Assembly (NCBI GenBank): GCA_965223155.1 | Contig: CBDCVR010000015.1 | Span: forward strand, 640,001-704,000 | Direction: 5' to 3' | Source of the DNA: Candidatus Multivoradales bacterium | Lineage (GTDB): Bacteria; Acidobacteriota; Thermoanaerobaculia; Multivoradales; JAHEKO01 | DNA length: 64,000 nt | Shown here: in pieces, positions 1 to 64,000 of the stretch | Position numbering within the stretch: the stretch's first letter is position 1 | How the letters are laid out: the number at the start of each line of letters is the position of its first letter | Program-made: the position numbers and the translations under genes | Notes under the pieces: generated by a model | What the model was told of the DNA's origin: nothing | Databases searched by the model: none | Seen by the model: the letters and a program-made list of their open reading frames with translations, nothing else

Positions 1-2
1 GG

Positions 3-377
3 CGGCGCCGGGTCGAGGACGGAGCGCTTCATCCCAAAGCCGTCAAACAGGAGCTCGCCCACCGGCTGACCGCGCGCTACGCGAGCCCCGCCGAGGCCGA
101 CGCCGCCCAAGCCGAGTTCGAGACTGTCTTCGCCCAGGGCGGCCTGCCGGACGAGGTGCCCGAGCGAACGCTGCCCGGACCCGCGCCACTGGCCAAGGCA
201 TTGGCGGCCCTCGACCTCGCGGCCAGCAACAAGGAAGCGGTCCGGCTGGTGCGCCAGGGCGCGGTAACCGTGGACGGCGCACGCGTCGACGACCCGTTTG
301 CCGAGCTCGCGGCGCGGCCCGAAGGCTACCTGCTCAAGGTCGGAAAGCGCCGGTTCGTAAAGCTGACGCTCGAGTGA
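3..377 (+). CDS. tyrS: Tyrosine--tRNA ligase, C-terminal part (5' truncated by window edge)
   Basis: Open frame from base 3 reads HPKAVKQELAHRLTARY...AEFETVFAQGGLPDE, followed by an S4-like domain (SNKEAVRLVRQGAVTVDG...LLKVGKRRF). Confidence 0.93.
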   Translation, partial: RRRVEDGALHPKAVKQELAHRLTARYASPAEADAAQAEFETVFAQGGLPDEVPERTLPGPAPLAKALAALDLAASNKEAVRLVRQGAVTVDGARVDDPFAELAARPEGYLLKVGKRRFVKLTLE

Positions 378-507
378 CCCGAGGCAGCAGAGGCGGCGGA
401 GGCGGCGGAGCCGGGCGAGGCACCAGAGCCGTCAGACCGGGCGACCCAGACGGCGCCGGCTCGTGGCCAGATCGGCCAGATCGGGGACTTCGGGGAGATC
501 GGAGCCA

Positions 508-1485
508 GTGATCCAGGCGCGCGCCCGCTACTTCGGCAAGGCCCCGGCGGCCTACGCCGAGCTCAATCGGCAAGGTATCGGAGACACCGGTGCGGCCCCG
601 GCCGAGCCCGCTCCGGGCTCCGCCCAAGCGTTCGTCCGGGCGGCCACGGTTGGCGATCTCGCCTCGACCGTCCGAGTCGTGAGATTGCCGGGTCCGGCCC
701 GGGACGAGCTGCGCTCGAAGAGCCCGGCCGCCCTCGCCGAGCTCGCAGAGCTGCGCGCGGCCGGGTACCTCGCTGCCCTGCGCGGCGGCCGCGAGACGGA
801 TCTGGCGCGGCCGCTGGCGGCGGCGGCGCGCGGGTTCGCCCACGAGCGCTGCCCGAACCTCCGCGGTCTGGTGGAAGCGGTCGAGTCGGTCCTGGCCGGA
901 GGGCCGCTCTTTGTTCGGACGCTCAAGCTGGACCGCGCCCGGGCTTCGAGCACCGACCCCAGCGCCGAGCTCGCCCGGACCAACCTCCACTTCGATGCCG
1001 GCAAGAGCTGCCTTGCCGAGTACCGCGAGCCGATCTTTCAGTTCTATCTCAACGCCGGCCTCGAGCCGCGGCAGTTCCGGATCCTGCCGGTTCCCCGCCC
1101 GGAGCTCCTGGCCAGGGTCGCGGAGGCAACCGGCCGGGCGATCCCGGACCTCGACCACGATCCTCTGGACCGGGTCCTGGCCGAGTACCTTCAACGGGTT
1201 GATCCGGTTGAACAGGTCGAGCACGCGGAGGCCTCAGACAACGGCGAGCACTCGAAGCCGGAGGCTCGGCTCGAGTGGATCCCGGTGCCCTCCGGCTATC
1301 TCGCGGTCTTCGACGGGCGCACCTTCGCTCACGATGCCGGCAAGGGGGCCTTGCTGGGCGGCCGCTTCGAGCCCAGTCAGGAGCCCGACTTCGTCCTCGC
1401 CCTCGATACCGTCACCACCGGCTACCACGCCGGCCACTACCGGCCCGAGCTGCCGTTCTTCGAGGACACCGGCTTTTCCGCCTAG
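508..1485 (+). CDS. Hypothetical protein, possible non-heme Fe(II) dioxygenase (Kdo-hydroxylase-like)
   Basis: Long ORF with genome-like codon usage. Has LHFD (HxD), FQFYLN and FDGRTFAH (distal His). Start uncertain (GTG 463 or GTG 508). Confidence 0.55.
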   Translation: MIQARARYFGKAPAAYAELNRQGIGDTGAAPAEPAPGSAQAFVRAATVGDLASTVRVVRLPGPARDELRSKSPAALAELAELRAAGYLAALRGGRETDLARPLAAAARGFAHERCPNLRGLVEAVESVLAGGPLFVRTLKLDRARASSTDPSAELARTNLHFDAGKSCLAEYREPIFQFYLNAGLEPRQFRILPVPRPELLARVAEATGRAIPDLDHDPLDRVLAEYLQRVDPVEQVEHAEASDNGEHSKPEARLEWIPVPSGYLAVFDGRTFAHDAGKGALLGGRFEPSQEPDFVLALDTVTTGYHAGHYRPELPFFEDTGFSA

Positions 1486-1596
1486 GGGCCCCCGCCTCGA
1501 CACTGAAGCTCACCGACCCTGTCTGCGATACCCAGCCCGACCTGCTCTCGGTCCCGTATCCGAAGCTCCCGCCCGCTTCGGCGGCTCGAACCCGGA

Positions 1597-1974
1597 TCAG
1601 GGTCGAGCGACGATCGACTTGCGAATCCAAGCTTCGAGAACGGTGACGTCGCACGTGCCCTCTTCGAGGTGACCGATCAGGAACGAGGGAGCTGACTCGG
1701 CCTCGACCTCGAACTTCCAGCCATTGCGTCGGAGAAACACGTCGGTCGCAAGAAACGCTACCCGCTTGTTGGCATCCACGAACGGATGGCTCTTCAGCAG
1801 TGACTCGAACAGAGCCGCTGCCATCTGCGGCAGGTCGTCGTAGTACCCGGTTTGTGGTCGAAACAGAGCGCTCTCGAGAGCTCCCGGATCACGAAGCCCG
1901 CTGGAGCCGCCGAAGGCTTCCGTCAGCCGATCGCGAATCGCAATCGCCTCATCGACCGACAGAAACTCCGTCAT
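1597..1974 (-). CDS. doc: Death-on-curing (Doc/Fic family) type II toxin
   Basis: FGGSSGLRDPGALESALFRP and Doc-type motif HPFVDANKR; 125 aa. Confidence 0.92.
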   Translation of the reverse strand: MTEFLSVDEAIAIRDRLTEAFGGSSGLRDPGALESALFRPQTGYYDDLPQMAAALFESLLKSHPFVDANKRVAFLATDVFLRRNGWKFEVEAESAPSFLIGHLEEGTCDVTVLEAWIRKSIVARP

Positions 1975-2183
1975 TCGGCTGGTCGCCGGCCAAGCTCACG
2001 GTTCTCGGCGATCGAGTCCTCCAGGTGCTGCTGCACGACAGGCCGCACCCTTCTGCGACGCACGTAGTCCCGAATTGCCTCCGTCAGGAGACCCGAGATG
2101 CTCTGGTGCGACTCGTCGGCTAGCGCCTTGAGCTCCTCCCAGGCTGCCTTGTCTACCTTGGAACTGACCTTGATGGCTGCCAT
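1971..2183 (-). CDS. Putative ribbon-helix-helix antitoxin
   Basis: 70 aa with beta-strand then two helices (IKVSSKVD...WEELKALA...SISGLLTEAIRDYV); 4-bp ATGA overlap with the toxin gene. Confidence 0.8.
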   Translation of the reverse strand: MAAIKVSSKVDKAAWEELKALADESHQSISGLLTEAIRDYVRRRRVRPVVQQHLEDSIAENRELGRRPAE

Positions 2184-2195
2184 GCCCGGAGTGTG

Positions 2196-2209
2196 CTTGA
2201 CTTGTCAAG
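2196..2209. promoter_or_regulatory. Palindromic operator CTTGAC-TT-GTCAAG upstream of the toxin-antitoxin operon
   Basis: Perfect 6-bp inverted repeat 12 bp upstream of the antitoxin start, typical of TA autoregulation. Confidence 0.5.
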
Positions 2210-2229
2210 ACATGGACGTTTGGCGTCCA

Positions 2230-2595
2230 CTAGGGAGTCCGGAGGATCTTCTCCATCTTGCGTCCTCTCGCCAGCTCGTCTATCAACTTGTCCAGGTACC
2301 TGGCCTGCCGGGTCAACGGCGTTTCGATGTCTTCGATTCGATAGCCACAAATCGAGCCGGTGATCAAGCTCGCATTCGGGTTGAGGGTGGCCTCGGCAAA
2401 GAACTGTTCGAACGTAGCGCCGCTCTCGATCAGACGGTCTAGATCGTTCGCCTCGAAACCGGTCAGCCACGAAATGACCTGGTGCAGCTCCTCGACGGTT
2501 CGCCCCTTCTTCTCGACCTTCGCCACGTAGTGCGGGTAGACAGAACCGAACTTCAGGTTCGCGACGCGCTCATCGTGAGCTTTGGTGGTCGTCAT
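2230..2595 (-). CDS. DUF2200 family protein
   Basis: FGSVYPHYVAKVEKKGRT...LITGSICGYRIEDIETPL...RYLDKLIDELARG. Confidence 0.88.
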   Translation of the reverse strand: MTTTKAHDERVANLKFGSVYPHYVAKVEKKGRTVEELHQVISWLTGFEANDLDRLIESGATFEQFFAEATLNPNASLITGSICGYRIEDIETPLTRQARYLDKLIDELARGRKMEKILRTP

Positions 2596-2650
2596 AGCGG
2601 CGTGTTGATCTTACACCTGCCGAAGAAGCGCTCGTCGTCGTATCCGCCCG

Positions 2651-3442
2651 TGCCCCTTGGTCGGGGCATCTGACCTGAAACTAGGCGCCGCAGGTTGCGG
2701 CAGATGCCAGGCGCGGCGCCCGAGGACGGCAAAGGCGTGGTCCGCTACGCCAAGGGCGGCCGAGGGCCGCGCAAGACACCCTCTGCTCGGAGCATCTGAC
2801 CTGGAACCAGGCGCCGCAGGTTGCGGCAGATGCCAGGCGCGGCGCCCGAGGACGCCGGAGGCGTGGTCCGCTACGCCGACGCCGGCCGAGGGCCGCGCAA
2901 GACACCCTCTGCTCGGAGCATCTGACTTGGAACTAGGCGCCGCAGGTTGCGGCAGATGCCAGGCGCGGCGCCCGAGGACGCCGGAGGCGTAGTCCGCTAC
3001 GTCCCAGAGGACGGCCGAGGGCCGCCGCAAGACACCCCTTTGGCCGGGGCTTCTGACCTGGAACCAGGCGCCGCAGGTTGCGGCAGGTGCCAGGCGCGGC
3101 GCCCGAGGACGCCAAAGGCGTAGTCCGCTACGCCAAGGGCGGCCGAGGGCCGCGCAAGACACCCTCTGCTCGGAGCATCTGACCTGGAACCAGGCGCCGC
3201 AGGTTGCGGCAGATGCCAGGCGCGGCGCCCGAGGACGCCGGAGGCGTAGTCCGCTACGCCGAGGGAGCCCGAGGGCCGTCGCAAGATGCCCTTTGGCCGG
3301 GGCTTCTGACCTGGAACTAGGCGCCGCAGGTTGCGGCAGATGCCAGGCGCGGCGTCCGAGGACGCCGGAGGCGTAGTCCGCTACGTCGAGGACGGCCGAG
3401 GGCCGCCGCAACGCCGCAGATGCCGTGACCTGCGGCGCCTAG
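2651..3442. repeat. Tandem array of six ~126-bp palindromic REP/MITE-like units
   Basis: TCTGAC anchor recurs at 2669, 2795, 2921, 3052, 3178 and 3305 (periods 126, 126, 131, 126, 127). The last unit (3317-3442) has 15-bp perfect terminal inverted repeats CTAGGCGCCGCAGGT. Confidence 0.95.
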
Positions 3443-4433
3443 TCCCAGGTGAGGGAGCCGCCGGTCTGATACTCAGTGACTCTGGTCTCGAAGAAGTTCT
3501 TCTCCTTCGAAAGATCCGTCGCCTGGGACATCCAGGGAAAGGGATTTTCCCGTCCGTAGCGCTTGGCGAGCTCCAGCCGCTCGAGGCGCCGGTCGGCGAT
3601 GTATTCGACGTACTGGCAGAACTTCTCGGGATTGATCCCCAGGAGACCTTCGGGGCAGGCGTCGAAGGCGTAGCGCTTCTCATACTCGACGGACTCCTCG
3701 ACCAGGGACACGACCTCGTCCTTGAAGCTCGACGTCCAGACCTCCGGATTCTCTTTCTTGATCGTGTTGATGAGGTCGCAGCCGAAGGCCAGATGCAGGC
3801 TCTCGTCACGCATGATGTATTCGAACTGCTCGCCAATTCCGACCATCTTGTTCTGACGCTTCAGAGCCAGCATCATGGCGAAGCCGGCGTAGAAGAAGAT
3901 GCCTTCCATCAGGACGTAGAAGCCGACCAGGTCCCGCAGGAAAAGCTGGATATTCTCGGTGCCGTCGGTGACGAAGGTCGGGTCGAACACGGTCTTCGTC
4001 AGATCGACGACGAAGTTGTCTTTCTCCTCGATCGAGGGAATCGTCTTGTACATGTTGAAGACGTCGTCCGGATCGAGGCCCAGGGTGTCGCAGCAGTAGA
4101 TGAAGGTGTCGGTGTGAATGGCCTCTTCGAAGGCCTGGCGCAGGAGGTACTGGCGCGATTCGGGGTTGGTGATGTGGTTGTAGACCGCGAGCACGATGTT
4201 GTTGGCGGTCAGCGATTCGGCGGTCGAGAAGAACCCCAGGTTCCAGAGGATCATGCGCCGCTCGGTCTCGGACAGGACGTCTTTCGACTTCCACTGCTCG
4301 ACGTCCTTCTGCATCGAGACCTCTTCCGGGGTCCAGTTGTTGGCGACCCCGGACTTGTAGTACTCGCGCGCCCAGGGATAGGTGATGGGCAGGATCTTGT
4401 TGGGATCCGTCTTCGAGGAGTTGATGATTCCCA

Positions 4434-4434
<1 letters not shown>
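3439..4434 (-). CDS. nrdB: Ribonucleotide reductase beta subunit, class Ic (Mn/Fe) type
   Basis: FFSTAESL, EEAIHTDTF, EGIFFY, RDESLH and C-terminal NFFETRVTEYQ; TAATG overlap with the nrdA stop. Confidence 0.95.
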
Positions 4435-7235
<2,801 letters not shown>

Positions 7236-7434
7236 TGAGATTCTCCACTCGCTCCGCTAGGAATCGAAACGATCAAGGCGCCCACCGGCGCCGGGTTTCC
7301 GCTCGTTTTCAACCAAGGACCCGCCGTCTCACCCAGCCCCCCATTCCTTGAACCCTGAGCTACGTTCCTGGAAGGGCACCCCACCTCCTCGTCGTTTCGA
7401 GTCCCTCCCCGCCTTGTCTGAGGCGGGCGCGAAA

Positions 7435-7481
7435 GTACAAGATGTAGTCCCCTCTGTCAAGGCGACCACAATATCCTGTGG
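7435..7481. promoter_or_regulatory. Tandem NrdR boxes
   Basis: GTACAAGATGTAGTCC (7435-7450) and CCACAATATCCTGTGG (7466-7481) match acaCwAtATaTwGtgt, lie 31 bp apart and are upstream of nrdA. Confidence 0.85.
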
Positions 7482-7643
7482 TCTTGCTTGCACAGGACCC
7501 TGTGCAAACCGGGACCGGCGGAAATTTTTCTGTGTTGATCGCTACTTACCGAGACCCTTCGGAACCGGACGAAAGGCGCAAGGCGAGCGTAAAGTTCGGC
7601 CCAGACCGGGCCGTCTTGCCCTCAAAGTAAGGCTTTCTGTAAT

Positions 7644-8750
7644 CTATGGATTCAGGGCTTGTTGCGGGCCGGCAAAGACATGGTACGCGCGCTCGCGCAG
7701 CTCGAGTCGAACCGGACTTCCGACCGGCAGCGTCGCCGACGACAGCGAGCGGACTTCGACGCGCTCGCCGTTGGCCAGTTCCACCAGATCCAGCACGTCG
7801 TGGCCGAAGAATCGGCGATCCACCACGGTTCCGGCGATCCCGCCGCCCTGGGACCAGCGATGGACGATGAAGTCCTCGGGCCGCACGAAGACCACTCCAT
7901 CGCCGTCCGGCGCCTCGCAGGTGGCCTCCCCGAAAACCGACCGGAAGCGGCCCGAGACCACCTCGCATTCGAGCAGGCTGCCCTCGCCCAAGAAACCGGC
8001 GACTTCGGCCGAGACGGGATGGTGGTAGACGGCCTCGGGGGCGCCGGTCTGGACGATCCGGCCCGCCATCATGACCGCGACGACATCCGAGAAGCTCAGA
8101 GCCTCTTCCTGGTCGTGGGTAACCAGGATGGCGGAGAGCTCGGCCTTCTCGAGAATCGTTCGCACCTCATCGCGCACGCGCTCGCGAAGCGAAGCGTCGA
8201 GGCTCGCGAACGGCTCGTCCAGAAGCACCAGCTTGGGCCGCGGCGCCAGCGCCCGGGCCAGGGCCACTCGCTGCCGCTGGCCGCCCGAAAGCTGATCCGG
8301 GAAGCGATCGGCGTGGCCGTCTAGAGCGACCAAGGCCAGCACCTCGCGGATCCTTGCCTCCCGATCCGCTCGGCGGCGGATTCCATAGCCGACGTTGTCG
8401 AAGACGGTCAGGTGCGGGAAAAGCGCTCCCTCCTGAAAGACCATGCCGATGTTGCGCCGCTCCGGCGGAATCCAGGCTTCGAGCCGGTAAGCGCGGGCCG
8501 AGCCGTTGCCGGCCCCAGCATCCCTTCCAGCCGCCTCGACGACGACAGCGCCGGCAAACTCCACGCGCCCCGCATCCGGCTTCTCGAAGCCGGCGATGGT
8601 GCGAAGCAAAGTCGTCTTGCCGCAGCCGCTGGGTCCCACCAGGCCCACGATCTGGCGCTCGCCAACCGCAAGCGTCGCGCGCCGCACCGCCTCGACTCCG
8701 GGATAGGAGACGCAGACGCCGTCGACTCGAAGAAGATCGGTCGCGGCCAT
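7644..8750 (-). CDS. Fe(III)-type ABC transporter ATP-binding protein (FbpC-like)
   Basis: GPSGCGKT, LSGGQ, LLDEPF and TOBE-like tail; ATG at 8750 coupled to the permease stop. Confidence 0.92.
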   Translation of the reverse strand: MAATDLLRVDGVCVSYPGVEAVRRATLAVGERQIVGLVGPSGCGKTTLLRTIAGFEKPDAGRVEFAGAVVVEAAGRDAGAGNGSARAYRLEAWIPPERRNIGMVFQEGALFPHLTVFDNVGYGIRRRADREARIREVLALVALDGHADRFPDQLSGGQRQRVALARALAPRPKLVLLDEPFASLDASLRERVRDEVRTILEKAELSAILVTHDQEEALSFSDVVAVMMAGRIVQTGAPEAVYHHPVSAEVAGFLGEGSLLECEVVSGRFRSVFGEATCEAPDGDGVVFVRPEDFIVHRWSQGGGIAGTVVDRRFFGHDVLDLVELANGERVEVRSLSSATLPVGSPVRLELRERAYHVFAGPQQALNP

Positions 8751-10438
8751 CAGGCGGCGACCTCCCCGGCGGCCGGCCGAGCCTCGCGGGCGGCCGGGCG
8801 CGAGCTTGCCGGACCGCCGTCTCGAAGGACCGGCCTCAGAATCAGCGCGTAGACCGGCAACGCCGAGACTCCAACCAGAATCAAGGCCGGCAACGCAGCC
8901 TGGGAAAAGATGTTCTCTGACGCCGCCGTCCACACACGGGTGGCAAGGGTATCGAACCCGGTGGGCCGGAGGATCAGAGTCGCCGGCAGCTCCTTCATGG
9001 TGGTCAGAAACACCAGACCGGCGCCCGCGGCCAGACCCGGCCGGATGAGGGGCAGGGTCACGCGGCGCAGGACTCCGGCCGGTGAATCCCCCAGACTTCG
9101 TGCGGCTTCCTCGTACCGGCGATCCAGAGACAAGAGCGACGACCGAGTCGCCGCCAGGGCCTCGGGAAGAAAGCGAACCAAGTAGGCAAAGATGAGGACC
9201 GCCAAGCTTTGGTAGAGCGGCCGCGCCAGCCGGGTGGTCAGAAACACCAGAGACAGGGCCACCACGATGCCGGGCAAGGCATAGCCCGAGTAGGAGAGCC
9301 CGAGGACGGCCTGGGAGGCCTTGCCGCCGCGCGCGCTCCCGGGGCGCGTCCCGGGCCGGGTCGACCAGAGCGCGGCAGGCAGGGACAAGGCCACCGCCAC
9401 CAGAGCGGCCAGGGCGGCAACCCCGAGGGAGTTCACCGCGGCCTCACCCGCGATCTCGAGTGGATTGCCGACCCGTAGGGCGCGGACCGCCCAGTGCACG
9501 ATGACCGCGAGCGGTGCGACGAGATTGAGCAGCGCGATGGTGCCGACGCAGAGCAAGGCGGGAGCGCGCCAGCGTCCCAGCCGTACCGGCCGCGTCCTGC
9601 CGGCCGGCCTGGCGCCGCTCGTTCGCACGCGGCGGGCCAACCGGTTCTCGACCGCGATGACGACGAGCGTGGCCGCCACCAGCAAGCTCGCCAGAGCGGC
9701 CGCCACGGATCGATCGAAGAGCCCCTGATAGGCGTTATAGATCGACAGCGTAAAGGTATTGAAGCGAACGATCGACACCGCTCCAAAGTCGGACAGCGTA
9801 TAGAGCGCCACCAAGAGGCCGCCGCCGTAGAGGGCCGGGCGAAGCTGAGGCAAGGTCGCGGTCAGAAAGACGCCAAGCCGCCCGCGGCCCAAACTCCGGG
9901 CCGCTTCTTCGGTCGCCGGATCCACGGTCTTGAGCGCCCCGACGGTGAGCAAGAACACATAGGGGTAGGTAAAGAGCGCCAGCACCAGCCAGGCGCCGAC
10001 GAAGCCGTAGGCGAAACCGGGCAGGGTCTCCACTCCGGCAAAGGCCAGGGCTTTTTGCAGCCAACCGCGCGGCCCCCAGACCGCCACCCAAGAAAAGGCA
10101 GCGACATACGAAGGAAAGACCAGAGGCAGAGCCGCCGCCATCGCCCACAGCCGACGGGTGGGAAGATCGGTTCGGGTCACCAGCCAGGCGAGCAGGACCG
10201 CGAGCGGCACAGCCGTCGCCACCACCGCGCCCACCAAGAGGGCGGTCCGGCCGAAGAGCCGGACAGTCTGCTCGGCCAAGACGATCTCGGCGTAGCGCCG
10301 CCAGCCGATGCCGCCGACGCGCACCAGCAGGTAGAGAATCGGGACGTTGACCGCCGCCGCCGTCATGACCGCCAGCATCGCCGTCCACCCGAACCGGCGC
10401 CCGGTGCGCGGGCCGGCTGGGACGGACACGTCGGACAC
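8750..10438 (-). CDS. Fe(III)-type ABC transporter permease (FbpB-like)
   Basis: Two EEAARSLG motifs and many transmembrane segments. Confidence 0.92.
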   Translation of the reverse strand: MSDVSVPAGPRTGRRFGWTAMLAVMTAAAVNVPILYLLVRVGGIGWRRYAEIVLAEQTVRLFGRTALLVGAVVATAVPLAVLLAWLVTRTDLPTRRLWAMAAALPLVFPSYVAAFSWVAVWGPRGWLQKALAFAGVETLPGFAYGFVGAWLVLALFTYPYVFLLTVGALKTVDPATEEAARSLGRGRLGVFLTATLPQLRPALYGGGLLVALYTLSDFGAVSIVRFNTFTLSIYNAYQGLFDRSVAAALASLLVAATLVVIAVENRLARRVRTSGARPAGRTRPVRLGRWRAPALLCVGTIALLNLVAPLAVIVHWAVRALRVGNPLEIAGEAAVNSLGVAALAALVAVALSLPAALWSTRPGTRPGSARGGKASQAVLGLSYSGYALPGIVVALSLVFLTTRLARPLYQSLAVLIFAYLVRFLPEALAATRSSLLSLDRRYEEAARSLGDSPAGVLRRVTLPLIRPGLAAGAGLVFLTTMKELPATLILRPTGFDTLATRVWTAASENIFSQAALPALILVGVSALPVYALILRPVLRDGGPASSRPAAREARPAAGEVAA

Positions 10439-10460
10439 CTCGGAAAACCGACGGATCGAG

Positions 10461-11507
10461 CTAGCGAATCAGACCGCTGGCATCGATGGCCTGGAGGGTC
10501 TCGGCGAGCGCGCTCGAGACCGCGCCGAAATCCACCTCGGGGGTCCGAATCGCGGCCAGCTCGGGCAGACCCTCCGGCGCTTCGACGCCGGCAACCAGCG
10601 GATACTCGAAGGTCTCGACGGCGAAGTACCGCTGGGCCTCGTCTCCCAACAGAAACTCCACCAGCTGGCGCCCGGCCTCGGAGTCCCGGAGGAGCCCGAC
10701 TCCGGCGACGTTCACGAAACTGGAGGCCACGCCCTCGGGCATGAAAAAGTTCCGGGCAGTGACCTCCGGATTCTCGCTCTTGGCCCGCCACAGGTAGTAG
10801 TGGTTGACCAGGCCGAAGTCGATCTCCCCGGCGATGACGGCTTCGACGATCGCGCCGTTCTTGGGATAGGCCTGCGGCCGGCTGGAAGCGATCGCCGCGA
10901 GCACGGCGTCGGCGGCCGCGGCTCCCTCCGCCGCCCGCACCACCGCCATGTGTGCTTGGAACGATCCGTTGGTCGGGGCCACGCCGAAGCGACCCTGGTA
11001 CCGCGGCTCGCCCAGGGCTGCCAGCGTCGTCGGCAGCTCCTCGGGGACGATGCGAGACGGCTCGAAAACCACGCTCCGGGCCCGCCCCGAGACCCCCACC
11101 CAATCACCGCCGGGAGAGCGGTAGACGGCCGGCACTCGGTCGAGCAGCTCGCCGGCAAGTCGGCTCAAGCGGCCCGCCCCGGACAGCGCGCCCAGAGCCG
11201 CGGCGTCCTGGGACAGAAACGCATGGGCGGGGGAATGCTCGCCCTCTTCCAGAATCGTTGCCGCCAGCTCGGAAGTGCCGCCGTAGCGAACCTCGATCTC
11301 GACGCCCGTGGCCTCGCTGAACGAAGCCAGAAGCGGCGCCACCAGCGACTCGCTCCGGCCCGAATAGAGCACCAGGGGCTCGGCCGTCGCGGACTCCGGC
11401 GCTTCGTTCCGGCCGGCATCCGGCCCACAGGCGCCAAAAGCGACGAGCAGGGCCGGTACGGCGAGCAAGGCGTTCGACACGATCGGGACACGGCGAGGGC
11501 AGTTCAT
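10461..11507 (-). CDS. Fe(III) ABC transporter substrate-binding lipoprotein (FbpA/FutA-like)
   Basis: Lipobox-like FGAC, LYSGR, and GLVNHYY with the iron-binding tyrosine pair. Confidence 0.9.
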   Translation of the reverse strand: MNCPRRVPIVSNALLAVPALLVAFGACGPDAGRNEAPESATAEPLVLYSGRSESLVAPLLASFSEATGVEIEVRYGGTSELAATILEEGEHSPAHAFLSQDAAALGALSGAGRLSRLAGELLDRVPAVYRSPGGDWVGVSGRARSVVFEPSRIVPEELPTTLAALGEPRYQGRFGVAPTNGSFQAHMAVVRAAEGAAAADAVLAAIASSRPQAYPKNGAIVEAVIAGEIDFGLVNHYYLWRAKSENPEVTARNFFMPEGVASSFVNVAGVGLLRDSEAGRQLVEFLLGDEAQRYFAVETFEYPLVAGVEAPEGLPELAAIRTPEVDFGAVSSALAETLQAIDASGLIR

Positions 11508-11577
11508 CGGAAGTTGAGACCTTTCGGGAGTTGGGACGTTCCGCCGCTTCCCAAGGGGGTGCCACGGGCGGGCGGAG

Positions 11578-11607
11578 ATTCTGGACAGGATCAGTCCTAT
11601 TTGTCAA
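11578..11607 (-). promoter_or_regulatory. Sigma70-like promoter with overlapping GGAC-N7-GTCC inverted repeat
   Basis: Minus strand reads TTGACA-18 nt-CAGAAT; TAGGAC-tgatcct-GTCCAG lies in the spacer. Confidence 0.55.
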
Positions 11608-11692
11608 CGACGGCCGGCAACCGCACCACCGTCCAGGCTGCCTCCTGGGCCATCGCGCGGCGGTCGGATCCGCCCAGGCGTCAACCGGGTGC

Positions 11693-12084
11693 TCAGTCCG
11701 AGGACTCGTCCGATGACGAAGGATGCAGCCAGCGGTGAACCCGCAGCCGGAAGCGTTCCAGCATGTCCATGCCCTTCGGCCAGCGCACGAACACTCGCCG
11801 CAGCAGCCGGTAGACGGTCTCGCTGGCGACCGACAGCACCGCCGCGCCGGCCAGAATCGTCAGCACGCCCTGGATGCCGGGCAGGGCCAAGCCGGCGACG
11901 CCGACCAAGAGCAGGCTCCAGCCCACTACGAACGTCAAGATTCGAGTGCCTAGCGACAGACGCGGCAGCGCCGGCGTGGCGGACTCACGGTCGCCGGCTT
12001 CCGGCGGTTCACCGGCGTCGGCGTTGCCCGGGGCCGGTCGGGCGCCTTGACGCCCCTCATCTTCGCCGCCCTCGCGGCCGGCGG

Positions 12085-12088
<4 letters not shown>
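11693..12088 (-). CDS. Small membrane protein (PGPGW-like family)
   Basis: GWSLLLVGVAGLALPGIQGVLTILAGAAVLS hairpin; overlaps the gltA stop. Confidence 0.65.
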
Positions 12089-13356
<1,268 letters not shown>

Positions 13357-13638
13357 GCAACATTTCCTTCTGAGGGACGCTGTCCTTCCGGCCGCGCGCG
13401 GGCGCCACCGACAAGACGGAAACCACGCGAACCGGGGCCGGAAATCTTACCGCCCGGCCGGCCCAGCGGCAACCGCGACCCGGGACCTCGGCGTGACGAT
13501 TCGGTGCCGGTTCGAGTCCATCGCCGGCCGCTGGCCCGCGCCACGTCCCAGGGCTTCGAGTGCCGAGGTCGCGGCCCGCGGCCCCCTGGGTCGAACGATG
13601 CCGACTGCCGGTACGAATCGTTTGGCTGGCAGCCCGTG

Positions 13639-14613
13639 CTAGACACGGCACAGGTAGTCGACCGTGGGCGGCAGCCCCCGATCCAACCCGCGCGGCGACC
13701 AATCGAGCTCGGATCGCGCCTTGGCGTCATCGAAGTTCCAGTGCCGGCGCAGACTCTCGAGCTGTTCGAGATCGAGCGGCGAGCGAAAGCCGCGCCACCG
13801 GTAGTACGGCCTCATCACCCGGACGAGCCAGCGCCCGGCGCCGGGCGACAGACGCCAGCGGGGCGACCGGACTCCGGCCAGGCGGGCCGCCTCGAGGACG
13901 ACCGCTCCGATCGAGCGCGCCTCTCCGGTCATCAGGAAGTGCTGACCCGGCCCGGCCCGCTTTACCGTCCGCATCAGCCCCTCGACCAGGTCGTCCAGGT
14001 GAAGCCATCGTCCGACGCGGTCGCCCCCGACGAGCGCCGGCAGGCGCTCCTTGATGACCTGCCGCAGCATGGCGTTGAGCCCGCCCTTGCGGCCGGGCGG
14101 CCCGTAGATGAAGCCCGGATAGACCAGGTTGACCTTGAGACCGTTCTCGGCCCAACGCAGGAAGGCTTCCGAGCCGGCGTGCTTGGTGGCGCTGTAGGCG
14201 CTCGGAAAGGGCAGGTAGAGCGGCGCGCTTTCGTCAACGGCCGAGCCGGCGTCCGGACTCCCGCCGAAGGCGGCGATCGACGACAGCGCCAGCACCCGTC
14301 CGACGCCCAGCTTGTAGGCCAGCGAAGCCACGTTCTCGCTGCCCTGGACGTTGGCTCCCTGGATTCGATCCCGCCCGGCGGCGAAATCCAGCTCGGCAGC
14401 GGCGTGAATCACCCAATCCGCTCCCGACATCGCGGCCCGCATCGAGTACCGATCGGTGACGTCTCCGACGAGACAAGTTACCCCCAGCGCTTCGAGCTCG
14501 GCCGTCCGGCTGGTGGGCCGCACCAGCACCCGCACCTCGTGACCATCCCCGGCCAGCCGGGTGCACAGACGCGACCCGATATAGCCCGTTCCGCCAGTAA
14601 CAAAGACGCGCAT
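13639..14613 (-). CDS. NAD-dependent epimerase/dehydratase (extended SDR)
   Basis: MRVFVTGGTGYIG, IHAAA and YSATK motifs. Confidence 0.9.
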   Translation of the reverse strand: MRVFVTGGTGYIGSRLCTRLAGDGHEVRVLVRPTSRTAELEALGVTCLVGDVTDRYSMRAAMSGADWVIHAAAELDFAAGRDRIQGANVQGSENVASLAYKLGVGRVLALSSIAAFGGSPDAGSAVDESAPLYLPFPSAYSATKHAGSEAFLRWAENGLKVNLVYPGFIYGPPGRKGGLNAMLRQVIKERLPALVGGDRVGRWLHLDDLVEGLMRTVKRAGPGQHFLMTGEARSIGAVVLEAARLAGVRSPRWRLSPGAGRWLVRVMRPYYRWRGFRSPLDLEQLESLRRHWNFDDAKARSELDWSPRGLDRGLPPTVDYLCRV

Positions 14614-14783
14614 GGACGAGGAGCGAGCATACCGCTCCTCGTCCATACCGAGTCCATGCCGGCCGCGCCCAGGCCGGCCCGTTCTCGCACCGAGACACGC
14701 GAGGCGTCCGTCGATCCTCGAGGATTCCAGCGCAGCCTTGAAGTGATTCGACAAAACCATCGGGCGCTTCTTTTCGTTAGTAC

Positions 14784-14910
14784 AGGAGGAGAGAGCCTCG
14801 GGAGTGGACTCTTTTCTCGGCCCCGGCTCTCCATGAGCCGGAACCGGAACCTAGGCCGCTCCTCCTCCTCCGACCCGCGCCGACTCCCTCCTCGGCGCGG
14901 GTTTTTTTCT
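14784..14910 (+). ncRNA. Candidate structured small RNA
   Basis: Intergenic between two minus-strand genes, preceded by AAC-N17-CGT and ending in a plus-strand intrinsic terminator. Confidence 0.4.
14873..14910 (+). terminator. Rho-independent terminator
   Basis: ACCCGCGCCGA-ctccctcc-TCGGCGCGGGT followed by TTTTTTCT. Confidence 0.85.
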
Positions 14911-14932
14911 TGAGACCTGGGCGGACCTCGAT

Positions 14933-16228
14933 CTAGGATCCTGCCCCGGAATCGTCGGCGCGCCGCAGCCGGTAGAGCACCAGGCCGGTGGCGAGCGCTA
15001 CCGCCGCCGCCACCAGATGCTTGCGTTCGGCACTCGCGGCCAGCCCCACCGTCAGCGCCGTCGCCGCCAGCGGAATCAAGGGTCCGGCCGGGAGCCGAAA
15101 CCTCGACACGCCGGCGAGTCGCCGGCGCAGGACCGGCACGGACAGGGCCGTGCCCGCATAGGACACCAGCCGGGTCACCACTGAAACCGCGGCCAGCCCT
15201 TCGAAGCTCCCTGCTACCGCCAGGGGAAGAGCCAGGGCGGTCTGGACCAGGATCGCCGCCGCCGGCGTCCGGTACCGGGGGTGGACCCGCGCCAGAAACC
15301 GCGGACCGTAGCCGTCGCGAGCCAGAGCGTAGAGGTAGCGCGGGCCGGCCAGAACCGTATTGCCGTTGGTGCCCAGAATCGAGACCACAGCCCCCACGGT
15401 CAACATCGTCGCCCCCCATCCTCCGAGAACGCGCTCCGCCGACTCGGCCAGGGGCGCCTCGGTGGCGCCCAGCCCAGGCACGGTGGCCAGCGCCACCCAC
15501 TGCACCGCCGCATAGAGCGCGGTCACGATTGCGATCTGGGCGACGAGGGCGAAGGGGACGTCCCGTCTCGGGCTCTTGAACTCACCGGCCGCCGCCGCCG
15601 TGTTCTCGAAGCCGGCGTAGGCGAAGAGCAGGAGCAGAGCCGCCTCACCCAGCCCCCCTGGCTTGGTGATCTCCTGAGCGAAGGCCATCTCCGAGCTCCC
15701 GGCCAGGAACCCGGCCGCGAGCAGCACCACGAGCGGCGCAATCTTGGCTACGACCAACACGGTGGCCGCGCGCGCCCCGCTCTTGACCCCGACGACGTTG
15801 ATCCACGTCAGAACCAGAACCGGAACGACGATCGCCGCCACCCGCCCCCAGCCGGATGCCGCCGCCGGCCAGAGATAGGACAGCGCCAAGGCGAAGCCGC
15901 CCGCCAGAGACGCCAAGGACGCCACCCGGGCAAGCCATGTCATCCAGCCGACGGCAAAGCCGGGGAGCTCCCCGAAGGCCGTGCGCGTGTAGAGATAGGC
16001 GCTCCCCGGCTCCTCGAAGTAACTCGACGCCTCGGCGAAACACAGCACCACGAGGCACACCGCCGCGCCCGCCAGCGCCACCGCCCAGAGGCTGGCAAAA
16101 CCCAGGAGCGCCGCCGCGACGGCCGGCAGCAGGTAGACGCCGCTGCCAACGACGTCGTTGAGCGACAAGGCGAGAACCTCCCAGCGGGACACCGCCCGCC
16201 GCAGCCGTCGCTTTCCCGTGTCGATCAT
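14933..16228 (-). CDS. APC family amino acid permease
   Basis: NDVVGSGVYLLP, FAYAGFE and about 12 TM segments. Confidence 0.92.
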   Translation of the reverse strand: MIDTGKRRLRRAVSRWEVLALSLNDVVGSGVYLLPAVAAALLGFASLWAVALAGAAVCLVVLCFAEASSYFEEPGSAYLYTRTAFGELPGFAVGWMTWLARVASLASLAGGFALALSYLWPAAASGWGRVAAIVVPVLVLTWINVVGVKSGARAATVLVVAKIAPLVVLLAAGFLAGSSEMAFAQEITKPGGLGEAALLLLFAYAGFENTAAAAGEFKSPRRDVPFALVAQIAIVTALYAAVQWVALATVPGLGATEAPLAESAERVLGGWGATMLTVGAVVSILGTNGNTVLAGPRYLYALARDGYGPRFLARVHPRYRTPAAAILVQTALALPLAVAGSFEGLAAVSVVTRLVSYAGTALSVPVLRRRLAGVSRFRLPAGPLIPLAATALTVGLAASAERKHLVAAAVALATGLVLYRLRRADDSGAGS

Positions 16229-16262
16229 GTCCCCGCCAAGCTACAGTGTCGCGTTCCCGGGT

Positions 16263-17060
16263 TCAATCACCGTCGGCTGCCGTTGGCGCCGGCCTACGCG
16301 CCTCCCGGTCGGCAAGTGCGACAAATTCCTCCGGCCGCGAAAAGTCGGCCACAACCGCCGCGCCCCGGCGGAGCAATTTCTCACGGCGCTTCCCCGAGCC
16401 CACGCCCACAAAGCCGATCCCTAGCCGCCGGGCAGTCTCGAGGTCCCAGAGGCCGTCACCGACCGCCACCACCGCCTCGAAGGCCGGCAACGAAACGGCG
16501 CCGGAATCTGGCCCCGAGGCCTTGCGCCACGCCCGTTCCATCGCGGTCCGGACAATGCCGGTCCGGCAGGGATCGTCGCTCGCCGTCGCCACGGCCACCC
16601 CGGCCGGCAGCCTCAAGGCGGCCAGCTTGAGCTCGGCCAGCGACCGCCAGGCACCGGTCGCGATCGCCACGACCCAGGACTGGCTTCCGATCAGGCGCTC
16701 GAGCAGCGCCTCGGCACCGGCGATGGGCGCAAGGTCCTCCGGCCGCTCGGCAACGACTCGGCGCATCAGGAGGTGGAAGCGCCGCTCCAGCCGCTCGAGC
16801 TCGCCGGTCGTCACCTCGCGGCCCAGCGCCTCTCGCACGATCGTCCGAGCCAATCCCGGGTCGGTCACCTCGTCGAAGACCGACCAGTCGAACGAGGGTC
16901 CGGTCCCGTCCTGCGTCGATTCCTGCTCCGAACTCGCGGCCGGGATCCGGATCCCGAACTCGTCCCGGAACGCCTGGACGAAGCAGGCATCGTCGGCACC
17001 GGTCGAGTCCAGAAGCGTGCCATCGACGTCGAAGACGGCAAGCTTCACGGCAGGCGTCAT
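16263..17060 (-). CDS. HAD-superfamily hydrolase
   Basis: FDVDGTL, ATG (motif II) and VGDGLWD. Confidence 0.88.
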   Translation of the reverse strand: MTPAVKLAVFDVDGTLLDSTGADDACFVQAFRDEFGIRIPAASSEQESTQDGTGPSFDWSVFDEVTDPGLARTIVREALGREVTTGELERLERRFHLLMRRVVAERPEDLAPIAGAEALLERLIGSQSWVVAIATGAWRSLAELKLAALRLPAGVAVATASDDPCRTGIVRTAMERAWRKASGPDSGAVSLPAFEAVVAVGDGLWDLETARRLGIGFVGVGSGKRREKLLRRGAAVVADFSRPEEFVALADREARRPAPTAADGD

Positions 17061-17076
17061 CCGGCCCGGCTAGCGG

Positions 17077-19878
<2,802 letters not shown>

Positions 19879-19978
19879 CGCGTCGTTCTCCGTGCCTTGG
19901 GGCGCTCGGTTCCGGGTCGATGAAGATACCAGACGCACGGACGCACCAAGGCCGGCGCAGGCCGCCGATGGGCCCCAA

Positions 19979-20088
19979 CCGGATCAAGCCCGGATCAAGT
20001 CCGGATCGAGTCCGGATCAGGTCCCGACCGAGTCCGGACCGGGTCCGGATCGCGTCAGGATCGGGTCAGGAGCCGATCCGGCCTGGGT
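19979..20088. repeat. Degenerate 11-bp tandem repeat, 10 units (consensus CCGGATCRRGT)
   Basis: ccggatcaagc, ccggatcaagt, ccggatcgagt, ccggatcaggt, cccgaccgagt, ccggaccgggt, ccggatcgcgt, caggatcgggt, caggagccgat, ccggcctgggt. Confidence 0.85.
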
Positions 20089-21017
20089 TAGAGCTCGCGG
20101 ACGGCGACTCCGCCACCGCTGGTGTGGAGACGCAGCAGGGGCCCGCCGCCGTTGACAGTGCCCCGGATCGAATGCCTCGAGATCTTTCCCTGGACGGTGA
20201 TCGGCAGGTCCACGGTGACGCCGCCGCCGGACGACGAGGCCTCGATGTCGAGCGCCGCGGTGGGATCGACGTACGCGGTCACCCGGCCGCCCGAAGACGA
20301 CAGGGAGCCGCCGGCGCCGTTGCCGGCGTCGAAATAGGCCGTCACCGAACCGCCCGAGGTCCGGGCGTCGATCCGGCCGCCGGCCCCACGAATCTCGATC
20401 GAGCCGCCCGATGTCTCGGCCCGGACGTCGCCGGCGACCCGTTCCACGCTGATCCGGCCGCCCGACGTGTCGAGACGGGCGTCGGCGCCCAGGTCCCGGA
20501 CCGAGATCGAGCCGCCGCTGGTGGTTGCCAGGACGCCACCGGTCACAGAGCGGAGCTCGATGCGGCCACCCGAGGTGTCGACCTTGGCAATGCCATCCAC
20601 GTCGCGCGCTTCGATCCGGCCGCCGGACGAATGGAGATCCACGTCGGTCCGGCGCGGAATCTCGACGTCGAAGTGCAGGTCGCCAAGCGAGCGCCCAAAC
20701 CACGAGGCTTTGCGCCGCTTGATCCGGACCTCGACCCGGTCCTCGAGCTCCTCGAACCTGAAGTCGAACCAACGCTCGATGTCGTCGCGCTCGGAGGTCA
20801 CGACGATCCGCACGTCCGGGCGGTCGACGCCGCGCACGGTGATGCGGCCGGCATCCACATTGAGCTGGAACTCGCCTCCGGGGGCGAGCGCCAGGGTCTT
20901 CTCCAGGCGAAAGTCGGCTTGCGCCGGAAGCACGGTGGCCGCGATGACGACGGCGGCCAGGAACGCGGTCAACAGGGTACGCCGGCGGTGGAAACTGCGA
21001 ACACGATCTCTGGTCAT
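20088..21017 (-). CDS. Secreted DUF4097-like beta-strand repeat protein
   Basis: Signal peptide (AQA), repeated TSGGxI motifs and an AAGGAG RBS. Confidence 0.88.
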   Translation of the reverse strand: MTRDRVRSFHRRRTLLTAFLAAVVIAATVLPAQADFRLEKTLALAPGGEFQLNVDAGRITVRGVDRPDVRIVVTSERDDIERWFDFRFEELEDRVEVRIKRRKASWFGRSLGDLHFDVEIPRRTDVDLHSSGGRIEARDVDGIAKVDTSGGRIELRSVTGGVLATTSGGSISVRDLGADARLDTSGGRISVERVAGDVRAETSGGSIEIRGAGGRIDARTSGGSVTAYFDAGNGAGGSLSSSGGRVTAYVDPTAALDIEASSSGGGVTVDLPITVQGKISRHSIRGTVNGGGPLLRLHTSGGGVAVREL

Positions 21018-21147
21018 ACTGAACTCCTTCTCTCTCGGCGGCCCGGCTGCGAGTGCCGTCCGCCGCGGACGCCGTATCTCTCTATTGGGTAGTACGCGCT
21101 TCACCCGCGTTGGTTCCACTCCCGTCGCAATCGATCTTCACTCGAGA

Positions 21148-23925
21148 TCAGTCCATCTCAGTGGGCTCAGCGGGGTCAGCGGGGTCAGCGGGGCCAGTGA
21201 TCCCATTGGCCCCATCGATCCCATTCGGCCCATCGGGCACCGAGGGCTCGAAGCGAAACCACACGACCGCGCGCGCGGTGCGCCCCGAAGACTCCTCGTG
21301 GTCCGGCCGCTCCAGGTCGCGCGCCGGATGGAACTTGGAGCCCATTCCCGGCAACCTGGCCGCCAGCGTCAGCTGATCCGGGGGCGGCACCTCGGCGCGA
21401 GCGCTGCGCGCGTCGTCCGGAAAGCCGGGCGACGACACCCCGACCGCCAAGCCGCCGGACTCGGAAAGGACGGTGAGAACACCGCCTGCCAACTCGAGGC
21501 GGAGCCAGGAGACGTCGTCGTAGAAACCCGCCGCTGCCGGCAGGGCCCTGCGCCACACGCCGACCCAGCCGCCTTCGCGCCGGTTCCGCCACACCGGCCA
21601 CGGCCCGCGCCCCAGCCATTCGACGGCCACCGGCTCGCCGGCAGCGAGCTCTGGCAGGGACAGTCCGGCCGCGGCGAAATCAGCAACCCCGGGTCCGACG
21701 GCGTAGGCGAGCTCCAACTCGAGTCGGTGCCAGCCTGCCGCTCGCGGCCGCCAGCGAGCCTCGGCCGCGGTGGCCGAGCCCAGAGCTTCGACCGGACCCG
21801 AGAATGGCAACTCGGCCGGGACGGCGCCGGTTACCACGTTCGCGGTCGAAGGCGCCGCGTCCCCGCTTCTCGCCGAACCGAGCCAGCGCGCCGCCAGCTC
21901 GCTCGGCGACCGGAGCGAGAAGACCCAGGTCTCGATCTCGCGCCCGCCGGGGGCGATCGCCGTAACACCAAGGGCATCGGCCCCGGGAATCTCCGTCACC
22001 GCCGGCGGTGGCCGGACCTCGACGGTCGCGCCCGGCGCAGTCGGGGGACCCGGCACCGTGGCGACGGCTAGAGGCTCCTTGGGTGGCTGCCCGGGACCGG
22101 GGAGCGCCAGGGCCTGCCAGCGGAACGCGACCCGATCCAGATCGGTGGTGTCGAAACGGTTCTCGACCCGGTAGCCACCGGCGCCGGACGGACGGATCTC
22201 GACCGGCGACCAGACCCGGCGCACGGTAGCGTAACTGGCCTCGGGCTTGCGGTAGGGATCGAGGATGCCGTCGGGAGCGTAGTTGCCGAAGGTATCGACC
22301 GCGCCCTCCCGGTCGGTCCGCTCGACGCCCTCGTCCAGAAACGCCCACAGAAACGCGCCCACCCCTCGCGCCGAGCCGGCGATGGCTTGCCAGAAGTCCC
22401 GCAAGCCCGCACCCAACCCACCGTCGTAGAGCCCGTGCAGCATCTCGGTCGGCAGCACCAGGGGTCGCGAGCGAGCAGGACCGAACCGAGCCCGACCGAG
22501 GAAACGACCTAGCCCGGCGCCGGGAGCGTCATCGAGCCAGGCCACCAGCTCCCGGTAGCTCGGATAGTGGGGCGCGGCGATGCCCGAGAAGGTCGCGTCC
22601 GGATGCAGGACTGGCCGCCCCTGGGGATCGTGCCGCGCGAACTCCCGGTCCAGCAAGCTGTTCCAGCCGCCCTCGTTGCCGTTTGCCCACAGGATCACCG
22701 AGGGATGGTTGACGTCGCGCCGCACCATCTCGGCGATCAGGCCGGCGCCTCGCGCCGGCCGGTAGGCGTCATGCCAACCCGGCAGCTCATCGATCACATA
22801 GAGGCCCGCCCGGTCACAAGCCTCGAGAAAGGACGTGTCCGGCGGATAGTGGGACGTGCGCACGGCGTTCGCGTTCATGCCGCGAATCGCCGCGACGTCG
22901 GCCCGATCGATCCGGGGACTCAGGGCCCGGCCCGAGGCCGGATGGAAGGCGTGCCGGTTGACGCCCTTGAGGAGAACCCTGCGGCCGTTGACATAGAGCC
23001 CCGGCCGGTCGGACTCGAGCCGTACCTCGACCGTGCGAAAGCCGAAGCGCTCGGCGACCCGATGGACAGGCTGACCGTCACAGAAGAGACGAAGCGCAAG
23101 CGTATAGAGCACCGGATCCTCGGCGCTCCACGGTCGGATCCCGGCCACCACTCCCGAAAGCTCGCCGGCCCGTCGCCCGCCGGGGCCCGGGCCCAGGCTC
23201 TGAAGCCCGTTCCCTTCCGAGCCGGCGGCGTCTTCCAAGACCTCAGCCTCCACCCGGCACCCGGCCCTCTCGCCACCCAGCTCGCCACCCAGCTCGTAGG
23301 CCACCCGGATTTGGCCGTCATGACGCGCATCGATCGCCACGTGCTCGATCGCCCGTGCCGGCCGGGCCTCCAGGTACACCGGCCGGTAGATGCCGCCGAA
23401 GACCCAGTAGTCCGCCTGGCGCTCGGCGCGTTCGACCGAACCGTCCGCCGAGGCCTCCGACACCTCGACCCGCAACCGATTCGAGCCGCCGTAGACCAGG
23501 TGATCGGCCACCGGATAGGAAAACCGGGTGAAGCCCCCGCGATGCACCGGGTCGAGCTCGACATCGTTCAGGGCCGCCCGGGTATCGGTCATCACCCCTT
23601 CGAACACCAACCGGATCCGTCGTTCCCGCCAGGAAGCCGGAACCTCGAACTCCACCTCGTAGCGCCCGATCTCGGCCCGCACCGCGTCGTCCTGGCCGTA
23701 CGCGTACTCACCGAAGCCGGCAAGCTCCCATTGCGACGGCACCGGAATGGTGGTGCGCTCTCCGGCCCGCCGGCCACGATCGATCCAGAACTTCCAAGGT
23801 ACGGGTTTGTCGCTGTTCGCGCCTGAAAGGAAGAGTCGTTCGGTGTCGATCGGTGCCTCGGCCGCCTCCGCCGCCGTCGAGACGAGGCATAATAGTAACC
23901 AAATGATTACCCAAATGCCCTTCAT
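21148..23925 (-). CDS. Glycoside hydrolase family 2 (beta-galactosidase-like), secreted
   Basis: GGIYRPV, KGVNRH, NAVRTSHYP, WANGNE (acid/base), PTEMLH (nucleophile) and a signal peptide. Confidence 0.9.
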   Translation of the reverse strand: MKGIWVIIWLLLCLVSTAAEAAEAPIDTERLFLSGANSDKPVPWKFWIDRGRRAGERTTIPVPSQWELAGFGEYAYGQDDAVRAEIGRYEVEFEVPASWRERRIRLVFEGVMTDTRAALNDVELDPVHRGGFTRFSYPVADHLVYGGSNRLRVEVSEASADGSVERAERQADYWVFGGIYRPVYLEARPARAIEHVAIDARHDGQIRVAYELGGELGGERAGCRVEAEVLEDAAGSEGNGLQSLGPGPGGRRAGELSGVVAGIRPWSAEDPVLYTLALRLFCDGQPVHRVAERFGFRTVEVRLESDRPGLYVNGRRVLLKGVNRHAFHPASGRALSPRIDRADVAAIRGMNANAVRTSHYPPDTSFLEACDRAGLYVIDELPGWHDAYRPARGAGLIAEMVRRDVNHPSVILWANGNEGGWNSLLDREFARHDPQGRPVLHPDATFSGIAAPHYPSYRELVAWLDDAPGAGLGRFLGRARFGPARSRPLVLPTEMLHGLYDGGLGAGLRDFWQAIAGSARGVGAFLWAFLDEGVERTDREGAVDTFGNYAPDGILDPYRKPEASYATVRRVWSPVEIRPSGAGGYRVENRFDTTDLDRVAFRWQALALPGPGQPPKEPLAVATVPGPPTAPGATVEVRPPPAVTEIPGADALGVTAIAPGGREIETWVFSLRSPSELAARWLGSARSGDAAPSTANVVTGAVPAELPFSGPVEALGSATAAEARWRPRAAGWHRLELELAYAVGPGVADFAAAGLSLPELAAGEPVAVEWLGRGPWPVWRNRREGGWVGVWRRALPAAAGFYDDVSWLRLELAGGVLTVLSESGGLAVGVSSPGFPDDARSARAEVPPPDQLTLAARLPGMGSKFHPARDLERPDHEESSGRTARAVVWFRFEPSVPDGPNGIDGANGITGPADPADPAEPTEMD

Positions 23926-23927
23926 CC

Positions 23928-25019
23928 TCACTCTCGACCCCCTCCGGAGTCAAAGAGCGGTAGCTGGTCACCCACCGGCCGGCGAAAGCTGGCGGCAGAC
24001 AGCTCGGGTCGTTCCTCCGGGAAGCCCGCCCGTCGGGCCGCGGTCCGAAAGAGCTGGCGCAGCTGCTCCGCCACCGGTCCCTGGCCGCGCCCCCGCCGCC
24101 CGAAGCGGCTCTCGTTGAGAGCACCCCCGCGCACATCCCGAATGCGAGAGAGAACGTGTTCCCGGCGCTCAGGAGCATGCTCCTCGAGCCACTCCGGAAA
24201 GAGCCGTGCGATCACCCCCGGCATGCGCAGCAGAATCCAGGAGGCGTGGCTTGCTCCGGAGTCGCGGGCCGCCTCTAGGATCGAAGGAATCTCGTGGTCC
24301 GTGAGAGCCGGAATCACGGGCGCAATGAGCACCCCCGCCGGAATCCCGGCTTGGGCCAGTTGCGAGATCGCCTTCAGGCGCTTGGCCGGGGCGCTTGCCC
24401 GCGGTTCGAGCCGGCGGGCGAGCTCGGAGTCCAGAGTCGGAATCGAAACCAGGACGGCGGCGGCCCGGTGCCGGGCAAGCTCCGCTAACGGCTCGACGTC
24501 CCGGGTCACGAGAAAGTTCTTGGTGACCACCGCGACCGGATTCCGGAAGCCCGCCAGAACCTCGAGGCAACCGCGGGTCAACTCGAGCTTCCGCTCGATC
24601 GGCTGGTACGGGTCGGTAACGCCCGAAAGACCCAGCGGCTGCGGCTTCCAAACGGGACGCGCCAGCTCCTCGGCCAGGAGCTCGGGAGCTCGATGCTTGA
24701 CCAGAATCCGGGTCTCGAAATCGAGGCCCGCCGACATCCCCAGATACTCGTGAGTCGGCCGCGCGTAGCAGTACGCACAGCCGTGCTCGCAGCCGCGATA
24801 GGGATTGACCGAAGCGTTGAATCCGACGTCGGGACTCTGGTTGCGGGCGATGACGCCTCTTGCGTCGTCGCGGAAGAAGCGCGTCGGGACGGTTGACGGC
24901 TGCCGCGCCTCGGACTCGGATTCATATTCGACGTCAAGACGCTCGAAGCGCGGCTTGGGGTTGCCGAGGCCCCCCCGACCTCGCACCTCGCTGCGTACCC
25001 GCCGTGGCCGGAATGCCAT
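23928..25019 (-). CDS. Radical SAM protein, PA0069/spore-photoproduct-lyase-like family
   Basis: NPYRGCEHGCAYCYARPTHEY and TDPYQPIE. Confidence 0.92.
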   Translation of the reverse strand: MAFRPRRVRSEVRGRGGLGNPKPRFERLDVEYESESEARQPSTVPTRFFRDDARGVIARNQSPDVGFNASVNPYRGCEHGCAYCYARPTHEYLGMSAGLDFETRILVKHRAPELLAEELARPVWKPQPLGLSGVTDPYQPIERKLELTRGCLEVLAGFRNPVAVVTKNFLVTRDVEPLAELARHRAAAVLVSIPTLDSELARRLEPRASAPAKRLKAISQLAQAGIPAGVLIAPVIPALTDHEIPSILEAARDSGASHASWILLRMPGVIARLFPEWLEEHAPERREHVLSRIRDVRGGALNESRFGRRGRGQGPVAEQLRQLFRTAARRAGFPEERPELSAASFRRPVGDQLPLFDSGGGRE

Positions 25020-25289
25020 CGGCCAACTCTACTCGACCGCCCCAACCACGGCGCCCATCCGAAGGGAGCCAACTGAAGCCAACTGAGGCCAAATATGGCC
25101 CAATGAGGCCGCATCGGGGAAGGCCGGAGCAAACTGGGACTCCCACGAGATGCGAAGCCGCCTGGCAGAATGCAACGGACCGGACTAATCTCCGTATCTA
25201 TGGACAACGAGGTACCGCTTGCTTCCGCCGGTCCGCGGTGCCCGACCCGACGCTTCGACATCAACCAATCCACCTCCGAGGCGGCCGCC

Positions 25290-26003
25290 ATGAACTCCAT
25301 CCGACCCCGTTCCGTTGACTCGCCCCGGCCCGCCCTTCCGGTCCCATCTGAGACGGCCGTTCGGCCGGCCCGCTCGGAGCGGCTCCGCGCCGGCATTGCC
25401 GGCGCCGCCTTTCTCATCCTGTCCGGAGCCTGCCAGCTCCTGGGCGCCGATCCCGCCGAGGTGGAGCGCATCGAGGCGCTTCTACAACTCGAGGAGGGCT
25501 CGCTCGTCGCCGATGTCGGCGCCGGCGACGGGGACTGGGCCGTGGCACTGGCCGAAGGCGTCGGGACCTCGGGCAGGGTCTGGGCCACCGAGGTCAAGGA
25601 AGACCTGGTCGAAGACATCGAGCGCCTCGCCGAGTCCCGCGGCCTCGACAACCTGACCGCGGTCCTGGGCGACCAAGAGACGATCGGCCTGCCGGAGGCC
25701 TGCTGCGAAGCCATCTTGATCCGCATGGTCTACCACCACTTCCAAGAACCCGACCTGATGCGCCGCGAGCTGTGGCGGGCGCTCAAGCCCGGGGGCCTGG
25801 TGGCGGTCCTCGACATCGTGCCGCAGACCCACTGGCGTCAGTTGCCCGACGTTCCCGACCGCGGCGGTCACGGCATTCCGACCGAGGCCCTGGAGCGGGA
25901 GATGGTGGCCTCGGGCTTCGAGGTCGTCAGCCGCCACCCGCGCTGGAACGACGACGAGGAACGCTTCGCAGTGCTCTTCCGGCGCCCACCTTCCGGGCCT
26001 TGA
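25290..26003 (+). CDS. Class I SAM-dependent methyltransferase with N-terminal hydrophobic/lipobox segment
   Basis: VADVGAGDG, VYHH and LKPGG, with LSGAC after a hydrophobic stretch; start uncertain. Confidence 0.85.
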   Translation: MNSIRPRSVDSPRPALPVPSETAVRPARSERLRAGIAGAAFLILSGACQLLGADPAEVERIEALLQLEEGSLVADVGAGDGDWAVALAEGVGTSGRVWATEVKEDLVEDIERLAESRGLDNLTAVLGDQETIGLPEACCEAILIRMVYHHFQEPDLMRRELWRALKPGGLVAVLDIVPQTHWRQLPDVPDRGGHGIPTEALEREMVASGFEVVSRHPRWNDDEERFAVLFRRPPSGP

Positions 26004-26072
26004 GCCAGCAGAGCCGGGTGGTCGTCAGCGTTGTACCCACGTTTCTCGGCGAGCGGGGCGGGCACGTTCCGG

Positions 26073-28040
26073 CTAGTACCAAGTAACCCGGCGTACCGGC
26101 TGGAAGAGCCCGGTCGCCCGGGCGCATTCCGGTTCTACGGGACAAAGGTCGCACTCGGGCTCGGACATCTCCGGACATCGAGAGCGGTTTTGAAACAGGA
26201 AGAAATCGACGGCGCCCATCGAAAGGCCGGACGCCGAAGCTAGCTCGGCCACGGCCAGATAGGAGGCTTCCCGGACGGCGTCGTGCTCGGCAGCCGTCAG
26301 GAGCCGGCGCGCTTCGAGCCGGCCGCGGAGCTGGGGATCTTCGATCCGCACCAGACCCATGCGCAGGCAGCTTCGCTGGACGTGGTAATCGACGATCGGC
26401 GCCAGCTCGTCGGGCCGCTCGCCAGAGGGTCCCGCGGACGAGTCGAGCCAGCGCTCGGGCCGTTGCCGCAGAATTGCCGCCAGCAGCATCGCCTTCTTGC
26501 GAAGAGGATCCTCACGCAGGCCGGGGAGGTGGTCGAGCTGGACGAGCAACGTCCCAAGCGGCTCCGACGCCTCGTTGGCTCGGGTCACGATGGCCGCCGG
26601 CGAACGCCGCCACTCCTTCAGCACCTCCCCATACGAGCTCAGAAGCCGCCAGCGCTCAGCCATCTGCGGGAACGGGCAGACGCCATCGTCCGCCGCCAGG
26701 CGGCGCTCGAGCTCTTCCGGCCGGAGAGCGGCCAGCCGCTCGGGGGTAAACGCCGACCGGTCCTGCCGGAGCCAGCGAAGAAAGGCGGCAAAGAGCGCGT
26801 CCGAGCCTTTGAGACGATCACCGCCGATCCGGGTCCACATCGGCCCAGCGTAAGCCCGCCCATCGTCGTGCCAGAATCCGAACTGAAGCACCGTCACGGC
26901 AAAGAAGAGCTCCAGAGCGCCCTCTTCCTCAGGATCCGGAAACCACGGGCCCACGAACCCAAATACAGTAACTTCATGGTTACCAGACAAGAGCCTGCCG
27001 ATCTGTTGGACTCGGGCCTGATCGACCCGGGCCGCCTTGGTCTCTCGAACGGCCCCGGAGCCTCCCAACCGCCCGCTCCAAACGCCCTCAGAAGCCCCGC
27101 CCGCGCCGGCCTCATCCGCCAGGCTCAAGAGACGCGCGCGCCCTCCGGCCCCAAGCACCCTTGAGGCCAGGGAGACGCCTCGGCGGGCGACGAGCACTGG
27201 ATGCTCGCGGCGGGCCAGGCCCGCCAGGGCGGCACCGCAGAACATGTCGCCGCCACCGGTCGGGTCCGTGACGGGCGCGAGGGCATCGATCCGAGAGGAC
27301 AGAACCGGCCCGGCGGCCTTGGCCGGGGCCGCCTCCCGGACCGGCTCCGACACCACCCGGGTCGAAAACGACCCTTGCACCACCAAAGCGCCACGGGCAC
27401 CGAGGGTCACCAGGCGCAGCCGGCCCGGAGGCGTCGCCAGCGCTTCAGGCATCACCGAGTCATCCTCGGTCACGAGCCAGCCGAAAAGCGAGCGATGCTC
27501 TTCCTCGTTGCAGAAGAAGACGTCGGCCAGCGCGATCGCGGCCAGGAGCTCGGGACGGGCCGCCGCGGCCGCGGCCGGATAAGTCCCCGTCGCCACCAAG
27601 CCGCTCAGGGACCTGAGCTCGCGAACCATCGCCAGTTGGCGCTCGGTCTCGGCGAACGGAATCGAGAAGGCAGCCGCCCACGGGCCGGCGGCGGATCCCA
27701 GCATCGAGATCTCGAGGTCGCTCTCAGCGCCGGGATCGGCGTCCACATAGCGGGCCCGGCCCGCGCCGTCGATCTCGATCTCGAAGCGCGGCAGATCCTC
27801 GACGGCAACCTTGGGACCGAGCCATTCGAGACGGCCGTTCGCCCCGGCCAGCTCGGGCGGCATCGGATCCGGGCGCGGCGCGAGCATGGTCACCTGGGCC
27901 CCGGCGGCCTCCGCCGCCAGAGCGGTAAAGAGCCCGGCGCCGCCGAACATTCGCCGCTCCTCCACACCGGTCCGGACCCGATCCCGGGAGGCTCCCCCGA
28001 CGATCAGGATGCGAGGCCTAGAACCGCTGACGCCGGTCAG
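26073..28040 (-). CDS. PfkB-family kinase fused to a queuosine-salvage (Qng1/DUF2419)-like domain with C-terminal 4-Cys motif
   Basis: N-half ILIVGGASRD, GGAG, FCNEEE, VTLGARGA, DPTGGGD. C-half QFGFW, RKKAMLL, VDYHVQRSCLRMG, C-x7-C-x2-C-x5-C. Start placed at CTG 28040. Confidence 0.75.
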   Translation of the reverse strand: MTGVSGSRPRILIVGGASRDRVRTGVEERRMFGGAGLFTALAAEAAGAQVTMLAPRPDPMPPELAGANGRLEWLGPKVAVEDLPRFEIEIDGAGRARYVDADPGAESDLEISMLGSAAGPWAAAFSIPFAETERQLAMVRELRSLSGLVATGTYPAAAAAARPELLAAIALADVFFCNEEEHRSLFGWLVTEDDSVMPEALATPPGRLRLVTLGARGALVVQGSFSTRVVSEPVREAAPAKAAGPVLSSRIDALAPVTDPTGGGDMFCGAALAGLARREHPVLVARRGVSLASRVLGAGGRARLLSLADEAGAGGASEGVWSGRLGGSGAVRETKAARVDQARVQQIGRLLSGNHEVTVFGFVGPWFPDPEEEGALELFFAVTVLQFGFWHDDGRAYAGPMWTRIGGDRLKGSDALFAAFLRWLRQDRSAFTPERLAALRPEELERRLAADDGVCPFPQMAERWRLLSSYGEVLKEWRRSPAAIVTRANEASEPLGTLLVQLDHLPGLREDPLRKKAMLLAAILRQRPERWLDSSAGPSGERPDELAPIVDYHVQRSCLRMGLVRIEDPQLRGRLEARRLLTAAEHDAVREASYLAVAELASASGLSMGAVDFFLFQNRSRCPEMSEPECDLCPVEPECARATGLFQPVRRVTWY

Positions 28041-28076
28041 GATCGATCCCCTTCGCGGCCGCGGTCCCAGAAGCCG

Positions 28077-29321
28077 CTAGGCCGACTCGACCGGCAGAAC
28101 ACCGTCCAGAACCTCGCTCGAGCTCTCCTCGTCGCGCCCAATCCCGGCCGCCAGCAGACGCGCGCCGACCATCAAGATCGCGGCCAGCCAGAACGGCCAC
28201 CGAATGCCGACGTGCTGAAAGACCGCACCCGCCCAGATCGGGCCGACCATGCGAGCCACGCCGCCGAAGGCCTGCTGAACGCCCAGGATCAAGCCGGTCT
28301 GGCCTTCGGGCGCGCGGTGCGAGACCAGCGAGGTCGTGGTGGGGAACAAGAGGGCCGTCCCGACCGGAATCAGCAATACGCCGGCGCACAGCGTCCAGAT
28401 CGATCCGGCAAAGGGCGCCGCCGCCATGCCCACCGCTACCGCCAGCGCGCCCAGCCGCATCGCTCCGCGCTCGCCGAACCTTGCCACCGCCGGGCCCAGA
28501 AGAAGCGATCGCATCACCAGCGACACGCCGCCGATGTACATGAAGAACCAGCCGATGGTCTTCTCATTGATACCAAAGACGCGCTCGAGGTAAAGCGCGA
28601 AGATCCCGTTCATGGCCATGAACGCCATCATGCCCAGGGTGTAAACCCAGACCAGCCGGGCCAGAGGATGGGCGGGATGCCGCAGGAAGGCTCCAATGGC
28701 CTTGCGCACGCTGCCTCGACGTCGCTTCGTCGCCCCGTCGGCCGCCCGACCGGATCCACTTGCCGAGCTCGACTCGGGCAGCCAGCGCAAGCCAAAGGCG
28801 AAATTAAGGACGCACAGGATCGCCGCCAGGTAGCCGGGGCCGATCCAGCCCAGCGCGGCCGCCAACGATCCCAGCGCCGGACCCATCATGACGCCGGCGC
28901 TGGTGGCCGCCGTCAGCCAGCCCAGAGCCTTGGCGCGATCCTGCCGCGGCACCGAGTCACTGACGTAGGCCTGAACGACGCCGGTCGTGCCGCTGCCGGC
29001 CCCCTGGACGAAGCGAGACAGGAAGAGCAGCCAGACGGCATCCGCCACTTCGAAGATGGTGTAGGCACCGGCCGAGACCAGAAGACCCAGCAGAATCATC
29101 GGGCGGCGCCCATAGTGGTCCGAGAGCCGGCCCCAGAGCGGCGCCGTGATGAGCTGGGCAAGCGCGAACATCGAAACCAGGGCTCCGACTCGGATCGGAT
29201 CGGCTCCCAGCTTTTCGGCGTAGAAAGGCAGAAGCGGCAGGACGATGAAGAACCCCAGCATGTCGACGAAGACCGTCGCCATCAGCACCCAGATCCTGCG
29301 CAGCGGATGGCCGTCGCTCAT
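28077..29321 (-). CDS. MFS transporter (TetA/DHA1-like)
   Basis: GRLSDHYGRRP motif A and 12 TM segments; ATG overlaps the permease stop. Confidence 0.92.
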   Translation of the reverse strand: MSDGHPLRRIWVLMATVFVDMLGFFIVLPLLPFYAEKLGADPIRVGALVSMFALAQLITAPLWGRLSDHYGRRPMILLGLLVSAGAYTIFEVADAVWLLFLSRFVQGAGSGTTGVVQAYVSDSVPRQDRAKALGWLTAATSAGVMMGPALGSLAAALGWIGPGYLAAILCVLNFAFGLRWLPESSSASGSGRAADGATKRRRGSVRKAIGAFLRHPAHPLARLVWVYTLGMMAFMAMNGIFALYLERVFGINEKTIGWFFMYIGGVSLVMRSLLLGPAVARFGERGAMRLGALAVAVGMAAAPFAGSIWTLCAGVLLIPVGTALLFPTTTSLVSHRAPEGQTGLILGVQQAFGGVARMVGPIWAGAVFQHVGIRWPFWLAAILMVGARLLAAGIGRDEESSSEVLDGVLPVESA

Positions 29322-31012
29322 GCCGTCGCCTCCCGGCGGCTCCAGGCCACGAATGCGAATGCGCTTGCCACCATGAGCAGGACGCCGTAGGCGGCGGCGA
29401 CTCCAGTTTCTTGCAGACGCAGGTTCGACAGAATCTCGATCGAGATCGGCCGGGTTTCGAAGGTGTAGAGGACGATCGAGGTGACGAAGTCCCCAAGCGC
29501 GGTGATGAACGCCAGCCCGGCGCCGGCGGCCAGCGCCGGACGCACCATCGGTAACACCACCCGGCGCAGCCGCAGCCAGCGGCCCGCGCCCAGTCCGGCC
29601 GCGGCCTCCTCCAGCGTTCGATCGAATTGCCGTAAGCCGGCAAAAGCGCTCCTGCCGGTGACCGGAAGGCTGCGCACCAGGTACGCCAGGGGCAGGATCA
29701 CCGGCGTGCCGATCAGAACGAACCGGCCGGCCCATGGGGCCGAAACCGCGAACGCGGTTGCCAGAGCGATGGCGAAGACGGTGCCGGGAATCGCCCAGGG
29801 CAGGGCGACCAGGGTCTCCAAAAGCGAGCCCAGCCGGCCGCCCCGGGCCAGCGCCGTGCGCGCCGTAGCCAGGCCTAGAGCCAGCGCTCCGGCGGTCGAG
29901 GCCGCCGCCATCCACAGAGAATTCCCGACCGGCCGCAGCCGCTCAGGCGCCGAGATCAGCGACCGGTAGTTGGACAGGTCCAGGACTGGCGGCAGCGCTT
30001 CGACCGTCCACGTCCCGGAAGGCACGAACGACACCACCAGCAGCGTCAAGTGCGGCAGAAGAAGAAAGAGCGCGAGCGACCATCCGGCGGCGGTCGCCAG
30101 AGCTCGCGCGGCCGGGCTCTCGAGCGACCGCCGCCGCGGGGCCAGTCCGCGCACGCCGCCGATGACCGCCGAGCGGCGCCGATCGAAGGCGATCAAGGCC
30201 CCGAGACCGGCCACCGCCACCAGCGCCAGGACTACGGTCTCGACCTGGGCCATCGTGGTCTCGCCGTTGAGCTTCGAGGCGACGATCTGGGTGGTCATCA
30301 CCCGGAAGCCGCCGCCAAAGATGTACGGCGCCGAAAACGACGACAGCGAGGTCATGAAGGTCAGAAGCGCGGCGCCCGCCAGCGCCGGCTTGAGAAGCGG
30401 CAGAACCACCCGCCGGAGCCGCGCCCAGCGACCCGCCCCGAGCGCCGCCGCCGCTTCTTCCATCGATGGGTCGAGCCGGCTCAGCGCGGCCCGCGCGAAG
30501 AGGTAGAAATAGACGTACATCGAATAGGCGTGCACCAAGAGAATGGCACCGGCGCCGCGCAGCCGCCACGGCGGCCGCTCCAGCCCCAGGACAAAGCCGG
30601 CCGCCCGCGTCAGAAAGCCGCTCTCGCCGTACAGGAAGAGAAAGGCCAGAACGCCGACCAGCGGTGGCAGCGCCACCGGCAGGGCGATCAATCCGCCCAG
30701 AACGGCCCTGCCGGGAAACTCGAAACGCTCGAAGACGAACGCCAGGGGCACGCCGACTGCCGCCGCCAGCGCCACCGAGGCGAGCGAGATCCAGACGCTG
30801 CGCCAGAGCGCCAACCACTCGTCCGGCCGGCGGCCAAACTCGGCAAAACCAGCGAACGACGGTTGCGTCGGAATCCCGAGCGCTTCGAGTACCGTCAGCG
30901 CCAGCGGATAGCCCACCAGCCAGGCGAGAACGAGAGCCAGAGCCGGCCCCCAGAGCCGATTTCGGAGCCGGGACCGAATCGGCCCGGGCGCCCGCCGCGG
31001 CTCGGCGCTCAA
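29318..31012 (-). CDS. ABC transporter permease (FbpB/AfuB/ThiP class)
   Basis: Two EEAAAxLGA motifs. Confidence 0.9.
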   Translation of the reverse strand: MSAEPRRAPGPIRSRLRNRLWGPALALVLAWLVGYPLALTVLEALGIPTQPSFAGFAEFGRRPDEWLALWRSVWISLASVALAAAVGVPLAFVFERFEFPGRAVLGGLIALPVALPPLVGVLAFLFLYGESGFLTRAAGFVLGLERPPWRLRGAGAILLVHAYSMYVYFYLFARAALSRLDPSMEEAAAALGAGRWARLRRVVLPLLKPALAGAALLTFMTSLSSFSAPYIFGGGFRVMTTQIVASKLNGETTMAQVETVVLALVAVAGLGALIAFDRRRSAVIGGVRGLAPRRRSLESPAARALATAAGWSLALFLLLPHLTLLVVSFVPSGTWTVEALPPVLDLSNYRSLISAPERLRPVGNSLWMAAASTAGALALGLATARTALARGGRLGSLLETLVALPWAIPGTVFAIALATAFAVSAPWAGRFVLIGTPVILPLAYLVRSLPVTGRSAFAGLRQFDRTLEEAAAGLGAGRWLRLRRVVLPMVRPALAAGAGLAFITALGDFVTSIVLYTFETRPISIEILSNLRLQETGVAAAYGVLLMVASAFAFVAWSRREATA

Positions 31013-32088
31013 GAGCGCACCCGCTCGGCAGCGGCGAAGGCAACCGGTGGATGAGCGTCCGGACGCGGCTCGAGAGTGACCTCGGCGCCCGGCGTCCGGT
31101 CGGACTCATCCAGCCACTCGACCGTACCGCCAGACGCCAACCGGCCGGTCACGAGGCTGTCCCGGCCCACGAACCGGCGCTCCTCGACCTGCGCAGCGAG
31201 GGTCGAGCCCGCCCGGGTCGGGCCAACCGGACCCGGGCCCGAAGTTGCTCTCCAGAACTCGGGCCGCACATAGAGCTCGACGCGCTCGCCGGCACTCAGT
31301 CGCCCCGTCCCGACCTCGGCCGGAAGGCTCGATCCGTTCTCGAGCTCGACCGTGCCGTCCTCTCGCCAGCGCCCGGCGAGCACCGACGACCTGCCCACGA
31401 AACCGGCCACGAACGGGGTCTCGGGCCGGCGGTAGATGGCCTCGGGCGTGCCCACCTGATGCAACCGCCCTTCTTCGAGTACTGCCACCAAGGTACCTAC
31501 GTCGAACGCCTCGTCTTGTTCGTGCGTCACCCAGACCGCGGTGATCCCGATCCGGTCGAGGGTGGCCGCCAGCTCGCGCCGCGTTCGCTCGCGCAGATCC
31601 GGGTCCAGGTTCGAGAGCGGCTCGTCCAGGAGCAGCACGTCCGGCTCCGGTGCCAGCGCCCGTGCCAGCGCGACCCGTTGCTGCTGACCGCCGGAGATCG
31701 CGTCCACCCGCCGGTCGGCGAAGTCCTCGAGATCGACCGCCGCCAACGCCTTGTCGATCCGGCCGGCCGGGTCGAGGCCACGGGCCTCAAGACCGAACGC
31801 CACGTTCTCGCCCACCGACAGGTGTGGGAAAAGCGCGTAGTGCTGGAACACCATGCCGAAGTTGCGCCGCTCAGGAGGAAGCTCGCCCAGCGAGCCGCCG
31901 GCCAGGCGTACGTCACCGGTGTCCGCCCGCTCGAAGCCGGCAACGAGACGCAGCAGCGTCGTCTTACCGCTGCCGCTCCGGCCCAGGAGGACCAAAGTGT
32001 CGCCCTCTTCGACCGACACCGAAACATCGCTCAGTACCCGGCTCGAACCGAAGTGCTTCGACAGCGAGTCCAACTCGAGATAGGCCAC
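31009..32088 (-). CDS. ABC transporter ATP-binding protein
   Basis: GRSGSGKT, ISGGQ, LLLDEP. Confidence 0.92.
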   Translation of the reverse strand: MAYLELDSLSKHFGSSRVLSDVSVSVEEGDTLVLLGRSGSGKTTLLRLVAGFERADTGDVRLAGGSLGELPPERRNFGMVFQHYALFPHLSVGENVAFGLEARGLDPAGRIDKALAAVDLEDFADRRVDAISGGQQQRVALARALAPEPDVLLLDEPLSNLDPDLRERTRRELAATLDRIGITAVWVTHEQDEAFDVGTLVAVLEEGRLHQVGTPEAIYRRPETPFVAGFVGRSSVLAGRWREDGTVELENGSSLPAEVGTGRLSAGERVELYVRPEFWRATSGPGPVGPTRAGSTLAAQVEERRFVGRDSLVTGRLASGGTVEWLDESDRTPGAEVTLEPRPDAHPPVAFAAAERVRS

Positions 32089-32092
32089 GCTC

Positions 32093-33196
32093 TCAGCTCT
32101 TCGCCCGGACCGTGCGGTCCCACCGGGTCATCCAACCCTGGCCGCGGGAGGCGACGAGATCCCAGTCGAGTTCGGCGGGAACGATCTCGGCCAAGGCGCG
32201 CTCCGCCCAGTCCGGTAGCGACCCGGCCGGAAGGTCCTGCCTGGCCGGCAACCGGAAGGCGCCTTCCGCCACTAGACGTAACGCCTCGTCACCGCCCAGC
32301 CACTCGACCAAGCGCCGGGCCTCGGCTTGGTGCGGCGCTCCCGCGACGACGCCGATCGCGTCGTCGATCACCGGCGTGCCAGACGCCGGGAAAACGTAGT
32401 CAATGGGCGCCTCCCGCTCCCGGAGCAGCAAAGCGTCGGTGAGCTCCCAGATCGTCACCAGCCCCTCTTGACGCAGGATCTTCTCGAACAGCAGCGCCGG
32501 ATTGACGACGTAGTCCGAGGTCTGCGCGTCGAGGCGTCGCAGCCACTCGAAGCCGGCCTCGTCGGATCCGGTCTCGGCCACCGATCGCGCCAGGATCAGG
32601 CCGAACGCCGTGCGCATGGTGCCACTGGCGAGCGGGTCCCGGATCACCACCTTGCCCCGCCAGCGCGGATCCAGAAGATCGTCCCAGTCGCGGGGCGCCT
32701 CCTCGGGCGACACCGCTTCCGAGTTGAAAAAGAGAATCGGTACCGCCCGGTAGAGGCCGAAGTACCGGTCGTCCGGATACCGGCTCGACTCCGGCAAGCG
32801 ATCCGCCCAGCTTGGCCGGAAAGACGCCAGGAGCTCTTCCTCCGCACCACGCGAGAAGATCGTGGCGGGACCGCCAAACCAGACGTCGGCCTGGGGATTG
32901 GCCCGCTCGGAGCGAACCCGGTCGTAGACCTCCTGCGAGCCCATGTCGAGCCAGCGCACGTCGACGTCCGGATTGGCCTCTTCGAAGGCCGCCTCCACCA
33001 ACTCGAGCAGATCGCGGCCGTGGGGCGAATACACGACGACCGGCGTGCGGCCATCCCCGCAACCACCGAAACCGACGAAGGCGGCGAGAGCCACCATGAC
33101 CGGCACGAGCTTCGGCGCCAGCACCGACATCTGGACCAAGCGGCGACGCCGGCGGCGGCGGCCAACCGCTCTAGCAGCACTCCACGTGAAGGACAT
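32093..33196 (-). CDS. ABC substrate-binding lipoprotein (AfuA/FbpA fold, lacking the iron YY pair)
   Basis: VYSPHG, NPQADVWFGG, DPLASGT; start uncertain. Confidence 0.85.
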   Translation of the reverse strand: MSFTWSAARAVGRRRRRRRLVQMSVLAPKLVPVMVALAAFVGFGGCGDGRTPVVVYSPHGRDLLELVEAAFEEANPDVDVRWLDMGSQEVYDRVRSERANPQADVWFGGPATIFSRGAEEELLASFRPSWADRLPESSRYPDDRYFGLYRAVPILFFNSEAVSPEEAPRDWDDLLDPRWRGKVVIRDPLASGTMRTAFGLILARSVAETGSDEAGFEWLRRLDAQTSDYVVNPALLFEKILRQEGLVTIWELTDALLLREREAPIDYVFPASGTPVIDDAIGVVAGAPHQAEARRLVEWLGGDEALRLVAEGAFRLPARQDLPAGSLPDWAERALAEIVPAELDWDLVASRGQGWMTRWDRTVRAKS

Positions 33197-33317
33197 GGGC
33201 CGGCATTCTATCCGGCGCCCCAGCTACCTTAGGCCCCCTTCTCGATATGCTCTCGCCCCCGGTTCCAGCGGCACGAGGTCGCCCCGCCGGAGGCCGCTAG
33301 AGCTTTCGACGAACACC

Positions 33318-35768
33318 ATGAACCCCCCGTCCGACGATCGAGCCATCCTCGAGGCGTACCGGCGCTGGGGCTATCTGGCCGCCGACCTGGACTGGCTGGG
33401 CCGCCTCGAACCCCTGGAGCATCCCGACCTCGCCAACGAGGGGGCAGAAGCCGAGCGGGCACGCTCTCTCTACTGCGGCACGATGGCGGTGGAGTTCGGC
33501 CACATCCCGGACCCAGACCGCCGGGCCTGGATCGCTAGCGCCATCGAGGACCAGCCGCTCGAGCCCCGCCTCGACGCCACCAGGATCCTGGACGAGCTGA
33601 TCCGGGCGGCGACCTTCGAGGAGACCCTGCAACGGCGCTACATCGGCAACAAACGGTTCTCGGTCGAAGGGATCGAGGCCCTGATTCCGCTACTGAACGA
33701 GATGCTGGAAGAGGCCGCGGCCCACGACGCCGTTCAGGCGGTGCTGGCCATGAGCCACCGCGGCCGCCTCAACGTCATGGCCCACGTCGTGGGCGTTTCT
33801 CTCGACAAGCTCCTGGCCGGATTCGAGGACGTGGACCCCAAGTCGATCTTCGGCGCGGGCGACGTCAAGTACCACCTCGGCGCGACCGGAACCTACAAGG
33901 CAATGGACGGCCACTCCATTGGTATCCATTTGATTTCCAATCCGAGCCATCTCGAAGCCGTGGATCCGGTGGCCATGGGCCGCGTCCGCGCCAAGCAGGA
34001 GCGGCTTGGGGACACCCAGGGAAGTCGGATCGTTCCGATCGTGCTTCACGGCGACGCCGCCTTCGCCGGACAAGGCGTTGCGGCCGAGACCCTGAACCTT
34101 GCCGGAATCGAGGGGTTCAGCGTAGGCGGCACCGTTCACGTCGTCGTCAACAACCTGATCGGGTTCACCACCGATCCGGAGGCGCTTCATTCATCCCGCT
34201 TCGCTTCCGACGTCGCCAAACGCCTGCCGGTGCCGATCGTCCACGTCAACGGGGAGGACCCCGACGCCGTGGTTCGGGCTGGCCGCTTGGCAATGGCCTA
34301 CCGCTACAGATTCGCGAGCGACGTCGTGGTCAACCTCATCGGCTACCGGCGCCACGGGCACAGCGAGATCGACGATCCCACGATGACCCAGCCGGCGCTC
34401 TACCGGACGATCCAAGAGCGGCCGCCCTTGTGGCGTGACTACGCCGCCCGGCTCGACTTCGATCCGGCAACGCTGGAGGGCATGGTCTCTTCGGTTACCG
34501 AAGAGCTGGATCGGGCCAAGCAGCGGGCCGAGACGCTGGACGAGATCCCGCTTCTGCGGCGCCTCCCGGACTACTGGAGCGCTTTCGACGGCGGTCCCTA
34601 CCGTAACGAGCTGGAAGTCGAGACCGGGCTCGAGATTCAGGACGTCGAAGACTACGCCCTCCGGCTGACCGCGGTGCCCGAGAGCTTCGCGGTCCACACC
34701 AAGCTCGCGAAGCTCCTCGAGCTCCGGCGCAAAATGGGCCGCGGCGAGGAGCCCGTCGACTTCGGCATGGCCGAGGCCCTCGCCTTTGCTTCCCTGGTCG
34801 ATGCCGGCCACCCGGTGCGCGTTTCGGGACAGGATTCCCGCCGCGGAACCTTCAGCCACCGTCACGCCGTGCTGACCGATAGCGCGTCGGGGAAGTCCTT
34901 CGCGCCCCTCGCCCACATCGCCGAGCATCAGGCGCCGTTCGCCATCTACAACTCCACCCTGTCCGAGGCCGCCGTCCTGGGCTTCGAATGCGGTTTCAGC
35001 CGCGACTATCCGGAGGCCCTGGTGGCCTGGGAGGCCCAGTTCGGAGACTTCGCCAACGGCGCCCAGATCATTTTCGATCAGTTCGTGACCGCCGGCGAAG
35101 ACAAGTGGGGCCTCCTGTCGGGCCTGGTCGTGCTCCTCCCTCACGGCTACGAGGGACAAGGGCCCGAGCACTCGAGCGCGCGCATGGAACGCTTCCTCCA
35201 GCTCGCGGCCGAGGACGCGATTCAGATCGCCTATCCCTCGACCGCGTGTCAGTACTTCCACCTCCTGCGCCGGCAGGCGCTGCGGAGCTGGCGCAAGCCC
35301 TTGATCGTCTTGACCCCGAAGAGCTTGCTGCGGCACCCGGCGGCGGCCTCGCCGCGCGACAACCTGGCCCGGCCGGGATTCCGGCTCATCTGGCCGGACG
35401 ACGAGGCCTCGGACCCACGCCGGGTGCTGCTCTGCACCGGCAAGGTCGCTCACGAGCTTCGCGCCGAGCGCCAGCGGCGGTCCGCGGGCGATATCGCCAT
35501 CGTCACGATCGAGCAGCTCTACCCGTTCCCCAGCAAAGCCCTGGCCGCCGAGTTGGATCGCTTCGGCGCGGCGCGCCACCTGCTCTGGGTCCAGGAGGAG
35601 CCGGCCAACATGGGAGCCCTTTCCTTCGTGCTGCCCGAGATCGAACGTTTGTCCCGCGACCGCCACGTGCGCACTGTCAAGCGCGCCGCGTCGGCCAGTC
35701 CGGCGACCGGCTCGGCCAAGGCTCACCGGCTGGAGCAGACGCGCTTGATCGAGCTCGCTTTCGCCTGA
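33318..35768 (+). CDS. sucA: 2-oxoglutarate dehydrogenase E1 component
   Basis: HRGRLN, DVKYHLG, NPSHLE, HGDAAFAGQG, WEAQFGDF, LPHGYEGQGPEHSSAR. Confidence 0.95.
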   Translation: MNPPSDDRAILEAYRRWGYLAADLDWLGRLEPLEHPDLANEGAEAERARSLYCGTMAVEFGHIPDPDRRAWIASAIEDQPLEPRLDATRILDELIRAATFEETLQRRYIGNKRFSVEGIEALIPLLNEMLEEAAAHDAVQAVLAMSHRGRLNVMAHVVGVSLDKLLAGFEDVDPKSIFGAGDVKYHLGATGTYKAMDGHSIGIHLISNPSHLEAVDPVAMGRVRAKQERLGDTQGSRIVPIVLHGDAAFAGQGVAAETLNLAGIEGFSVGGTVHVVVNNLIGFTTDPEALHSSRFASDVAKRLPVPIVHVNGEDPDAVVRAGRLAMAYRYRFASDVVVNLIGYRRHGHSEIDDPTMTQPALYRTIQERPPLWRDYAARLDFDPATLEGMVSSVTEELDRAKQRAETLDEIPLLRRLPDYWSAFDGGPYRNELEVETGLEIQDVEDYALRLTAVPESFAVHTKLAKLLELRRKMGRGEEPVDFGMAEALAFASLVDAGHPVRVSGQDSRRGTFSHRHAVLTDSASGKSFAPLAHIAEHQAPFAIYNSTLSEAAVLGFECGFSRDYPEALVAWEAQFGDFANGAQIIFDQFVTAGEDKWGLLSGLVVLLPHGYEGQGPEHSSARMERFLQLAAEDAIQIAYPSTACQYFHLLRRQALRSWRKPLIVLTPKSLLRHPAAASPRDNLARPGFRLIWPDDEASDPRRVLLCTGKVAHELRAERQRRSAGDIAIVTIEQLYPFPSKALAAELDRFGAARHLLWVQEEPANMGALSFVLPEIERLSRDRHVRTVKRAASASPATGSAKAHRLEQTRLIELAFA

Positions 35769-36109
35769 CCGGCATTCTCCCGAGCGTTGGTCTCGAGAGG
35801 CACGGACGGCTGAATCGAGCCGGGCCCATCGCACCAACTTCAGTCGGTTGAGGCCTCGGAGTAGGAGGGCAGATAGGCGAGCCGGTTGGCCGCCCGCGGC
35901 GGGGGCTAGAATGGCGGCCAGGCACTCGTATGGCCGCGCCACACTCGAACCGTCCCCGCCGAGCCCGAGGCACCCTGCGCTCGCAGCGTCAGGGGGACGG
36001 TAGCCTGGAAGCCGATCTTCCCGGCGCGCTCTTGGAGCTCTTCGGCAAACTCGGCAGCTCCGGCTCCGAGCCGTCCCTCGAGTCCGGTCCCAGCGACCAA
36101 GGAGGAATC

Positions 36110-37024
36110 ATGATGCCATTCCGGATCGTCCGCCCGTACCAGAAGGGTCTCGTCGAACGCCTGGGCAAGTACCAGCGCACCGTCGACAGCGGACTCAACA
36201 TCGTCCTGCCGTTCATCGAGCGTCTCATCAAGGTGGACATGCGCGAGCAGGTGGTCGACGTTCCGCCCCAGAGCGTCATCACCAAGGACAACGTGGTGGT
36301 CGAAGTGGACGCCGTCGTCTACTACCAGGTGACGAACCCGGTCAAAGTGACCTATAGCGTTGCCAACTTCTACGCCGCCGCCACCAAGCTGGCGCAGACG
36401 AGCTTACGTAATCTGGTCGGGGACTTGGCGCTCGACGAGTCGCTCACCTCGCGCGAGGTCATCAACTCGAAGTTGCGCCAGATTCTGGACGAGGCCACCG
36501 ACAAGTGGGGCGTCAAGGTCGCGCGCGTCGAGCTTCAGCGCATCGAACCGCCACAGGACGTAACCGAGGCCATGCACCGGCAGATGAAGGCCGAACGCAA
36601 CAAGCGCGCCGCGATCCTCGAAGCCGAGGGCCAGAAGCAATCTCGGATCCTGGAAGCCGAGGGTCAGAAGGAATCGGAGATTTTGCGCGCGGAAGGCGCG
36701 GCCGAAGCCGTCAAGCGCCAGGCCGAAGCCGAGCGGTACCGGCAGAAGGCGGTCGCCGAGGGCGAGGCCGAAGCGATCGAGCGCACCTACAACGCCATCC
36801 ACACCGCCCAGCCCTCACCCGAGCTCATCGCCATCAAGTACCTGGAGGCGCTCCAGCGCATTGCCGACGGCAAGGGCTCGAAGGTGTTCCTTCCCTACGA
36901 GGCCTCCGGCGTGCTTTCCAGCCTCGCGGCCGTCAAGGAGATCTGGGAGGGCAAGCCGGGCAAGAGGCCGCGCGCGGCCGGCGGCCCCGCGAGTCCAAGG
37001 GAACCGGTCGAGCCGCAGACCTAG
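36110..37024 (+). CDS. SPFH/band-7 (QmcA/stomatin-like) protein
   Basis: VERLGKY, ITKDNV, QMKAER; AAGGAGG RBS. Confidence 0.93.
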
Positions 37025-37039
37025 CGGCGCTTCTCGCCG

Positions 37040-38341
37040 CTACCTGCTCGGCCCGGGGCCGGGGTCCCCGTCCACCGGCCTCCGGCCTGGAATCGGCTCC
37101 GGCCGCCGGCCGGGCTGGAAGTAGCCGGGCCGGTGCACGATGCGAGCTTTCTTGGGCGGGTTCCTGAGCTCGACCTCGAGACGGCGGTAGCGGCCCTCGG
37201 CCGGCGCATCATCTAGCTGGAAGGCCAGGACGTAGGTCAGGCTGGTCTGATCCAGCATCCGACCCAGAAGACGCTCGAGGTCCCGGGAGTTCGCATAGAC
37301 CGCGCCGCCCGTGCCGCGAGCCAGATGGTGCAACGAGTCGCGGCCGGTGCCCAGGCCGGCGGTGTTGACGGCCTGAACGGTCCAGTTCGAAGCCCGGAAC
37401 TCGCGCATCAGCTCTTGCAGAAAGCGCAGCGAGCGCGCCGCCTCCTCGCCCAGGATCGGTCCCGCCGACAGCAACACCAGGTGCTTCTCGCCGGCCACCC
37501 GCGTCCGCTCCATCAACTCCCGCAGACCGCGCGTCAGGTACATGACGAGGCTCGAGTGCGGCAGATCCAGATCCCCCCGAAGCCCGGCGTGTCGGGCTTC
37601 GGCGAGAACGTCGTCGAAAGAAGCGCGCAGAGGACCGCGCGCGGTCTTCGCCCGCCACCCCGGACGTGACGGCGCCAGCCGCGGCCAGTCCGCGAACTCG
37701 CGTTCGATCCGCCGCGGATTGGCGCGAATCACGAGCTCCATCAGTTCGACCGCTTCCGCCACTACCGCGGTCTCGGAGCTGAAATCGAGCAGCAGCTTCA
37801 ACCCCCGCAAGGCGCTGTGGTACGCGATCCCGACCCGGTCCGCGGGCGTCAACCGAGGCAGAACCGTACGCAAGGCTCGAAGGCTGGCCTCGAGCCGGCG
37901 CCGGGCGTGGATCAGATCCGTGCCGCCGTACGCCAGATCGAACAAGAAAAGATAGTTGCGTCCGACTGGGCCGGGAGGAGCGCGGGCTCCCGGAGAGCCC
38001 GGCGCGCTCGGAACCACCCCGGACGCCGCGTCCGGATCCGGCCGCCACAGAAAGTCGTAGACCGTCAGATCCAGAACCTCGCGTTCCACGCCCTCGTCGC
38101 GGACGATGAAGTCCTCGGCGGCAAGCCCTCGCAACGGCTTGCCATCCACCAGGACCCGCACGGGAACCTCGACCACCACCACCGACGTCGAGTCCCTGAA
38201 GCGATCGTCATCCAGCGCCGCCCCGGCCGCCGGCACCGGGCCTCCCGCGAGCACCACAAGACTTGCGGCTCCAACGAGCCGGCCGGTGCGACGAACCCTA
38301 GTCCAGATACCCGAGTGCCCGCAGGGCCTCGTTGATCTCAT
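37040..38341 (-). CDS. VWA-domain protein of the Acidobacterial VWFA-related type
   Basis: VVEVPVRV...LRGLAAEDF, LFLFD, LARGTGG, YVLAF and C-terminal HRPGY; start uncertain. Confidence 0.75.
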   Translation of the reverse strand: MRSTRPCGHSGIWTRVRRTGRLVGAASLVVLAGGPVPAAGAALDDDRFRDSTSVVVVEVPVRVLVDGKPLRGLAAEDFIVRDEGVEREVLDLTVYDFLWRPDPDAASGVVPSAPGSPGARAPPGPVGRNYLFLFDLAYGGTDLIHARRRLEASLRALRTVLPRLTPADRVGIAYHSALRGLKLLLDFSSETAVVAEAVELMELVIRANPRRIEREFADWPRLAPSRPGWRAKTARGPLRASFDDVLAEARHAGLRGDLDLPHSSLVMYLTRGLRELMERTRVAGEKHLVLLSAGPILGEEAARSLRFLQELMREFRASNWTVQAVNTAGLGTGRDSLHHLARGTGGAVYANSRDLERLLGRMLDQTSLTYVLAFQLDDAPAEGRYRRLEVELRNPPKKARIVHRPGYFQPGRRPEPIPGRRPVDGDPGPGPSR

Positions 38342-40058
38342 CGGTCAGCGCAATCTCGTCGCTTGCCGCCGCGCTCGTGCGCGCGCGCCGTTCCCGCAAG
38401 AGTCCCGCGAGGAGCTCTCGCCTGAGCGGCAGCTCCTCGGCCAGATCTTTCGTTTCCCCGGGATCGGCTACGACGTCGAACAGACGCTCCCGGACCTCGT
38501 CCCCGTGGACCTGGATCAGCTTCCAGCGTCCGTCCACGACGCTGAACTGGAGCGGCGCCCTGCTCAATCGCAGGTGCGAAAAGACCGGCGCCGGCGTGGG
38601 TTTCCGAAGCGTGTGCCCATCGACGCCGGCAGGAATCGACTCGCCGAGAACGTCCAGAACCGTCGGCAGGATATCAACGTGCGAGGCAGGCTCGGTCTCC
38701 CTCGCTCCCTGTCGTTGGCCCGGGTACTTGACGACCAGCGGTACGTTCAGCGACTCGGCAAAGAGCTTGCGACCGTGTCGCCAACCGTAGTGCTCTCGGA
38801 ACTCCTCTCCGTGATCGGCCGTCACGATGATGAGGGCTTCCTCGAAAAGACCCTCAACCCGAAGACGACCCACAAGAGCGCCAAATGAGGCGTCATTCTG
38901 CGCGATCTCGCCGTCATAGAGGTCGCTCAGGAACGGAAGCGCCGCCGCCGGCCACTTCCAGCGCGGTTTCCAGGAGGGCATCTCATCCGCGGTGGGGGCG
39001 AAGCGGCTGCGAAACGGTTCCGTGGGATTGTACCCAGCGTGCGGATCGACGGTGTGAATGTACAGAAAGGCCGGCTGAGAACCATCGTAGTCATCCAGCC
39101 AATCGAAGACCGCCTCGTTCACTTCCATCGAACGGGCCTCGCGGTCGTACCAGATTTCATCGAAGCCCTGTGCCAGTCCAAAGGTGGAGCTGGCATTGAC
39201 GTTGGTGACAAACGCCGCCGTCGTGTAGCCGGTGTCGCGAAGCCGCTCGGCGAGCGTTTCGAACTCATCCGGCAAGCGATGCTTCCAGCCGGTCGCGCCA
39301 TGGCTCGGAGGCCACACGCCGCTGAAAATCGACGCCACCGAAGGCTTGGTCCAGGAAGCCTGCCCGATCCCACGCTCGTACACGGTCGCGGAATCGGCAA
39401 ACCGATCAATATTCGGCGAGACCGGCCGCTCGTACCCATAGGTACCCAGCCGATCCCGGCGCAACGTGTCGATCAGATAGATCACAACCAGCGGCTGGGT
39501 CGACTGCTTGTCGCTCTCGATTCGCGCTTCCTCCTGGGCCGGCACGGGAGCCGCGAACGACCAGAGGCCAGGACCGGACAGCAGGACCCCGTCGCCCGAT
39601 CCCTCGAAGCCGCCCGCGACCTCGAGCGAGATCCGCGTAAGCGCCGGCTCGGCACCGCTGACCTCGAGCTCCCAGTCTCGCTCGGGACGGCGCACCTCCT
39701 CGACCAAGAGCGCGCCGGCCTCGGTCTCGACCCGCACCAGCAGCCAGGTGTCCTCACCGCGCGGCGCTACGCCCCCAAACCGAAGCCGGCTCTCGCTCGG
39801 AGTCTCGACAACATAGGCCACCCGGGCCCCGGTGGGAAGATACAGGCGTTCGCTAGCAACATCCGCGAGAACCTGGCCGGCCCATTCCGGAAGGCCTTCG
39901 CCGTGGGGACGATCGGACTCGGTACTCACGGGCGCCGCCAGCGTCTCGACCTCGGCCCGACCGAAGCCGGATACCAGGTCGAAGTACTGACGTGGCTCCC
40001 CGCGTGAGCACGACGCCACCAAGATCAAGCCAAGAAGGCCGCCTAAGAATCGGAACAC
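38298..40058 (-). CDS. Sulfatase-like (alkaline phosphatase superfamily) lipoprotein
   Basis: IDTLRRD, SWTKPSVASIFSG, DPH, ADHGE and C-terminal LRALGYLD. Confidence 0.88.
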   Translation of the reverse strand: MFRFLGGLLGLILVASCSRGEPRQYFDLVSGFGRAEVETLAAPVSTESDRPHGEGLPEWAGQVLADVASERLYLPTGARVAYVVETPSESRLRFGGVAPRGEDTWLLVRVETEAGALLVEEVRRPERDWELEVSGAEPALTRISLEVAGGFEGSGDGVLLSGPGLWSFAAPVPAQEEARIESDKQSTQPLVVIYLIDTLRRDRLGTYGYERPVSPNIDRFADSATVYERGIGQASWTKPSVASIFSGVWPPSHGATGWKHRLPDEFETLAERLRDTGYTTAAFVTNVNASSTFGLAQGFDEIWYDREARSMEVNEAVFDWLDDYDGSQPAFLYIHTVDPHAGYNPTEPFRSRFAPTADEMPSWKPRWKWPAAALPFLSDLYDGEIAQNDASFGALVGRLRVEGLFEEALIIVTADHGEEFREHYGWRHGRKLFAESLNVPLVVKYPGQRQGARETEPASHVDILPTVLDVLGESIPAGVDGHTLRKPTPAPVFSHLRLSRAPLQFSVVDGRWKLIQVHGDEVRERLFDVVADPGETKDLAEELPLRRELLAGLLRERRARTSAAASDEIALTDEINEALRALGYLD

Positions 40059-40174
40059 ACAGCTCCTTGTTCGCCGAGAAACCTGTTGGATCCCTTCGCG
40101 ATCCGCAGACCTTAACAGGTGGGCTCCACCCTCCGACGCAGCGCTACAATTCCGCGATACCGAACGAGCCCAGC

Positions 40175-41314
40175 TTGTCCCAGCGCCCGACCATCGCTCT
40201 CTTCACCGGCTTCCTCCTGACCGGTGTCGTGGCCGTTCTTCTGGGCCCGATCCTGCCGCAGCTCGCGGCCGACTGGGACGTGCCCGAGAGCCGGCTCGCC
40301 AGCCTGTTCCTGGTGCAATTTCTGGCGAGCTCGGTGGGAGCCGTCTTGTCGAGCCGGAACCTGCGGCGCAGCCTCGTCGCCGGCTACGCGCTCATGGCCG
40401 CGGGGCTTGCCGGGCTCCTCGGCGGATGGCCGGTCGCGCGGCTCGCCGTGGCCTCGCTCGGCGCCGGCCTGGGCCTGGTCATTCCAGCCAGCAACCTCTA
40501 CCTCGCGCATGCCGTCGCCGGCAGCCGCGGCGCCGCGCTGTCGCGGCTCAACCTCATCTGGGGCCTCGGGGCGGTGGCTTGCCCGCTCCTCGTAGCCGTC
40601 GCGATCGGCCGCTCCAGCCTGACCGTTCTCTACGGAGCCCTGGCCGGCGCCTCCGCCCTGGCGGCTCTCGCCCTGGCGGTGACGGTCCGCCCGGACGACG
40701 GGGGCGACGAGACGACCGAAGCCGAGCCGTCCCCCGATTCGCTTCAGGCCCCGGCTCGCGCCACGCTCCCGACCCTCGTGGCCTTTGCCGTCATGTTCTT
40801 TCTCTACGTCGGCGCCGAGACCGCGGTCGCCGGCTGGCTCGTGACCCTGGCCGACAAGCTTGACGCCTCGCGGCCGGTACTGGCCCTGGTCATCGGCTCG
40901 GGCTTCTGGGGAGCCGTTCTGGTCGGACGCTTCGTGGCCCCCCGGATCCTCGCCAGGATCCCCGAGGGCCGTCTCTTCCAGACGGGCCTGGTCATCGCAA
41001 TCCTGGGCACTGTCTTGCTCACCCGCGCCGCCACCCAGGGCCAGGCGGCGGCCGGAGCGGTCCTTACCGGTCTGGGCGTCGCGCCTCTCTACCCGCTCCT
41101 CGTCTCCTTTCTGGCCGAAGCCACCCGCGCCGACCGGTCCCGGCGAACGGGTTGGGTGCTGGCTGCCGGAGGAGCGGGCGGCGCGGTGCTGCCCTGGGTG
41201 ATGGGCAGGCTGGCGGGCTCGGGTGAGCTAACCCGAGCCTTCTGGATCCCGGCGGCGGCGCTTCTGGTTCTCGGTGCCGTCCGCGCGTTGCGCAACGAGC
41301 CGCGATCTGGCTAG
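40175..41314 (+). CDS. MFS transporter (FucP/TsgA-like)
   Basis: LLGPILP, FFLYVGAETAVAGW and 12 TM segments; TTG start inferred. Confidence 0.82.
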   Translation: MSQRPTIALFTGFLLTGVVAVLLGPILPQLAADWDVPESRLASLFLVQFLASSVGAVLSSRNLRRSLVAGYALMAAGLAGLLGGWPVARLAVASLGAGLGLVIPASNLYLAHAVAGSRGAALSRLNLIWGLGAVACPLLVAVAIGRSSLTVLYGALAGASALAALALAVTVRPDDGGDETTEAEPSPDSLQAPARATLPTLVAFAVMFFLYVGAETAVAGWLVTLADKLDASRPVLALVIGSGFWGAVLVGRFVAPRILARIPEGRLFQTGLVIAILGTVLLTRAATQGQAAAGAVLTGLGVAPLYPLLVSFLAEATRADRSRRTGWVLAAGGAGGAVLPWVMGRLAGSGELTRAFWIPAAALLVLGAVRALRNEPRSG

Positions 41315-41374
41315 CGGCCCGTTTCAGGCGGCGGTCCTCCGCGAAGTTCCGCCGATCGCCGCAAGCGGGAAGAT

Positions 41375-41448
41375 TGGCTGGGACGCAGGGATTCGAACCC
41401 CGATTCCACGGTCCAGAGCCGTGTGTCCTACCATTGAACGACGTCCCA
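41375..41448 (-). tRNA. tRNA-Gln(CTG)
   Basis: TGGGACG acceptor stem, anticodon arm CACGG-CT-CTG-GA-CCGTG, GGTTCGAATCC and encoded CCA. Confidence 0.96.
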
Positions 41449-41460
41449 GCAGCGACGAAA

Positions 41461-41490
41461 ACCCTAACAAGAACCGGTCCAAACGGTCAA
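41461..41490 (-). promoter_or_regulatory. Probable promoter of tRNA-Gln
   Basis: TTGACC-18 nt-TAGGGT with an extended TG, just upstream of the tRNA. Confidence 0.5.
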
Positions 41491-41795
41491 TTGAGGGCTC
41501 GTCGCAAGCCCTCCCACCCACGTTCCGACGGCCGTCGGCCTGTCTCGCGGTCGGACAGGGTTCCTGCCGTCTGCGGCGGCCCGCTCGGAAGACAGGCTCT
41601 CCGGGGATCGGTCCGTCCAAGAACGGCAAGATCCCTCACGACCTCCCACGGAAGCCACGAGGACCGCCACAAGACACTGGCCCTCGATCCGGCAGGGGGC
41701 GACGCTCCGACACGGAATCCCAGTTCCCAGCGTCAAGCCGCTGGACGGCTGGCCCTTGCCGGCCGCCTTCACTAGAATTGAGGCCTTCGACCCGC

Positions 41796-41891
<96 letters not shown>

Positions 41892-41911
41892 TTCCTTCCC
41901 GTTCCCCAGCC

Positions 41912-43489
41912 ATGGTCCGTACCCGCTTCGCTCCCAGCCCGACAGGCTACCTGCACATCGGTGGCGTGCGGACGGCGCTCTTCAACTGGCTCTACTCACG
42001 GCGGCACGGCGGAGCGTTCCTTCTCAGGATCGACGACACCGACCGCCAGCGCAACCTGGAAGCGTCACTTCAGCCGATCCTGGACGGCTTCCGCTGGCTG
42101 GGCATCGACTGGGACGAGGGCCCCGAGGTGGGCGGCGACCTCGGGCCGTACTTCCAGTCCCAACGCGACGACCTCTATCAAGCCGCCGTCGAGCGGTTAC
42201 TCGAGACCGGTGCCGCTTACCGCGACTACGCCACTTCGGACGAGCTCGCCGTCGAGCGCAAGCAGGCCGAGGCCGAGAAGCGCCGATTCCTCTACAGCCG
42301 GCGTTTCCGCGCCGAGACCGACGAGGACCGTGCCCGCTACGAGGCCGAGGGCCGGGCCGCCGTCGTCCGCCTGGCCATGCCGAGGGCCGGCCAGTGCGAG
42401 TTCGAGGACTTGATCCGGGGCCCGATGAGCTTCGACTGGGCGCGCGAGCAGGATCACGTCATCCAGCGCGCGGACGGCTCGGTCCTCTATCACCTGGCCT
42501 CGGTTGTGGATGACCACGCCATGGCCATCAGTCACGTAATCCGCGCCGAGGAGCACCTGTCGAACACGCCGCGCCAGATCTTGATCGCCCGGGCCCTGGG
42601 CTACGAGCTTCCCGCCTACGCCCATCTGCCGTTCGTCGCCGAGCCGGGCTCGAAGAACAAGCTGTCGAAACGCAAGCTCGCCAAGTACTTGAAGCACCAC
42701 GACTTCGCCCGGCTCACCGAGCACGGTCAGACCATCGCCGAAGCCATCGGTCTTCACCCCGAAGCCGAGACCTTCAATCCCGTGATCGTCGATTTCTATA
42801 AGACTGTGGGCTTCGTCCCCGAGGCGCTCCTCAACTACCTTCTGCTCCTCGGCTGGTCGCTCGATGACAAGACCGAGCACTTCACCCGCGAAGAGATGAT
42901 CGCAAGCTTCTCGCTCGAGCGCGTCCAGAAGTCGCCGGCGGCCTTCGACCCGGAAAAGCTCATGAGCTTCGAGGAGCGCCACATGATGGCTCTCTCGGTC
43001 GAGAAACGAGCCGAGCGCTGCCGGCCTTTCCTGGAGGCGGCCGGCTTGCTCGCGCCCGAGACCGGCGGCGAGACGCTTCGAGCCATCGTCCAAGCCGCCG
43101 GCGACCGGATCAAGGTCGCCGGCGACGTCCTGCAATTCGACGACTTCTTCCGGCCGGACGAAGCCCTTTCCTACGACGAGAAGGCCTGGACGAAACGGCT
43201 GGTCCGGCCCGAGGCCGCGGGCGAGCTTCTGGCCGCCTACCGGGAGCGACTCACCGGACGGCCGGACTTTTCGGCCGGGGCGCTCGAGGCCGATATGCGG
43301 GCCTTTGTCGATGAGCGTGGCGTGAAGATCGGTGACATTATCCATGCCGTGCGCATAGCAACGACCGGAAAGGCCGTGGGCTTCGGAATGTTCGAGACTC
43401 TCGAGATCCTGGGCCGCGAGCGGGTCCTCGCCCGGATCGACCGAGCCCTCGCCAAGCTCGAGCTCGAAGCCTCCGAGGCCGCGTCATGA
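41912..43489 (+). CDS. gltX: Glutamate--tRNA ligase
   Basis: [27 protein letters not shown]. Confidence 0.97.
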
Positions 43490-45222
43490 GCGGTCCGGAG
43501 CGTCCAGAGCGCCCGGAGCGTCGTGAGAGCCGGGGCAAGGCGGAGTCCACTCGCGGCAGCCACTTCATCAAGGCGATGATCGAGGCCGACCTCGCCTTGG
43601 GCAAGCACGACTCGATCCGCACCCGCTTCCCACCGGAGCCCAACGGCTACCTCCACATCGGCCACGCCAAGTCGATGTGCCTCAACTTCGGCCTGGCCCG
43701 GGAGTTCGGCGGCACCTGCAACCTGCGCTTCGACGACTCGAATCCCCTTACCGAGCGCCAGGAGTACGTGGACGCCATCCGGCGGGACATCGAGTGGATG
43801 GGCTTTTCCTGGGACGAGGAGCGCTTCGCGTCCGACTACTTCGAACAGCTCTACGCCTGGGCGGTCGAGCTCATCCAGAAGGGCCTCGCCTACGTGGACG
43901 ATCTCTCCGCCGAGGAAATTCGCGCCCACCGGGGCACGCTCACCGAGCCGGGCACGAACAGTCCGTATCGCGACCGCGCGGTCGAGGAAAACCTGGATCT
44001 TTTCGAGCGTATGAAAGCCGGCGAGTTCGAAGACGGAGCCAAAGTGCTCCGCGCCAAGATCGACATGGCGGCCGGCAACCTCAACCTGCGCGACCCGGTC
44101 CTCTACCGGATCCTCAAAGCCGAGCACTACCGGCGCGGCTCCGACTGGTCGATCTATCCGACCTACGACTTCACCCACGGCCAGTCCGACTCGCTCGAAG
44201 GCATCACCCACTCGCTCTGCACCCTGGAGTTCGAGGATCACCGGCCGCTCTACGACTGGTTCATCGACTCGCTCGGCATCTACCCGTCCGAACAGACCGA
44301 GTTCGCCCGGCTCAACCTCTCCTACACCGTGCTCTCCAAGCGCAAGCTCAAGCGCCTGGTCGAGGAGGGGCACGTCGAGGGCTGGGACGATCCGCGCATG
44401 CCGACGCTCTCCGGCCTACGGCGGCGCGGCATCCCACCGGCGGCGATCCGGGACTTCTGCGACCGCATCGGAGTGGCCAAGGCCGACAGCCTGATCGACG
44501 TGGCGCTCCTCGAGCACTGCGTGCGCGAGCATTTGAACAAGTCCGCCCCTCGGCGCATGGCGGTGCTCGATCCGCTCAAGGTGGTGCTCGAGAACTATCC
44601 CGAAGATCGGGTCGAAGAGCTCGACGCGGTCAACAATCCGGAAGACGAATCCGCCGGTAGGCGCAAGGTGCCCTTTTCGCGCGAGCTCTGGATCGAGCGC
44701 GCCGATTTCCTGGAAGACCCGCCCAAGAAGTTCTTCCGGCTGGCTCCCGGACGCGAGGTACGCTTGCGCTGGGGCTACTTCATCAAGTGCGTGGACGTCG
44801 TCAAGGACGACGCCGGCGAGGTCGTCGAGCTTCGCTGCACCTACGATCCGGAGACCCGCGGCGGCCACGCCCCGGACGGCCGCAAGGTACGGGGCACCAT
44901 CCACTGGGTCTCGGCCGCCCACGCCGTCGAGATCGAGGCCCATCTGATCGACCGCCTGTTCACACGGGAGAACCCCGACGAAACCGACACAGGCGGCGCC
45001 TTTCTGGACAACCTCAATCCGGATTCGACCTCGATCCGGAGCCCAGCCTACGCCGAGCCGGCCGTGGCCGAAGCCGAGCCAGGAACTCCCATCCAGTTCG
45101 AGCGTCTCGGCTACTTTGCCCGGGACGCCAAGACGACCGGAGCCGAGGAGCGGCCCGTCTTCCTGCGCACCACGACGCTGCGCGACACCTGGGCCAAGCT
45201 CCAGAAGCGACGCTCGGGCTGA
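43486..45222 (+). CDS. glnS: Glutamine--tRNA ligase
   Basis: [50 protein letters not shown]. Confidence 0.97.
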
Positions 45223-45232
45223 GGTCGGCGGC

Positions 45233-46123
45233 CTACTCGCCTCGGGCTTTTTCGAGCTCGGCCAAGTACGGCTTCAACGCGCGATTGGCGGTGTGGCCGA
45301 TGTGGAGAACCGCTCGCTCGCCGACCTCCAGATACCGGACCGTCAGCCCGTCGGCCAGAGCCAGCGCCATCGCCAGCTGCATCGTGTCGTAGTCGTAGAG
45401 GGCGGTCTGGGCGGCCGCCTTCCGGCCGCGCCCCAGGCCCAACCGCCCGAGCGGGCCGGCCAGCCGGCCGGGCGCCGAGCGATAGACGTCGAGCCCGATC
45501 CGGTGCCGATCCAGAATCCTGAGCAATGCCGCCGTCCGGACGACGAGGAAGTGCGTTCGCGGCAGGCGCAGAACCGACCCGTCCTGCTCATCGACCGCGA
45601 CCTCGCGCACGAATCCGGGGTCGTCCGGCACCGCCAGGAAATCCTCCTCGCGCCACGCCACCGGTCCGAAGAGCTTCGGATCGAAGACATAGCAATCGTG
45701 ATCCAGCATCGTGAAGTCGCGACCGATCGAGCGCACCACCGCTTCGAGCACCGCCCCGTGGCGCAGAAACGTGCCCGGAAGGGTCGGCAGCCGAAGGCCT
45801 CGCGCTTCCGGAAACTCGCGACCGATCGTCTCGATCCCGGCGTCCGCCACTCCGTTGTACAGCAAGAGGATTGGCACCTCTCGGGGCACGAGCTTGAGAC
45901 AGAGCCGGAGCCAGCGCATGGTCTCGGGCACGACCACGAGCACCGCCGGCCGCTCCTCACTGGCCACCCCGGCGAAAAACTCCCGCAGCCTGGGCAGCGC
46001 CCGCGCCAGCCGCCGCCGATTCACCGGCTCGGCCAGCCACCGGTATCCACGAACGCCCAGGCCCGGCAGATGAGCATGCCGCCTGAGACGGCGGAGCAGG
46101 CGATTCTCGGATCGGCTCGTCAC
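45233..46123 (-). CDS. Hypothetical protein, possible GT-A-fold glycosyltransferase
   Basis: DxD-like FTMLDHDCYV after LLLYNG and a late LHIGH; otherwise unrecognised. Confidence 0.5.
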   Translation of the reverse strand: MTSRSENRLLRRLRRHAHLPGLGVRGYRWLAEPVNRRRLARALPRLREFFAGVASEERPAVLVVVPETMRWLRLCLKLVPREVPILLLYNGVADAGIETIGREFPEARGLRLPTLPGTFLRHGAVLEAVVRSIGRDFTMLDHDCYVFDPKLFGPVAWREEDFLAVPDDPGFVREVAVDEQDGSVLRLPRTHFLVVRTAALLRILDRHRIGLDVYRSAPGRLAGPLGRLGLGRGRKAAAQTALYDYDTMQLAMALALADGLTVRYLEVGERAVLHIGHTANRALKPYLAELEKARGE

Positions 46124-46186
46124 GGGCCGAATCTATCGGGAGCGGAAAGGCATTGAGGGCAACTTAGCGACATCTCTTGCTCCCAG

Positions 46187-46216
46187 TTGACAACGGACGA
46201 TTGACAGAGCTATAAG
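46187..46216 (+). promoter_or_regulatory. Sigma70-like promoter for the island plus-strand operon
   Basis: TTGACA-18 nt-TATAAG. Confidence 0.55.
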
Positions 46217-46309
46217 ACAACCAGTGGTTGAGTGATTGAGTGGCCTGTTCAAAGTGGGCAGGCTTGTGTTTACGGGTTCGTGAACCTGTTGGCAACACGG
46301 GGAACGGAA

Positions 46310-47383
46310 ATGGATCGCAAGAAGTGGTTCCTAGAAGTAGGAAAGCATTTTGGATACCTCGTACTGGGATTCGTGGTTCCAGTAGCAGTAGTCGTCTGGC
46401 CCTATTGGTCAACTCTCAGATGGAGGCCAACCTTCTTGCCGCTCGCCTTGTTCCTTTTCTTCACGTTCCTGTTGTTGCTCTTTCTTTCGAATCAACTAGG
46501 CCAAGAAGAAGTCGAAAGGGGGCCAGAGCTCCAATCGTTCGTGGATTTCGTGCTCTGGAGTGGCAAGCGGGCCGTTCTGGCGGCGGCCATCATAGGGGCT
46601 CTCGTTCTCTTCTTGTACTTTTCGGTGCCATATGACCCCAGTAAGAACTCGGTCACATACAGGCTTGGAGAGGCGCTTGGACTCTATGTTGGGATCGTCG
46701 GAGTTCTTATCGGGCTTCAGTTCCTGTACTGGCAGGACCACGCCATTACCGACTATCAGCAACTCCTGGCGGCGATGACAAACGATCTGAAGCTCGCCCA
46801 TCGGAACAGGGAGCCGCTGTCCCTTGTCTTCATGGCACCAAACATCGGCTACTTTCGAGCCCTTGACGACCACCTTCGACAGGACCCAAACGGAGATTCC
46901 TCGATGGCCCCACAAACAAAGTCGGTTGGGAACACTGCAGGTGGACTCTACGAGGAATTTCGCCAGCAGGCAGTCGTCTCCGCACCGAGGGGAAGCACGA
47001 TCGTTTGTCACGAGCGCAAGCACTTCGCCAGCTTGTACCGGGCCTACTGCATCCAAGCGAAGATGTCCGACGCGGACACGAGAACCTTCGCGGATAAATG
47101 CGCGAAGGAAGCGACGTCGCTCCTGAGCAGCTTTGAGGGGCTCGGAGGGGTCGTCAAGGAACTCAACCCAGGCGATTTTCCGCGAGAAATAGTGGTAATC
47201 GGTCCTGTTTGCTACCTCTTGTTTCCGCACGGCCTGCCAGTTTGGAAGCAAAGTGAGTCCACGTACGAGCCCAGCACGGATCCACCGATCGGAGGGCTCG
47301 CGAGTCTGATCGCCTATCGCCGCGAGGATCGAATCCTTGCCCGCATAACCCAGAAACGAATTGAAGAACTTGGAGGCACCTGA
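46310..47383 (+). CDS. Hypothetical membrane protein (4 TM plus soluble alpha/beta domain)
   Basis: Long ORF with four hydrophobic helices then about 210 aa of soluble region; no family recognised. Confidence 0.7.
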   Translation: MDRKKWFLEVGKHFGYLVLGFVVPVAVVVWPYWSTLRWRPTFLPLALFLFFTFLLLLFLSNQLGQEEVERGPELQSFVDFVLWSGKRAVLAAAIIGALVLFLYFSVPYDPSKNSVTYRLGEALGLYVGIVGVLIGLQFLYWQDHAITDYQQLLAAMTNDLKLAHRNREPLSLVFMAPNIGYFRALDDHLRQDPNGDSSMAPQTKSVGNTAGGLYEEFRQQAVVSAPRGSTIVCHERKHFASLYRAYCIQAKMSDADTRTFADKCAKEATSLLSSFEGLGGVVKELNPGDFPREIVVIGPVCYLLFPHGLPVWKQSESTYEPSTDPPIGGLASLIAYRREDRILARITQKRIEELGGT

Positions 47384-47385
47384 AT

Positions 47386-48387
47386 ATGAAGAAGTTCCTC
47401 GTCACCCTCGCGATTCTCGGGCTGCTAGGACTCGCCGCCACATTGTGGAAACGTAGCGAGCCGCCTCCGAAGGACCTTGATGCGCCCGATGAGGTCAACG
47501 TGGCCATCGTCTCCATCGTCGAGATCCCACCGATCGTGGACTTGCGGGAGGGCTTTCGCGAACGCCTGGCCGACCCGATAGTCGAGGCGCGATACCGGTT
47601 TACGTTCGAGGAATTTCATGCCCAGGGAGACTCTACGCTCGTTGCGCAAGTTGCCGACGAGGTTAGTTTGTCCAGGCCAGACGCTGCTTATGTCCTCGGC
47701 ACACCTCTCGCAGCGGCCATCCAGAACAAATCCCCCGACCTTCTGGTTGTCCAGGGAGCAGTCACCGACCCCGTTTCTGCTGGATTGGCTGACTCTTGGC
47801 TTGGTTCGGGGCGCCAGTATGTAGCTACCTCCGACCTTCCTCCCATCGTGCGAATCCTGGAAACACTCAACCGCCTGATCCAAGGCCAGCCGATTGGAGT
47901 CATCTACAACCCGAGCGAAGGCAACTCGGTCGCCGTCATCGAGAGGGTCCGGACGGAAACCAAACGGCGGGGGATCTCGCTAGTCGAGCAGCCGGTCGCA
48001 AGTGGAGGGGATGTCGCCACCGCAACTCAGCGTTTGGTCGGCTCGGTAGGGGCCCTTTTCGTCCCTCCAGACAATACGGTGCACGCCAACCTGGCATCCC
48101 TGGGCGCGATTGCCGACCAAGCCAAGCTCCCTTGGTTTGCAACCACAGGCTCGGCGCTCCAAGAGGGTGCGTTCGGTGCCGTGGAGACGAGCTTTCGGGA
48201 ACTTGGCTGGGAGGCTGCCAACCTCCTGCTAGCTGTCCTGGCCAAGAACGACGCATCGACCATGCCCATTCGCCATCTGGAGGATGCCGACATCGTCCTC
48301 GAAGCGGACCGTCTAGAGTTCTTCGGCCTTGACGCCCGCCGCCTCGGTGACGTGTCGGATGTCCGTCTCATCAACGCTTCCGACTGA
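47386..48387 (+). CDS. ABC substrate-binding protein (ABC_sub_bind, aromatic amino-acid/TrpX-like)
   Basis: AQGD, AVTDPVSAGL, TSD, IGVIYNPSEGNS, PPDNTV. Confidence 0.85.
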   Translation: MKKFLVTLAILGLLGLAATLWKRSEPPPKDLDAPDEVNVAIVSIVEIPPIVDLREGFRERLADPIVEARYRFTFEEFHAQGDSTLVAQVADEVSLSRPDAAYVLGTPLAAAIQNKSPDLLVVQGAVTDPVSAGLADSWLGSGRQYVATSDLPPIVRILETLNRLIQGQPIGVIYNPSEGNSVAVIERVRTETKRRGISLVEQPVASGGDVATATQRLVGSVGALFVPPDNTVHANLASLGAIADQAKLPWFATTGSALQEGAFGAVETSFRELGWEAANLLLAVLAKNDASTMPIRHLEDADIVLEADRLEFFGLDARRLGDVSDVRLINASD

Positions 48388-48390
48388 CCT

Positions 48391-49275
48391 GTGTGGGAAG
48401 TAAAGGTCGGGATAGTTGCCGCGGAGGGGTTGATCTTTTCAATGGTAGCGCTTGGAGTCTTCGTCTCATTCCATTGGACCCGATTCCCGGATCTGACACC
48501 GGACGGGACCTTTATTCTTGGCGCTGCGGTAGCTGGAGCCTTTAGCGAGGCCGTCCCGTCGCCCCTCCTGATTCTCTTCATCGCCGCGGTAGGCGGTGCA
48601 ACATTCGGCGCCATTACTGCAATTCTCAACCGCTTGCTCCGTATTCCGGCCGTGGTCGCCGGAATGCTCGTAGCTTCCGCGTTGTACTCGATTTCTTGGT
48701 TGCTAATGGGGGCACCCACCCGCCTTGTGCCGAGAGCACGCACAATCGCCGGCAGCCTGGACCTTGAACCTGCGCTCTGGGCGTTGGTCGCATTTCTCTC
48801 TGTCCTTGTGGCAGCCACGGTTGCCGGCCTAGCTCTCTGCGGAGACTCCTCAGACGGACTCAAAATACGGAGCGTCCGGGAGAATCCCCGACTAGAGGTC
48901 GAAGTCGGTCTGTCGGACAACAAGGCAACCCTGGTAGGACTGGGCGTCGGGAATGGCTTGGTGGCGCTGGCCGGCGCGCTACTGACACAGCGTAGCTTCA
49001 CGGCAGATATCCAAATGGGTGTTGGAATCACCATCGTGGGCCTTGCAGGGCTCATGCTCGGAGGAATGCTAGTTCGAGACAACTCGAGAACATACGTACT
49101 CCTGCTCGCAATCGTACTCGGGAGTCTGCTCTACAAAGCCTTGGTCTTCTTGGCATTGGAACTCGGACTTCCAGCCGAGTCGTTTCGCCTCATGACAGCG
49201 GTAATTCTCGGCGGTGGGTACTTGCTTGTCCACCGCGAGTCGATGGATTTCCTCCGCAGCTTGAGGTGGTCTTGA
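48391..49275 (+). CDS. ABC transporter permease (BPD_transp_2-like)
   Basis: FPDLTPDGTFILGAA and ADIQMGVGITIVGLA. Confidence 0.88.
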   Translation: MWEVKVGIVAAEGLIFSMVALGVFVSFHWTRFPDLTPDGTFILGAAVAGAFSEAVPSPLLILFIAAVGGATFGAITAILNRLLRIPAVVAGMLVASALYSISWLLMGAPTRLVPRARTIAGSLDLEPALWALVAFLSVLVAATVAGLALCGDSSDGLKIRSVRENPRLEVEVGLSDNKATLVGLGVGNGLVALAGALLTQRSFTADIQMGVGITIVGLAGLMLGGMLVRDNSRTYVLLLAIVLGSLLYKALVFLALELGLPAESFRLMTAVILGGGYLLVHRESMDFLRSLRWS

Positions 49276-49955
49276 AACTCCAGCGGGTACAGCGCACCTT
49301 CCCGGCCTTCGAGCTGGACATTCCCGATCTCTACATCGGTGCTGGCAACATGACCTTCCTCATCGGGGGCAATGGCAGCGGCAAGAGCGTTTGGCTTCAA
49401 GCGCTCTTGGAGGAGAGTCGAGCGCCAGGATCCGAGGCTTGGCCGGTCGTCGGGCTTGTTCGCCAGCATGCCGATCACAATCTGGCACCTTCGCTGACAC
49501 TGGAACAAAATCTCATAACAAGACTCGCCTCTCGCGGCTTTGGTGCCCGACTCTGGCCGGCTCGGTTCCTCCGAGGCGAGGTCGGGAAACTGCTGGAGCC
49601 GCATCCAACGCTTCGTCACCAAGCCACGGTTCGCGTCGACAGGCTTTCGATGGGGCAGCGACAGCTCTTGGCCTACCTGACATCGTCACAGCGGGACGTT
49701 GAGCTGCTCTTGCTGGATGAATTCTTGGCAGCTGCCGACGTCATCGTTCGGAAGCAACTCCTAGCCTCGGTCCGAAGGTTCCTTGCTCAATGCGACCGAG
49801 CCGCCATCATTGTGTCGCACGACCTTCGACTGGTGATCGACGAAGCTAGTCGGGTGCTTGTCTTCAGCGGAGGGCGCTTGGTGGCAGATGTACACTGCGA
49901 CACCTCCCCTTTCTCAGAAAAAGAGATGCTTCGATTGATGCGCGTCAGCGAATGA
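49266..49955 (+). CDS. ABC transporter ATP-binding protein
   Basis: GGNGSGKS, LSMGQRQ, LLLLDE, VSHD. Confidence 0.85.
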   Translation: MVLKLQRVQRTFPAFELDIPDLYIGAGNMTFLIGGNGSGKSVWLQALLEESRAPGSEAWPVVGLVRQHADHNLAPSLTLEQNLITRLASRGFGARLWPARFLRGEVGKLLEPHPTLRHQATVRVDRLSMGQRQLLAYLTSSQRDVELLLLDEFLAAADVIVRKQLLASVRRFLAQCDRAAIIVSHDLRLVIDEASRVLVFSGGRLVADVHCDTSPFSEKEMLRLMRVSE

Positions 49956-50908
49956 GGGGATCGCACTGGCTCGGGCTGTTCTTTGTGGCGACCGTGGTCG
50001 CATCGATCGCCTACTTTCTGTCCCCTCGGAGCGGAGCTCTAGCCGGCTCCGTGGTAAGCGCGTCACTTGAGGAACAACCGCTGAGAGGAGAAGTCGTGGC
50101 CGCGCTTCGCCTCATCGAGGGTGATCACGGAGAAATTACGGCAAACCGAATCGCAGAGCTCAGAACTATCGCGAGCCAGGGCCTGTGGCGGCAGGGGTGT
50201 TCCTCTGACTTCGAGGTGGCTCTTACCACTGTCATCAAGTACTTCGACCTCCCATTTCCGAAGCCGTGGGGCCCTGAGAGCATCGAAGTGCTCTGTGACC
50301 CCGTTCGCGTTATTTACCCCGACGCCAACGACGGTCTCGATCAAACTGTGGTCCAGCTCGAAGACTCGAGCCTATTCAAATCTAACGACGTCGCCGAGCT
50401 CATCGATACTTGTGCGCGCTTCGAGGCTGGCTCAATAAGAAGTACCGTCTCGATCCAGGACCGAGCCTTCACGTTGTACAACGTCGCTTCGCCTGAGAGG
50501 GCCAATCAGCGGAAGAAGGTTGCTACCGACCTGCGCCTGATTCGAGATCGATACTGCCAGCGGGGTGCCAACAGGCACGTCCTAATAGTCGCGGCTCGAA
50601 TTCACAACCCTGGCCCCTTGCCCAACGCAATTCGTGGGCACGCAGTTGTCGAACTTCGACCTCGGACCGCGAAATCAGGCGTTGTGGTTCCTCTAACGTT
50701 GACAGGAGACGGAACGATCCCGGCCGGGCAGAGCACCACTAGTATTTTCCTCTCAGCTACTATCGACTCGCCCGAAACCAGCAGTCAGCCCAGCGTCAGC
50801 GATCTCTACCGGCACGGAGCCGACGCAACTCTCGGTCTCACAGACATCTATGAACGGGAAATCAAACTTCCGTTTGAATTCTCGACGACGGCCGATCGCC
50901 GGGATTAG
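49952..50908 (+). CDS. Hypothetical exported or membrane-anchored protein
   Basis: N-terminal hydrophobic helix, four Cys and a beta-rich C-terminus; ATGA-coupled to the ATPase. Confidence 0.65.
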   Translation: MRGSHWLGLFFVATVVASIAYFLSPRSGALAGSVVSASLEEQPLRGEVVAALRLIEGDHGEITANRIAELRTIASQGLWRQGCSSDFEVALTTVIKYFDLPFPKPWGPESIEVLCDPVRVIYPDANDGLDQTVVQLEDSSLFKSNDVAELIDTCARFEAGSIRSTVSIQDRAFTLYNVASPERANQRKKVATDLRLIRDRYCQRGANRHVLIVAARIHNPGPLPNAIRGHAVVELRPRTAKSGVVVPLTLTGDGTIPAGQSTTSIFLSATIDSPETSSQPSVSDLYRHGADATLGLTDIYEREIKLPFEFSTTADRRD

Positions 50909-51630
50909 TCCTTTCGCCACACGTAGGACCTGTAGGAATGCGAACCATTCTTCAGCAAAGGCGCCAAGCCATTTGTCATGTAGTCGTTGAGTTCGTTGAG
51001 AATCTCACATCCTGGAGAGCGCGGTCCTGCAATCACCTCGAACTGCCTCCTGCGGAGGCTGTTTCCCTCGACTAACGCTCTCCAGACGCCACTAGAGAGA
51101 TCCACGTTCCTAACCTCGGTGAGACCACACGCTGCCGCGAAGGCTTCTAGGTCATCGAAGAACTCCTTCGGCCCTCCGTCAGCAATGACCAGCAAACCCT
51201 TCTTCTTGAGAGTTCTGGCCGAGCCCGCGACGAATCCTGAAACCGATTCGATCGAGTGCATTGCTTCAAGACAGAAGACGACATCGATCGAAGCGTGCTG
51301 AATCGGCAAAGCGCCTCCATCAGAAACCACTGCGAAGATGCTGGATCTCCTGGACCCGGCCTCGAACGCATGGCTAGGAAGCCGGTCCAGACAGATAACG
51401 GAAGCCACGCGCAGGTTCTCAAGGAGAATTCGCGCCGGCCCTCCGTGACCGGAACCAACATCTAGCAAGCGCCTCCCGGCCAGAGGCATAGAGCCGGCTA
51501 CCTCTAGGACGAGTTCCCGTTGATCCGCGGGATACCCCCGGGCTGCCGACCGAGCGTAGCCATGATTCAAGAAGGGCAGCTTTCCGGGCGGTATCAAACG
51601 AGCCGCCTGCTCGAACCAAGCTCGGGACAC
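50905..51630 (-). CDS. Class I SAM-dependent methyltransferase
   Basis: FLNHGY, LLDVGSGHGG, IDVVFCLEAMH, LKKKGLLVIAD. Confidence 0.88.
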   Translation of the reverse strand: MSRAWFEQAARLIPPGKLPFLNHGYARSAARGYPADQRELVLEVAGSMPLAGRRLLDVGSGHGGPARILLENLRVASVICLDRLPSHAFEAGSRRSSIFAVVSDGGALPIQHASIDVVFCLEAMHSIESVSGFVAGSARTLKKKGLLVIADGGPKEFFDDLEAFAAACGLTEVRNVDLSSGVWRALVEGNSLRRRQFEVIAGPRSPGCEILNELNDYMTNGLAPLLKNGSHSYRSYVWRKD

Positions 51631-51670
51631 AAGAGCCTCTTACTATCTCAGTGCCGCCTGTTGCACAGAA

Positions 51671-52534
51671 TCAACAATATTGGGAACGAACACTTGCTAG
51701 CTCGTCAAGAAGAACTTCACCAAGGTCTGTACATCTGGCATGTCGCTCCAAACCGCTCAAGCCCTCTGCAAACTTCGCTCGATAATCGTCCACAACTGCT
51801 GATCCCACTCGAACGCTTGGCGGCCACCGAGAATGCAGCATCAGCAGCCTTGCTAGGACGAAAACCGCGTGGAGTACTGCATCCAACGGTCTTGGTTCCG
51901 TTCGAAAAGGAGAAGGGCCGTACTCCTCGGGATTCTGCAGCGGCTGAAAGAAATAGTTCCGAAGAAGAAGCTCGAGATGGGTCGCCTCATGAACTAGAAG
52001 GTCGAGGAGCAAGATCTGAGAATTGAATGCACTTTCTTCAAGAAAGACAGCGCCGAAAGCGCTAGTACTAGTGGCTGAGCGAAGCCGGTGAGCACGGATC
52101 GAGACTACGACAGGAGCCAGCCGAATCAGGATTGCTTGTTGCTGCGGCCAGATCCTTTCCAGGAACACAAGGGAGTTCGACAGTTGCAACTGTCGCATCT
52201 CGCTTTCCGAGGAAAGACACACATCTTCTGCGAAGGCCAAACCACTCGAGAATTCTGAAAGAGCGGCTGCCACCCAGCCTCTAGAGCCAGCCGCTTCGGA
52301 AGTAAGCAATCCAGGAGATGGCCGGACAGCGTCGCGACTCAGGTCGTAGTTCGTGCCGACCGGACCCACAGCTGCCCAATAAAGATCCGGAGAGCGGTCC
52401 TCTATCTTGAAACCGTGATTTCCGAATCTCGCGCGGAGTCGCAACTCGACAGCTTGCCAAAAAAAATCAAGCAACGGAACAAGTCCGTCGAGATCCGGCT
52501 CTACCTCAACGAGTGACCGGACCGGTACTTGCAC
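51671..52534 (-). CDS. HExxH-motif protein (aKG-HExxH peptide beta-hydroxylase-like)
   Basis: SATS..AFGAVF, LLVHEATHLEL and SPFRTEPRPLDAVLHAVFV. Confidence 0.85.
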   Translation of the reverse strand: MQVPVRSLVEVEPDLDGLVPLLDFFWQAVELRLRARFGNHGFKIEDRSPDLYWAAVGPVGTNYDLSRDAVRPSPGLLTSEAAGSRGWVAAALSEFSSGLAFAEDVCLSSESEMRQLQLSNSLVFLERIWPQQQAILIRLAPVVVSIRAHRLRSATSTSAFGAVFLEESAFNSQILLLDLLVHEATHLELLLRNYFFQPLQNPEEYGPSPFRTEPRPLDAVLHAVFVLARLLMLHSRWPPSVRVGSAVVDDYRAKFAEGLSGLERHARCTDLGEVLLDELASVRSQYC

Positions 52535-52539
52535 GCGAC

Positions 52540-52713
52540 TCAGGTCGGTTGACGTGCTGGACGTACTGCCCTCGATCTCATCCTGCCCTCAGTGCTGGAC
52601 TTTTCGCCCTTCGGAGGTGCGAAGCAATAGGATCGTGAGTGTGCGTCAAGCCTTCGAGCAAGCTCTTCCAAATCCACCTCCAGATGAGATGGAAGCTCAG
52701 CTTTTGTTGTCAT
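52540..52713 (-). CDS. Putative RiPP precursor peptide (57 aa)
   Basis: GAGGAG RBS before ATG, acidic leader-like LEVDLEELARRL, first gene of the HExxH-methyltransferase unit. Confidence 0.55.
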   Translation of the reverse strand: MTTKAELPSHLEVDLEELARRLDAHSRSYCFAPPKGEKSSTEGRMRSRAVRPARQPT

Positions 52714-52735
52714 CTCGGGCTCCTCGTTGTTCACA

Positions 52736-52744
52736 ATTGTACCA
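52736..52744 (-). promoter_or_regulatory. Extended -10 element (TGGTACAAT) upstream of the putative precursor
   Basis: TGnTACAAT about 22 nt upstream of the ATG at 52713. Confidence 0.5.
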
Positions 52745-52960
52745 AAGAAGGGACTTTTCGCTAGGGTTCCTTCCCCTGAGTACGACGGCACAGGGCGCTC
52801 TGCCTCTATCAATTGTTACCTCGCCCGGGACTTCTCCAAGCAGATACAGTGCCAGGCTTAGAGCTTCAGGGTTCTCGATCTCTCCTCCCGCGGTTGGCAA
52901 TCCTCCACGGTCCGGCTACACTCGCGCGGTCACTGCGCAGGCCGGTTTCGAACCCCGCGG

Positions 52961-54970
52961 ATGTCTTCCTGGAAGCCAACAGACGTCGACCACGTAGCGG
53001 TCCAGACCATCCGGTTTCTGGCGGTGGACATGGTCGAGCGCGCCAACTCGGGGCATCCGGGCGCGCCGATGGGGCTGGCCCCTCTGGGCTACACGCTCTT
53101 CGCTCGCCACCTGCGCCACCATCCCGAAAACCCCGACTGGGCCAACCGGGACCGGTTCGTCCTGTCCTGCGGACATGCCTCGGCGCTCCTCTACGCCCTG
53201 CTGCATCTCGCCGGCTACGATCTGCCGCTCGACGAGCTCCGGAACTTCCGCCAGCTCGGCTCGAAAACACCCGGCCATCCCGAGCACGGGCTGACGCCGG
53301 GAGTCGAGACCACCACCGGTCCGCTCGGCCAGGGCATCTCGACGGCTGTGGGCATGGCGATCGCCCGCGACAAGCTGGCCGCCACCTTCAACCGCGACGG
53401 CCAGGAGCTTTTTGATTTCCGCACTTGGGTGATCGCGAGCGACGGCGACTTGATGGAAGGCATTGCCTCGGAGGCGTGCTCGTTCGCGGGACATCTCCGG
53501 CTGGGCTCGCTCAAGGTCTTCTACGACGACAACCAGATCTCGATTGACGGCTCGACCGACTTGACCTTCTCCGAAGACGTCGGCAAACGCTACAAGAGCT
53601 ACGGCTGGAACGTGCTGCGGGTCGAGGACGGCAACGATCTCGAAGCCCTCGATCGGGCGGCCACCCGCGCGGCCGAGCACGAGGACCGGCCGACCCTGGT
53701 CATGGTTCGTACCCACATCGGTTTCGGCAGCCCCAACAAGCAGGACTCCTCGGCGGCCCACGGCTCGCCCCTGGGGACCGGCGAGGTCGAGCTCACCAAG
53801 CGCAACCTGGGGTGGCCGGCCGAGCCGACCTTCCACATCCCGGAAGAGGCGCGGGAAGCCTTCGCGCCGGTCGTCGCGCGTGGCAAGCGCCTCGAGGCCG
53901 AGTGGAGCTCGCTGCGCCGGACGCACGGCGAGCGCCACCCTGATCTCGCCGCCGAGCTGGATCGGCGCCTGGCCGGCAACCTTCCCGAGGACTGGCGCCA
54001 GCATCTGCCGTCGTTCGCTCCGGAGGACGGCCCGGTCGCCACCCGCAAGGCCTCCGGAACGGTCTTGAACGCCCTGGCTCCCGCCTTCCCCGAGTTCGTG
54101 TCGGGCTCTGCCGATCTGACCGGCTCGAACAACACCTATCTGGCCGACGACGGCGACTACTCGGCAAGCGATCCGGTAGCGCGGAACCTCCGCTACGGCG
54201 TCCGCGAGCACGCCATGGGCGCGATCGTCAACGGCCTGGCTCTGACCAAGGCCTTTCTTCCGTACGCCGGTACGTTCCTGGTCTTCTCCGACTACATGCG
54301 GGCGGCGGTGCGCCTGGCGGCCTTGATGGAGCAGCGCTCGATCTTCGTCTTCACCCACGATTCGATCTTCCTGGGCGAGGACGGACCCACGCATCAGCCC
54401 GAAGGCCATCTGGCGTCCCTGCGCGCGATCCCGAACCTGACGGTGCTACGGCCGGCCGACGCCAACGAGGTCGCCGCCGCCTGGGCGGTCGCGATCGAAT
54501 CACCCGACACCCCTTCGGCGATCGTCTTGACCCGGCAGAAGCTGCCCATCCTGGCCGAGACCGCGACGCTCGCCGCTGAGGGCGTCCGCCAGGGCGCCTA
54601 CGTCCTGGCCGGGGCCGACGAAGACGCCGAGGGACTCTTGCTCGCCACCGGCTCGGAGGTCGCCCTGGCACTCGAAGCGCGCGCCCGTCTGGCCGAGGAA
54701 GACATCGCCGTCCGCGTCGTCAGCATGCCGTCCTGGGAGCTCTTTGCCGCCCAGCCCCGGGACGTTCGGGACGGGGTGCTGCCGCCCGAGCTCACCGCCC
54801 GGCTCTCGGTCGAGGCCGGCTCGACCCTGGGCTGGCACCGGTGGGTGGGGAGCGCCGGCGACGTTCTCGGCATCGATCGCTTCGGAGCGTCGGCGCCGGG
54901 GAGCGATCTCGCTGAGCCCTTCGGCCTGACCGCCGAAGCCGTGGCCGGGCGTTTCCGAAAACTGCTCTAG
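52961..54970 (+). CDS. tkt: Transketolase
   Basis: ANSGHPGAPMG, RDRFVLSCGH, GDLMEG, YGVREHAM, GEDGPTHQP. Confidence 0.98.
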   Translation: MSSWKPTDVDHVAVQTIRFLAVDMVERANSGHPGAPMGLAPLGYTLFARHLRHHPENPDWANRDRFVLSCGHASALLYALLHLAGYDLPLDELRNFRQLGSKTPGHPEHGLTPGVETTTGPLGQGISTAVGMAIARDKLAATFNRDGQELFDFRTWVIASDGDLMEGIASEACSFAGHLRLGSLKVFYDDNQISIDGSTDLTFSEDVGKRYKSYGWNVLRVEDGNDLEALDRAATRAAEHEDRPTLVMVRTHIGFGSPNKQDSSAAHGSPLGTGEVELTKRNLGWPAEPTFHIPEEAREAFAPVVARGKRLEAEWSSLRRTHGERHPDLAAELDRRLAGNLPEDWRQHLPSFAPEDGPVATRKASGTVLNALAPAFPEFVSGSADLTGSNNTYLADDGDYSASDPVARNLRYGVREHAMGAIVNGLALTKAFLPYAGTFLVFSDYMRAAVRLAALMEQRSIFVFTHDSIFLGEDGPTHQPEGHLASLRAIPNLTVLRPADANEVAAAWAVAIESPDTPSAIVLTRQKLPILAETATLAAEGVRQGAYVLAGADEDAEGLLLATGSEVALALEARARLAEEDIAVRVVSMPSWELFAAQPRDVRDGVLPPELTARLSVEAGSTLGWHRWVGSAGDVLGIDRFGASAPGSDLAEPFGLTAEAVAGRFRKLL

Positions 54971-55055
54971 GACGCAACCGGTAGCGGACGCCGGGGCGCG
55001 GAAGCGGTCCCGCCGCGGCCCGTTCGTCCCGGCCGAGCCTTGGCCTGACGGGCAG

Positions 55056-56804
55056 CTAGTTGACGTAGCCGTGGGCCTGGAGCTGGCGGCGGCGGGTCTC
55101 GGCCTCGTCCGGGGTCTCGGCGTCGTCAGAGGTCTCGACAGCGGCCTGTGCTCGCTCCAGCTCTCGCCGGCGTCGCCGCTCTCCCGCCGAGGTGACCGCC
55201 GGATTGTGCCAGTACCCGAAAAATGCCGGCGCCCGCCCGTCCGGGCCCTCTTCCTCGACCGCCACGCAAAGCTCCACCCAGCGATGAGCGAATGCGGCGA
55301 GATCCACCGTCGCGCGGCCCTTGGTCTCGAGCGCGGCGCCACCTTCCGGCTCCGGCTCCAGGCCCAGGACGTCCTCGAACACGGCACCGGCGGTCTCGTC
55401 GCCCTCTTGGACCGTGGCCTGGAAGACGGCGCGGTAGGCGGCGATGCCGCGCTTCGTGAGCCCGCGCCGGTTGACGCCGTAGCCGAGCGCGAGCTGGGCG
55501 CCCTCCGGAACCAGCAATCGCCGGCAGGCTTTCTTGTCCTTCAGAACCTGCATCTCGACCCCGTCGATGCGGACGTCGATGAGTCCGTACGATTCCATGA
55601 ACCCGTAGATGCGGCGGTCGGTGTACCGGTATCCCGGGGAGGGCTCGACAGCCCGCTCGCTTGGAGCTCGCAAGGCCGCGAGCTGCGGGGCGTAGTCGTA
55701 CGGGTAGCGGCTGGGCCGGACCGGATCGAAGAGCGGCTCCCATTGCCAGACGGTGTCGCCATGCCGATCGATCTCGAAGAGCCGCCCGCTCCGGCTGGAG
55801 GCAATCACGGTGTTGCCTCCCGGTAGGCGCTGGCCCACGCCCGCCGTCGGGCTGAAGAACTCCTCAGCGTCGTAGCGCCAGACGATCTCCTCGGTCACCG
55901 GATCGATCTCCAGGATCGCGCTCTGCCGATACCGGACGCGGTTGTTCAAGCCGTTGTCGAAGATCTGGACGGTCCCAGCCCCCGGCTCGCCGAGGGGAAT
56001 CATGCGGGCTTCGTGCTGCCGGTCGAGATCCCGATCGAAGAACCAGACCACCTCCTTCGTCGCCTTGTCCACGACGAAGACCGCGTTGCGATTGCGCGCC
56101 GAGACCAGGACATTGCCGGGACGGAAGCGTTCGTCGCCGGCCGCAAACCACGGATTCTCCGGCAAGGACTGGACTGAGTTCATGTGGGTGAGCTCGCCGC
56201 CCTCCGGAAGCGGATCCGGGAAGTAGGCCGCCAAGCCTTCGAGCGCGCGCCATTCCCAGACGACCTCGCCCGCGGGATCGACCTCCACCAAATCGTCGGC
56301 GCGCTCGCCATCGCGCAGGACGATCGTCAGCGTGTTGCCGTTGGCCAGCCGCTCGAGATCGTGATGCGGAAACATTCCGTCGAACGCCCGCTCCCAGACC
56401 AGATTGCCGTCCCAGTCGTACTCGACCAGCGAGCGTCCCCGGGCCAGGCCCAGGAGATTGCCGTTGGCCAGGAGCTTGACCCGGGACTTGACCCGAGCCT
56501 CCGGCCAAGCGTGGACAACCCTGCCGTTCATGTCGAACAGAACGGGCACCCGCGACCAGAAGAGCGCCAGGTTGTAGCCGCTCGCGGACCGTTCCGGGTT
56601 GTAAATCGAGATCCAGGACGGCGGGTCGTGGACGGCAAGAAACTCGTAGCCCTTCGGATGCCGGCTCCAAAGGCCGGTGCCTTTGTCTTCGTCCGGACCG
56701 CCGCAATCGGAGACCACCAGCGTCAAAATGACGGCCACAAGCACCCTGAGCGAAGCGGCCGTTCGGCGACCCGTGTGGGCACCGGCGTGTTCAGTCCGAC
56801 CCAT
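55056..56804 (-). CDS. Arylsulfotransferase (ASST)-like beta-propeller protein with C-terminal extension
   Basis: HHD, THMNSV, RQHEAR, IFDNG, QRLPGGNTVI; ends LQAHGYVN. Confidence 0.82.
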   Translation of the reverse strand: MGRTEHAGAHTGRRTAASLRVLVAVILTLVVSDCGGPDEDKGTGLWSRHPKGYEFLAVHDPPSWISIYNPERSASGYNLALFWSRVPVLFDMNGRVVHAWPEARVKSRVKLLANGNLLGLARGRSLVEYDWDGNLVWERAFDGMFPHHDLERLANGNTLTIVLRDGERADDLVEVDPAGEVVWEWRALEGLAAYFPDPLPEGGELTHMNSVQSLPENPWFAAGDERFRPGNVLVSARNRNAVFVVDKATKEVVWFFDRDLDRQHEARMIPLGEPGAGTVQIFDNGLNNRVRYRQSAILEIDPVTEEIVWRYDAEEFFSPTAGVGQRLPGGNTVIASSRSGRLFEIDRHGDTVWQWEPLFDPVRPSRYPYDYAPQLAALRAPSERAVEPSPGYRYTDRRIYGFMESYGLIDVRIDGVEMQVLKDKKACRRLLVPEGAQLALGYGVNRRGLTKRGIAAYRAVFQATVQEGDETAGAVFEDVLGLEPEPEGGAALETKGRATVDLAAFAHRWVELCVAVEEEGPDGRAPAFFGYWHNPAVTSAGERRRRRELERAQAAVETSDDAETPDEAETRRRQLQAHGYVN

Positions 56805-57616
56805 CAGTACGGGGTGTCGCCGCCGTCGATGTTGATCGCCTGCCCGCGGACGATCCGGGCCCGCTCGGACAGGAGAAACGCCACGACGCGGCCGACCTCG
56901 ATAGGCCTGACGTGCCGGCCGAGCTGGGTCGGCACCATCTCCGCGCGAAGAGTCTCGGCGTCAAGGCCGGCCGAGGTGCCGATCCAGTCGGCGACCTCGG
57001 TCAGCATCGACGTATCGACCCCACCGGGACAAACGGCGTTGACGTTGATTCCCGCTCCGGCCCATTCGGCCGCCAGCGACCGGGTGAGGTTGATCACCGC
57101 CGCCTTGGAAGCGTTGTAGGCAGCCATGTTGGGATAGCCCACTTTGCCGGCGTTCGAAGCCACGTTGACGACCGCTCCCCCGGTCCCGGCAGCGGTCCAG
57201 TGCCGAGCGGCCGCGCGCGCGCAAGCCCACACCGCCCGGGCGTTGACCGCAAACTGACGCTCCCATGCGCCGGCGGTCTCTTCGAGAGCCGGCGCCATCG
57301 CCAGAACGCCGGCGTTGTTGACCCAGCCATCGAGCCGGCCGAAGCGTTCGACCGTCTGGTCGATTGCCCCAGCGATCGCCTCCTCGTCGGTGACGTCGAG
57401 TTCGAGTGCCAAGGCGCGATCCTCGGCCACGCCCAGCAGGTGCCCTGGCTCAGGGACGGTCTCGGGGACGATCTCACGGACGGTCTCGCGGGCGGATTCA
57501 CCGTCGAGATCGCTCACCGCCACCAGACCCCCTTCCTCGACGATCGCTCGCGCGATACCGCGACCGATCCCACGCCCGGCACCGGTGACGAAGCAGACCT
57601 TGTCCTGCAAGAACAC
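56804..57616 (-). CDS. Classical SDR oxidoreductase (NAD-type, polyol dehydrogenase-like)
   Basis: TGAGRGIG, acidic SD at the end of beta2, NNAG, YNASK. Confidence 0.92.
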   Translation of the reverse strand: MFLQDKVCFVTGAGRGIGRGIARAIVEEGGLVAVSDLDGESARETVREIVPETVPEPGHLLGVAEDRALALELDVTDEEAIAGAIDQTVERFGRLDGWVNNAGVLAMAPALEETAGAWERQFAVNARAVWACARAAARHWTAAGTGGAVVNVASNAGKVGYPNMAAYNASKAAVINLTRSLAAEWAGAGINVNAVCPGGVDTSMLTEVADWIGTSAGLDAETLRAEMVPTQLGRHVRPIEVGRVVAFLLSERARIVRGQAINIDGGDTPY

Positions 57617-57630
57617 CGCTCGCGCTCCTC

Positions 57631-58434
<804 letters not shown>

Positions 58435-58436
58435 GC

Positions 58437-59738
58437 TCAGAGACCCAAGATTCCGGCTTGCCCGTGGAAGAAGATCCCGGCCAATGCTCCGGTCAGAAGA
58501 GTCGCCACGGTCGCCGCCAGCAACGCACGCAGCGCCAGTCCGGCCAGATCCTCCAGCCGATCCCGCGCCAGCGCCCCGAAGCCGCCCACCGCGATGCCCA
58601 TGCCGCCGACATGGGCGAAGCCGCAGAGAGCGTAGGAAAGGATCAGGATCGAGCGCGGTGAAAGCTCGCGCGCCGACGCCAGGCCGCCTAGCTCCTGGTA
58701 GCTCACCACCTCGGTCAGGATCAGACGCTGGCCCAAGAGCTTGGAAGCCGACGCCAGGTCGGCCGCCTCGATGCCCAGAAGCCAAGCCACCGGCTGGAAG
58801 GCGAAGCCCAGAAGCCCGGCGAGAGTCAAGGGCGTGTCAAGATCGAAGACGAGACCGCCCAGCTTCGCTAGCAGCAAATCCAAGACTCCCACCAAGCCCA
58901 GGACCGCGATCAGAATGGTCGTGATCCCGGCGGCTACCTTGAGGCCGTCCCAGGCTCCCGACGCCAGCGCTCCCATGAAGCTCGCGTGGCGCTCGCTTCG
59001 CGCCATCGGTGGCACGTCCCCCGCCGTCACCGGCTCTCCGGTCTCGGGCAAGATGAGCTTCGCGGCCAGCACCGAGCAGGGAATCGACAGGAGCGACGCC
59101 GAGAGCAGGTGGCCGGCGATCTGCGGGAAGGCGTCCCGCAGGAAGATCACATAGACGGCCAGGGTGGTCGAGGCGACCGTGGCCAGGTTCGAGGCCAGCA
59201 CCGTCAGAAGCTCTGAACGGGTCATGGTGCCGAGATACGGCCGTACCGCGGCCGCGGTCTCGACGCCGAAGAACATGTGGACCGAGCCCGTCAGCGCCTC
59301 GGCCCCGGACAACCGCAGGGTCTTGTGGAAGATCCGGCCGAAGAACCGCACCACCGGCTCGATGACGTTGAGGTGGTGGAGAACCGCCATGAGCGACGCG
59401 AAGAAGATGACCGCGGGCAGCACCTGGGCGGCGAGCACGAAGCCGACCGAGGGCTCGCCGGCGGCGGTGGTCCGGCCTGGGCCGAGGGCCAGGGGACCGA
59501 ACAGGAACTCGGCGCCCTTGGCGCTACTGCTCAGCAAGCCCAGCACGACGTCGTTGGCGATCTCGAGGAGCCGCCGGGTGGCAGGCACCAGAAACACCAC
59601 CGCGCCCAGGCCGAAGGTCAGGATTGTCGAGCCCGCGACCGTGCGCCACGACACCGGCCGGCGGCAACCACCCAGAATCCACGCCAGAGCGCAGAGCGCG
59701 AACCAGCCCAGAAGCGATACGAAGTTGAGGTAGCTCAT
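58437..59738 (-). CDS. Concentrative nucleoside transporter (NupC/CNT family)
   Basis: GAEFLFGPL, QVLPAVIFF, LILTEVVSY, SYALCGFAH. Confidence 0.92.
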   Translation of the reverse strand: MSYLNFVSLLGWFALCALAWILGGCRRPVSWRTVAGSTILTFGLGAVVFLVPATRRLLEIANDVVLGLLSSSAKGAEFLFGPLALGPGRTTAAGEPSVGFVLAAQVLPAVIFFASLMAVLHHLNVIEPVVRFFGRIFHKTLRLSGAEALTGSVHMFFGVETAAAVRPYLGTMTRSELLTVLASNLATVASTTLAVYVIFLRDAFPQIAGHLLSASLLSIPCSVLAAKLILPETGEPVTAGDVPPMARSERHASFMGALASGAWDGLKVAAGITTILIAVLGLVGVLDLLLAKLGGLVFDLDTPLTLAGLLGFAFQPVAWLLGIEAADLASASKLLGQRLILTEVVSYQELGGLASARELSPRSILILSYALCGFAHVGGMGIAVGGFGALARDRLEDLAGLALRALLAATVATLLTGALAGIFFHGQAGILGL

Positions 59739-59841
59739 CCGGTCCTGAGATTATCCATCACGTTGGCGCAGGTTGGGCAGGTCGGGCCATCCGGACAGGA
59801 AGACTCCGGATCGTGCGGACCGAGGGTGGTAGCTTCACGTC

Positions 59842-60384
59842 ATGCAATTGCAACTCGATGACGCCCTCGCGATTCTGGAACGCACGCCGAACACCCTCGA
59901 AGCCATGCTCACCGGTCTTGCCGACGACTGGATCCGGACCGACGAGGGGCCGGACACCTGGAGCGCCTTCGACGTCGTCGGCCACCTGATCCACGGCGAA
60001 GTCACGGACTGGATGGCCCGGCTGGAGCGGATTCGGACCGACGGCCCGGACGTGCCCTTTGAACCCTTTGACCGCTTCGCCCAGTACGAGGCCAGCCGAG
60101 GCAGGTCCCTGGCCGACCTTCTGGCCGAGTTCGCCCGGCTACGCGCCGCCAATCTGGATCGGCTGCGGGGACTCGGCCTGACGCCCAACGACTTCGCCCT
60201 GCCCGGCATGCATCCCGAGCTTGGGCCCGTTACCCTGGGGCAGCTACTGGCCACCTGGGTGGTTCATGACCTCGGGCACATCGCCCAGATCTCCCGGGTC
60301 CTCGCCAAGTGCTACGCCGGCGAAGTCGGCCCGTGGGGCGAGTACCTGCCGGTTCTGAGCGATCGAGAACCGCTCACTCCTTGA
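59842..60384 (+). CDS. DinB-family protein
   Basis: WSAFDVVGHLIHGE and WVVHDLGHIAQI histidine triad. Confidence 0.9.
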   Translation: MQLQLDDALAILERTPNTLEAMLTGLADDWIRTDEGPDTWSAFDVVGHLIHGEVTDWMARLERIRTDGPDVPFEPFDRFAQYEASRGRSLADLLAEFARLRAANLDRLRGLGLTPNDFALPGMHPELGPVTLGQLLATWVVHDLGHIAQISRVLAKCYAGEVGPWGEYLPVLSDREPLTP

Positions 60385-61153
60385 TCTCGAAGAGGTGGTC
60401 CTCCAGAAATTTGAGCTCGTCGATGCCCGAGATCACGATCTCGGGGTCGGTGGCGAACCGGGACCGCTCCGGCTTGTCCGGATACTTCACCTTGCCCAAG
60501 AAATGCTTGATGCAGTTGATCCGCGCTCGCTTCTTGTTGTCCGAACGGATGATCGTCCAGGGAGTAAGCGTCCGGTTCGACTCGCCCAGCATCTGGAACT
60601 TCTTGATCGTGTACTGATTCCATAGATCCTGCGCCTTCTGATCAACGGGCGAGATCTTGTACTGCTTCAACGGATCGTCCACTCGGGAAGCGAAGCGCCG
60701 GGCCTGCTCTTCCTTCGACACCGAGAAGTAGTACTTGAAGAGCTGAATTCCATCCTTGACCAGGAGCTTCTCGAACAGCGGCACGTCCTTCAAGAACCGT
60801 TTGTTCTGCTCATCGGTACAGAAGCCCATGATCGGCTCAACCATGGCACGGTTGTACCAAGACCGGTCGAAGAAGACGATTTCCCCGGCCGTTGGGAGAT
60901 GGGCAACGTAGCGCTGGAAGTACCACTGCGAGCGCTCCCGGTCGCTGGGCTTCTCGAGCGCGACCACGCGCGCGCCCCGGGGGTTCAGATGCTGAGTGAA
61001 CCGCTTGATGGTGCCGCCCTTGCCGGCGGCGTCGCGACCCTCGAACAGAGCAACGACCCGCAGGCCCTCGGCCTTGACGTGGTTCTGGAACTTCAAGAGC
61101 TCCACCTGCAAGCTCTGGAGCTCTTGCCAGTATGCCGACTTGCTCTTGCCCAT
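60374..61153 (-). CDS. ppk2: Polyphosphate kinase 2
   Basis: FEGRDAAGKGG, FDRSWYNR, WTIIRSDNKKRAR. Confidence 0.96.
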   Translation of the reverse strand: MGKSKSAYWQELQSLQVELLKFQNHVKAEGLRVVALFEGRDAAGKGGTIKRFTQHLNPRGARVVALEKPSDRERSQWYFQRYVAHLPTAGEIVFFDRSWYNRAMVEPIMGFCTDEQNKRFLKDVPLFEKLLVKDGIQLFKYYFSVSKEEQARRFASRVDDPLKQYKISPVDQKAQDLWNQYTIKKFQMLGESNRTLTPWTIIRSDNKKRARINCIKHFLGKVKYPDKPERSRFATDPEIVISGIDELKFLEDHLFEIKE

Positions 61154-61170
61154 GGCGGTTCCTCCCCGAT

Positions 61171-62112
61171 CTAGTCCACCAACGCGCCCTGGCGCCGCTG
61201 ACGCTTCATGCGCTTGAGCTCGACGTCGCCGGGCACGACCACGTCGGGGTCGAGCTCGAACGAAAGGCTGCGGCTCCGGCCACGATAGGGAACCAGGCTC
61301 AAAATCAGCTTGATCGTCTCACGCCGCGCCGAGTGCTTGTCGTCTGAGCGAATGATGTACCAGGGGGTCTGTGGCGTGTGGGTCTTCTGCAAGAGCTTGA
61401 ACTTCTTCTCCGTGAACTGATCCCAGAGCTCCTGAGCCTGGAGATCCACCTCGCTCAGCTTCCACTGCCTGAGCGGGTCGTTGCGCCGGCGCCGGAAGCG
61501 CCGCTCCTGCTCGCGTCGCGAGACCGAAAAATAGAGCTTGATGAGGTAGGTGGTGCCGTCGGCGAGCATGCGCTCTTCGTAGCCGGTCACCCGCTTCATG
61601 AAGTTCCGGTATTCCTTCGGACTGCAGAACCCCATCACCGGCTCGACCATCGCCCGGTTGTACCAGCTCCGGTCGAAGAGCACGATCTCGCCGGCGTGCG
61701 GAAACTGCTCGATGTAGCGCTTCATGTGGAGCTCGGTCTTCTGCTCTTCGGTGGGCTTGCCTAGAGCCACGACCCGGTAGCGCTTCTCGTTCATGTAGCG
61801 GGCCACCCGCCGGATCGTGCCGCCCTTGCCCGAGGCATCGCGCCCGTCGAACAGAATGATGACCTTGCGCCCGGTGGCTTCGATGTGCTGCTGCAGCTTG
61901 ATCAGCTCGGCCTGATAGGGCTTCAGTTCCTCGGCCTTGAAGTACCGCTCGAGCGCGGCCTGGACGACCCGCTTGGTTTCCTTCTTCTTCAACTGACGCC
62001 GGGCCGAGCGCGCGACTTCGCGCGGAGCCTCGTCAGGCAGATCGCTCAGGACGCGTGCGACCGCGAGCCGGATCTTGGATTTCGGCTTGACCCTCGCCTC
62101 GGTGCCGGCCAT
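61171..62112 (-). CDS. ppk2: Polyphosphate kinase 2 (second paralog)
   Basis: FDGRDASGKGG, FDRSWYNR, DPLRQWKLS. Confidence 0.95.
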   Translation of the reverse strand: MAGTEARVKPKSKIRLAVARVLSDLPDEAPREVARSARRQLKKKETKRVVQAALERYFKAEELKPYQAELIKLQQHIEATGRKVIILFDGRDASGKGGTIRRVARYMNEKRYRVVALGKPTEEQKTELHMKRYIEQFPHAGEIVLFDRSWYNRAMVEPVMGFCSPKEYRNFMKRVTGYEERMLADGTTYLIKLYFSVSRREQERRFRRRRNDPLRQWKLSEVDLQAQELWDQFTEKKFKLLQKTHTPQTPWYIIRSDDKHSARRETIKLILSLVPYRGRSRSLSFELDPDVVVPGDVELKRMKRQRRQGALVD

Positions 62113-62277
62113 TGCCGGCTGTCGTCTGGTTGCTCCCACGGATGGCTCCCGCTGGTTCCGGATTCCTTCGTCGAAACCTTGATCCTAGACAAAGGCGAGC
62201 GACCGCACACCACCTTTTTGGGTCCGGTCGAACCCATCCCAAGAGACAGGGCTGCTATCCTGCGCTCCGCTCGATTC

Positions 62278-62781
62278 ATGGACCCCGTCTACTACGCCTA
62301 CCTCGACGCTCCGATCGGCCCGTTCCTGGTGGCCGGAGACGGTCGGCGCGTCGTGATGACCAGCTTTTCGACCGGCCGCCAACAACGGCGGCCCGAACCC
62401 GGCTGGATCAAGGATCCCGACCCGATCGAGCCCATCCTGGGCCAGCTCGAGGACTACTTCGCCGGCCAGAGGACCGAGTTCGACGTGGAGCTCGAGGTCA
62501 CCGGCACGCCGTTCCAGCTCGCGGCCTGGCGGGCCCTCCGGACGATTCCCTTCGGTGAGACCCGGTCCTACGGTGATGTCGCCAGAGCCCTGGGCGAGCC
62601 GGGAGCAAGCCGTGCCGTGGGCGCGGCCAACGCAGCCAACCGGCTGCCGATCCTGATCCCCTGCCACCGCGTGATCGGCGCCGACGGCACCCTCACCGGC
62701 TTCGGCGGCGGGCTCGACACCAAGCGCTGGCTCCTCGACTTCGAGGGCGCGCTGCCGCCCGAACAGGAAACGTTGTTCTGA
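62278..62781 (+). CDS. ogt: Methylated-DNA--protein-cysteine methyltransferase
   Basis: [29 protein letters not shown]. Confidence 0.95.
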
Positions 62782-62793
62782 GGAACATAGGAC

Positions 62794-62885
62794 GGTGACA
62801 GGATACCTATCCTGTCGCGATGAACGAGGCTCTTGAAGCTTCAGGGCCGCGAGTTCCCCTTCCCGGAGATACGTATCCTGTCACC
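62794..62885. repeat. 92-bp inverted-repeat (REP/MITE-like) element
   Basis: GGTGACAGGATAC (62794-62806) and its perfect reverse complement (62873-62885), plus an internal palindrome GACAGGATA-CC-TATCCTGTC. Confidence 0.7.
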
Positions 62886-62920
62886 CGATCTCCCCACCCG
62901 ATCTCCCCGGCAATCTCCCC

Positions 62921-63742
62921 CTGATACTTCTCGCGATATTCCTCGCGACCTTTCCGGCGTGCACCAGCGCCGCCACAACGCCTTCAGCTCCGCGCGCCAC
63001 GACGGACGCTCGGGACCCGGCAGGCGCCGAGCCCGAGACCGGCGGCTCCGAAACTGACCACCCGACTTGGCGGTTGGCGGACGACCTCGAAGTCACCGCC
63101 ATCGCTCCGGGCATCTGGCTCCACACCACCTGGCGCGCCCTCGAAGGCGGGCGGCGCTTTCCGTCGAATGGGCTCGTCGTGCGCAACGGACGGGAGGCCG
63201 TGCTCGTCGATACGGCCTGGGGCACCGAGCCCACCGAACGACTCTTGGAATGGATCGATGGGGCTCTGGGTCTTCAGGTAACCGCCGCCGTCGCCACGCA
63301 TTTCCACGACGACCGGCTGGGCGGCGCGCCGGCACTGGCGCGGCGAGGCATCTCGGTCTCGGTTTCGGAAGCCACCCAGCGCCTGGCCCGGAACGAAGAC
63401 CGTCCGTACCTGGCCGCCCTCGGGCAGCTCGCGCCCGGGCAAGCGCTCGCATTCGGTCCGCTCGAGCTCTTCTTCCCGGGACCAGCCCATACCTAGGACA
63501 ATCTGGTGGTCTGGCTGCCCGATCTCGAGATTCTCTTTGGCGGCTGCGCCGTCCGGCCGGCATCCGAGGCGGGCATGGGCAACACCGCCGACGCCGACCT
63601 CGAGGCCTGGGCAGCATCCATCCGGCGCGTGCGCGACCGCTACCGGCCCCGGCTCGTCATTCCAAGCCACGGGCAGGCGGGTACCGCCGATCTCCTCGAC
63701 CACACCATCGCGCTAGCCGAGGCCGCAGTAAGCGGCCCCTAG
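62921..63742 (+). pseudogene. Subclass B1 metallo-beta-lactamase, interrupted by an in-frame TAG (63494-63496), with no normal in-frame start before the signal peptide
   Basis: One frame reads LILLAIFLATFPAC...FPSNGLVV...LVDTAW...THFHDDRLGG...FPGPAHT*DNLVVWLP...LFGGC...IPSHG. Confidence 0.88.
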
Positions 63743-64000
63743 AGTTGCGGGTGAAGTTCTGGTGACGGGATTCCCGTCCCGGTCGCTGCAAATGGGACGG
63801 CCCTTAAGTATCAGAGGCCGCGAAGCCTCCCGGAAGATGGGTATCCTTCTATGAGTCGGTCGGTTGGCGTCAAGAGTTTCGTTTCTTCTTTTTGTAGTTT
63901 TCCTTAGGTTTGGATCGAGGCTTGGGACGAGCTTCTATTCGCACTCTGTAGGGTTCTTCTTTGAACCGGTGCATGGTGAGTTTTGCGTCCGTTTAGGAAT

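What the first reader, a model, noticed from the sequence alone, without database searches (positions are those of the whole stretch)
26073..28040. PfkB kinase fused to a Qng1/queuosine-salvage-like glycosylase domain with an Fe-S motif
Seen: the N-half has ribokinase-family motifs including the anion hole and catalytic Asp (DPTGGGD). The C-half has QFGFW, LKGSDALF, RKKAMLL and VDYHVQRSCLRMG, which parallel the NFxFW, KRAQ and ADYxVPxxL motifs of DUF2419/Qng1. It ends in C-x7-C-x2-C-x5-C, close to the EndoIII [4Fe-4S] loop. Established: Qng1 is a DNA-glycosylase-like hydrolase that releases queuine preferentially from queuosine 5'-monophosphate; to my knowledge the kinase producing that substrate is unidentified. 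Inference: this Rosetta-stone fusion may phosphorylate a modified nucleoside and then cleave its N-glycosidic bond, or phosphorylate the released ribose. It is a candidate one-protein salvage enzyme with an added Fe-S cluster.
Basis: partly seen in the sequence, partly recalled or inferred. Interest (0 to 1): 0.75.

Follow-up and report, generated by a model that had tools for sequence, protein, structure and literature searches.

The report
Kinase fused to Fe-S Qng1-like glycosylase
One gene joins a sugar/nucleoside kinase to a four-cysteine relative of the queuosine-salvage enzyme Qng1, so it probably phosphorylates an imported guanine-type nucleoside and then cuts off its base, but whether that nucleoside is queuosine is not shown.

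Summary
The minus-strand ORF 26073-28040 encodes a PfkB kinase (Pfam 44.2 bits) fused to a Qng1/DUF2419-fold domain. That domain scores Z 28.6-29.5 against solved Qng1/QNG1 and Z 14 or less against DNA glycosylases. It ends in C-x7-C-x2-C-x5-C, invariant in 32 of 32 fusions.

The Qng1 nucleophile Asp-Tyr, the HhH Lys, the guanine-face Asp, the stacking residues and the C-terminal Tyr are kept. Two aromatic residues of Qng1's queuine side-chain pocket become Ser/Asp, and the phosphate Lys becomes His.

Nucleoside (CNT) transporter genes lie close to the fusion in 6 of 33 loci from other genomes (directly beside it in 4). Here an MFS transporter gene sits directly upstream. This genome has TGT, QueA and QueG but no QueC, QueD, QueF, QPTR or QueT.

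Best reading: import, 5'-phosphorylation, then N-glycosidic cleavage of a guanine-type nucleoside, possibly queuosine. A lineage-matched control found no link between the fusion and loss of QueC, so the queuosine claim stays open.

The domain belongs to a large, mostly stand-alone four-cysteine family. I found no description of it in the searchable literature. The start codon is non-canonical (CTG) or unresolved.

The parts
26073..28040 (-). Whole fusion gene (655 aa if it starts at CTG 28040; stop TAG at 26073-26075). The first canonical start, GTG 27965, would give 630 aa lacking the first kinase strand.
   Evidence: GC by codon position is 0.75/0.54/0.80. Colinear with 31 fusions from other genomes.
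28047..28054 (-). Shine-Dalgarno-like GAAGGGGA, 6 nt before CTG 28040
   Evidence: Read. Its role as a ribosome-binding site is inferred.
27111..28016 (-). PfkB-family kinase domain (residues about 9-310). It has the N-terminal Asp (D20), the GG pair (G33-G34), the NxxE motif (N178, E181) and DPTGGGD with the catalytic Asp (D265). A 20-residue low-confidence insertion (238-257) is unique to this copy.
   Evidence: Pfam. Invariant columns. Alignments to solved ribokinase-family structures. Foldseek ribokinases at E 1.8e-11. pLDDT.
27246..27266 (-). DPTGGGD: anion hole and catalytic base of the kinase (D259-D265)
   Evidence: Invariant D259, P260, T261, G262, G264, D265. Aligned to the GAGD motif of solved PfkB kinases.
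27042..27110 (-). Interdomain linker (residues 311-333), about 18 residues longer than in homologues; pLDDT below 50
26076..27041 (-). Qng1-fold (DUF2419-like) nucleotide N-glycosylase domain, residues 334-655
   Evidence: AF2 model pLDDT 93.3, pTM 0.92. VIA Z 29.5 (7ugk, rmsd 2.5, 289 aligned) and Z 28.6 (7u07, rmsd 2.4, 283 aligned). Pfam PF10343.
26382..26390 (-). D551-Y552-H553, aligned with StQng1 D231 (nucleophile), Y232 and K233
   Evidence: HMM alignment to 7u07. Invariant in 32 of 32 fusions. D in 74, Y in 70 and H in 74 of 77 family representatives.
26124..26177 (-). Cys4 loop: C622-x7-C630-x2-C633-x5-C639, a probable [4Fe-4S] site
   Evidence: Invariant in 32 of 32. Aligns with the C-x6-C-x2-C-x5-C loop of this genome's Nth with a one-residue gap (weak, E 0.022). 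Cluster binding was not tested.
26076..26105 (-). C-terminal tail LFQPVRRVTWY ending in Tyr. It aligns with the StQng1 tail, whose terminal carboxylate is part of the active site.
   Evidence: F, Q, P, V, R and terminal Y are invariant. VIA aligns model 1-321 with chain 20-322 of 7u07. The role of Y323 is from PMC9881137, section 22.
28077..29321 (-). MFS transporter gene directly upstream on the same strand, with 36 nt from its stop to CTG 28040. Candidate importer; its substrate is unknown.
   Evidence: Pfam MFS_1 at 1.5e-61. ATG 29321 overlaps the permease stop as ATGA.
29318..33196 (-). ABC importer genes upstream on the same strand: binding protein 32093-33196, ATPase 31009-32088, permease 29318-31012. 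Possibly one operon with the MFS gene and the fusion.
   Evidence: Operon membership is inferred from spacing only.

Best explanation
The gene encodes a two-step salvage enzyme. A transporter brings in a nucleoside. Here the candidate is the MFS protein encoded directly upstream; in other genomes it is a CNT nucleoside transporter. The N-terminal PfkB kinase phosphorylates the nucleoside's 5'-OH with ATP. The C-terminal Qng1-fold domain then hydrolyses the N-glycosidic bond of the 5'-monophosphate. It would use Asp551 as in Qng1 and the HhH glycosylases, and release the free base plus ribose 5-phosphate. The base is guanine-like, and the most likely candidate is a 7-deazaguanine (queuine from queuosine, or a preQ-type base). 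That base would feed the TGT/QueA/QueG route of a genome that cannot make preQ0. Four invariant cysteines in the C-terminal tail probably hold a structural [4Fe-4S] cluster inherited from an EndoIII-like ancestor. Shown here: the domain architecture, the fold, conservation of the catalytic residues, the transporter neighbours and this genome's pathway gaps. Inferred: both activities, their order, the substrate and the cluster.
For: Architecture and fold: Pfam PfkB and Q_salvage both pass their cut-offs. The full-length AF2 model has pLDDT 83 and pTM 0.85. Its top Foldseek matches are StQng1 (E 1.9e-13, TM 0.74-0.75 normalised to the target), then ribokinases. The C-domain alone scores VIA Z 29.5 and 28.6 against QNG1/Qng1, against 14.3 for AGOG and 14.2 for EndoIII.
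Residues: the HMM alignment to 7u07 reproduces the paper's numbering. It pairs F75 with F, K199 with K, I203 with L, D231-Y232 with D-Y, D298 with D, W302 with F, and the terminal Y with Y. These are invariant in 32 of 32 fusions and held in 70-74 of 77 family representatives.
Kinase: the catalytic Asp, anion hole, NxxE and GG motifs are invariant. The positions aligned with E. coli ribokinase K43 and N46 are Ala and Tyr, which argues against a plain ribokinase.
Nucleoside import: in G081, the only other carrier found in this phylum's sample, the order on one strand is TonB-type outer-membrane barrel, CNT nucleoside transporter, fusion. CNT genes lie close to the fusion in 6 of 33 loci from other genomes: L066, L006, L020-L023. 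Here an MFS gene ends 36 nt upstream.
Need for salvage: the own genome is 98.66% complete. It has TGT, QueA and QueG. It has no QueC, QueF, QueD, QueH or QueT, and only a sub-threshold QPTR hit. The fusion is its only PF10343 match.
Precedent: Qng1 prefers Q-5'MP over Q, and the kinase is unidentified (PMC9881137, sections 22, 23, 28).
Against: Queuine-pocket residues differ. StQng1 Y93/W94 align with Ser/Asp of KGSD, H53 with Phe/Tyr, and W299 is variable. The phosphate ligand K233 is His and Q306 is variable. N72 is Gln and D207 is aliphatic.
QueA and QueG are present here, and QueA is in 29 of 32 carriers. This implies preQ1 is inserted, so released queuine would need a lyase such as QueL. 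I could not test for QueL because the papers describing its family are not held.
Carriers include genomes with full-length QueC: 7 of 32 (plus a 40-residue fragment at a contig end in G005), and G081.
In the phylum of G016, QueC was found in 3 of 18 carriers and 29 of 133 non-carriers, so there is no association.
No riboswitch or other Rfam element lies near the operon.
Most neighbourhoods are not conserved.
Sequence identity to Qng1 is only 20-23%, and Pfam covers less than half of the Q_salvage profile.
A sister subgroup is fused to GTP cyclohydrolase II (P0105), so substrates vary within the family.
The start codon is unresolved.
Confidence: 0.45

Rival explanations
1. Same two-step chemistry (kinase, then nucleotide N-glycosylase), but the substrate is another guanine-type nucleoside. 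Candidates are an ordinary, damaged or otherwise modified guanosine from RNA turnover. The enzyme would serve nutrient scavenging or sanitation rather than queuosine salvage.
For: The guanine-face Asp and the stacking residues are kept, but the queuine side-chain pocket is remodelled. The fusion is present in 27 of 27 genomes of one order. It also occurs in QueC-positive genomes. It shows no association with QueC loss in the matched control. General CNT nucleoside transporters and, in L025, a 5'-nucleotidase and a xanthine/uracil permease are neighbours. A related subgroup is fused to GTP cyclohydrolase II.
Against: The only characterised members of this fold, StQng1 and HsQNG1, do not cleave AMP, UMP, CMP or GMP (PMC9881137, section 23). 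A kinase coupled to a GMP-cleaving enzyme would waste ATP. This genome needs an outside 7-deazaguanine source and has no other recognisable salvage gene.
Confidence: 0.3
2. The order is reversed. The glycosylase domain cleaves the nucleoside itself, and the PfkB domain is a ribokinase that phosphorylates the released ribose.
For: The nearest solved structures of the N-half are ribokinases. There is a weak TIGR02152 ribokinase hit. StQng1 also cleaves Q, only 1.7-fold more slowly than Q-5'MP.
Against: Ribokinase models score far below their cut-offs (23.4 against 299.65 bits). The positions aligned with ribokinase K43 and N46 are Ala and Tyr; that these two bind ribose is recalled, not tested. 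An invariant His and two invariant Arg sit next to the catalytic Asp-Tyr, where Qng1 binds the 5'-phosphate.
Confidence: 0.1
3. The C-domain is a DNA glycosylase of the EndoIII/MutY kind acting on DNA, and the kinase has an unrelated role.
For: Cys4 loop and a VD(Y)H motif like EndoIII. HhH fold with Z 12-14 to EndoIII, MutY and AGOG. An AlkZ-related gene lies next to the fusion in L008.
Against: Z to Qng1 is twice as high, with 283-289 against 207-234 aligned residues. The Qng1-specific parts that the paper says block the DNA cleft are therefore modelled here too. The terminal-Tyr tail is invariant. Pfam HhH-GPD is below its cut-off. Fusion to a small-molecule kinase and nucleoside-transporter neighbours do not fit DNA repair.
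Confidence: 0.04

Closest known systems
Qng1 / QNG1 (DUF2419, Pfam PF10343): queuosine-5'-monophosphate N-glycosylase. Structures 7u07, 7u91, 7uk3 (Sphaerobacter thermophilus) and 7ugk (human).
   Same: Same fold over the whole domain (Z 28.6-29.5). Same nucleophile Asp-Tyr, HhH Lys, guanine-face Asp, base-stacking positions, ribose-stacking Phe and C-terminal Tyr tail.
   Different: Fused to a kinase. An insertion of about 18 residues with four invariant Cys lies in the C-terminal tail. Y93/W94 become Ser/Asp, K233 becomes His, N72 becomes Gln and D207 becomes aliphatic. Identity is 20-23%, and Pfam matches only the first half of the profile. Qng1 is described as metal independent.
Endonuclease III / MutY: HhH DNA glycosylases with a [4Fe-4S] cluster loop
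   Same: HhH fold (Z 14.2 to 2abk). A C-terminal Cys4 loop in the same place. A VD-x-H catalytic motif. The four Cys align with this genome's own Nth with one extra residue.
   Different: The profile comparison is weak (E 0.022, probability 2%). The spacing is C-x7 rather than C-x6. About 100 extra residues of Qng1-type insertions and the Tyr tail are present. No sign of DNA as substrate.
Pseudouridine kinase (PfkB family) plus pseudouridine-5'-phosphate glycosidase, known as separate and as fused genes (recalled from the literature, not looked up here)
   Same: Same logic: a PfkB kinase makes the 5'-monophosphate of a modified nucleoside, and a second enzyme specific for the monophosphate splits the glycosidic bond.
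   Different: The glycosidase there has an unrelated fold and cleaves a C-C bond. No sequence relation was tested here.
QueK/QueL/QrtT queuosine salvage of Clostridioides difficile
   Same: A bacterial route from imported queuosine to a base usable by a preQ1-type TGT in a genome without preQ0 synthesis (passages).
   Different: QueK is a Ca-dependent nucleoside hydrolase acting on the nucleoside, with no kinase step. A QueL equivalent was not identified here.
Ribokinase and nucleoside kinases of the PfkB family (e.g. 1rka, 3kd6, 2c49, 3b1q)
   Same: Fold and ATP/phosphoryl-transfer motifs.
   Different: No NCBIfam equivalog is reached. The positions of ribokinase K43 and N46 are replaced. The same kinase subfamily also occurs unfused in about 10 loci with no C-domain nearby.

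Membership tests
Qng1/DUF2419 (PF10343) | Pfam Q_salvage score above the gathering cut-off | tested here: met
   39.2 bits against 25, but only profile positions 5-134 of 285. Relatives score 18-43 bits, and several have no hit.
Qng1/DUF2419 (PF10343) | Two-lobe HhH fold with the Qng1-specific insertions | tested here: met
   VIA Z 29.5 (289 aligned, rmsd 2.5) and Z 28.6 (283 aligned, rmsd 2.4). The next family scores 14.3. The model is a prediction (pLDDT 93.3).
Qng1/DUF2419 (PF10343) | Nucleophile Asp (D231) followed by Tyr232, and the HhH Lys (K199) | tested here: met
   D551-Y552 and K515 by HMM alignment. Invariant in 32 of 32.
Qng1/DUF2419 (PF10343) | 7-deazaguanine recognition: D298, with stacking by I203 and W302 | tested here: met
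   The aligned residues are D612, L519 and F616. W302 is replaced conservatively by Phe; the family has 36 Phe and 35 Trp of 77.
Qng1/DUF2419 (PF10343) | C-terminal Tyr whose carboxylate completes the active site | tested here: met
   The protein ends in Y655. Y is invariant in 32 of 32. The termini align. The geometry around the inserted Cys loop is not known.
Qng1/DUF2419 (PF10343) | Cyclopentenediol pocket (P46, W48, H53, Y93, W94, W299) | tested here: not met
   Y93 aligns with Ser and W94 with Asp. W48 and P46 align with Phe, H53 with Phe/Tyr, and W299 is variable. The alignment rests on sequence profiles, not on a superposed ligand.
Qng1/DUF2419 (PF10343) | 5'-phosphate pocket (R80, K233, Q306) | tested here: inconclusive
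   K233 aligns with an invariant His. Q306 is variable. R80 lies in a loop with an indel. Invariant Arg at 556 and 560 are nearby.
Qng1/DUF2419 (PF10343) | Hydrolysis of Q-5'MP to queuine | not testable with these tools
   Needs enzyme assays.
PfkB kinases (PF00294) | Pfam score above cut-off, with GG, NxxE and the (G/A)GD catalytic Asp motifs | tested here: met
   44.2 bits against 25.8. G33-G34, N178, E181 and D265 are invariant. Aligned to solved kinases.
PfkB kinases (PF00294) | N-terminal strand with the substrate-binding Asp | tested here: inconclusive
   D20 is encoded in frame and invariant. It lies upstream of the first canonical start codon, so it is translated only from a non-canonical start.
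Ribokinase (TIGR02152 / PRK11142) | Equivalog score, and residues K43 and N46 | tested here: not met
   23.4 bits against 299.65, and 12.3 against 341. The positions aligned with K43 and N46 are Ala and Tyr. Their role in ribose binding is recalled.
EndoIII/MutY-type Fe-S HhH-GPD DNA glycosylases | Pfam HhH-GPD above cut-off | tested here: not met
   14 bits against 26.2.
EndoIII/MutY-type Fe-S HhH-GPD DNA glycosylases | C-terminal Cys4 cluster loop | tested here: inconclusive
   C-x7-C-x2-C-x5-C against C-x6-C-x2-C-x5-C in this genome's own Nth. The two align with one gap, but at E 0.022 and probability 2%. Cluster binding was not tested.

The most novel reading that the evidence does not exclude
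This is the missing queuosine kinase caught in a Rosetta-stone fusion. One polypeptide would turn imported queuosine into Q-5'MP and then into queuine. It would use an iron-sulfur Qng1 that is the evolutionary link between EndoIII-type DNA glycosylases and the cluster-less eukaryotic QNG1. The unfused kinases of the same subfamily would then point to queuosine kinases elsewhere. Carriers that keep QueA/QueG would have to hold an undiscovered queuine-to-preQ1 enzyme.
Probability: 0.3. Interest if true: 0.8.

Novelty: new variant of a known kind. Interest (0 to 1): 0.6.

Why it matters
The paper that defined Qng1 left open which kinase makes its substrate, queuosine-5'-phosphate. A conserved fusion of a kinase to a Qng1-fold domain gives a concrete candidate kinase subfamily to test.

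The fusion and its many stand-alone relatives carry an invariant four-cysteine loop that I did not find described for this family. If it binds a cluster, these proteins connect the Fe-S DNA-repair glycosylases with the nucleotide glycosylase Qng1.

Source databases give the homologues no name, or call them only 'sugar/nucleoside kinase (ribokinase family)'. So a whole salvage step is invisible in annotation.

For this organism, the MFS-plus-fusion pair is the only candidate I could find for supplying the 7-deazaguanine base that its TGT/QueA/QueG genes require.

Tried and rejected
1. queC absence as evidence. It first looked strong. Full-length QueC was in 7 of 32 carriers, while TGT and QueA were each in 29 of 32, against QueC in 113 of 121 genomes of the window's phylum. 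The lineage-matched control removed it. In the phylum of G016, QueC was in 3 of 18 carriers and 29 of 133 non-carriers. I do not count it as support.

2. The neighbouring PA0069-family radical SAM gene (23931-25019) as a queuine-lyase stand-in. It passes its cut-off in 13 of 35 genomes. These include QueC-positive carriers and the non-carriers G147 and G037. Only 5 of the 15 QueC-/QueF-negative carriers have it. It is never adjacent in the other loci. A literature search for queuine plus 'photoproduct lyase' found 0 papers. I judge it incidental.

3. Riboswitch. No Rfam family except two tRNAs reaches the gathering score in the window.

4. Conserved neighbourhood. All-against-all clustering of 153 neighbour proteins found nothing shared across phyla. 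Pfam on 106 of them found scattered hints only. My crude gene caller missed several CNT genes, which one search recovered.

5. Neighbours of the unfused kinases. Uninformative.

6. QueL presence. Not tested. The papers that describe QueL's family (Yuan 2019, the 2024 MMBR review) are not held, and I had no profile.

7. Literature on the fusion or its cluster. 'queuosine kinase' returned 0 papers. queuosine+PfkB returned 8 papers; I read passages of one and saw listings of the rest, and none was relevant. DUF2419+iron-sulfur returned 7, seen as listings only. DUF2419+kinase+fusion returned 3, seen as listings only.

8. I made no complex prediction, read mapping or Atlas search. None would decide the substrate.
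Full report
**What is there.** On the minus strand an open frame runs from the TAG that ends the upstream MFS gene (28077-28079) down to a TAG at 26073-26075. Pfam finds PfkB (44.2 bits, cut-off 25.8) in the N-half and Q_salvage/DUF2419 (39.2 bits, cut-off 25; profile positions 5-134 of 285) in the C-half. HhH-GPD is sub-threshold at 14 bits. NCBIfam gives only far sub-threshold ribokinase and fructokinase hits.

**The start codon.** The first ATG/GTG/TTG is GTG 27965. However, the conserved first kinase strand with its invariant Asp (RILIVGGASRD) is encoded upstream of it, in frame. I take that as the likely start, by inference. Codon-position GC (0.75/0.54/0.80) fits a coding frame. This copy has two insertions that homologues lack: residues 238-257 and an extension of the linker at about 311-331. 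Both have low model confidence.

**The family.**
- A word-indexed search of 5.8 billion protein clusters found 16 proteins (E 0.001 or better, among 8000 candidates scored). One is the window's own 625-aa gene call. The others are 589-616 aa, 37-46% identical, and unnamed or called 'sugar/nucleoside kinase'.
- A scan of one genome per species returned 61 loci. Thirty-one hold a colinear full-length fusion. One more (L024) is broken after residue 223. All are MAGs: Gemmatimonadota, Acidobacteria, Chloroflexota, Myxococcales, Actinomycetota, Marinimicrobia, Gamma- and Deltaproteobacteria and a spirochaete.
- All 32 C-domains (window plus 31) keep the four Cys, the D-Y-H triplet, the RKK motif and a tail ending in Tyr.
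- An exhaustive profile search of 1.84 billion representatives gave 751 hits at E 0.001 or better, 438 at 1e-10 and 123 at 1e-30.
- Among 80 hits (the window's own row included) that cover more than 250 profile positions, 59 are stand-alone proteins of about 300-390 aa. Eighteen are fused, counting the window and one fusion to GTP cyclohydrolase II (P0105). Three have shorter N-extensions.
- Each of the four Cys columns holds Cys in 74-75 of the 77 fused and stand-alone rows.
- In a quick, unfinished ML tree, all fused forms fall in one 39-row clade (SH-aLRT 98), mixed with stand-alone forms. A 29-row clade is stand-alone only.
- About ten loci hold the same kinase subfamily unfused, with no C-domain in the stretch fetched.

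**Fold.** The full-length model (pLDDT 83.1, pTM 0.85) matches S. thermophilus Qng1 first (Foldseek E 1.9e-13, 312 columns, 22% identity), then human QNG1, then ribokinases from E 1.8e-11. The C-domain alone (pLDDT 93.3, pTM 0.92) was aligned to 48,161 chains. It scores Z 29.5 to 7ugk (289 residues, rmsd 2.5) and Z 28.6 to 7u07 (283 residues, rmsd 2.4). AGOG follows at 14.3, EndoIII at 14.2 and MutY at 12.4.

**Residues.** I read sections 22, 23 and 28 and further passages of Hung et al. 2023 (PMC9881137). The profile alignment to chain 7u07 (E 5.6e-4) reproduces their numbering.
- Kept: F75, W76, G92, K199, I203 (as Leu), D231, Y232, E267, R271, D298, W302 (as Phe), P309 and the terminal Tyr.
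- Changed: N72 to Gln; Y93/W94 to Ser/Asp (KGSD); D207 to aliphatic; K233 to an invariant His; Q306 variable; W299 variable; W48 and P46 to Phe; H53 to Phe/Tyr.

The catalytic apparatus, ribose handling and guanine-face recognition are thus retained. The pocket that holds queuine's cyclopentenediol, and part of the phosphate site, are remodelled. An Asp at the W94 position could pair with the 7-aminomethyl nitrogen that queuine and preQ1 share. That is speculation.

**The Cys loop.** The first Cys replaces L308 of StQng1. The loop is an insertion of about 18 residues into the C-terminal tail. This genome's own endonuclease III ends in C-x6-C-x2-C-x5-C. A profile comparison aligns its VDTH with VDYH and its four Cys with the four here, with one gap. 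The statistics are weak (E 0.022, probability 2%). Taken with the structural match to EndoIII over model residues 6-311, I infer that the loop is an inherited cluster loop rather than an addition. Cluster binding itself is untested.

**Kinase.** The GG pair, NxxE and DPTG-x-GD with the catalytic Asp are invariant and align to solved PfkB kinases. The positions aligned with E. coli ribokinase K43 and N46 are Ala and Tyr. That these two bind ribose is my recollection.

**Context.** In the window, ABC binding protein, ATPase and permease genes, then an MFS gene (its ATG overlaps the permease stop), then the fusion follow each other on one strand. Across other genomes the neighbourhood is mostly not conserved. 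One theme recurs, though.
- In G081, the only other carrier among 121 sampled genomes of the window's phylum, the order on one strand is TonB-type outer-membrane barrel, CNT nucleoside transporter, fusion.
- CNT genes lie close to the fusion in 6 of 33 loci from other genomes: L066, L006, L020, L021, L022, L023.
- L025 has a 5'-nucleotidase upstream and a xanthine/uracil permease downstream.

This favours an imported nucleoside as the substrate, and hence kinase first, glycosylase second.

**Queuosine pathway state.** The own genome (98.66% complete) has TGT, QueA and QueG. It has no QueC, QueD, QueF, QueH or QueT, and only a sub-threshold QPTR hit. The fusion is its only PF10343 match. It therefore needs an outside 7-deazaguanine source and has no known importer or hydrolase for one.

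**Co-occurrence across carriers.**
- Among 32 carriers, TGT is in 29 and QueA in 29.
- QueF is in 15 and QPTR in 14.
- QueC over the whole profile is in 7, plus one fragment at a contig end. The tool's tally of 26 of 32 is mostly short N-terminal matches in long frames.
- In the window's phylum QueC is in 113 of 121 genomes. It is absent from G000 and from its family and order mates G147 and G037. That sample includes the unpublished genomes G055 and G080; without them the count is 111 of 119.

**The control that removed the association.** In the order of G016 the fusion is in 27 of 27 genomes and QueC in 2 of 27. Over that whole phylum, QueC is as rare in non-carriers (29 of 133) as in carriers (3 of 18). 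The apparent association reflects which lineages carry the gene. I do not count it as evidence.

**Verdict.** The architecture, the Qng1 fold and the conserved Cys4 loop are solid. The mechanism 'import, 5'-phosphorylation, N-glycosidic hydrolysis to base plus ribose 5-phosphate' is well supported by analogy and by context, but it is not demonstrated. The identity of the nucleoside is open. Queuosine or another 7-deazaguanine nucleoside is the single most likely class, mainly because of what Qng1 does and what this genome lacks. The remodelled pocket, the presence of QueA/QueG and the failed co-occurrence control all weigh against it.

Earlier notes of this scan on other genomes reached the same reading. 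They are not independent evidence.

I found no paper describing the fusion, a queuosine kinase or an Fe-S Qng1. Those searches cover only the held library. For most hits I saw only listings, and supplements were not read.

Noticed in passing
P0105; relatives P0095, P0097, P0108, P0123: A subgroup of the four-cysteine Qng1-like family ends in ...WY. In P0105 (554 aa) it is fused to GTP cyclohydrolase II (PF00925, 4.5e-38). This hints that this subgroup cleaves a different phosphoribosyl N-glycoside.
   Followed up: partly
L042-L047, L049-L052: The kinase subfamily of the fusion also occurs as unfused proteins of about 280-310 aa (profile scores 250-320 bits), with no Qng1-like domain in the fetched stretch. 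Their neighbours are varied (pantothenate genes, a phosphoribosyltransferase, a cytosine/purine permease).
   Followed up: partly
window 23931-25019 (-): PA0069-family radical SAM gene (NF033668, 453.6 bits) lies near the fusion. It shows no co-occurrence with the fusion or with QueC/QueF loss.
   Followed up: yes
window 29318-29321: The ABC permease stop and the MFS start overlap as ATGA, suggesting translational coupling of an ABC importer with an MFS transporter.
   Followed up: partly
window 46001-52000: GC drops to 0.57-0.60 against about 0.68 elsewhere. This may be foreign or mobile DNA.
   Followed up: no
window 41378-41448 (-) and 41796-41885 (+): Two divergently placed tRNA genes are the only Rfam matches in the window.
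   Followed up: no
G027:C3:1243208-1245316: In one carrier (an actinomycete MAG) the adjacent TGT and QueA matches each contain one in-frame TGA. These could be pseudogenes, sequencing errors or recoding.
   Followed up: no
G159, G160, G161 (order of G016): Three genomes hold two copies of the fusion: one at about 470 bits and a second, more divergent one at about 328 bits. The second type also occurs alone in G240, G244, G250, G287 and G292.
   Followed up: no
L030:7332-9095 and 9117-10037: In a Pelolinea MAG the Qng1-like domain carries a very divergent N-domain (kinase profile E 6.5e-6). A separate PfkB kinase gene lies next to it, convergent.
   Followed up: partly
L041 and L007: Cysteine desulfurase-type genes (SufS plus SufE in L041; Aminotran_5 in L007) lie next to the fusion in two loci. 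This is compatible with an Fe-S protein but too few loci to weigh.
   Followed up: no

Follow-up and report, generated by a model that had tools for sequence, protein, structure and literature searches.

A stand-alone HExxH oxygenase, a methyltransferase and a candidate precursor peptide in one operon: a plausible minimal peptide natural-product cluster in a Candidatus Multivoradales genome

A low-GC island and its three-gene operon

The locus described here lies in a low-GC island at about 46.1-52.9 kb of the window (the whole stretch of DNA that was analyzed, 64 kb in length), where the GC content of the 1-kb bins between positions 46001 and 53000 is 0.56-0.61, as compared to 0.66-0.71 in the neighboring bins. 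The island contains a minus-strand operon of about 1.8 kb in total, composed of three ORFs (57 aa, a 287-aa HExxH protein and a 241-aa class I methyltransferase), and a convergent block of five genes on the plus strand. An earlier sequence-only reading had described such a three-gene unit in a low-GC island, with a 57-aa peptide, a 287-aa protein carrying HEATH, a class I methyltransferase, an extended -10 and a GAGGAG ribosome-binding site, and all of these were found upon examination of the GC bins, ORFs, motifs and Pfam matches. The features are as follows:

46130-52900, no strand: low-GC island, defined by composition and by Pfam and NCBIfam matches to its genes
Within the island, plus strand: block encoding an uncharacterized membrane protein, a PF04392 binding protein, a permease, an ATPase and an uncharacterized 318-aa protein (Pfam/NCBIfam)
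50905-51630, minus strand: class I SAM-dependent methyltransferase, 241 aa, with its own AAGAGG ribosome-binding site (Methyltransf_11)
51671-52534, minus strand: stand-alone aKG-HExxH-type peptide oxygenase, 287 aa, GTG start at 52534 (TIGR04267, motifs, fold)
52540-52713, minus strand: 57-aa ORF, candidate precursor peptide (ATG 52713-52711, TGA 52542-52540)
52720-52725, minus strand: Shine-Dalgarno GAGGAG, 6 nt before the ATG of the 57-aa ORF
52736-52744, minus strand: extended -10 promoter-like element TGGTACAAT, 22 nt upstream of the same ATG

The TGGTACAAT element is the sole TGNTAYAAT on either strand of the window, where 0.10 copies are expected by chance, and at least one copy appeared in 10 of 100 shuffles of the window. 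As it has no accompanying -35 match, it was not listed by a two-hexamer promoter scan. The GAGGAG-N6-ATG at 52711-52725 is one of 4 such sites in the window, as compared to 0.67 expected. The TGA of the 57-aa ORF ends 5 nt before the GTG of the HExxH gene, in a different frame, with GAG as the best available ribosome-binding site for this GTG. We also considered an RNA element in the 200-nt leader region (52535-52735), which was ruled out as the region yielded no Rfam match at E≤1 and as its folding is not unusual (z +0.5).

The locus is covered without indels by independent contigs from 4 DNA runs (2 samples of one study, possibly the source study), such that the ORF boundaries are not an assembly frameshift; no RNA run was listed among the public runs that cover it. 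The HExxH gene was not found in 60 relatives, and the flanks of the island are arranged differently in 4 genomes of the same genus. The three-gene operon is strain-specific and without close relatives elsewhere and, being such a singleton, has no evolutionary support. Regarding the surroundings, none of the 8 island proteins matched a peptidase or exporter family in Pfam or NCBIfam, the ABC system is of the importer type given its PF04392 binding protein, and two island proteins (383 and 318 aa) matched no Pfam or NCBIfam family. An atlas search of the 318-aa neighbor was uninformative (best score 0.84, recognition 2093).

The nearest of the 20 Radical_SAM matches in the genome lies at 24270-24809 of the window, 26 kb away and outside the island, and no radical SAM/SPASM domain is fused or adjacent to the HExxH protein. 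MNIO (PF05114), for which a control search was positive in Caulobacter, gave no match in the whole genome (98.66% complete), nor did YcaO (98.7%-complete genome). LanC likewise gave no match in the genome, a weak negative, as the search was positive in none of its control genomes. The earlier statement that no radical SAM, YcaO or lanthipeptide enzyme lies nearby is thus borne out, less firmly so for LanC. The same reading had taken the missing radical SAM enzyme as a sign of novelty. While none is indeed nearby, this is not unusual, as BpmH, PflC/PosC and PesO are stand-alone aKG-HExxH enzymes that are reported to act on ribosomal peptides with no radical SAM partner, all of them beside an MNIO (PMC12636437, PMC13060819).

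The HExxH protein and the methyltransferase

The 287-aa protein scored 68.1 bits against TIGR04267 (IPR026337; cut-off 40), with residues 124-279 aligned to positions 7-177 of the 177 in the model, and a genome-wide search (69.3 bits) revealed it to be the single TIGR04267 gene in the genome. HEATH corresponds to residues 182-186 and SPFRTEPRPLDAVLH to residues 208-222, with R211 and R215 lying within SPFRTEPRP and H222 being the third His. Across an alignment of 41 sequences, H182, E183, H186, R215, H222 and G272 are invariant. The first five of these align with the same residues in ChlH (PDB 8s5f), and we take them to have the iron and co-substrate ligand roles that they have in ChlH. The 8s5f profile matched the protein with an E of 4.3e-25, and the AF2 model of the 287-aa protein (pLDDT 90.8, pTM 0.90) was matched by Foldseek to ChlB-HExxH 8s5f with a TMq of 0.72 and an E of 2.5e-10, over 341 columns at about 16% identity in the structural alignment. 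An exhaustive phmmer search returned 1040 matches at E≤1e-3, nearly all of them HExxH proteins of 290-350 aa aligned to the C-terminal 160 residues, where the closest relative is about 35% identical across the C-terminal two thirds. Pfam, NCBIfam and the AF2 model revealed no extra domain. HMM, motifs and fold all place the 287-aa protein, as a complete member, in the aKG-HExxH peptide hydroxylase family, in agreement with its earlier assignment, and it is predicted to perform Fe(II)/alpha-ketoglutarate oxidation of a peptide.

As the HExxH motif and a two-domain zincin-like fold are present, the protein could instead be a zincin-type metallopeptidase, such as a leader peptidase, and PflC deprived of its leader is reported to carry out hydrolytic cleavage with Zn, Co or Fe (PMC12636437). 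We nonetheless consider such an identity very improbable, as the family-specific SP(L/F)RxxxRP...H is kept, including the Arg residues and the third His of the oxygenase ChlH, and as the best structural matches are the HExxH-family 8s5f and, next, SjiH 22ob, while every other match has an E above 0.8, with classical peptidases at about 1.

The sequence-only reading had itself raised the option of a single frameshifted gene, in which a frameshift or a fault in assembly would have cut a longer HExxH gene in two, with the small ORF as its N-terminal part. The two ORFs lie 5 nt apart in different frames, and their summed length (57 + 287 = 344 aa) falls inside the homolog range of 290-350 aa. However, the 287-aa protein starts level with its homologs in alignments A1 and A2 (anchors P4, P13, P49 and W87), such that the difference in length is internal. 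When 155 homologs were compared by tblastn to 51601-53000, no HSP upstream of 52534 was better than E 0.029 and no homolog N-terminus was aligned to the frame of the small ORF. Moreover, the 287 aa modeled by AF2 on their own gave a confident structure that corresponds to the entire ChlB-HExxH fold, the contigs from four runs show no indel, and no longer protein matches the peptide (0 of 126 candidates of 101-2000 aa reached E≤1). We thus rejected the split gene, which we regard as extremely improbable, and consider the 287-aa protein to be whole.

The 241-aa protein matched Methyltransf_11 with an E of 1.2e-11 (45.5 bits, cut-off 21.2), as well as Methyltransf_25 (32.8 bits, cut-off 27) and Methyltransf_23 (27.2 bits, cut-off 27). 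The phthiotriol methyltransferase model NF045823 gave an E of 2.3e-18 across residues 40-241, yet only 66 bits against a cut-off of 300, and no equivalog cut-off of NCBIfam was reached. PDB matches included 3bus (E 1e-5) and the D-glucose O-methyltransferase 6uv6 (E 2.4e-4), and an atlas search returned class I methyltransferase clusters. The nearest named relatives of the protein methylate hydroxyl groups.

The 57-aa ORF as a candidate precursor

The translation of the small ORF (MTTKAELPSH...RQPT) can be divided, with the aid of the complex model described below, into three parts:

Residues 7-23: predicted leader helix LPSHLEVDLEELARRLD, acidic and amphipathic (complex model)
Residues 25-34: HSRSYCFAPP, predicted core at the active site (complex model)
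Residues 35-57: basic tail

No candidate homolog was found among proteins of 31-100 aa in the protein collection, and the genome itself holds no paralog (best non-self E 0.55). The ORF is missing from the protein collection, meaning that it was not called as a gene, and its codon usage resembles that of non-coding DNA: with island usage, the codon score is -0.111, lower than in any of the 173 in-frame windows of 57 codons taken from the seven island genes (minimum -0.029) and inside the out-of-frame range, 34% of 865 out-of-frame windows being as high. The synonymous-only score (-0.053) is likewise below every gene window. The signals for a translated precursor gene, namely the promoter-like element, the Shine-Dalgarno and the stop-start coupling, stand against this non-coding-like usage.

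It had been proposed earlier to check whether a similar peptide and a methyltransferase recur beside HExxH homologs, and no such recurrence was seen in the homologous loci. In 32 loci around such homologs, a set that includes one locus from the unpublished genome G209 and leaves out the contexts of the closest homologs P0008-P0011, none contained a homolog of the 241-aa methyltransferase or of any other island protein. The narrower alignment A3 led to 11 genome loci and alignment A4 to 1 metagenome locus. Among 4634 frames in 41 loci, the best match to the peptide had an E of 0.03 and was of low complexity; the peptide is thus not kept beside the HExxH homologs of these loci, nor was it found elsewhere. 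This best match (locus L004, 7199-7393) was treated as chance, being a frame that runs from stop to stop in high-GC DNA and is rich in Ser, Ala and Arg; the HExxH frame that it directly precedes encodes a product without the third His. A leader likeness, 'L-D/E-x-D..LARxLE', to an upstream ORF of Nocardia alni was also dropped, as BLASTP gave nothing at E≤100; the regex behind it was composed once the likeness had been spotted by eye and is not independent. Within the phylum, the A1 profile matched 30 of 400 other genomes, mostly in long frames of 385-1628 aa, and all of these matches are more distant than L003, the Nocardia alni locus, and L014.

Taken at face value, such data would fit a small ORF that is not the substrate and may be untranslated, with 52535-52735 being a long 5' leader and the enzymes having another substrate, either a peptide from a different locus or a non-ribosomal or imported compound, perhaps tied to the neighboring ABC importer. 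Non-coding-like codon statistics, a peptide with neither homolog nor called gene, its lack of conservation beside distant HExxH homologs and the presence of an importer-type ABC system with two uncharacterized proteins in the same island are all consistent with this. On the other hand, an ideally spaced Shine-Dalgarno directly follows the only extended -10 of the window, the HExxH start, itself without a good ribosome-binding site, comes 5 nt after the stop of the small ORF, and no RNA family match or stable structure accounts for the 200-nt leader. In addition, there is hardly any other intergenic space in the island for a precursor, and the genome contains only one TIGR04267 gene and no MNIO, YcaO or LanC match. 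As the complex model also argues against it, we hold this explanation to be possible but rather doubtful.

Modeling of the peptide with the HExxH protein, a check that the sequence-only reading had proposed, gave an ipSAE of 0.78 as compared to 0.00 for the best of 3 controls. Three runs yielded 0.76, 0.78 and 0.79, with a partner pLDDT of at least 57 and at least 63% of the contacts common to the runs. When referring to these values, it should be considered that the score reflects the confidence of the model and is not a measurement. Of 80 solved complexes, 58 attained the mark for this score, as did 2 of 110 mismatched pairs, counts that are approximate here as our own alignment was used. 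The modeled contacts of peptide residues 7-23 are with residues 24-35 of the enzyme, on the N-domain helix, and those of peptide residues 25-34 with enzyme residues 150-158, 182-183, 186 and 222, with no confident contacts for the basic 23-residue tail. The model thus predicts that the enzyme recognizes the precursor, with the leader bound to the N-domain and the HSRSYCFAPP stretch located at the metal site, such that HSRSYCF, the stretch that had been named beforehand, would be placed at the HExxH/His222 site.

Since a complex model gives binding rather than chemistry, and since the tail makes no confident contacts, one may also think of a translated 57-aa product that is bound by the enzyme not as its substrate but in the role of a partner or regulator, such as an inhibitor or a subunit for recognition or gating. 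Zincin-fold enzymes hold their substrates in the cleft in the manner modeled for residues 25-34, and these residues are predicted to thread the active-site cleft beside H182, H186 and H222 in a substrate-like way. PflC/PosC and PesO are reported to take a leader-bearing precursor directly (PMC12636437, PMC13060819). A role as partner or regulator is therefore improbable in our opinion.

A proposed pathway and its relation to known systems

Considering all of the above, the operon probably encodes a small peptide together with an iron oxygenase and a methyltransferase that modify it, and we lean towards a candidate RiPP-like cluster composed of a precursor-like peptide, an HExxH oxygenase and a methyltransferase. 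In such a cluster, the operon would be transcribed from the extended -10 promoter, its first cistron would be translated into the 57-aa precursor-like peptide, and the HExxH gene, given its weak own ribosome-binding site, would probably be translated by coupling to the peptide ORF. According to the model, the acidic amphipathic helix (peptide residues 7-23) would dock on the long N-domain helix (enzyme residues 24-35) and HSRSYCFAPP (25-34) would extend along the edge strand (enzyme residues 150-158), by which a side chain would be offered to the iron that H182, H186 and H222 hold in place. The enzyme would then hydroxylate one or more peptide residues, most likely at C-beta, with a PflC-like oxidative cleavage also being possible, and the methyltransferase would subsequently methylate the peptide, plausibly at the new hydroxyl. 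Any export or leader removal is a conjectural addition to this scheme.

A more ambitious proposal is a self-sufficient minimal RiPP pathway, where the HExxH oxygenase is the sole, class-defining maturase and the O-methyltransferase caps the beta-hydroxyl to yield a beta-methoxy amino acid, and this we consider unlikely. In the literature searched, we found no description of a beta-methoxy amino acid modification in RiPPs and no pairing of an HExxH enzyme and a methyltransferase as sole modifying enzymes. As stand-alone HExxH enzymes have already been characterized (BpmH, PflC/PosC and PesO), only the minimal gene set would be new. The aKG-HExxH family is a recently recognized oxygenase family, the reactions of which "at present cannot be predicted" (PMC13060819). 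If the peptide is indeed the substrate, an operon of two enzymes and their own peptide would offer the simplest natural context for studying leader recognition and site selectivity in the HExxH fold, possibly with a new modification pair, hydroxylation followed by methylation, and a system of about 1.8 kb is easy to synthesize. A minimal peptide natural-product cluster is thus plausible.

To our knowledge, all characterized aKG-HExxH members have a further maturase at their side, for example a radical SAM enzyme or an MNIO. These members all have ribosomal peptides of their own cluster as substrates and hydroxylate His, Asp, Phe, Gln or Pro (PMC13060819, PMC12636437). ChlH, the HExxH domain of ChlB (8s5f) and founding aKG-HExxH beta-hydroxylase of a triceptide pathway, has the same whole-length fold (TMq 0.72), shares HExxH, the SP(W/L/F)RxxxRP motif and the third His, and acts on a ribosomal peptide. 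It differs in its sequence (about 16% identity in the structural alignment) and in being fused to, or acting after, a radical SAM cyclophane synthase and needing a pre-installed cyclophane (PMC12636437), whereas here the nearest radical SAM is 26 kb away. PflC/PosC of the Pseudomonas pfl and pos clusters are likewise stand-alone, leader-dependent aKG-HExxH enzymes, in clusters that lack a protease (PMC12636437). These clusters also encode an MNIO-nitroreductase, a GNAT and transporters, and in their precursor an NHLP-type leader is present along with a run of Gln that precedes ARMD; none of these features is found here. The pfl and pos clusters have no methyltransferase, while the operon in the window has one.

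BpmH (biphenomycin) and PesO (nitrilobacillin) are also stand-alone aKG-HExxH tailoring enzymes on RiPP precursors (PMC13060819). PesO hydroxylates Pro, and the targets listed there for the family include His and Phe, all residue types that are present in HSRSYCFAPP. Both are reported to tailor beside an MNIO (BpmH: PMC12257519, PMC12707348; PesO: PMC13060819, where pes is described with an Asn-synthetase-like enzyme), whereas the HExxH protein in the window would be the only oxidative maturase.

The operon can also be compared to systems outside the family and to one uncharacterized relative. In the non-ribosomal lipopeptide A54145, 3-methoxy-aspartate is formed by beta-hydroxylation and then O-methylation. 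The use of a hydroxylase and an O-methyltransferase to reach a beta-methoxy amino acid is a chemical analogy only, as that peptide is non-ribosomal and its enzymes belong to other families. SmaO (PMC12186529) was set aside as a relative, being a canonical Fe/2OG enzyme and not an HExxH protein. The best genomic relative with context (phmmer 1.4e-16) is the uncharacterized Nocardia alni locus, which encodes an HExxH protein, an arginase-family protein, an unknown protein, an MFS protein and a class I methyltransferase. Its methyltransferase is not detectably related to that of the window, BLASTP revealed no similarity between its upstream ORF and the 57-aa peptide, and its arginase and MFS exporter are both absent here. 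Nonetheless, both loci lack an adjacent radical SAM, include a methyltransferase among the genes of the operon and have an acidic ORF immediately before the HExxH gene.

Gene layout and expression signals of the island

The operon lies in a low-GC island (GC 0.56-0.61 in 1-kb bins from 46001 to 53000, against 0.66-0.71 on both sides), which is bounded by two Glu/Gln-tRNA synthetase genes on one side and by transketolase on the other. The three minus-strand ORFs described in the sequence-only reading were all found on translation, as were the HEATH motif (residues 182-186) and SPFRTEPRPLDAVLH (residues 208-222) of the HExxH protein.

Features of the island
46232-50908, plus strand: five-gene block, convergent with the operon, encoding a 383-aa multi-pass membrane protein, a PF04392/TrpX-like binding protein, a BPD_transp_2 permease, an ABC ATPase and a 318-aa signal-anchored protein
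50905-51630, minus strand: ORF of the 241-aa methyltransferase
52534 (GTG) to 51671 (stop), minus strand: ORF of the 287-aa HExxH protein
52713 (ATG) to 52542-52540 (TGA), minus strand: 57-aa ORF, candidate precursor
52711-52725, minus strand: GAGGAG-N6-ATG, one of four such sites in the window (0.67 expected)
52736-52744, minus strand: extended -10, TGGTACAAT, the sole TGNTAYAAT on both strands of the window (0.10 expected)

Both signals that had been ascribed to the three-gene unit, an extended -10 of its own and a GAGGAG ribosome-binding site (RBS), are real, and this promoter-like element and Shine-Dalgarno sequence are dedicated to the 57-aa ORF specifically. The site at 52736-52744 was not listed by a two-hexamer promoter scan, which is consistent with an extended -10 promoter lacking a -35 element. 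An RNA element offers no better explanation, as the leader region matched no Rfam family and showed no unusual stability in RNA folding. The stop of the 57-aa ORF lies 5 nt from the GTG of the HExxH gene, for which the best RBS is GAG; a stop close to a weak-RBS start is the usual arrangement in translational coupling. The methyltransferase gene has its own AAGAGG, and its stop overlaps that of the last, convergent plus-strand gene by 3 nt.

Contigs independently assembled from four public runs span 50905-52960 with no insertions or deletions, although it should be considered that these runs represent two samples of one study, possibly the source of the window itself. One of these assemblies, X4, departs from the window sequence at eight bases (51213-51489), every one within the methyltransferase gene (four synonymous changes and the conservative replacements M48V, V117I, R139K and T140A), while the HExxH gene and the small ORF are identical; as the X4 depth is about 3, some of the eight differences may be errors. 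GC3 is 0.51 in the HExxH gene and 0.47 in the small ORF, as compared with 0.64-0.69 in the methyltransferase and the five plus-strand genes, and the peptide-HExxH pair may thus have an origin distinct from the remaining island.

Outside the operon, the region 41375-45222 holds two adjoining class Ic aminoacyl-tRNA synthetase genes beside tRNA-Gln(CTG) and tRNA-Ser(GCT); the one at 41756-43489 carries an Anticodon_2 domain and the one at 43486-45222 GlnRS-type C-terminal domains. A 296-aa ORF at 45233-46123 (minus strand) belongs to no Pfam family and gave no match in the relatives compared. Directly downstream of transketolase, 55056-56804 (minus strand) encodes a 582-aa protein with arylsulfotransferase (ASST) beta-propeller domains.

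The two predicted enzymes

The HMM check proposed for 51671-52534 gave a clear outcome: the 287-aa protein scores 68.1 bits on TIGR04267, the model of aKG-HExxH-type peptide beta-hydroxylases, for which the cut-off is 40. It is the only TIGR04267 gene in the genome and has no Pfam match. A word-indexed search of 5.8 billion clusters returned six non-self matches, with identity of at most 41% and query coverage of at most 46%. Exhaustive phmmer against 1.84 billion representatives yielded 1040 matches at E<=1e-3 and 114 at <=1e-10, mostly 290-350 aa long and aligned via the C-terminal 160 residues; at <=1e-30 the protein itself stood alone, the best other match being at 2.4e-22 and the closest homologues falling between 1e-20 and 1e-22. 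Judged by both searches, the protein is without a close relative. H182, E183, H186, R215, H222 and G272 are invariant in a 41-sequence alignment, and a PDB search with the corresponding profile found a single sequence, that of ChlH, the ChlB HExxH domain (8s5f, E 4.3e-25), in which HExxH, the Arg residues and the third His are all in register. The AlphaFold2 model (pLDDT 90.8, pTM 0.90) has only two significant structural neighbours, the ChlB-HExxH oxygenase 8s5f (TMq 0.72 over 341 columns, E 2.5e-10) and SjiH (22ob), while classical zinc peptidases are not significant (E about 1). HMM, motifs and modelled fold thus make a solid case for membership of the aKG-HExxH family, and the protein is predicted to be an oxygenase.

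That the small ORF might instead align to the N-terminus of longer HExxH homologues, as the sequence-only reading had allowed, was rejected, as alignments, tblastn, fold, assemblies and peptide search all speak against it. In two homologue alignments (A1 and A2), the HExxH protein starts flush with its homologues, anchored at P4, P13, P49 and W87, and is shorter through internal gaps. When 155 homologues were compared with 51601-53000 by tblastn, all HSPs upstream of 52534 had E values of 0.029 or worse, and no N-terminus aligned in the frame of the small ORF. The 287 aa alone give a complete two-domain structure in AlphaFold2 and structural comparison, and among longer proteins none of 126 scored candidates matched the 57-aa peptide at E<=1.

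The 241-aa protein scores 45.5 bits on Methyltransf_11 and is a class I SAM methyltransferase. It matches a phthiotriol methyltransferase model at E 2.3e-18, far under the equivalog cut-off, and its other named relatives are the fatty-acid O-methyltransferase Mtf2, BioC, PDB 3bus (the sugar O-methyltransferase RebM) and the D-glucose O-methyltransferase 6uv6. As every nearest named relative acts on hydroxyl or carboxyl oxygens, O-methylation is our best guess. Of the plus-strand block, the binding protein, permease and ATPase form an importer-type system, while the 383-aa and 318-aa proteins have no family matches. No protease or exporter was recognised among the island proteins.

The 57-aa peptide as candidate precursor

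A model of the peptide-enzyme complex, suggested by the sequence-only reading, scored 0.76, 0.78 and 0.79, as against 0.00 for all three controls, with partner pLDDT of at least 57 and contact agreement of at least 63%. In calibration, 58 of 80 solved complexes attained the score threshold, as did 2 of 110 mismatched pairs; these counts are approximate here, as a custom alignment was used. Contacts in the model are specific: peptide residues 7-23 (LPSHLEVDLEELARRLD) rest on enzyme residues 24-35, and residues 25-34 (HSRSYCFAPP) lie against enzyme residues 150-158, 179, 182-183, 186, 190, 194-196, 210 and 222, which would place this core at the edge strand and the metal site. According to PMC13060819, the residues hydroxylated by known members of the family are His, Asp, Phe, Gln and Pro; His, Phe and Pro are all present in the core.

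Two findings oppose the precursor assignment, the codon statistics and the lack of any conservation. Under a codon model derived from the seven island genes, the 57-aa ORF scores -0.111, which is lower than each of the 173 in-frame windows (lowest -0.029) and falls within the out-of-frame distribution; a score based on synonymous choices only agrees with this. This counts against a typical gene, although Arg/Ser/Pro-rich, disordered short peptides may give such low scores. Conservation beside HExxH homologues, which the sequence-only reading had proposed as a check, was not seen. The protein collection, where no gene is called for the peptide, contains no homologue of about its length or longer, and its own genome has no paralogue.

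An out-of-frame-like codon score and a peptide conserved nowhere are what one would expect if the HExxH enzyme and the methyltransferase act on something other than the 57-aa peptide. We consider this the less likely reading, given the dedicated promoter-like element and Shine-Dalgarno sequence and the gap between complex and control scores. The precursor assignment itself, which rests on these signals and on a single strong structure prediction, is a candidate one, and we lean modestly towards a genuine peptide-oxygenase-methyltransferase pathway.

Conservation and comparison with known systems

The HExxH gene was not found in 60 relatives, up to order level, and of the genomes searched only this one has the island. 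In four same-genus genomes (G001-G004), the tRNA-synthetase flank, where the Gln/Glu-tRNA synthetase gene ends, is about 3.7 kb from transketolase in opposite relative orientation, the two lying on opposite strands; in the window, they (44613-45209 and 52961-54500) share a strand at a distance of 7.7 kb. This implies an inversion or replacement together with the island.

We also analyzed the surroundings of HExxH homologues at 32 loci, of which 12 come from public genome or metagenome contigs and 20 from same-phylum genomes (one of the latter from G209, flagged unpublished). The query HExxH protein is matched at E<=1e-4 in 13 of these. None of the 32 carries a homologue of the window's methyltransferase, nor of another protein encoded in the island. 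At two distant loci, L006 and L013, a radical SAM gene appears to lie beside HExxH, judged by eye from CxxxCxxC-like N-termini only.

The best relative with context is an operon of Nocardia alni:
NZ_JAGPOX010000031.1, 6990-12686: HExxH (307 aa), arginase-family, 377-aa unknown, MFS transporter and class I methyltransferase genes

The cluster style is alike, with HExxH, a class I methyltransferase and an upstream acidic ORF, but the methyltransferase is unrelated to that of the window and the peptides share no homology. The upstream ORF ends in ELDYDNLLARTLEEMEAQEVTLPGDIDDMRRGAYGDVWYIAYRTFIDDQPR, and the locus looks like a separate uncharacterised candidate RiPP cluster with peptide-arginase chemistry.

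The statement that no radical SAM, YcaO or lanthipeptide enzyme is nearby stands: the closest radical SAM gene lies 26 kb off, in core DNA, and the genome has no match to MNIO, YcaO or LanC, the last being a weak negative as the control search matched in no genome either. The aKG-HExxH family was first characterised as fusions to radical SAM cyclophane synthases (PMC12636437), followed by the stand-alone members BpmH, PflC/PosC and PesO (PMC12636437, PMC13060819), and is described as widespread and not class-defining (PMC13060819). The clusters of these stand-alone members, as presented there (PMC12636437, PMC13060819), all include MNIO, unlike the genome analyzed here. Our literature search found no described cluster consisting solely of a precursor, an HExxH enzyme and a methyltransferase; what would be new here is a minimal cluster built around an already known type of RiPP tailoring enzyme.
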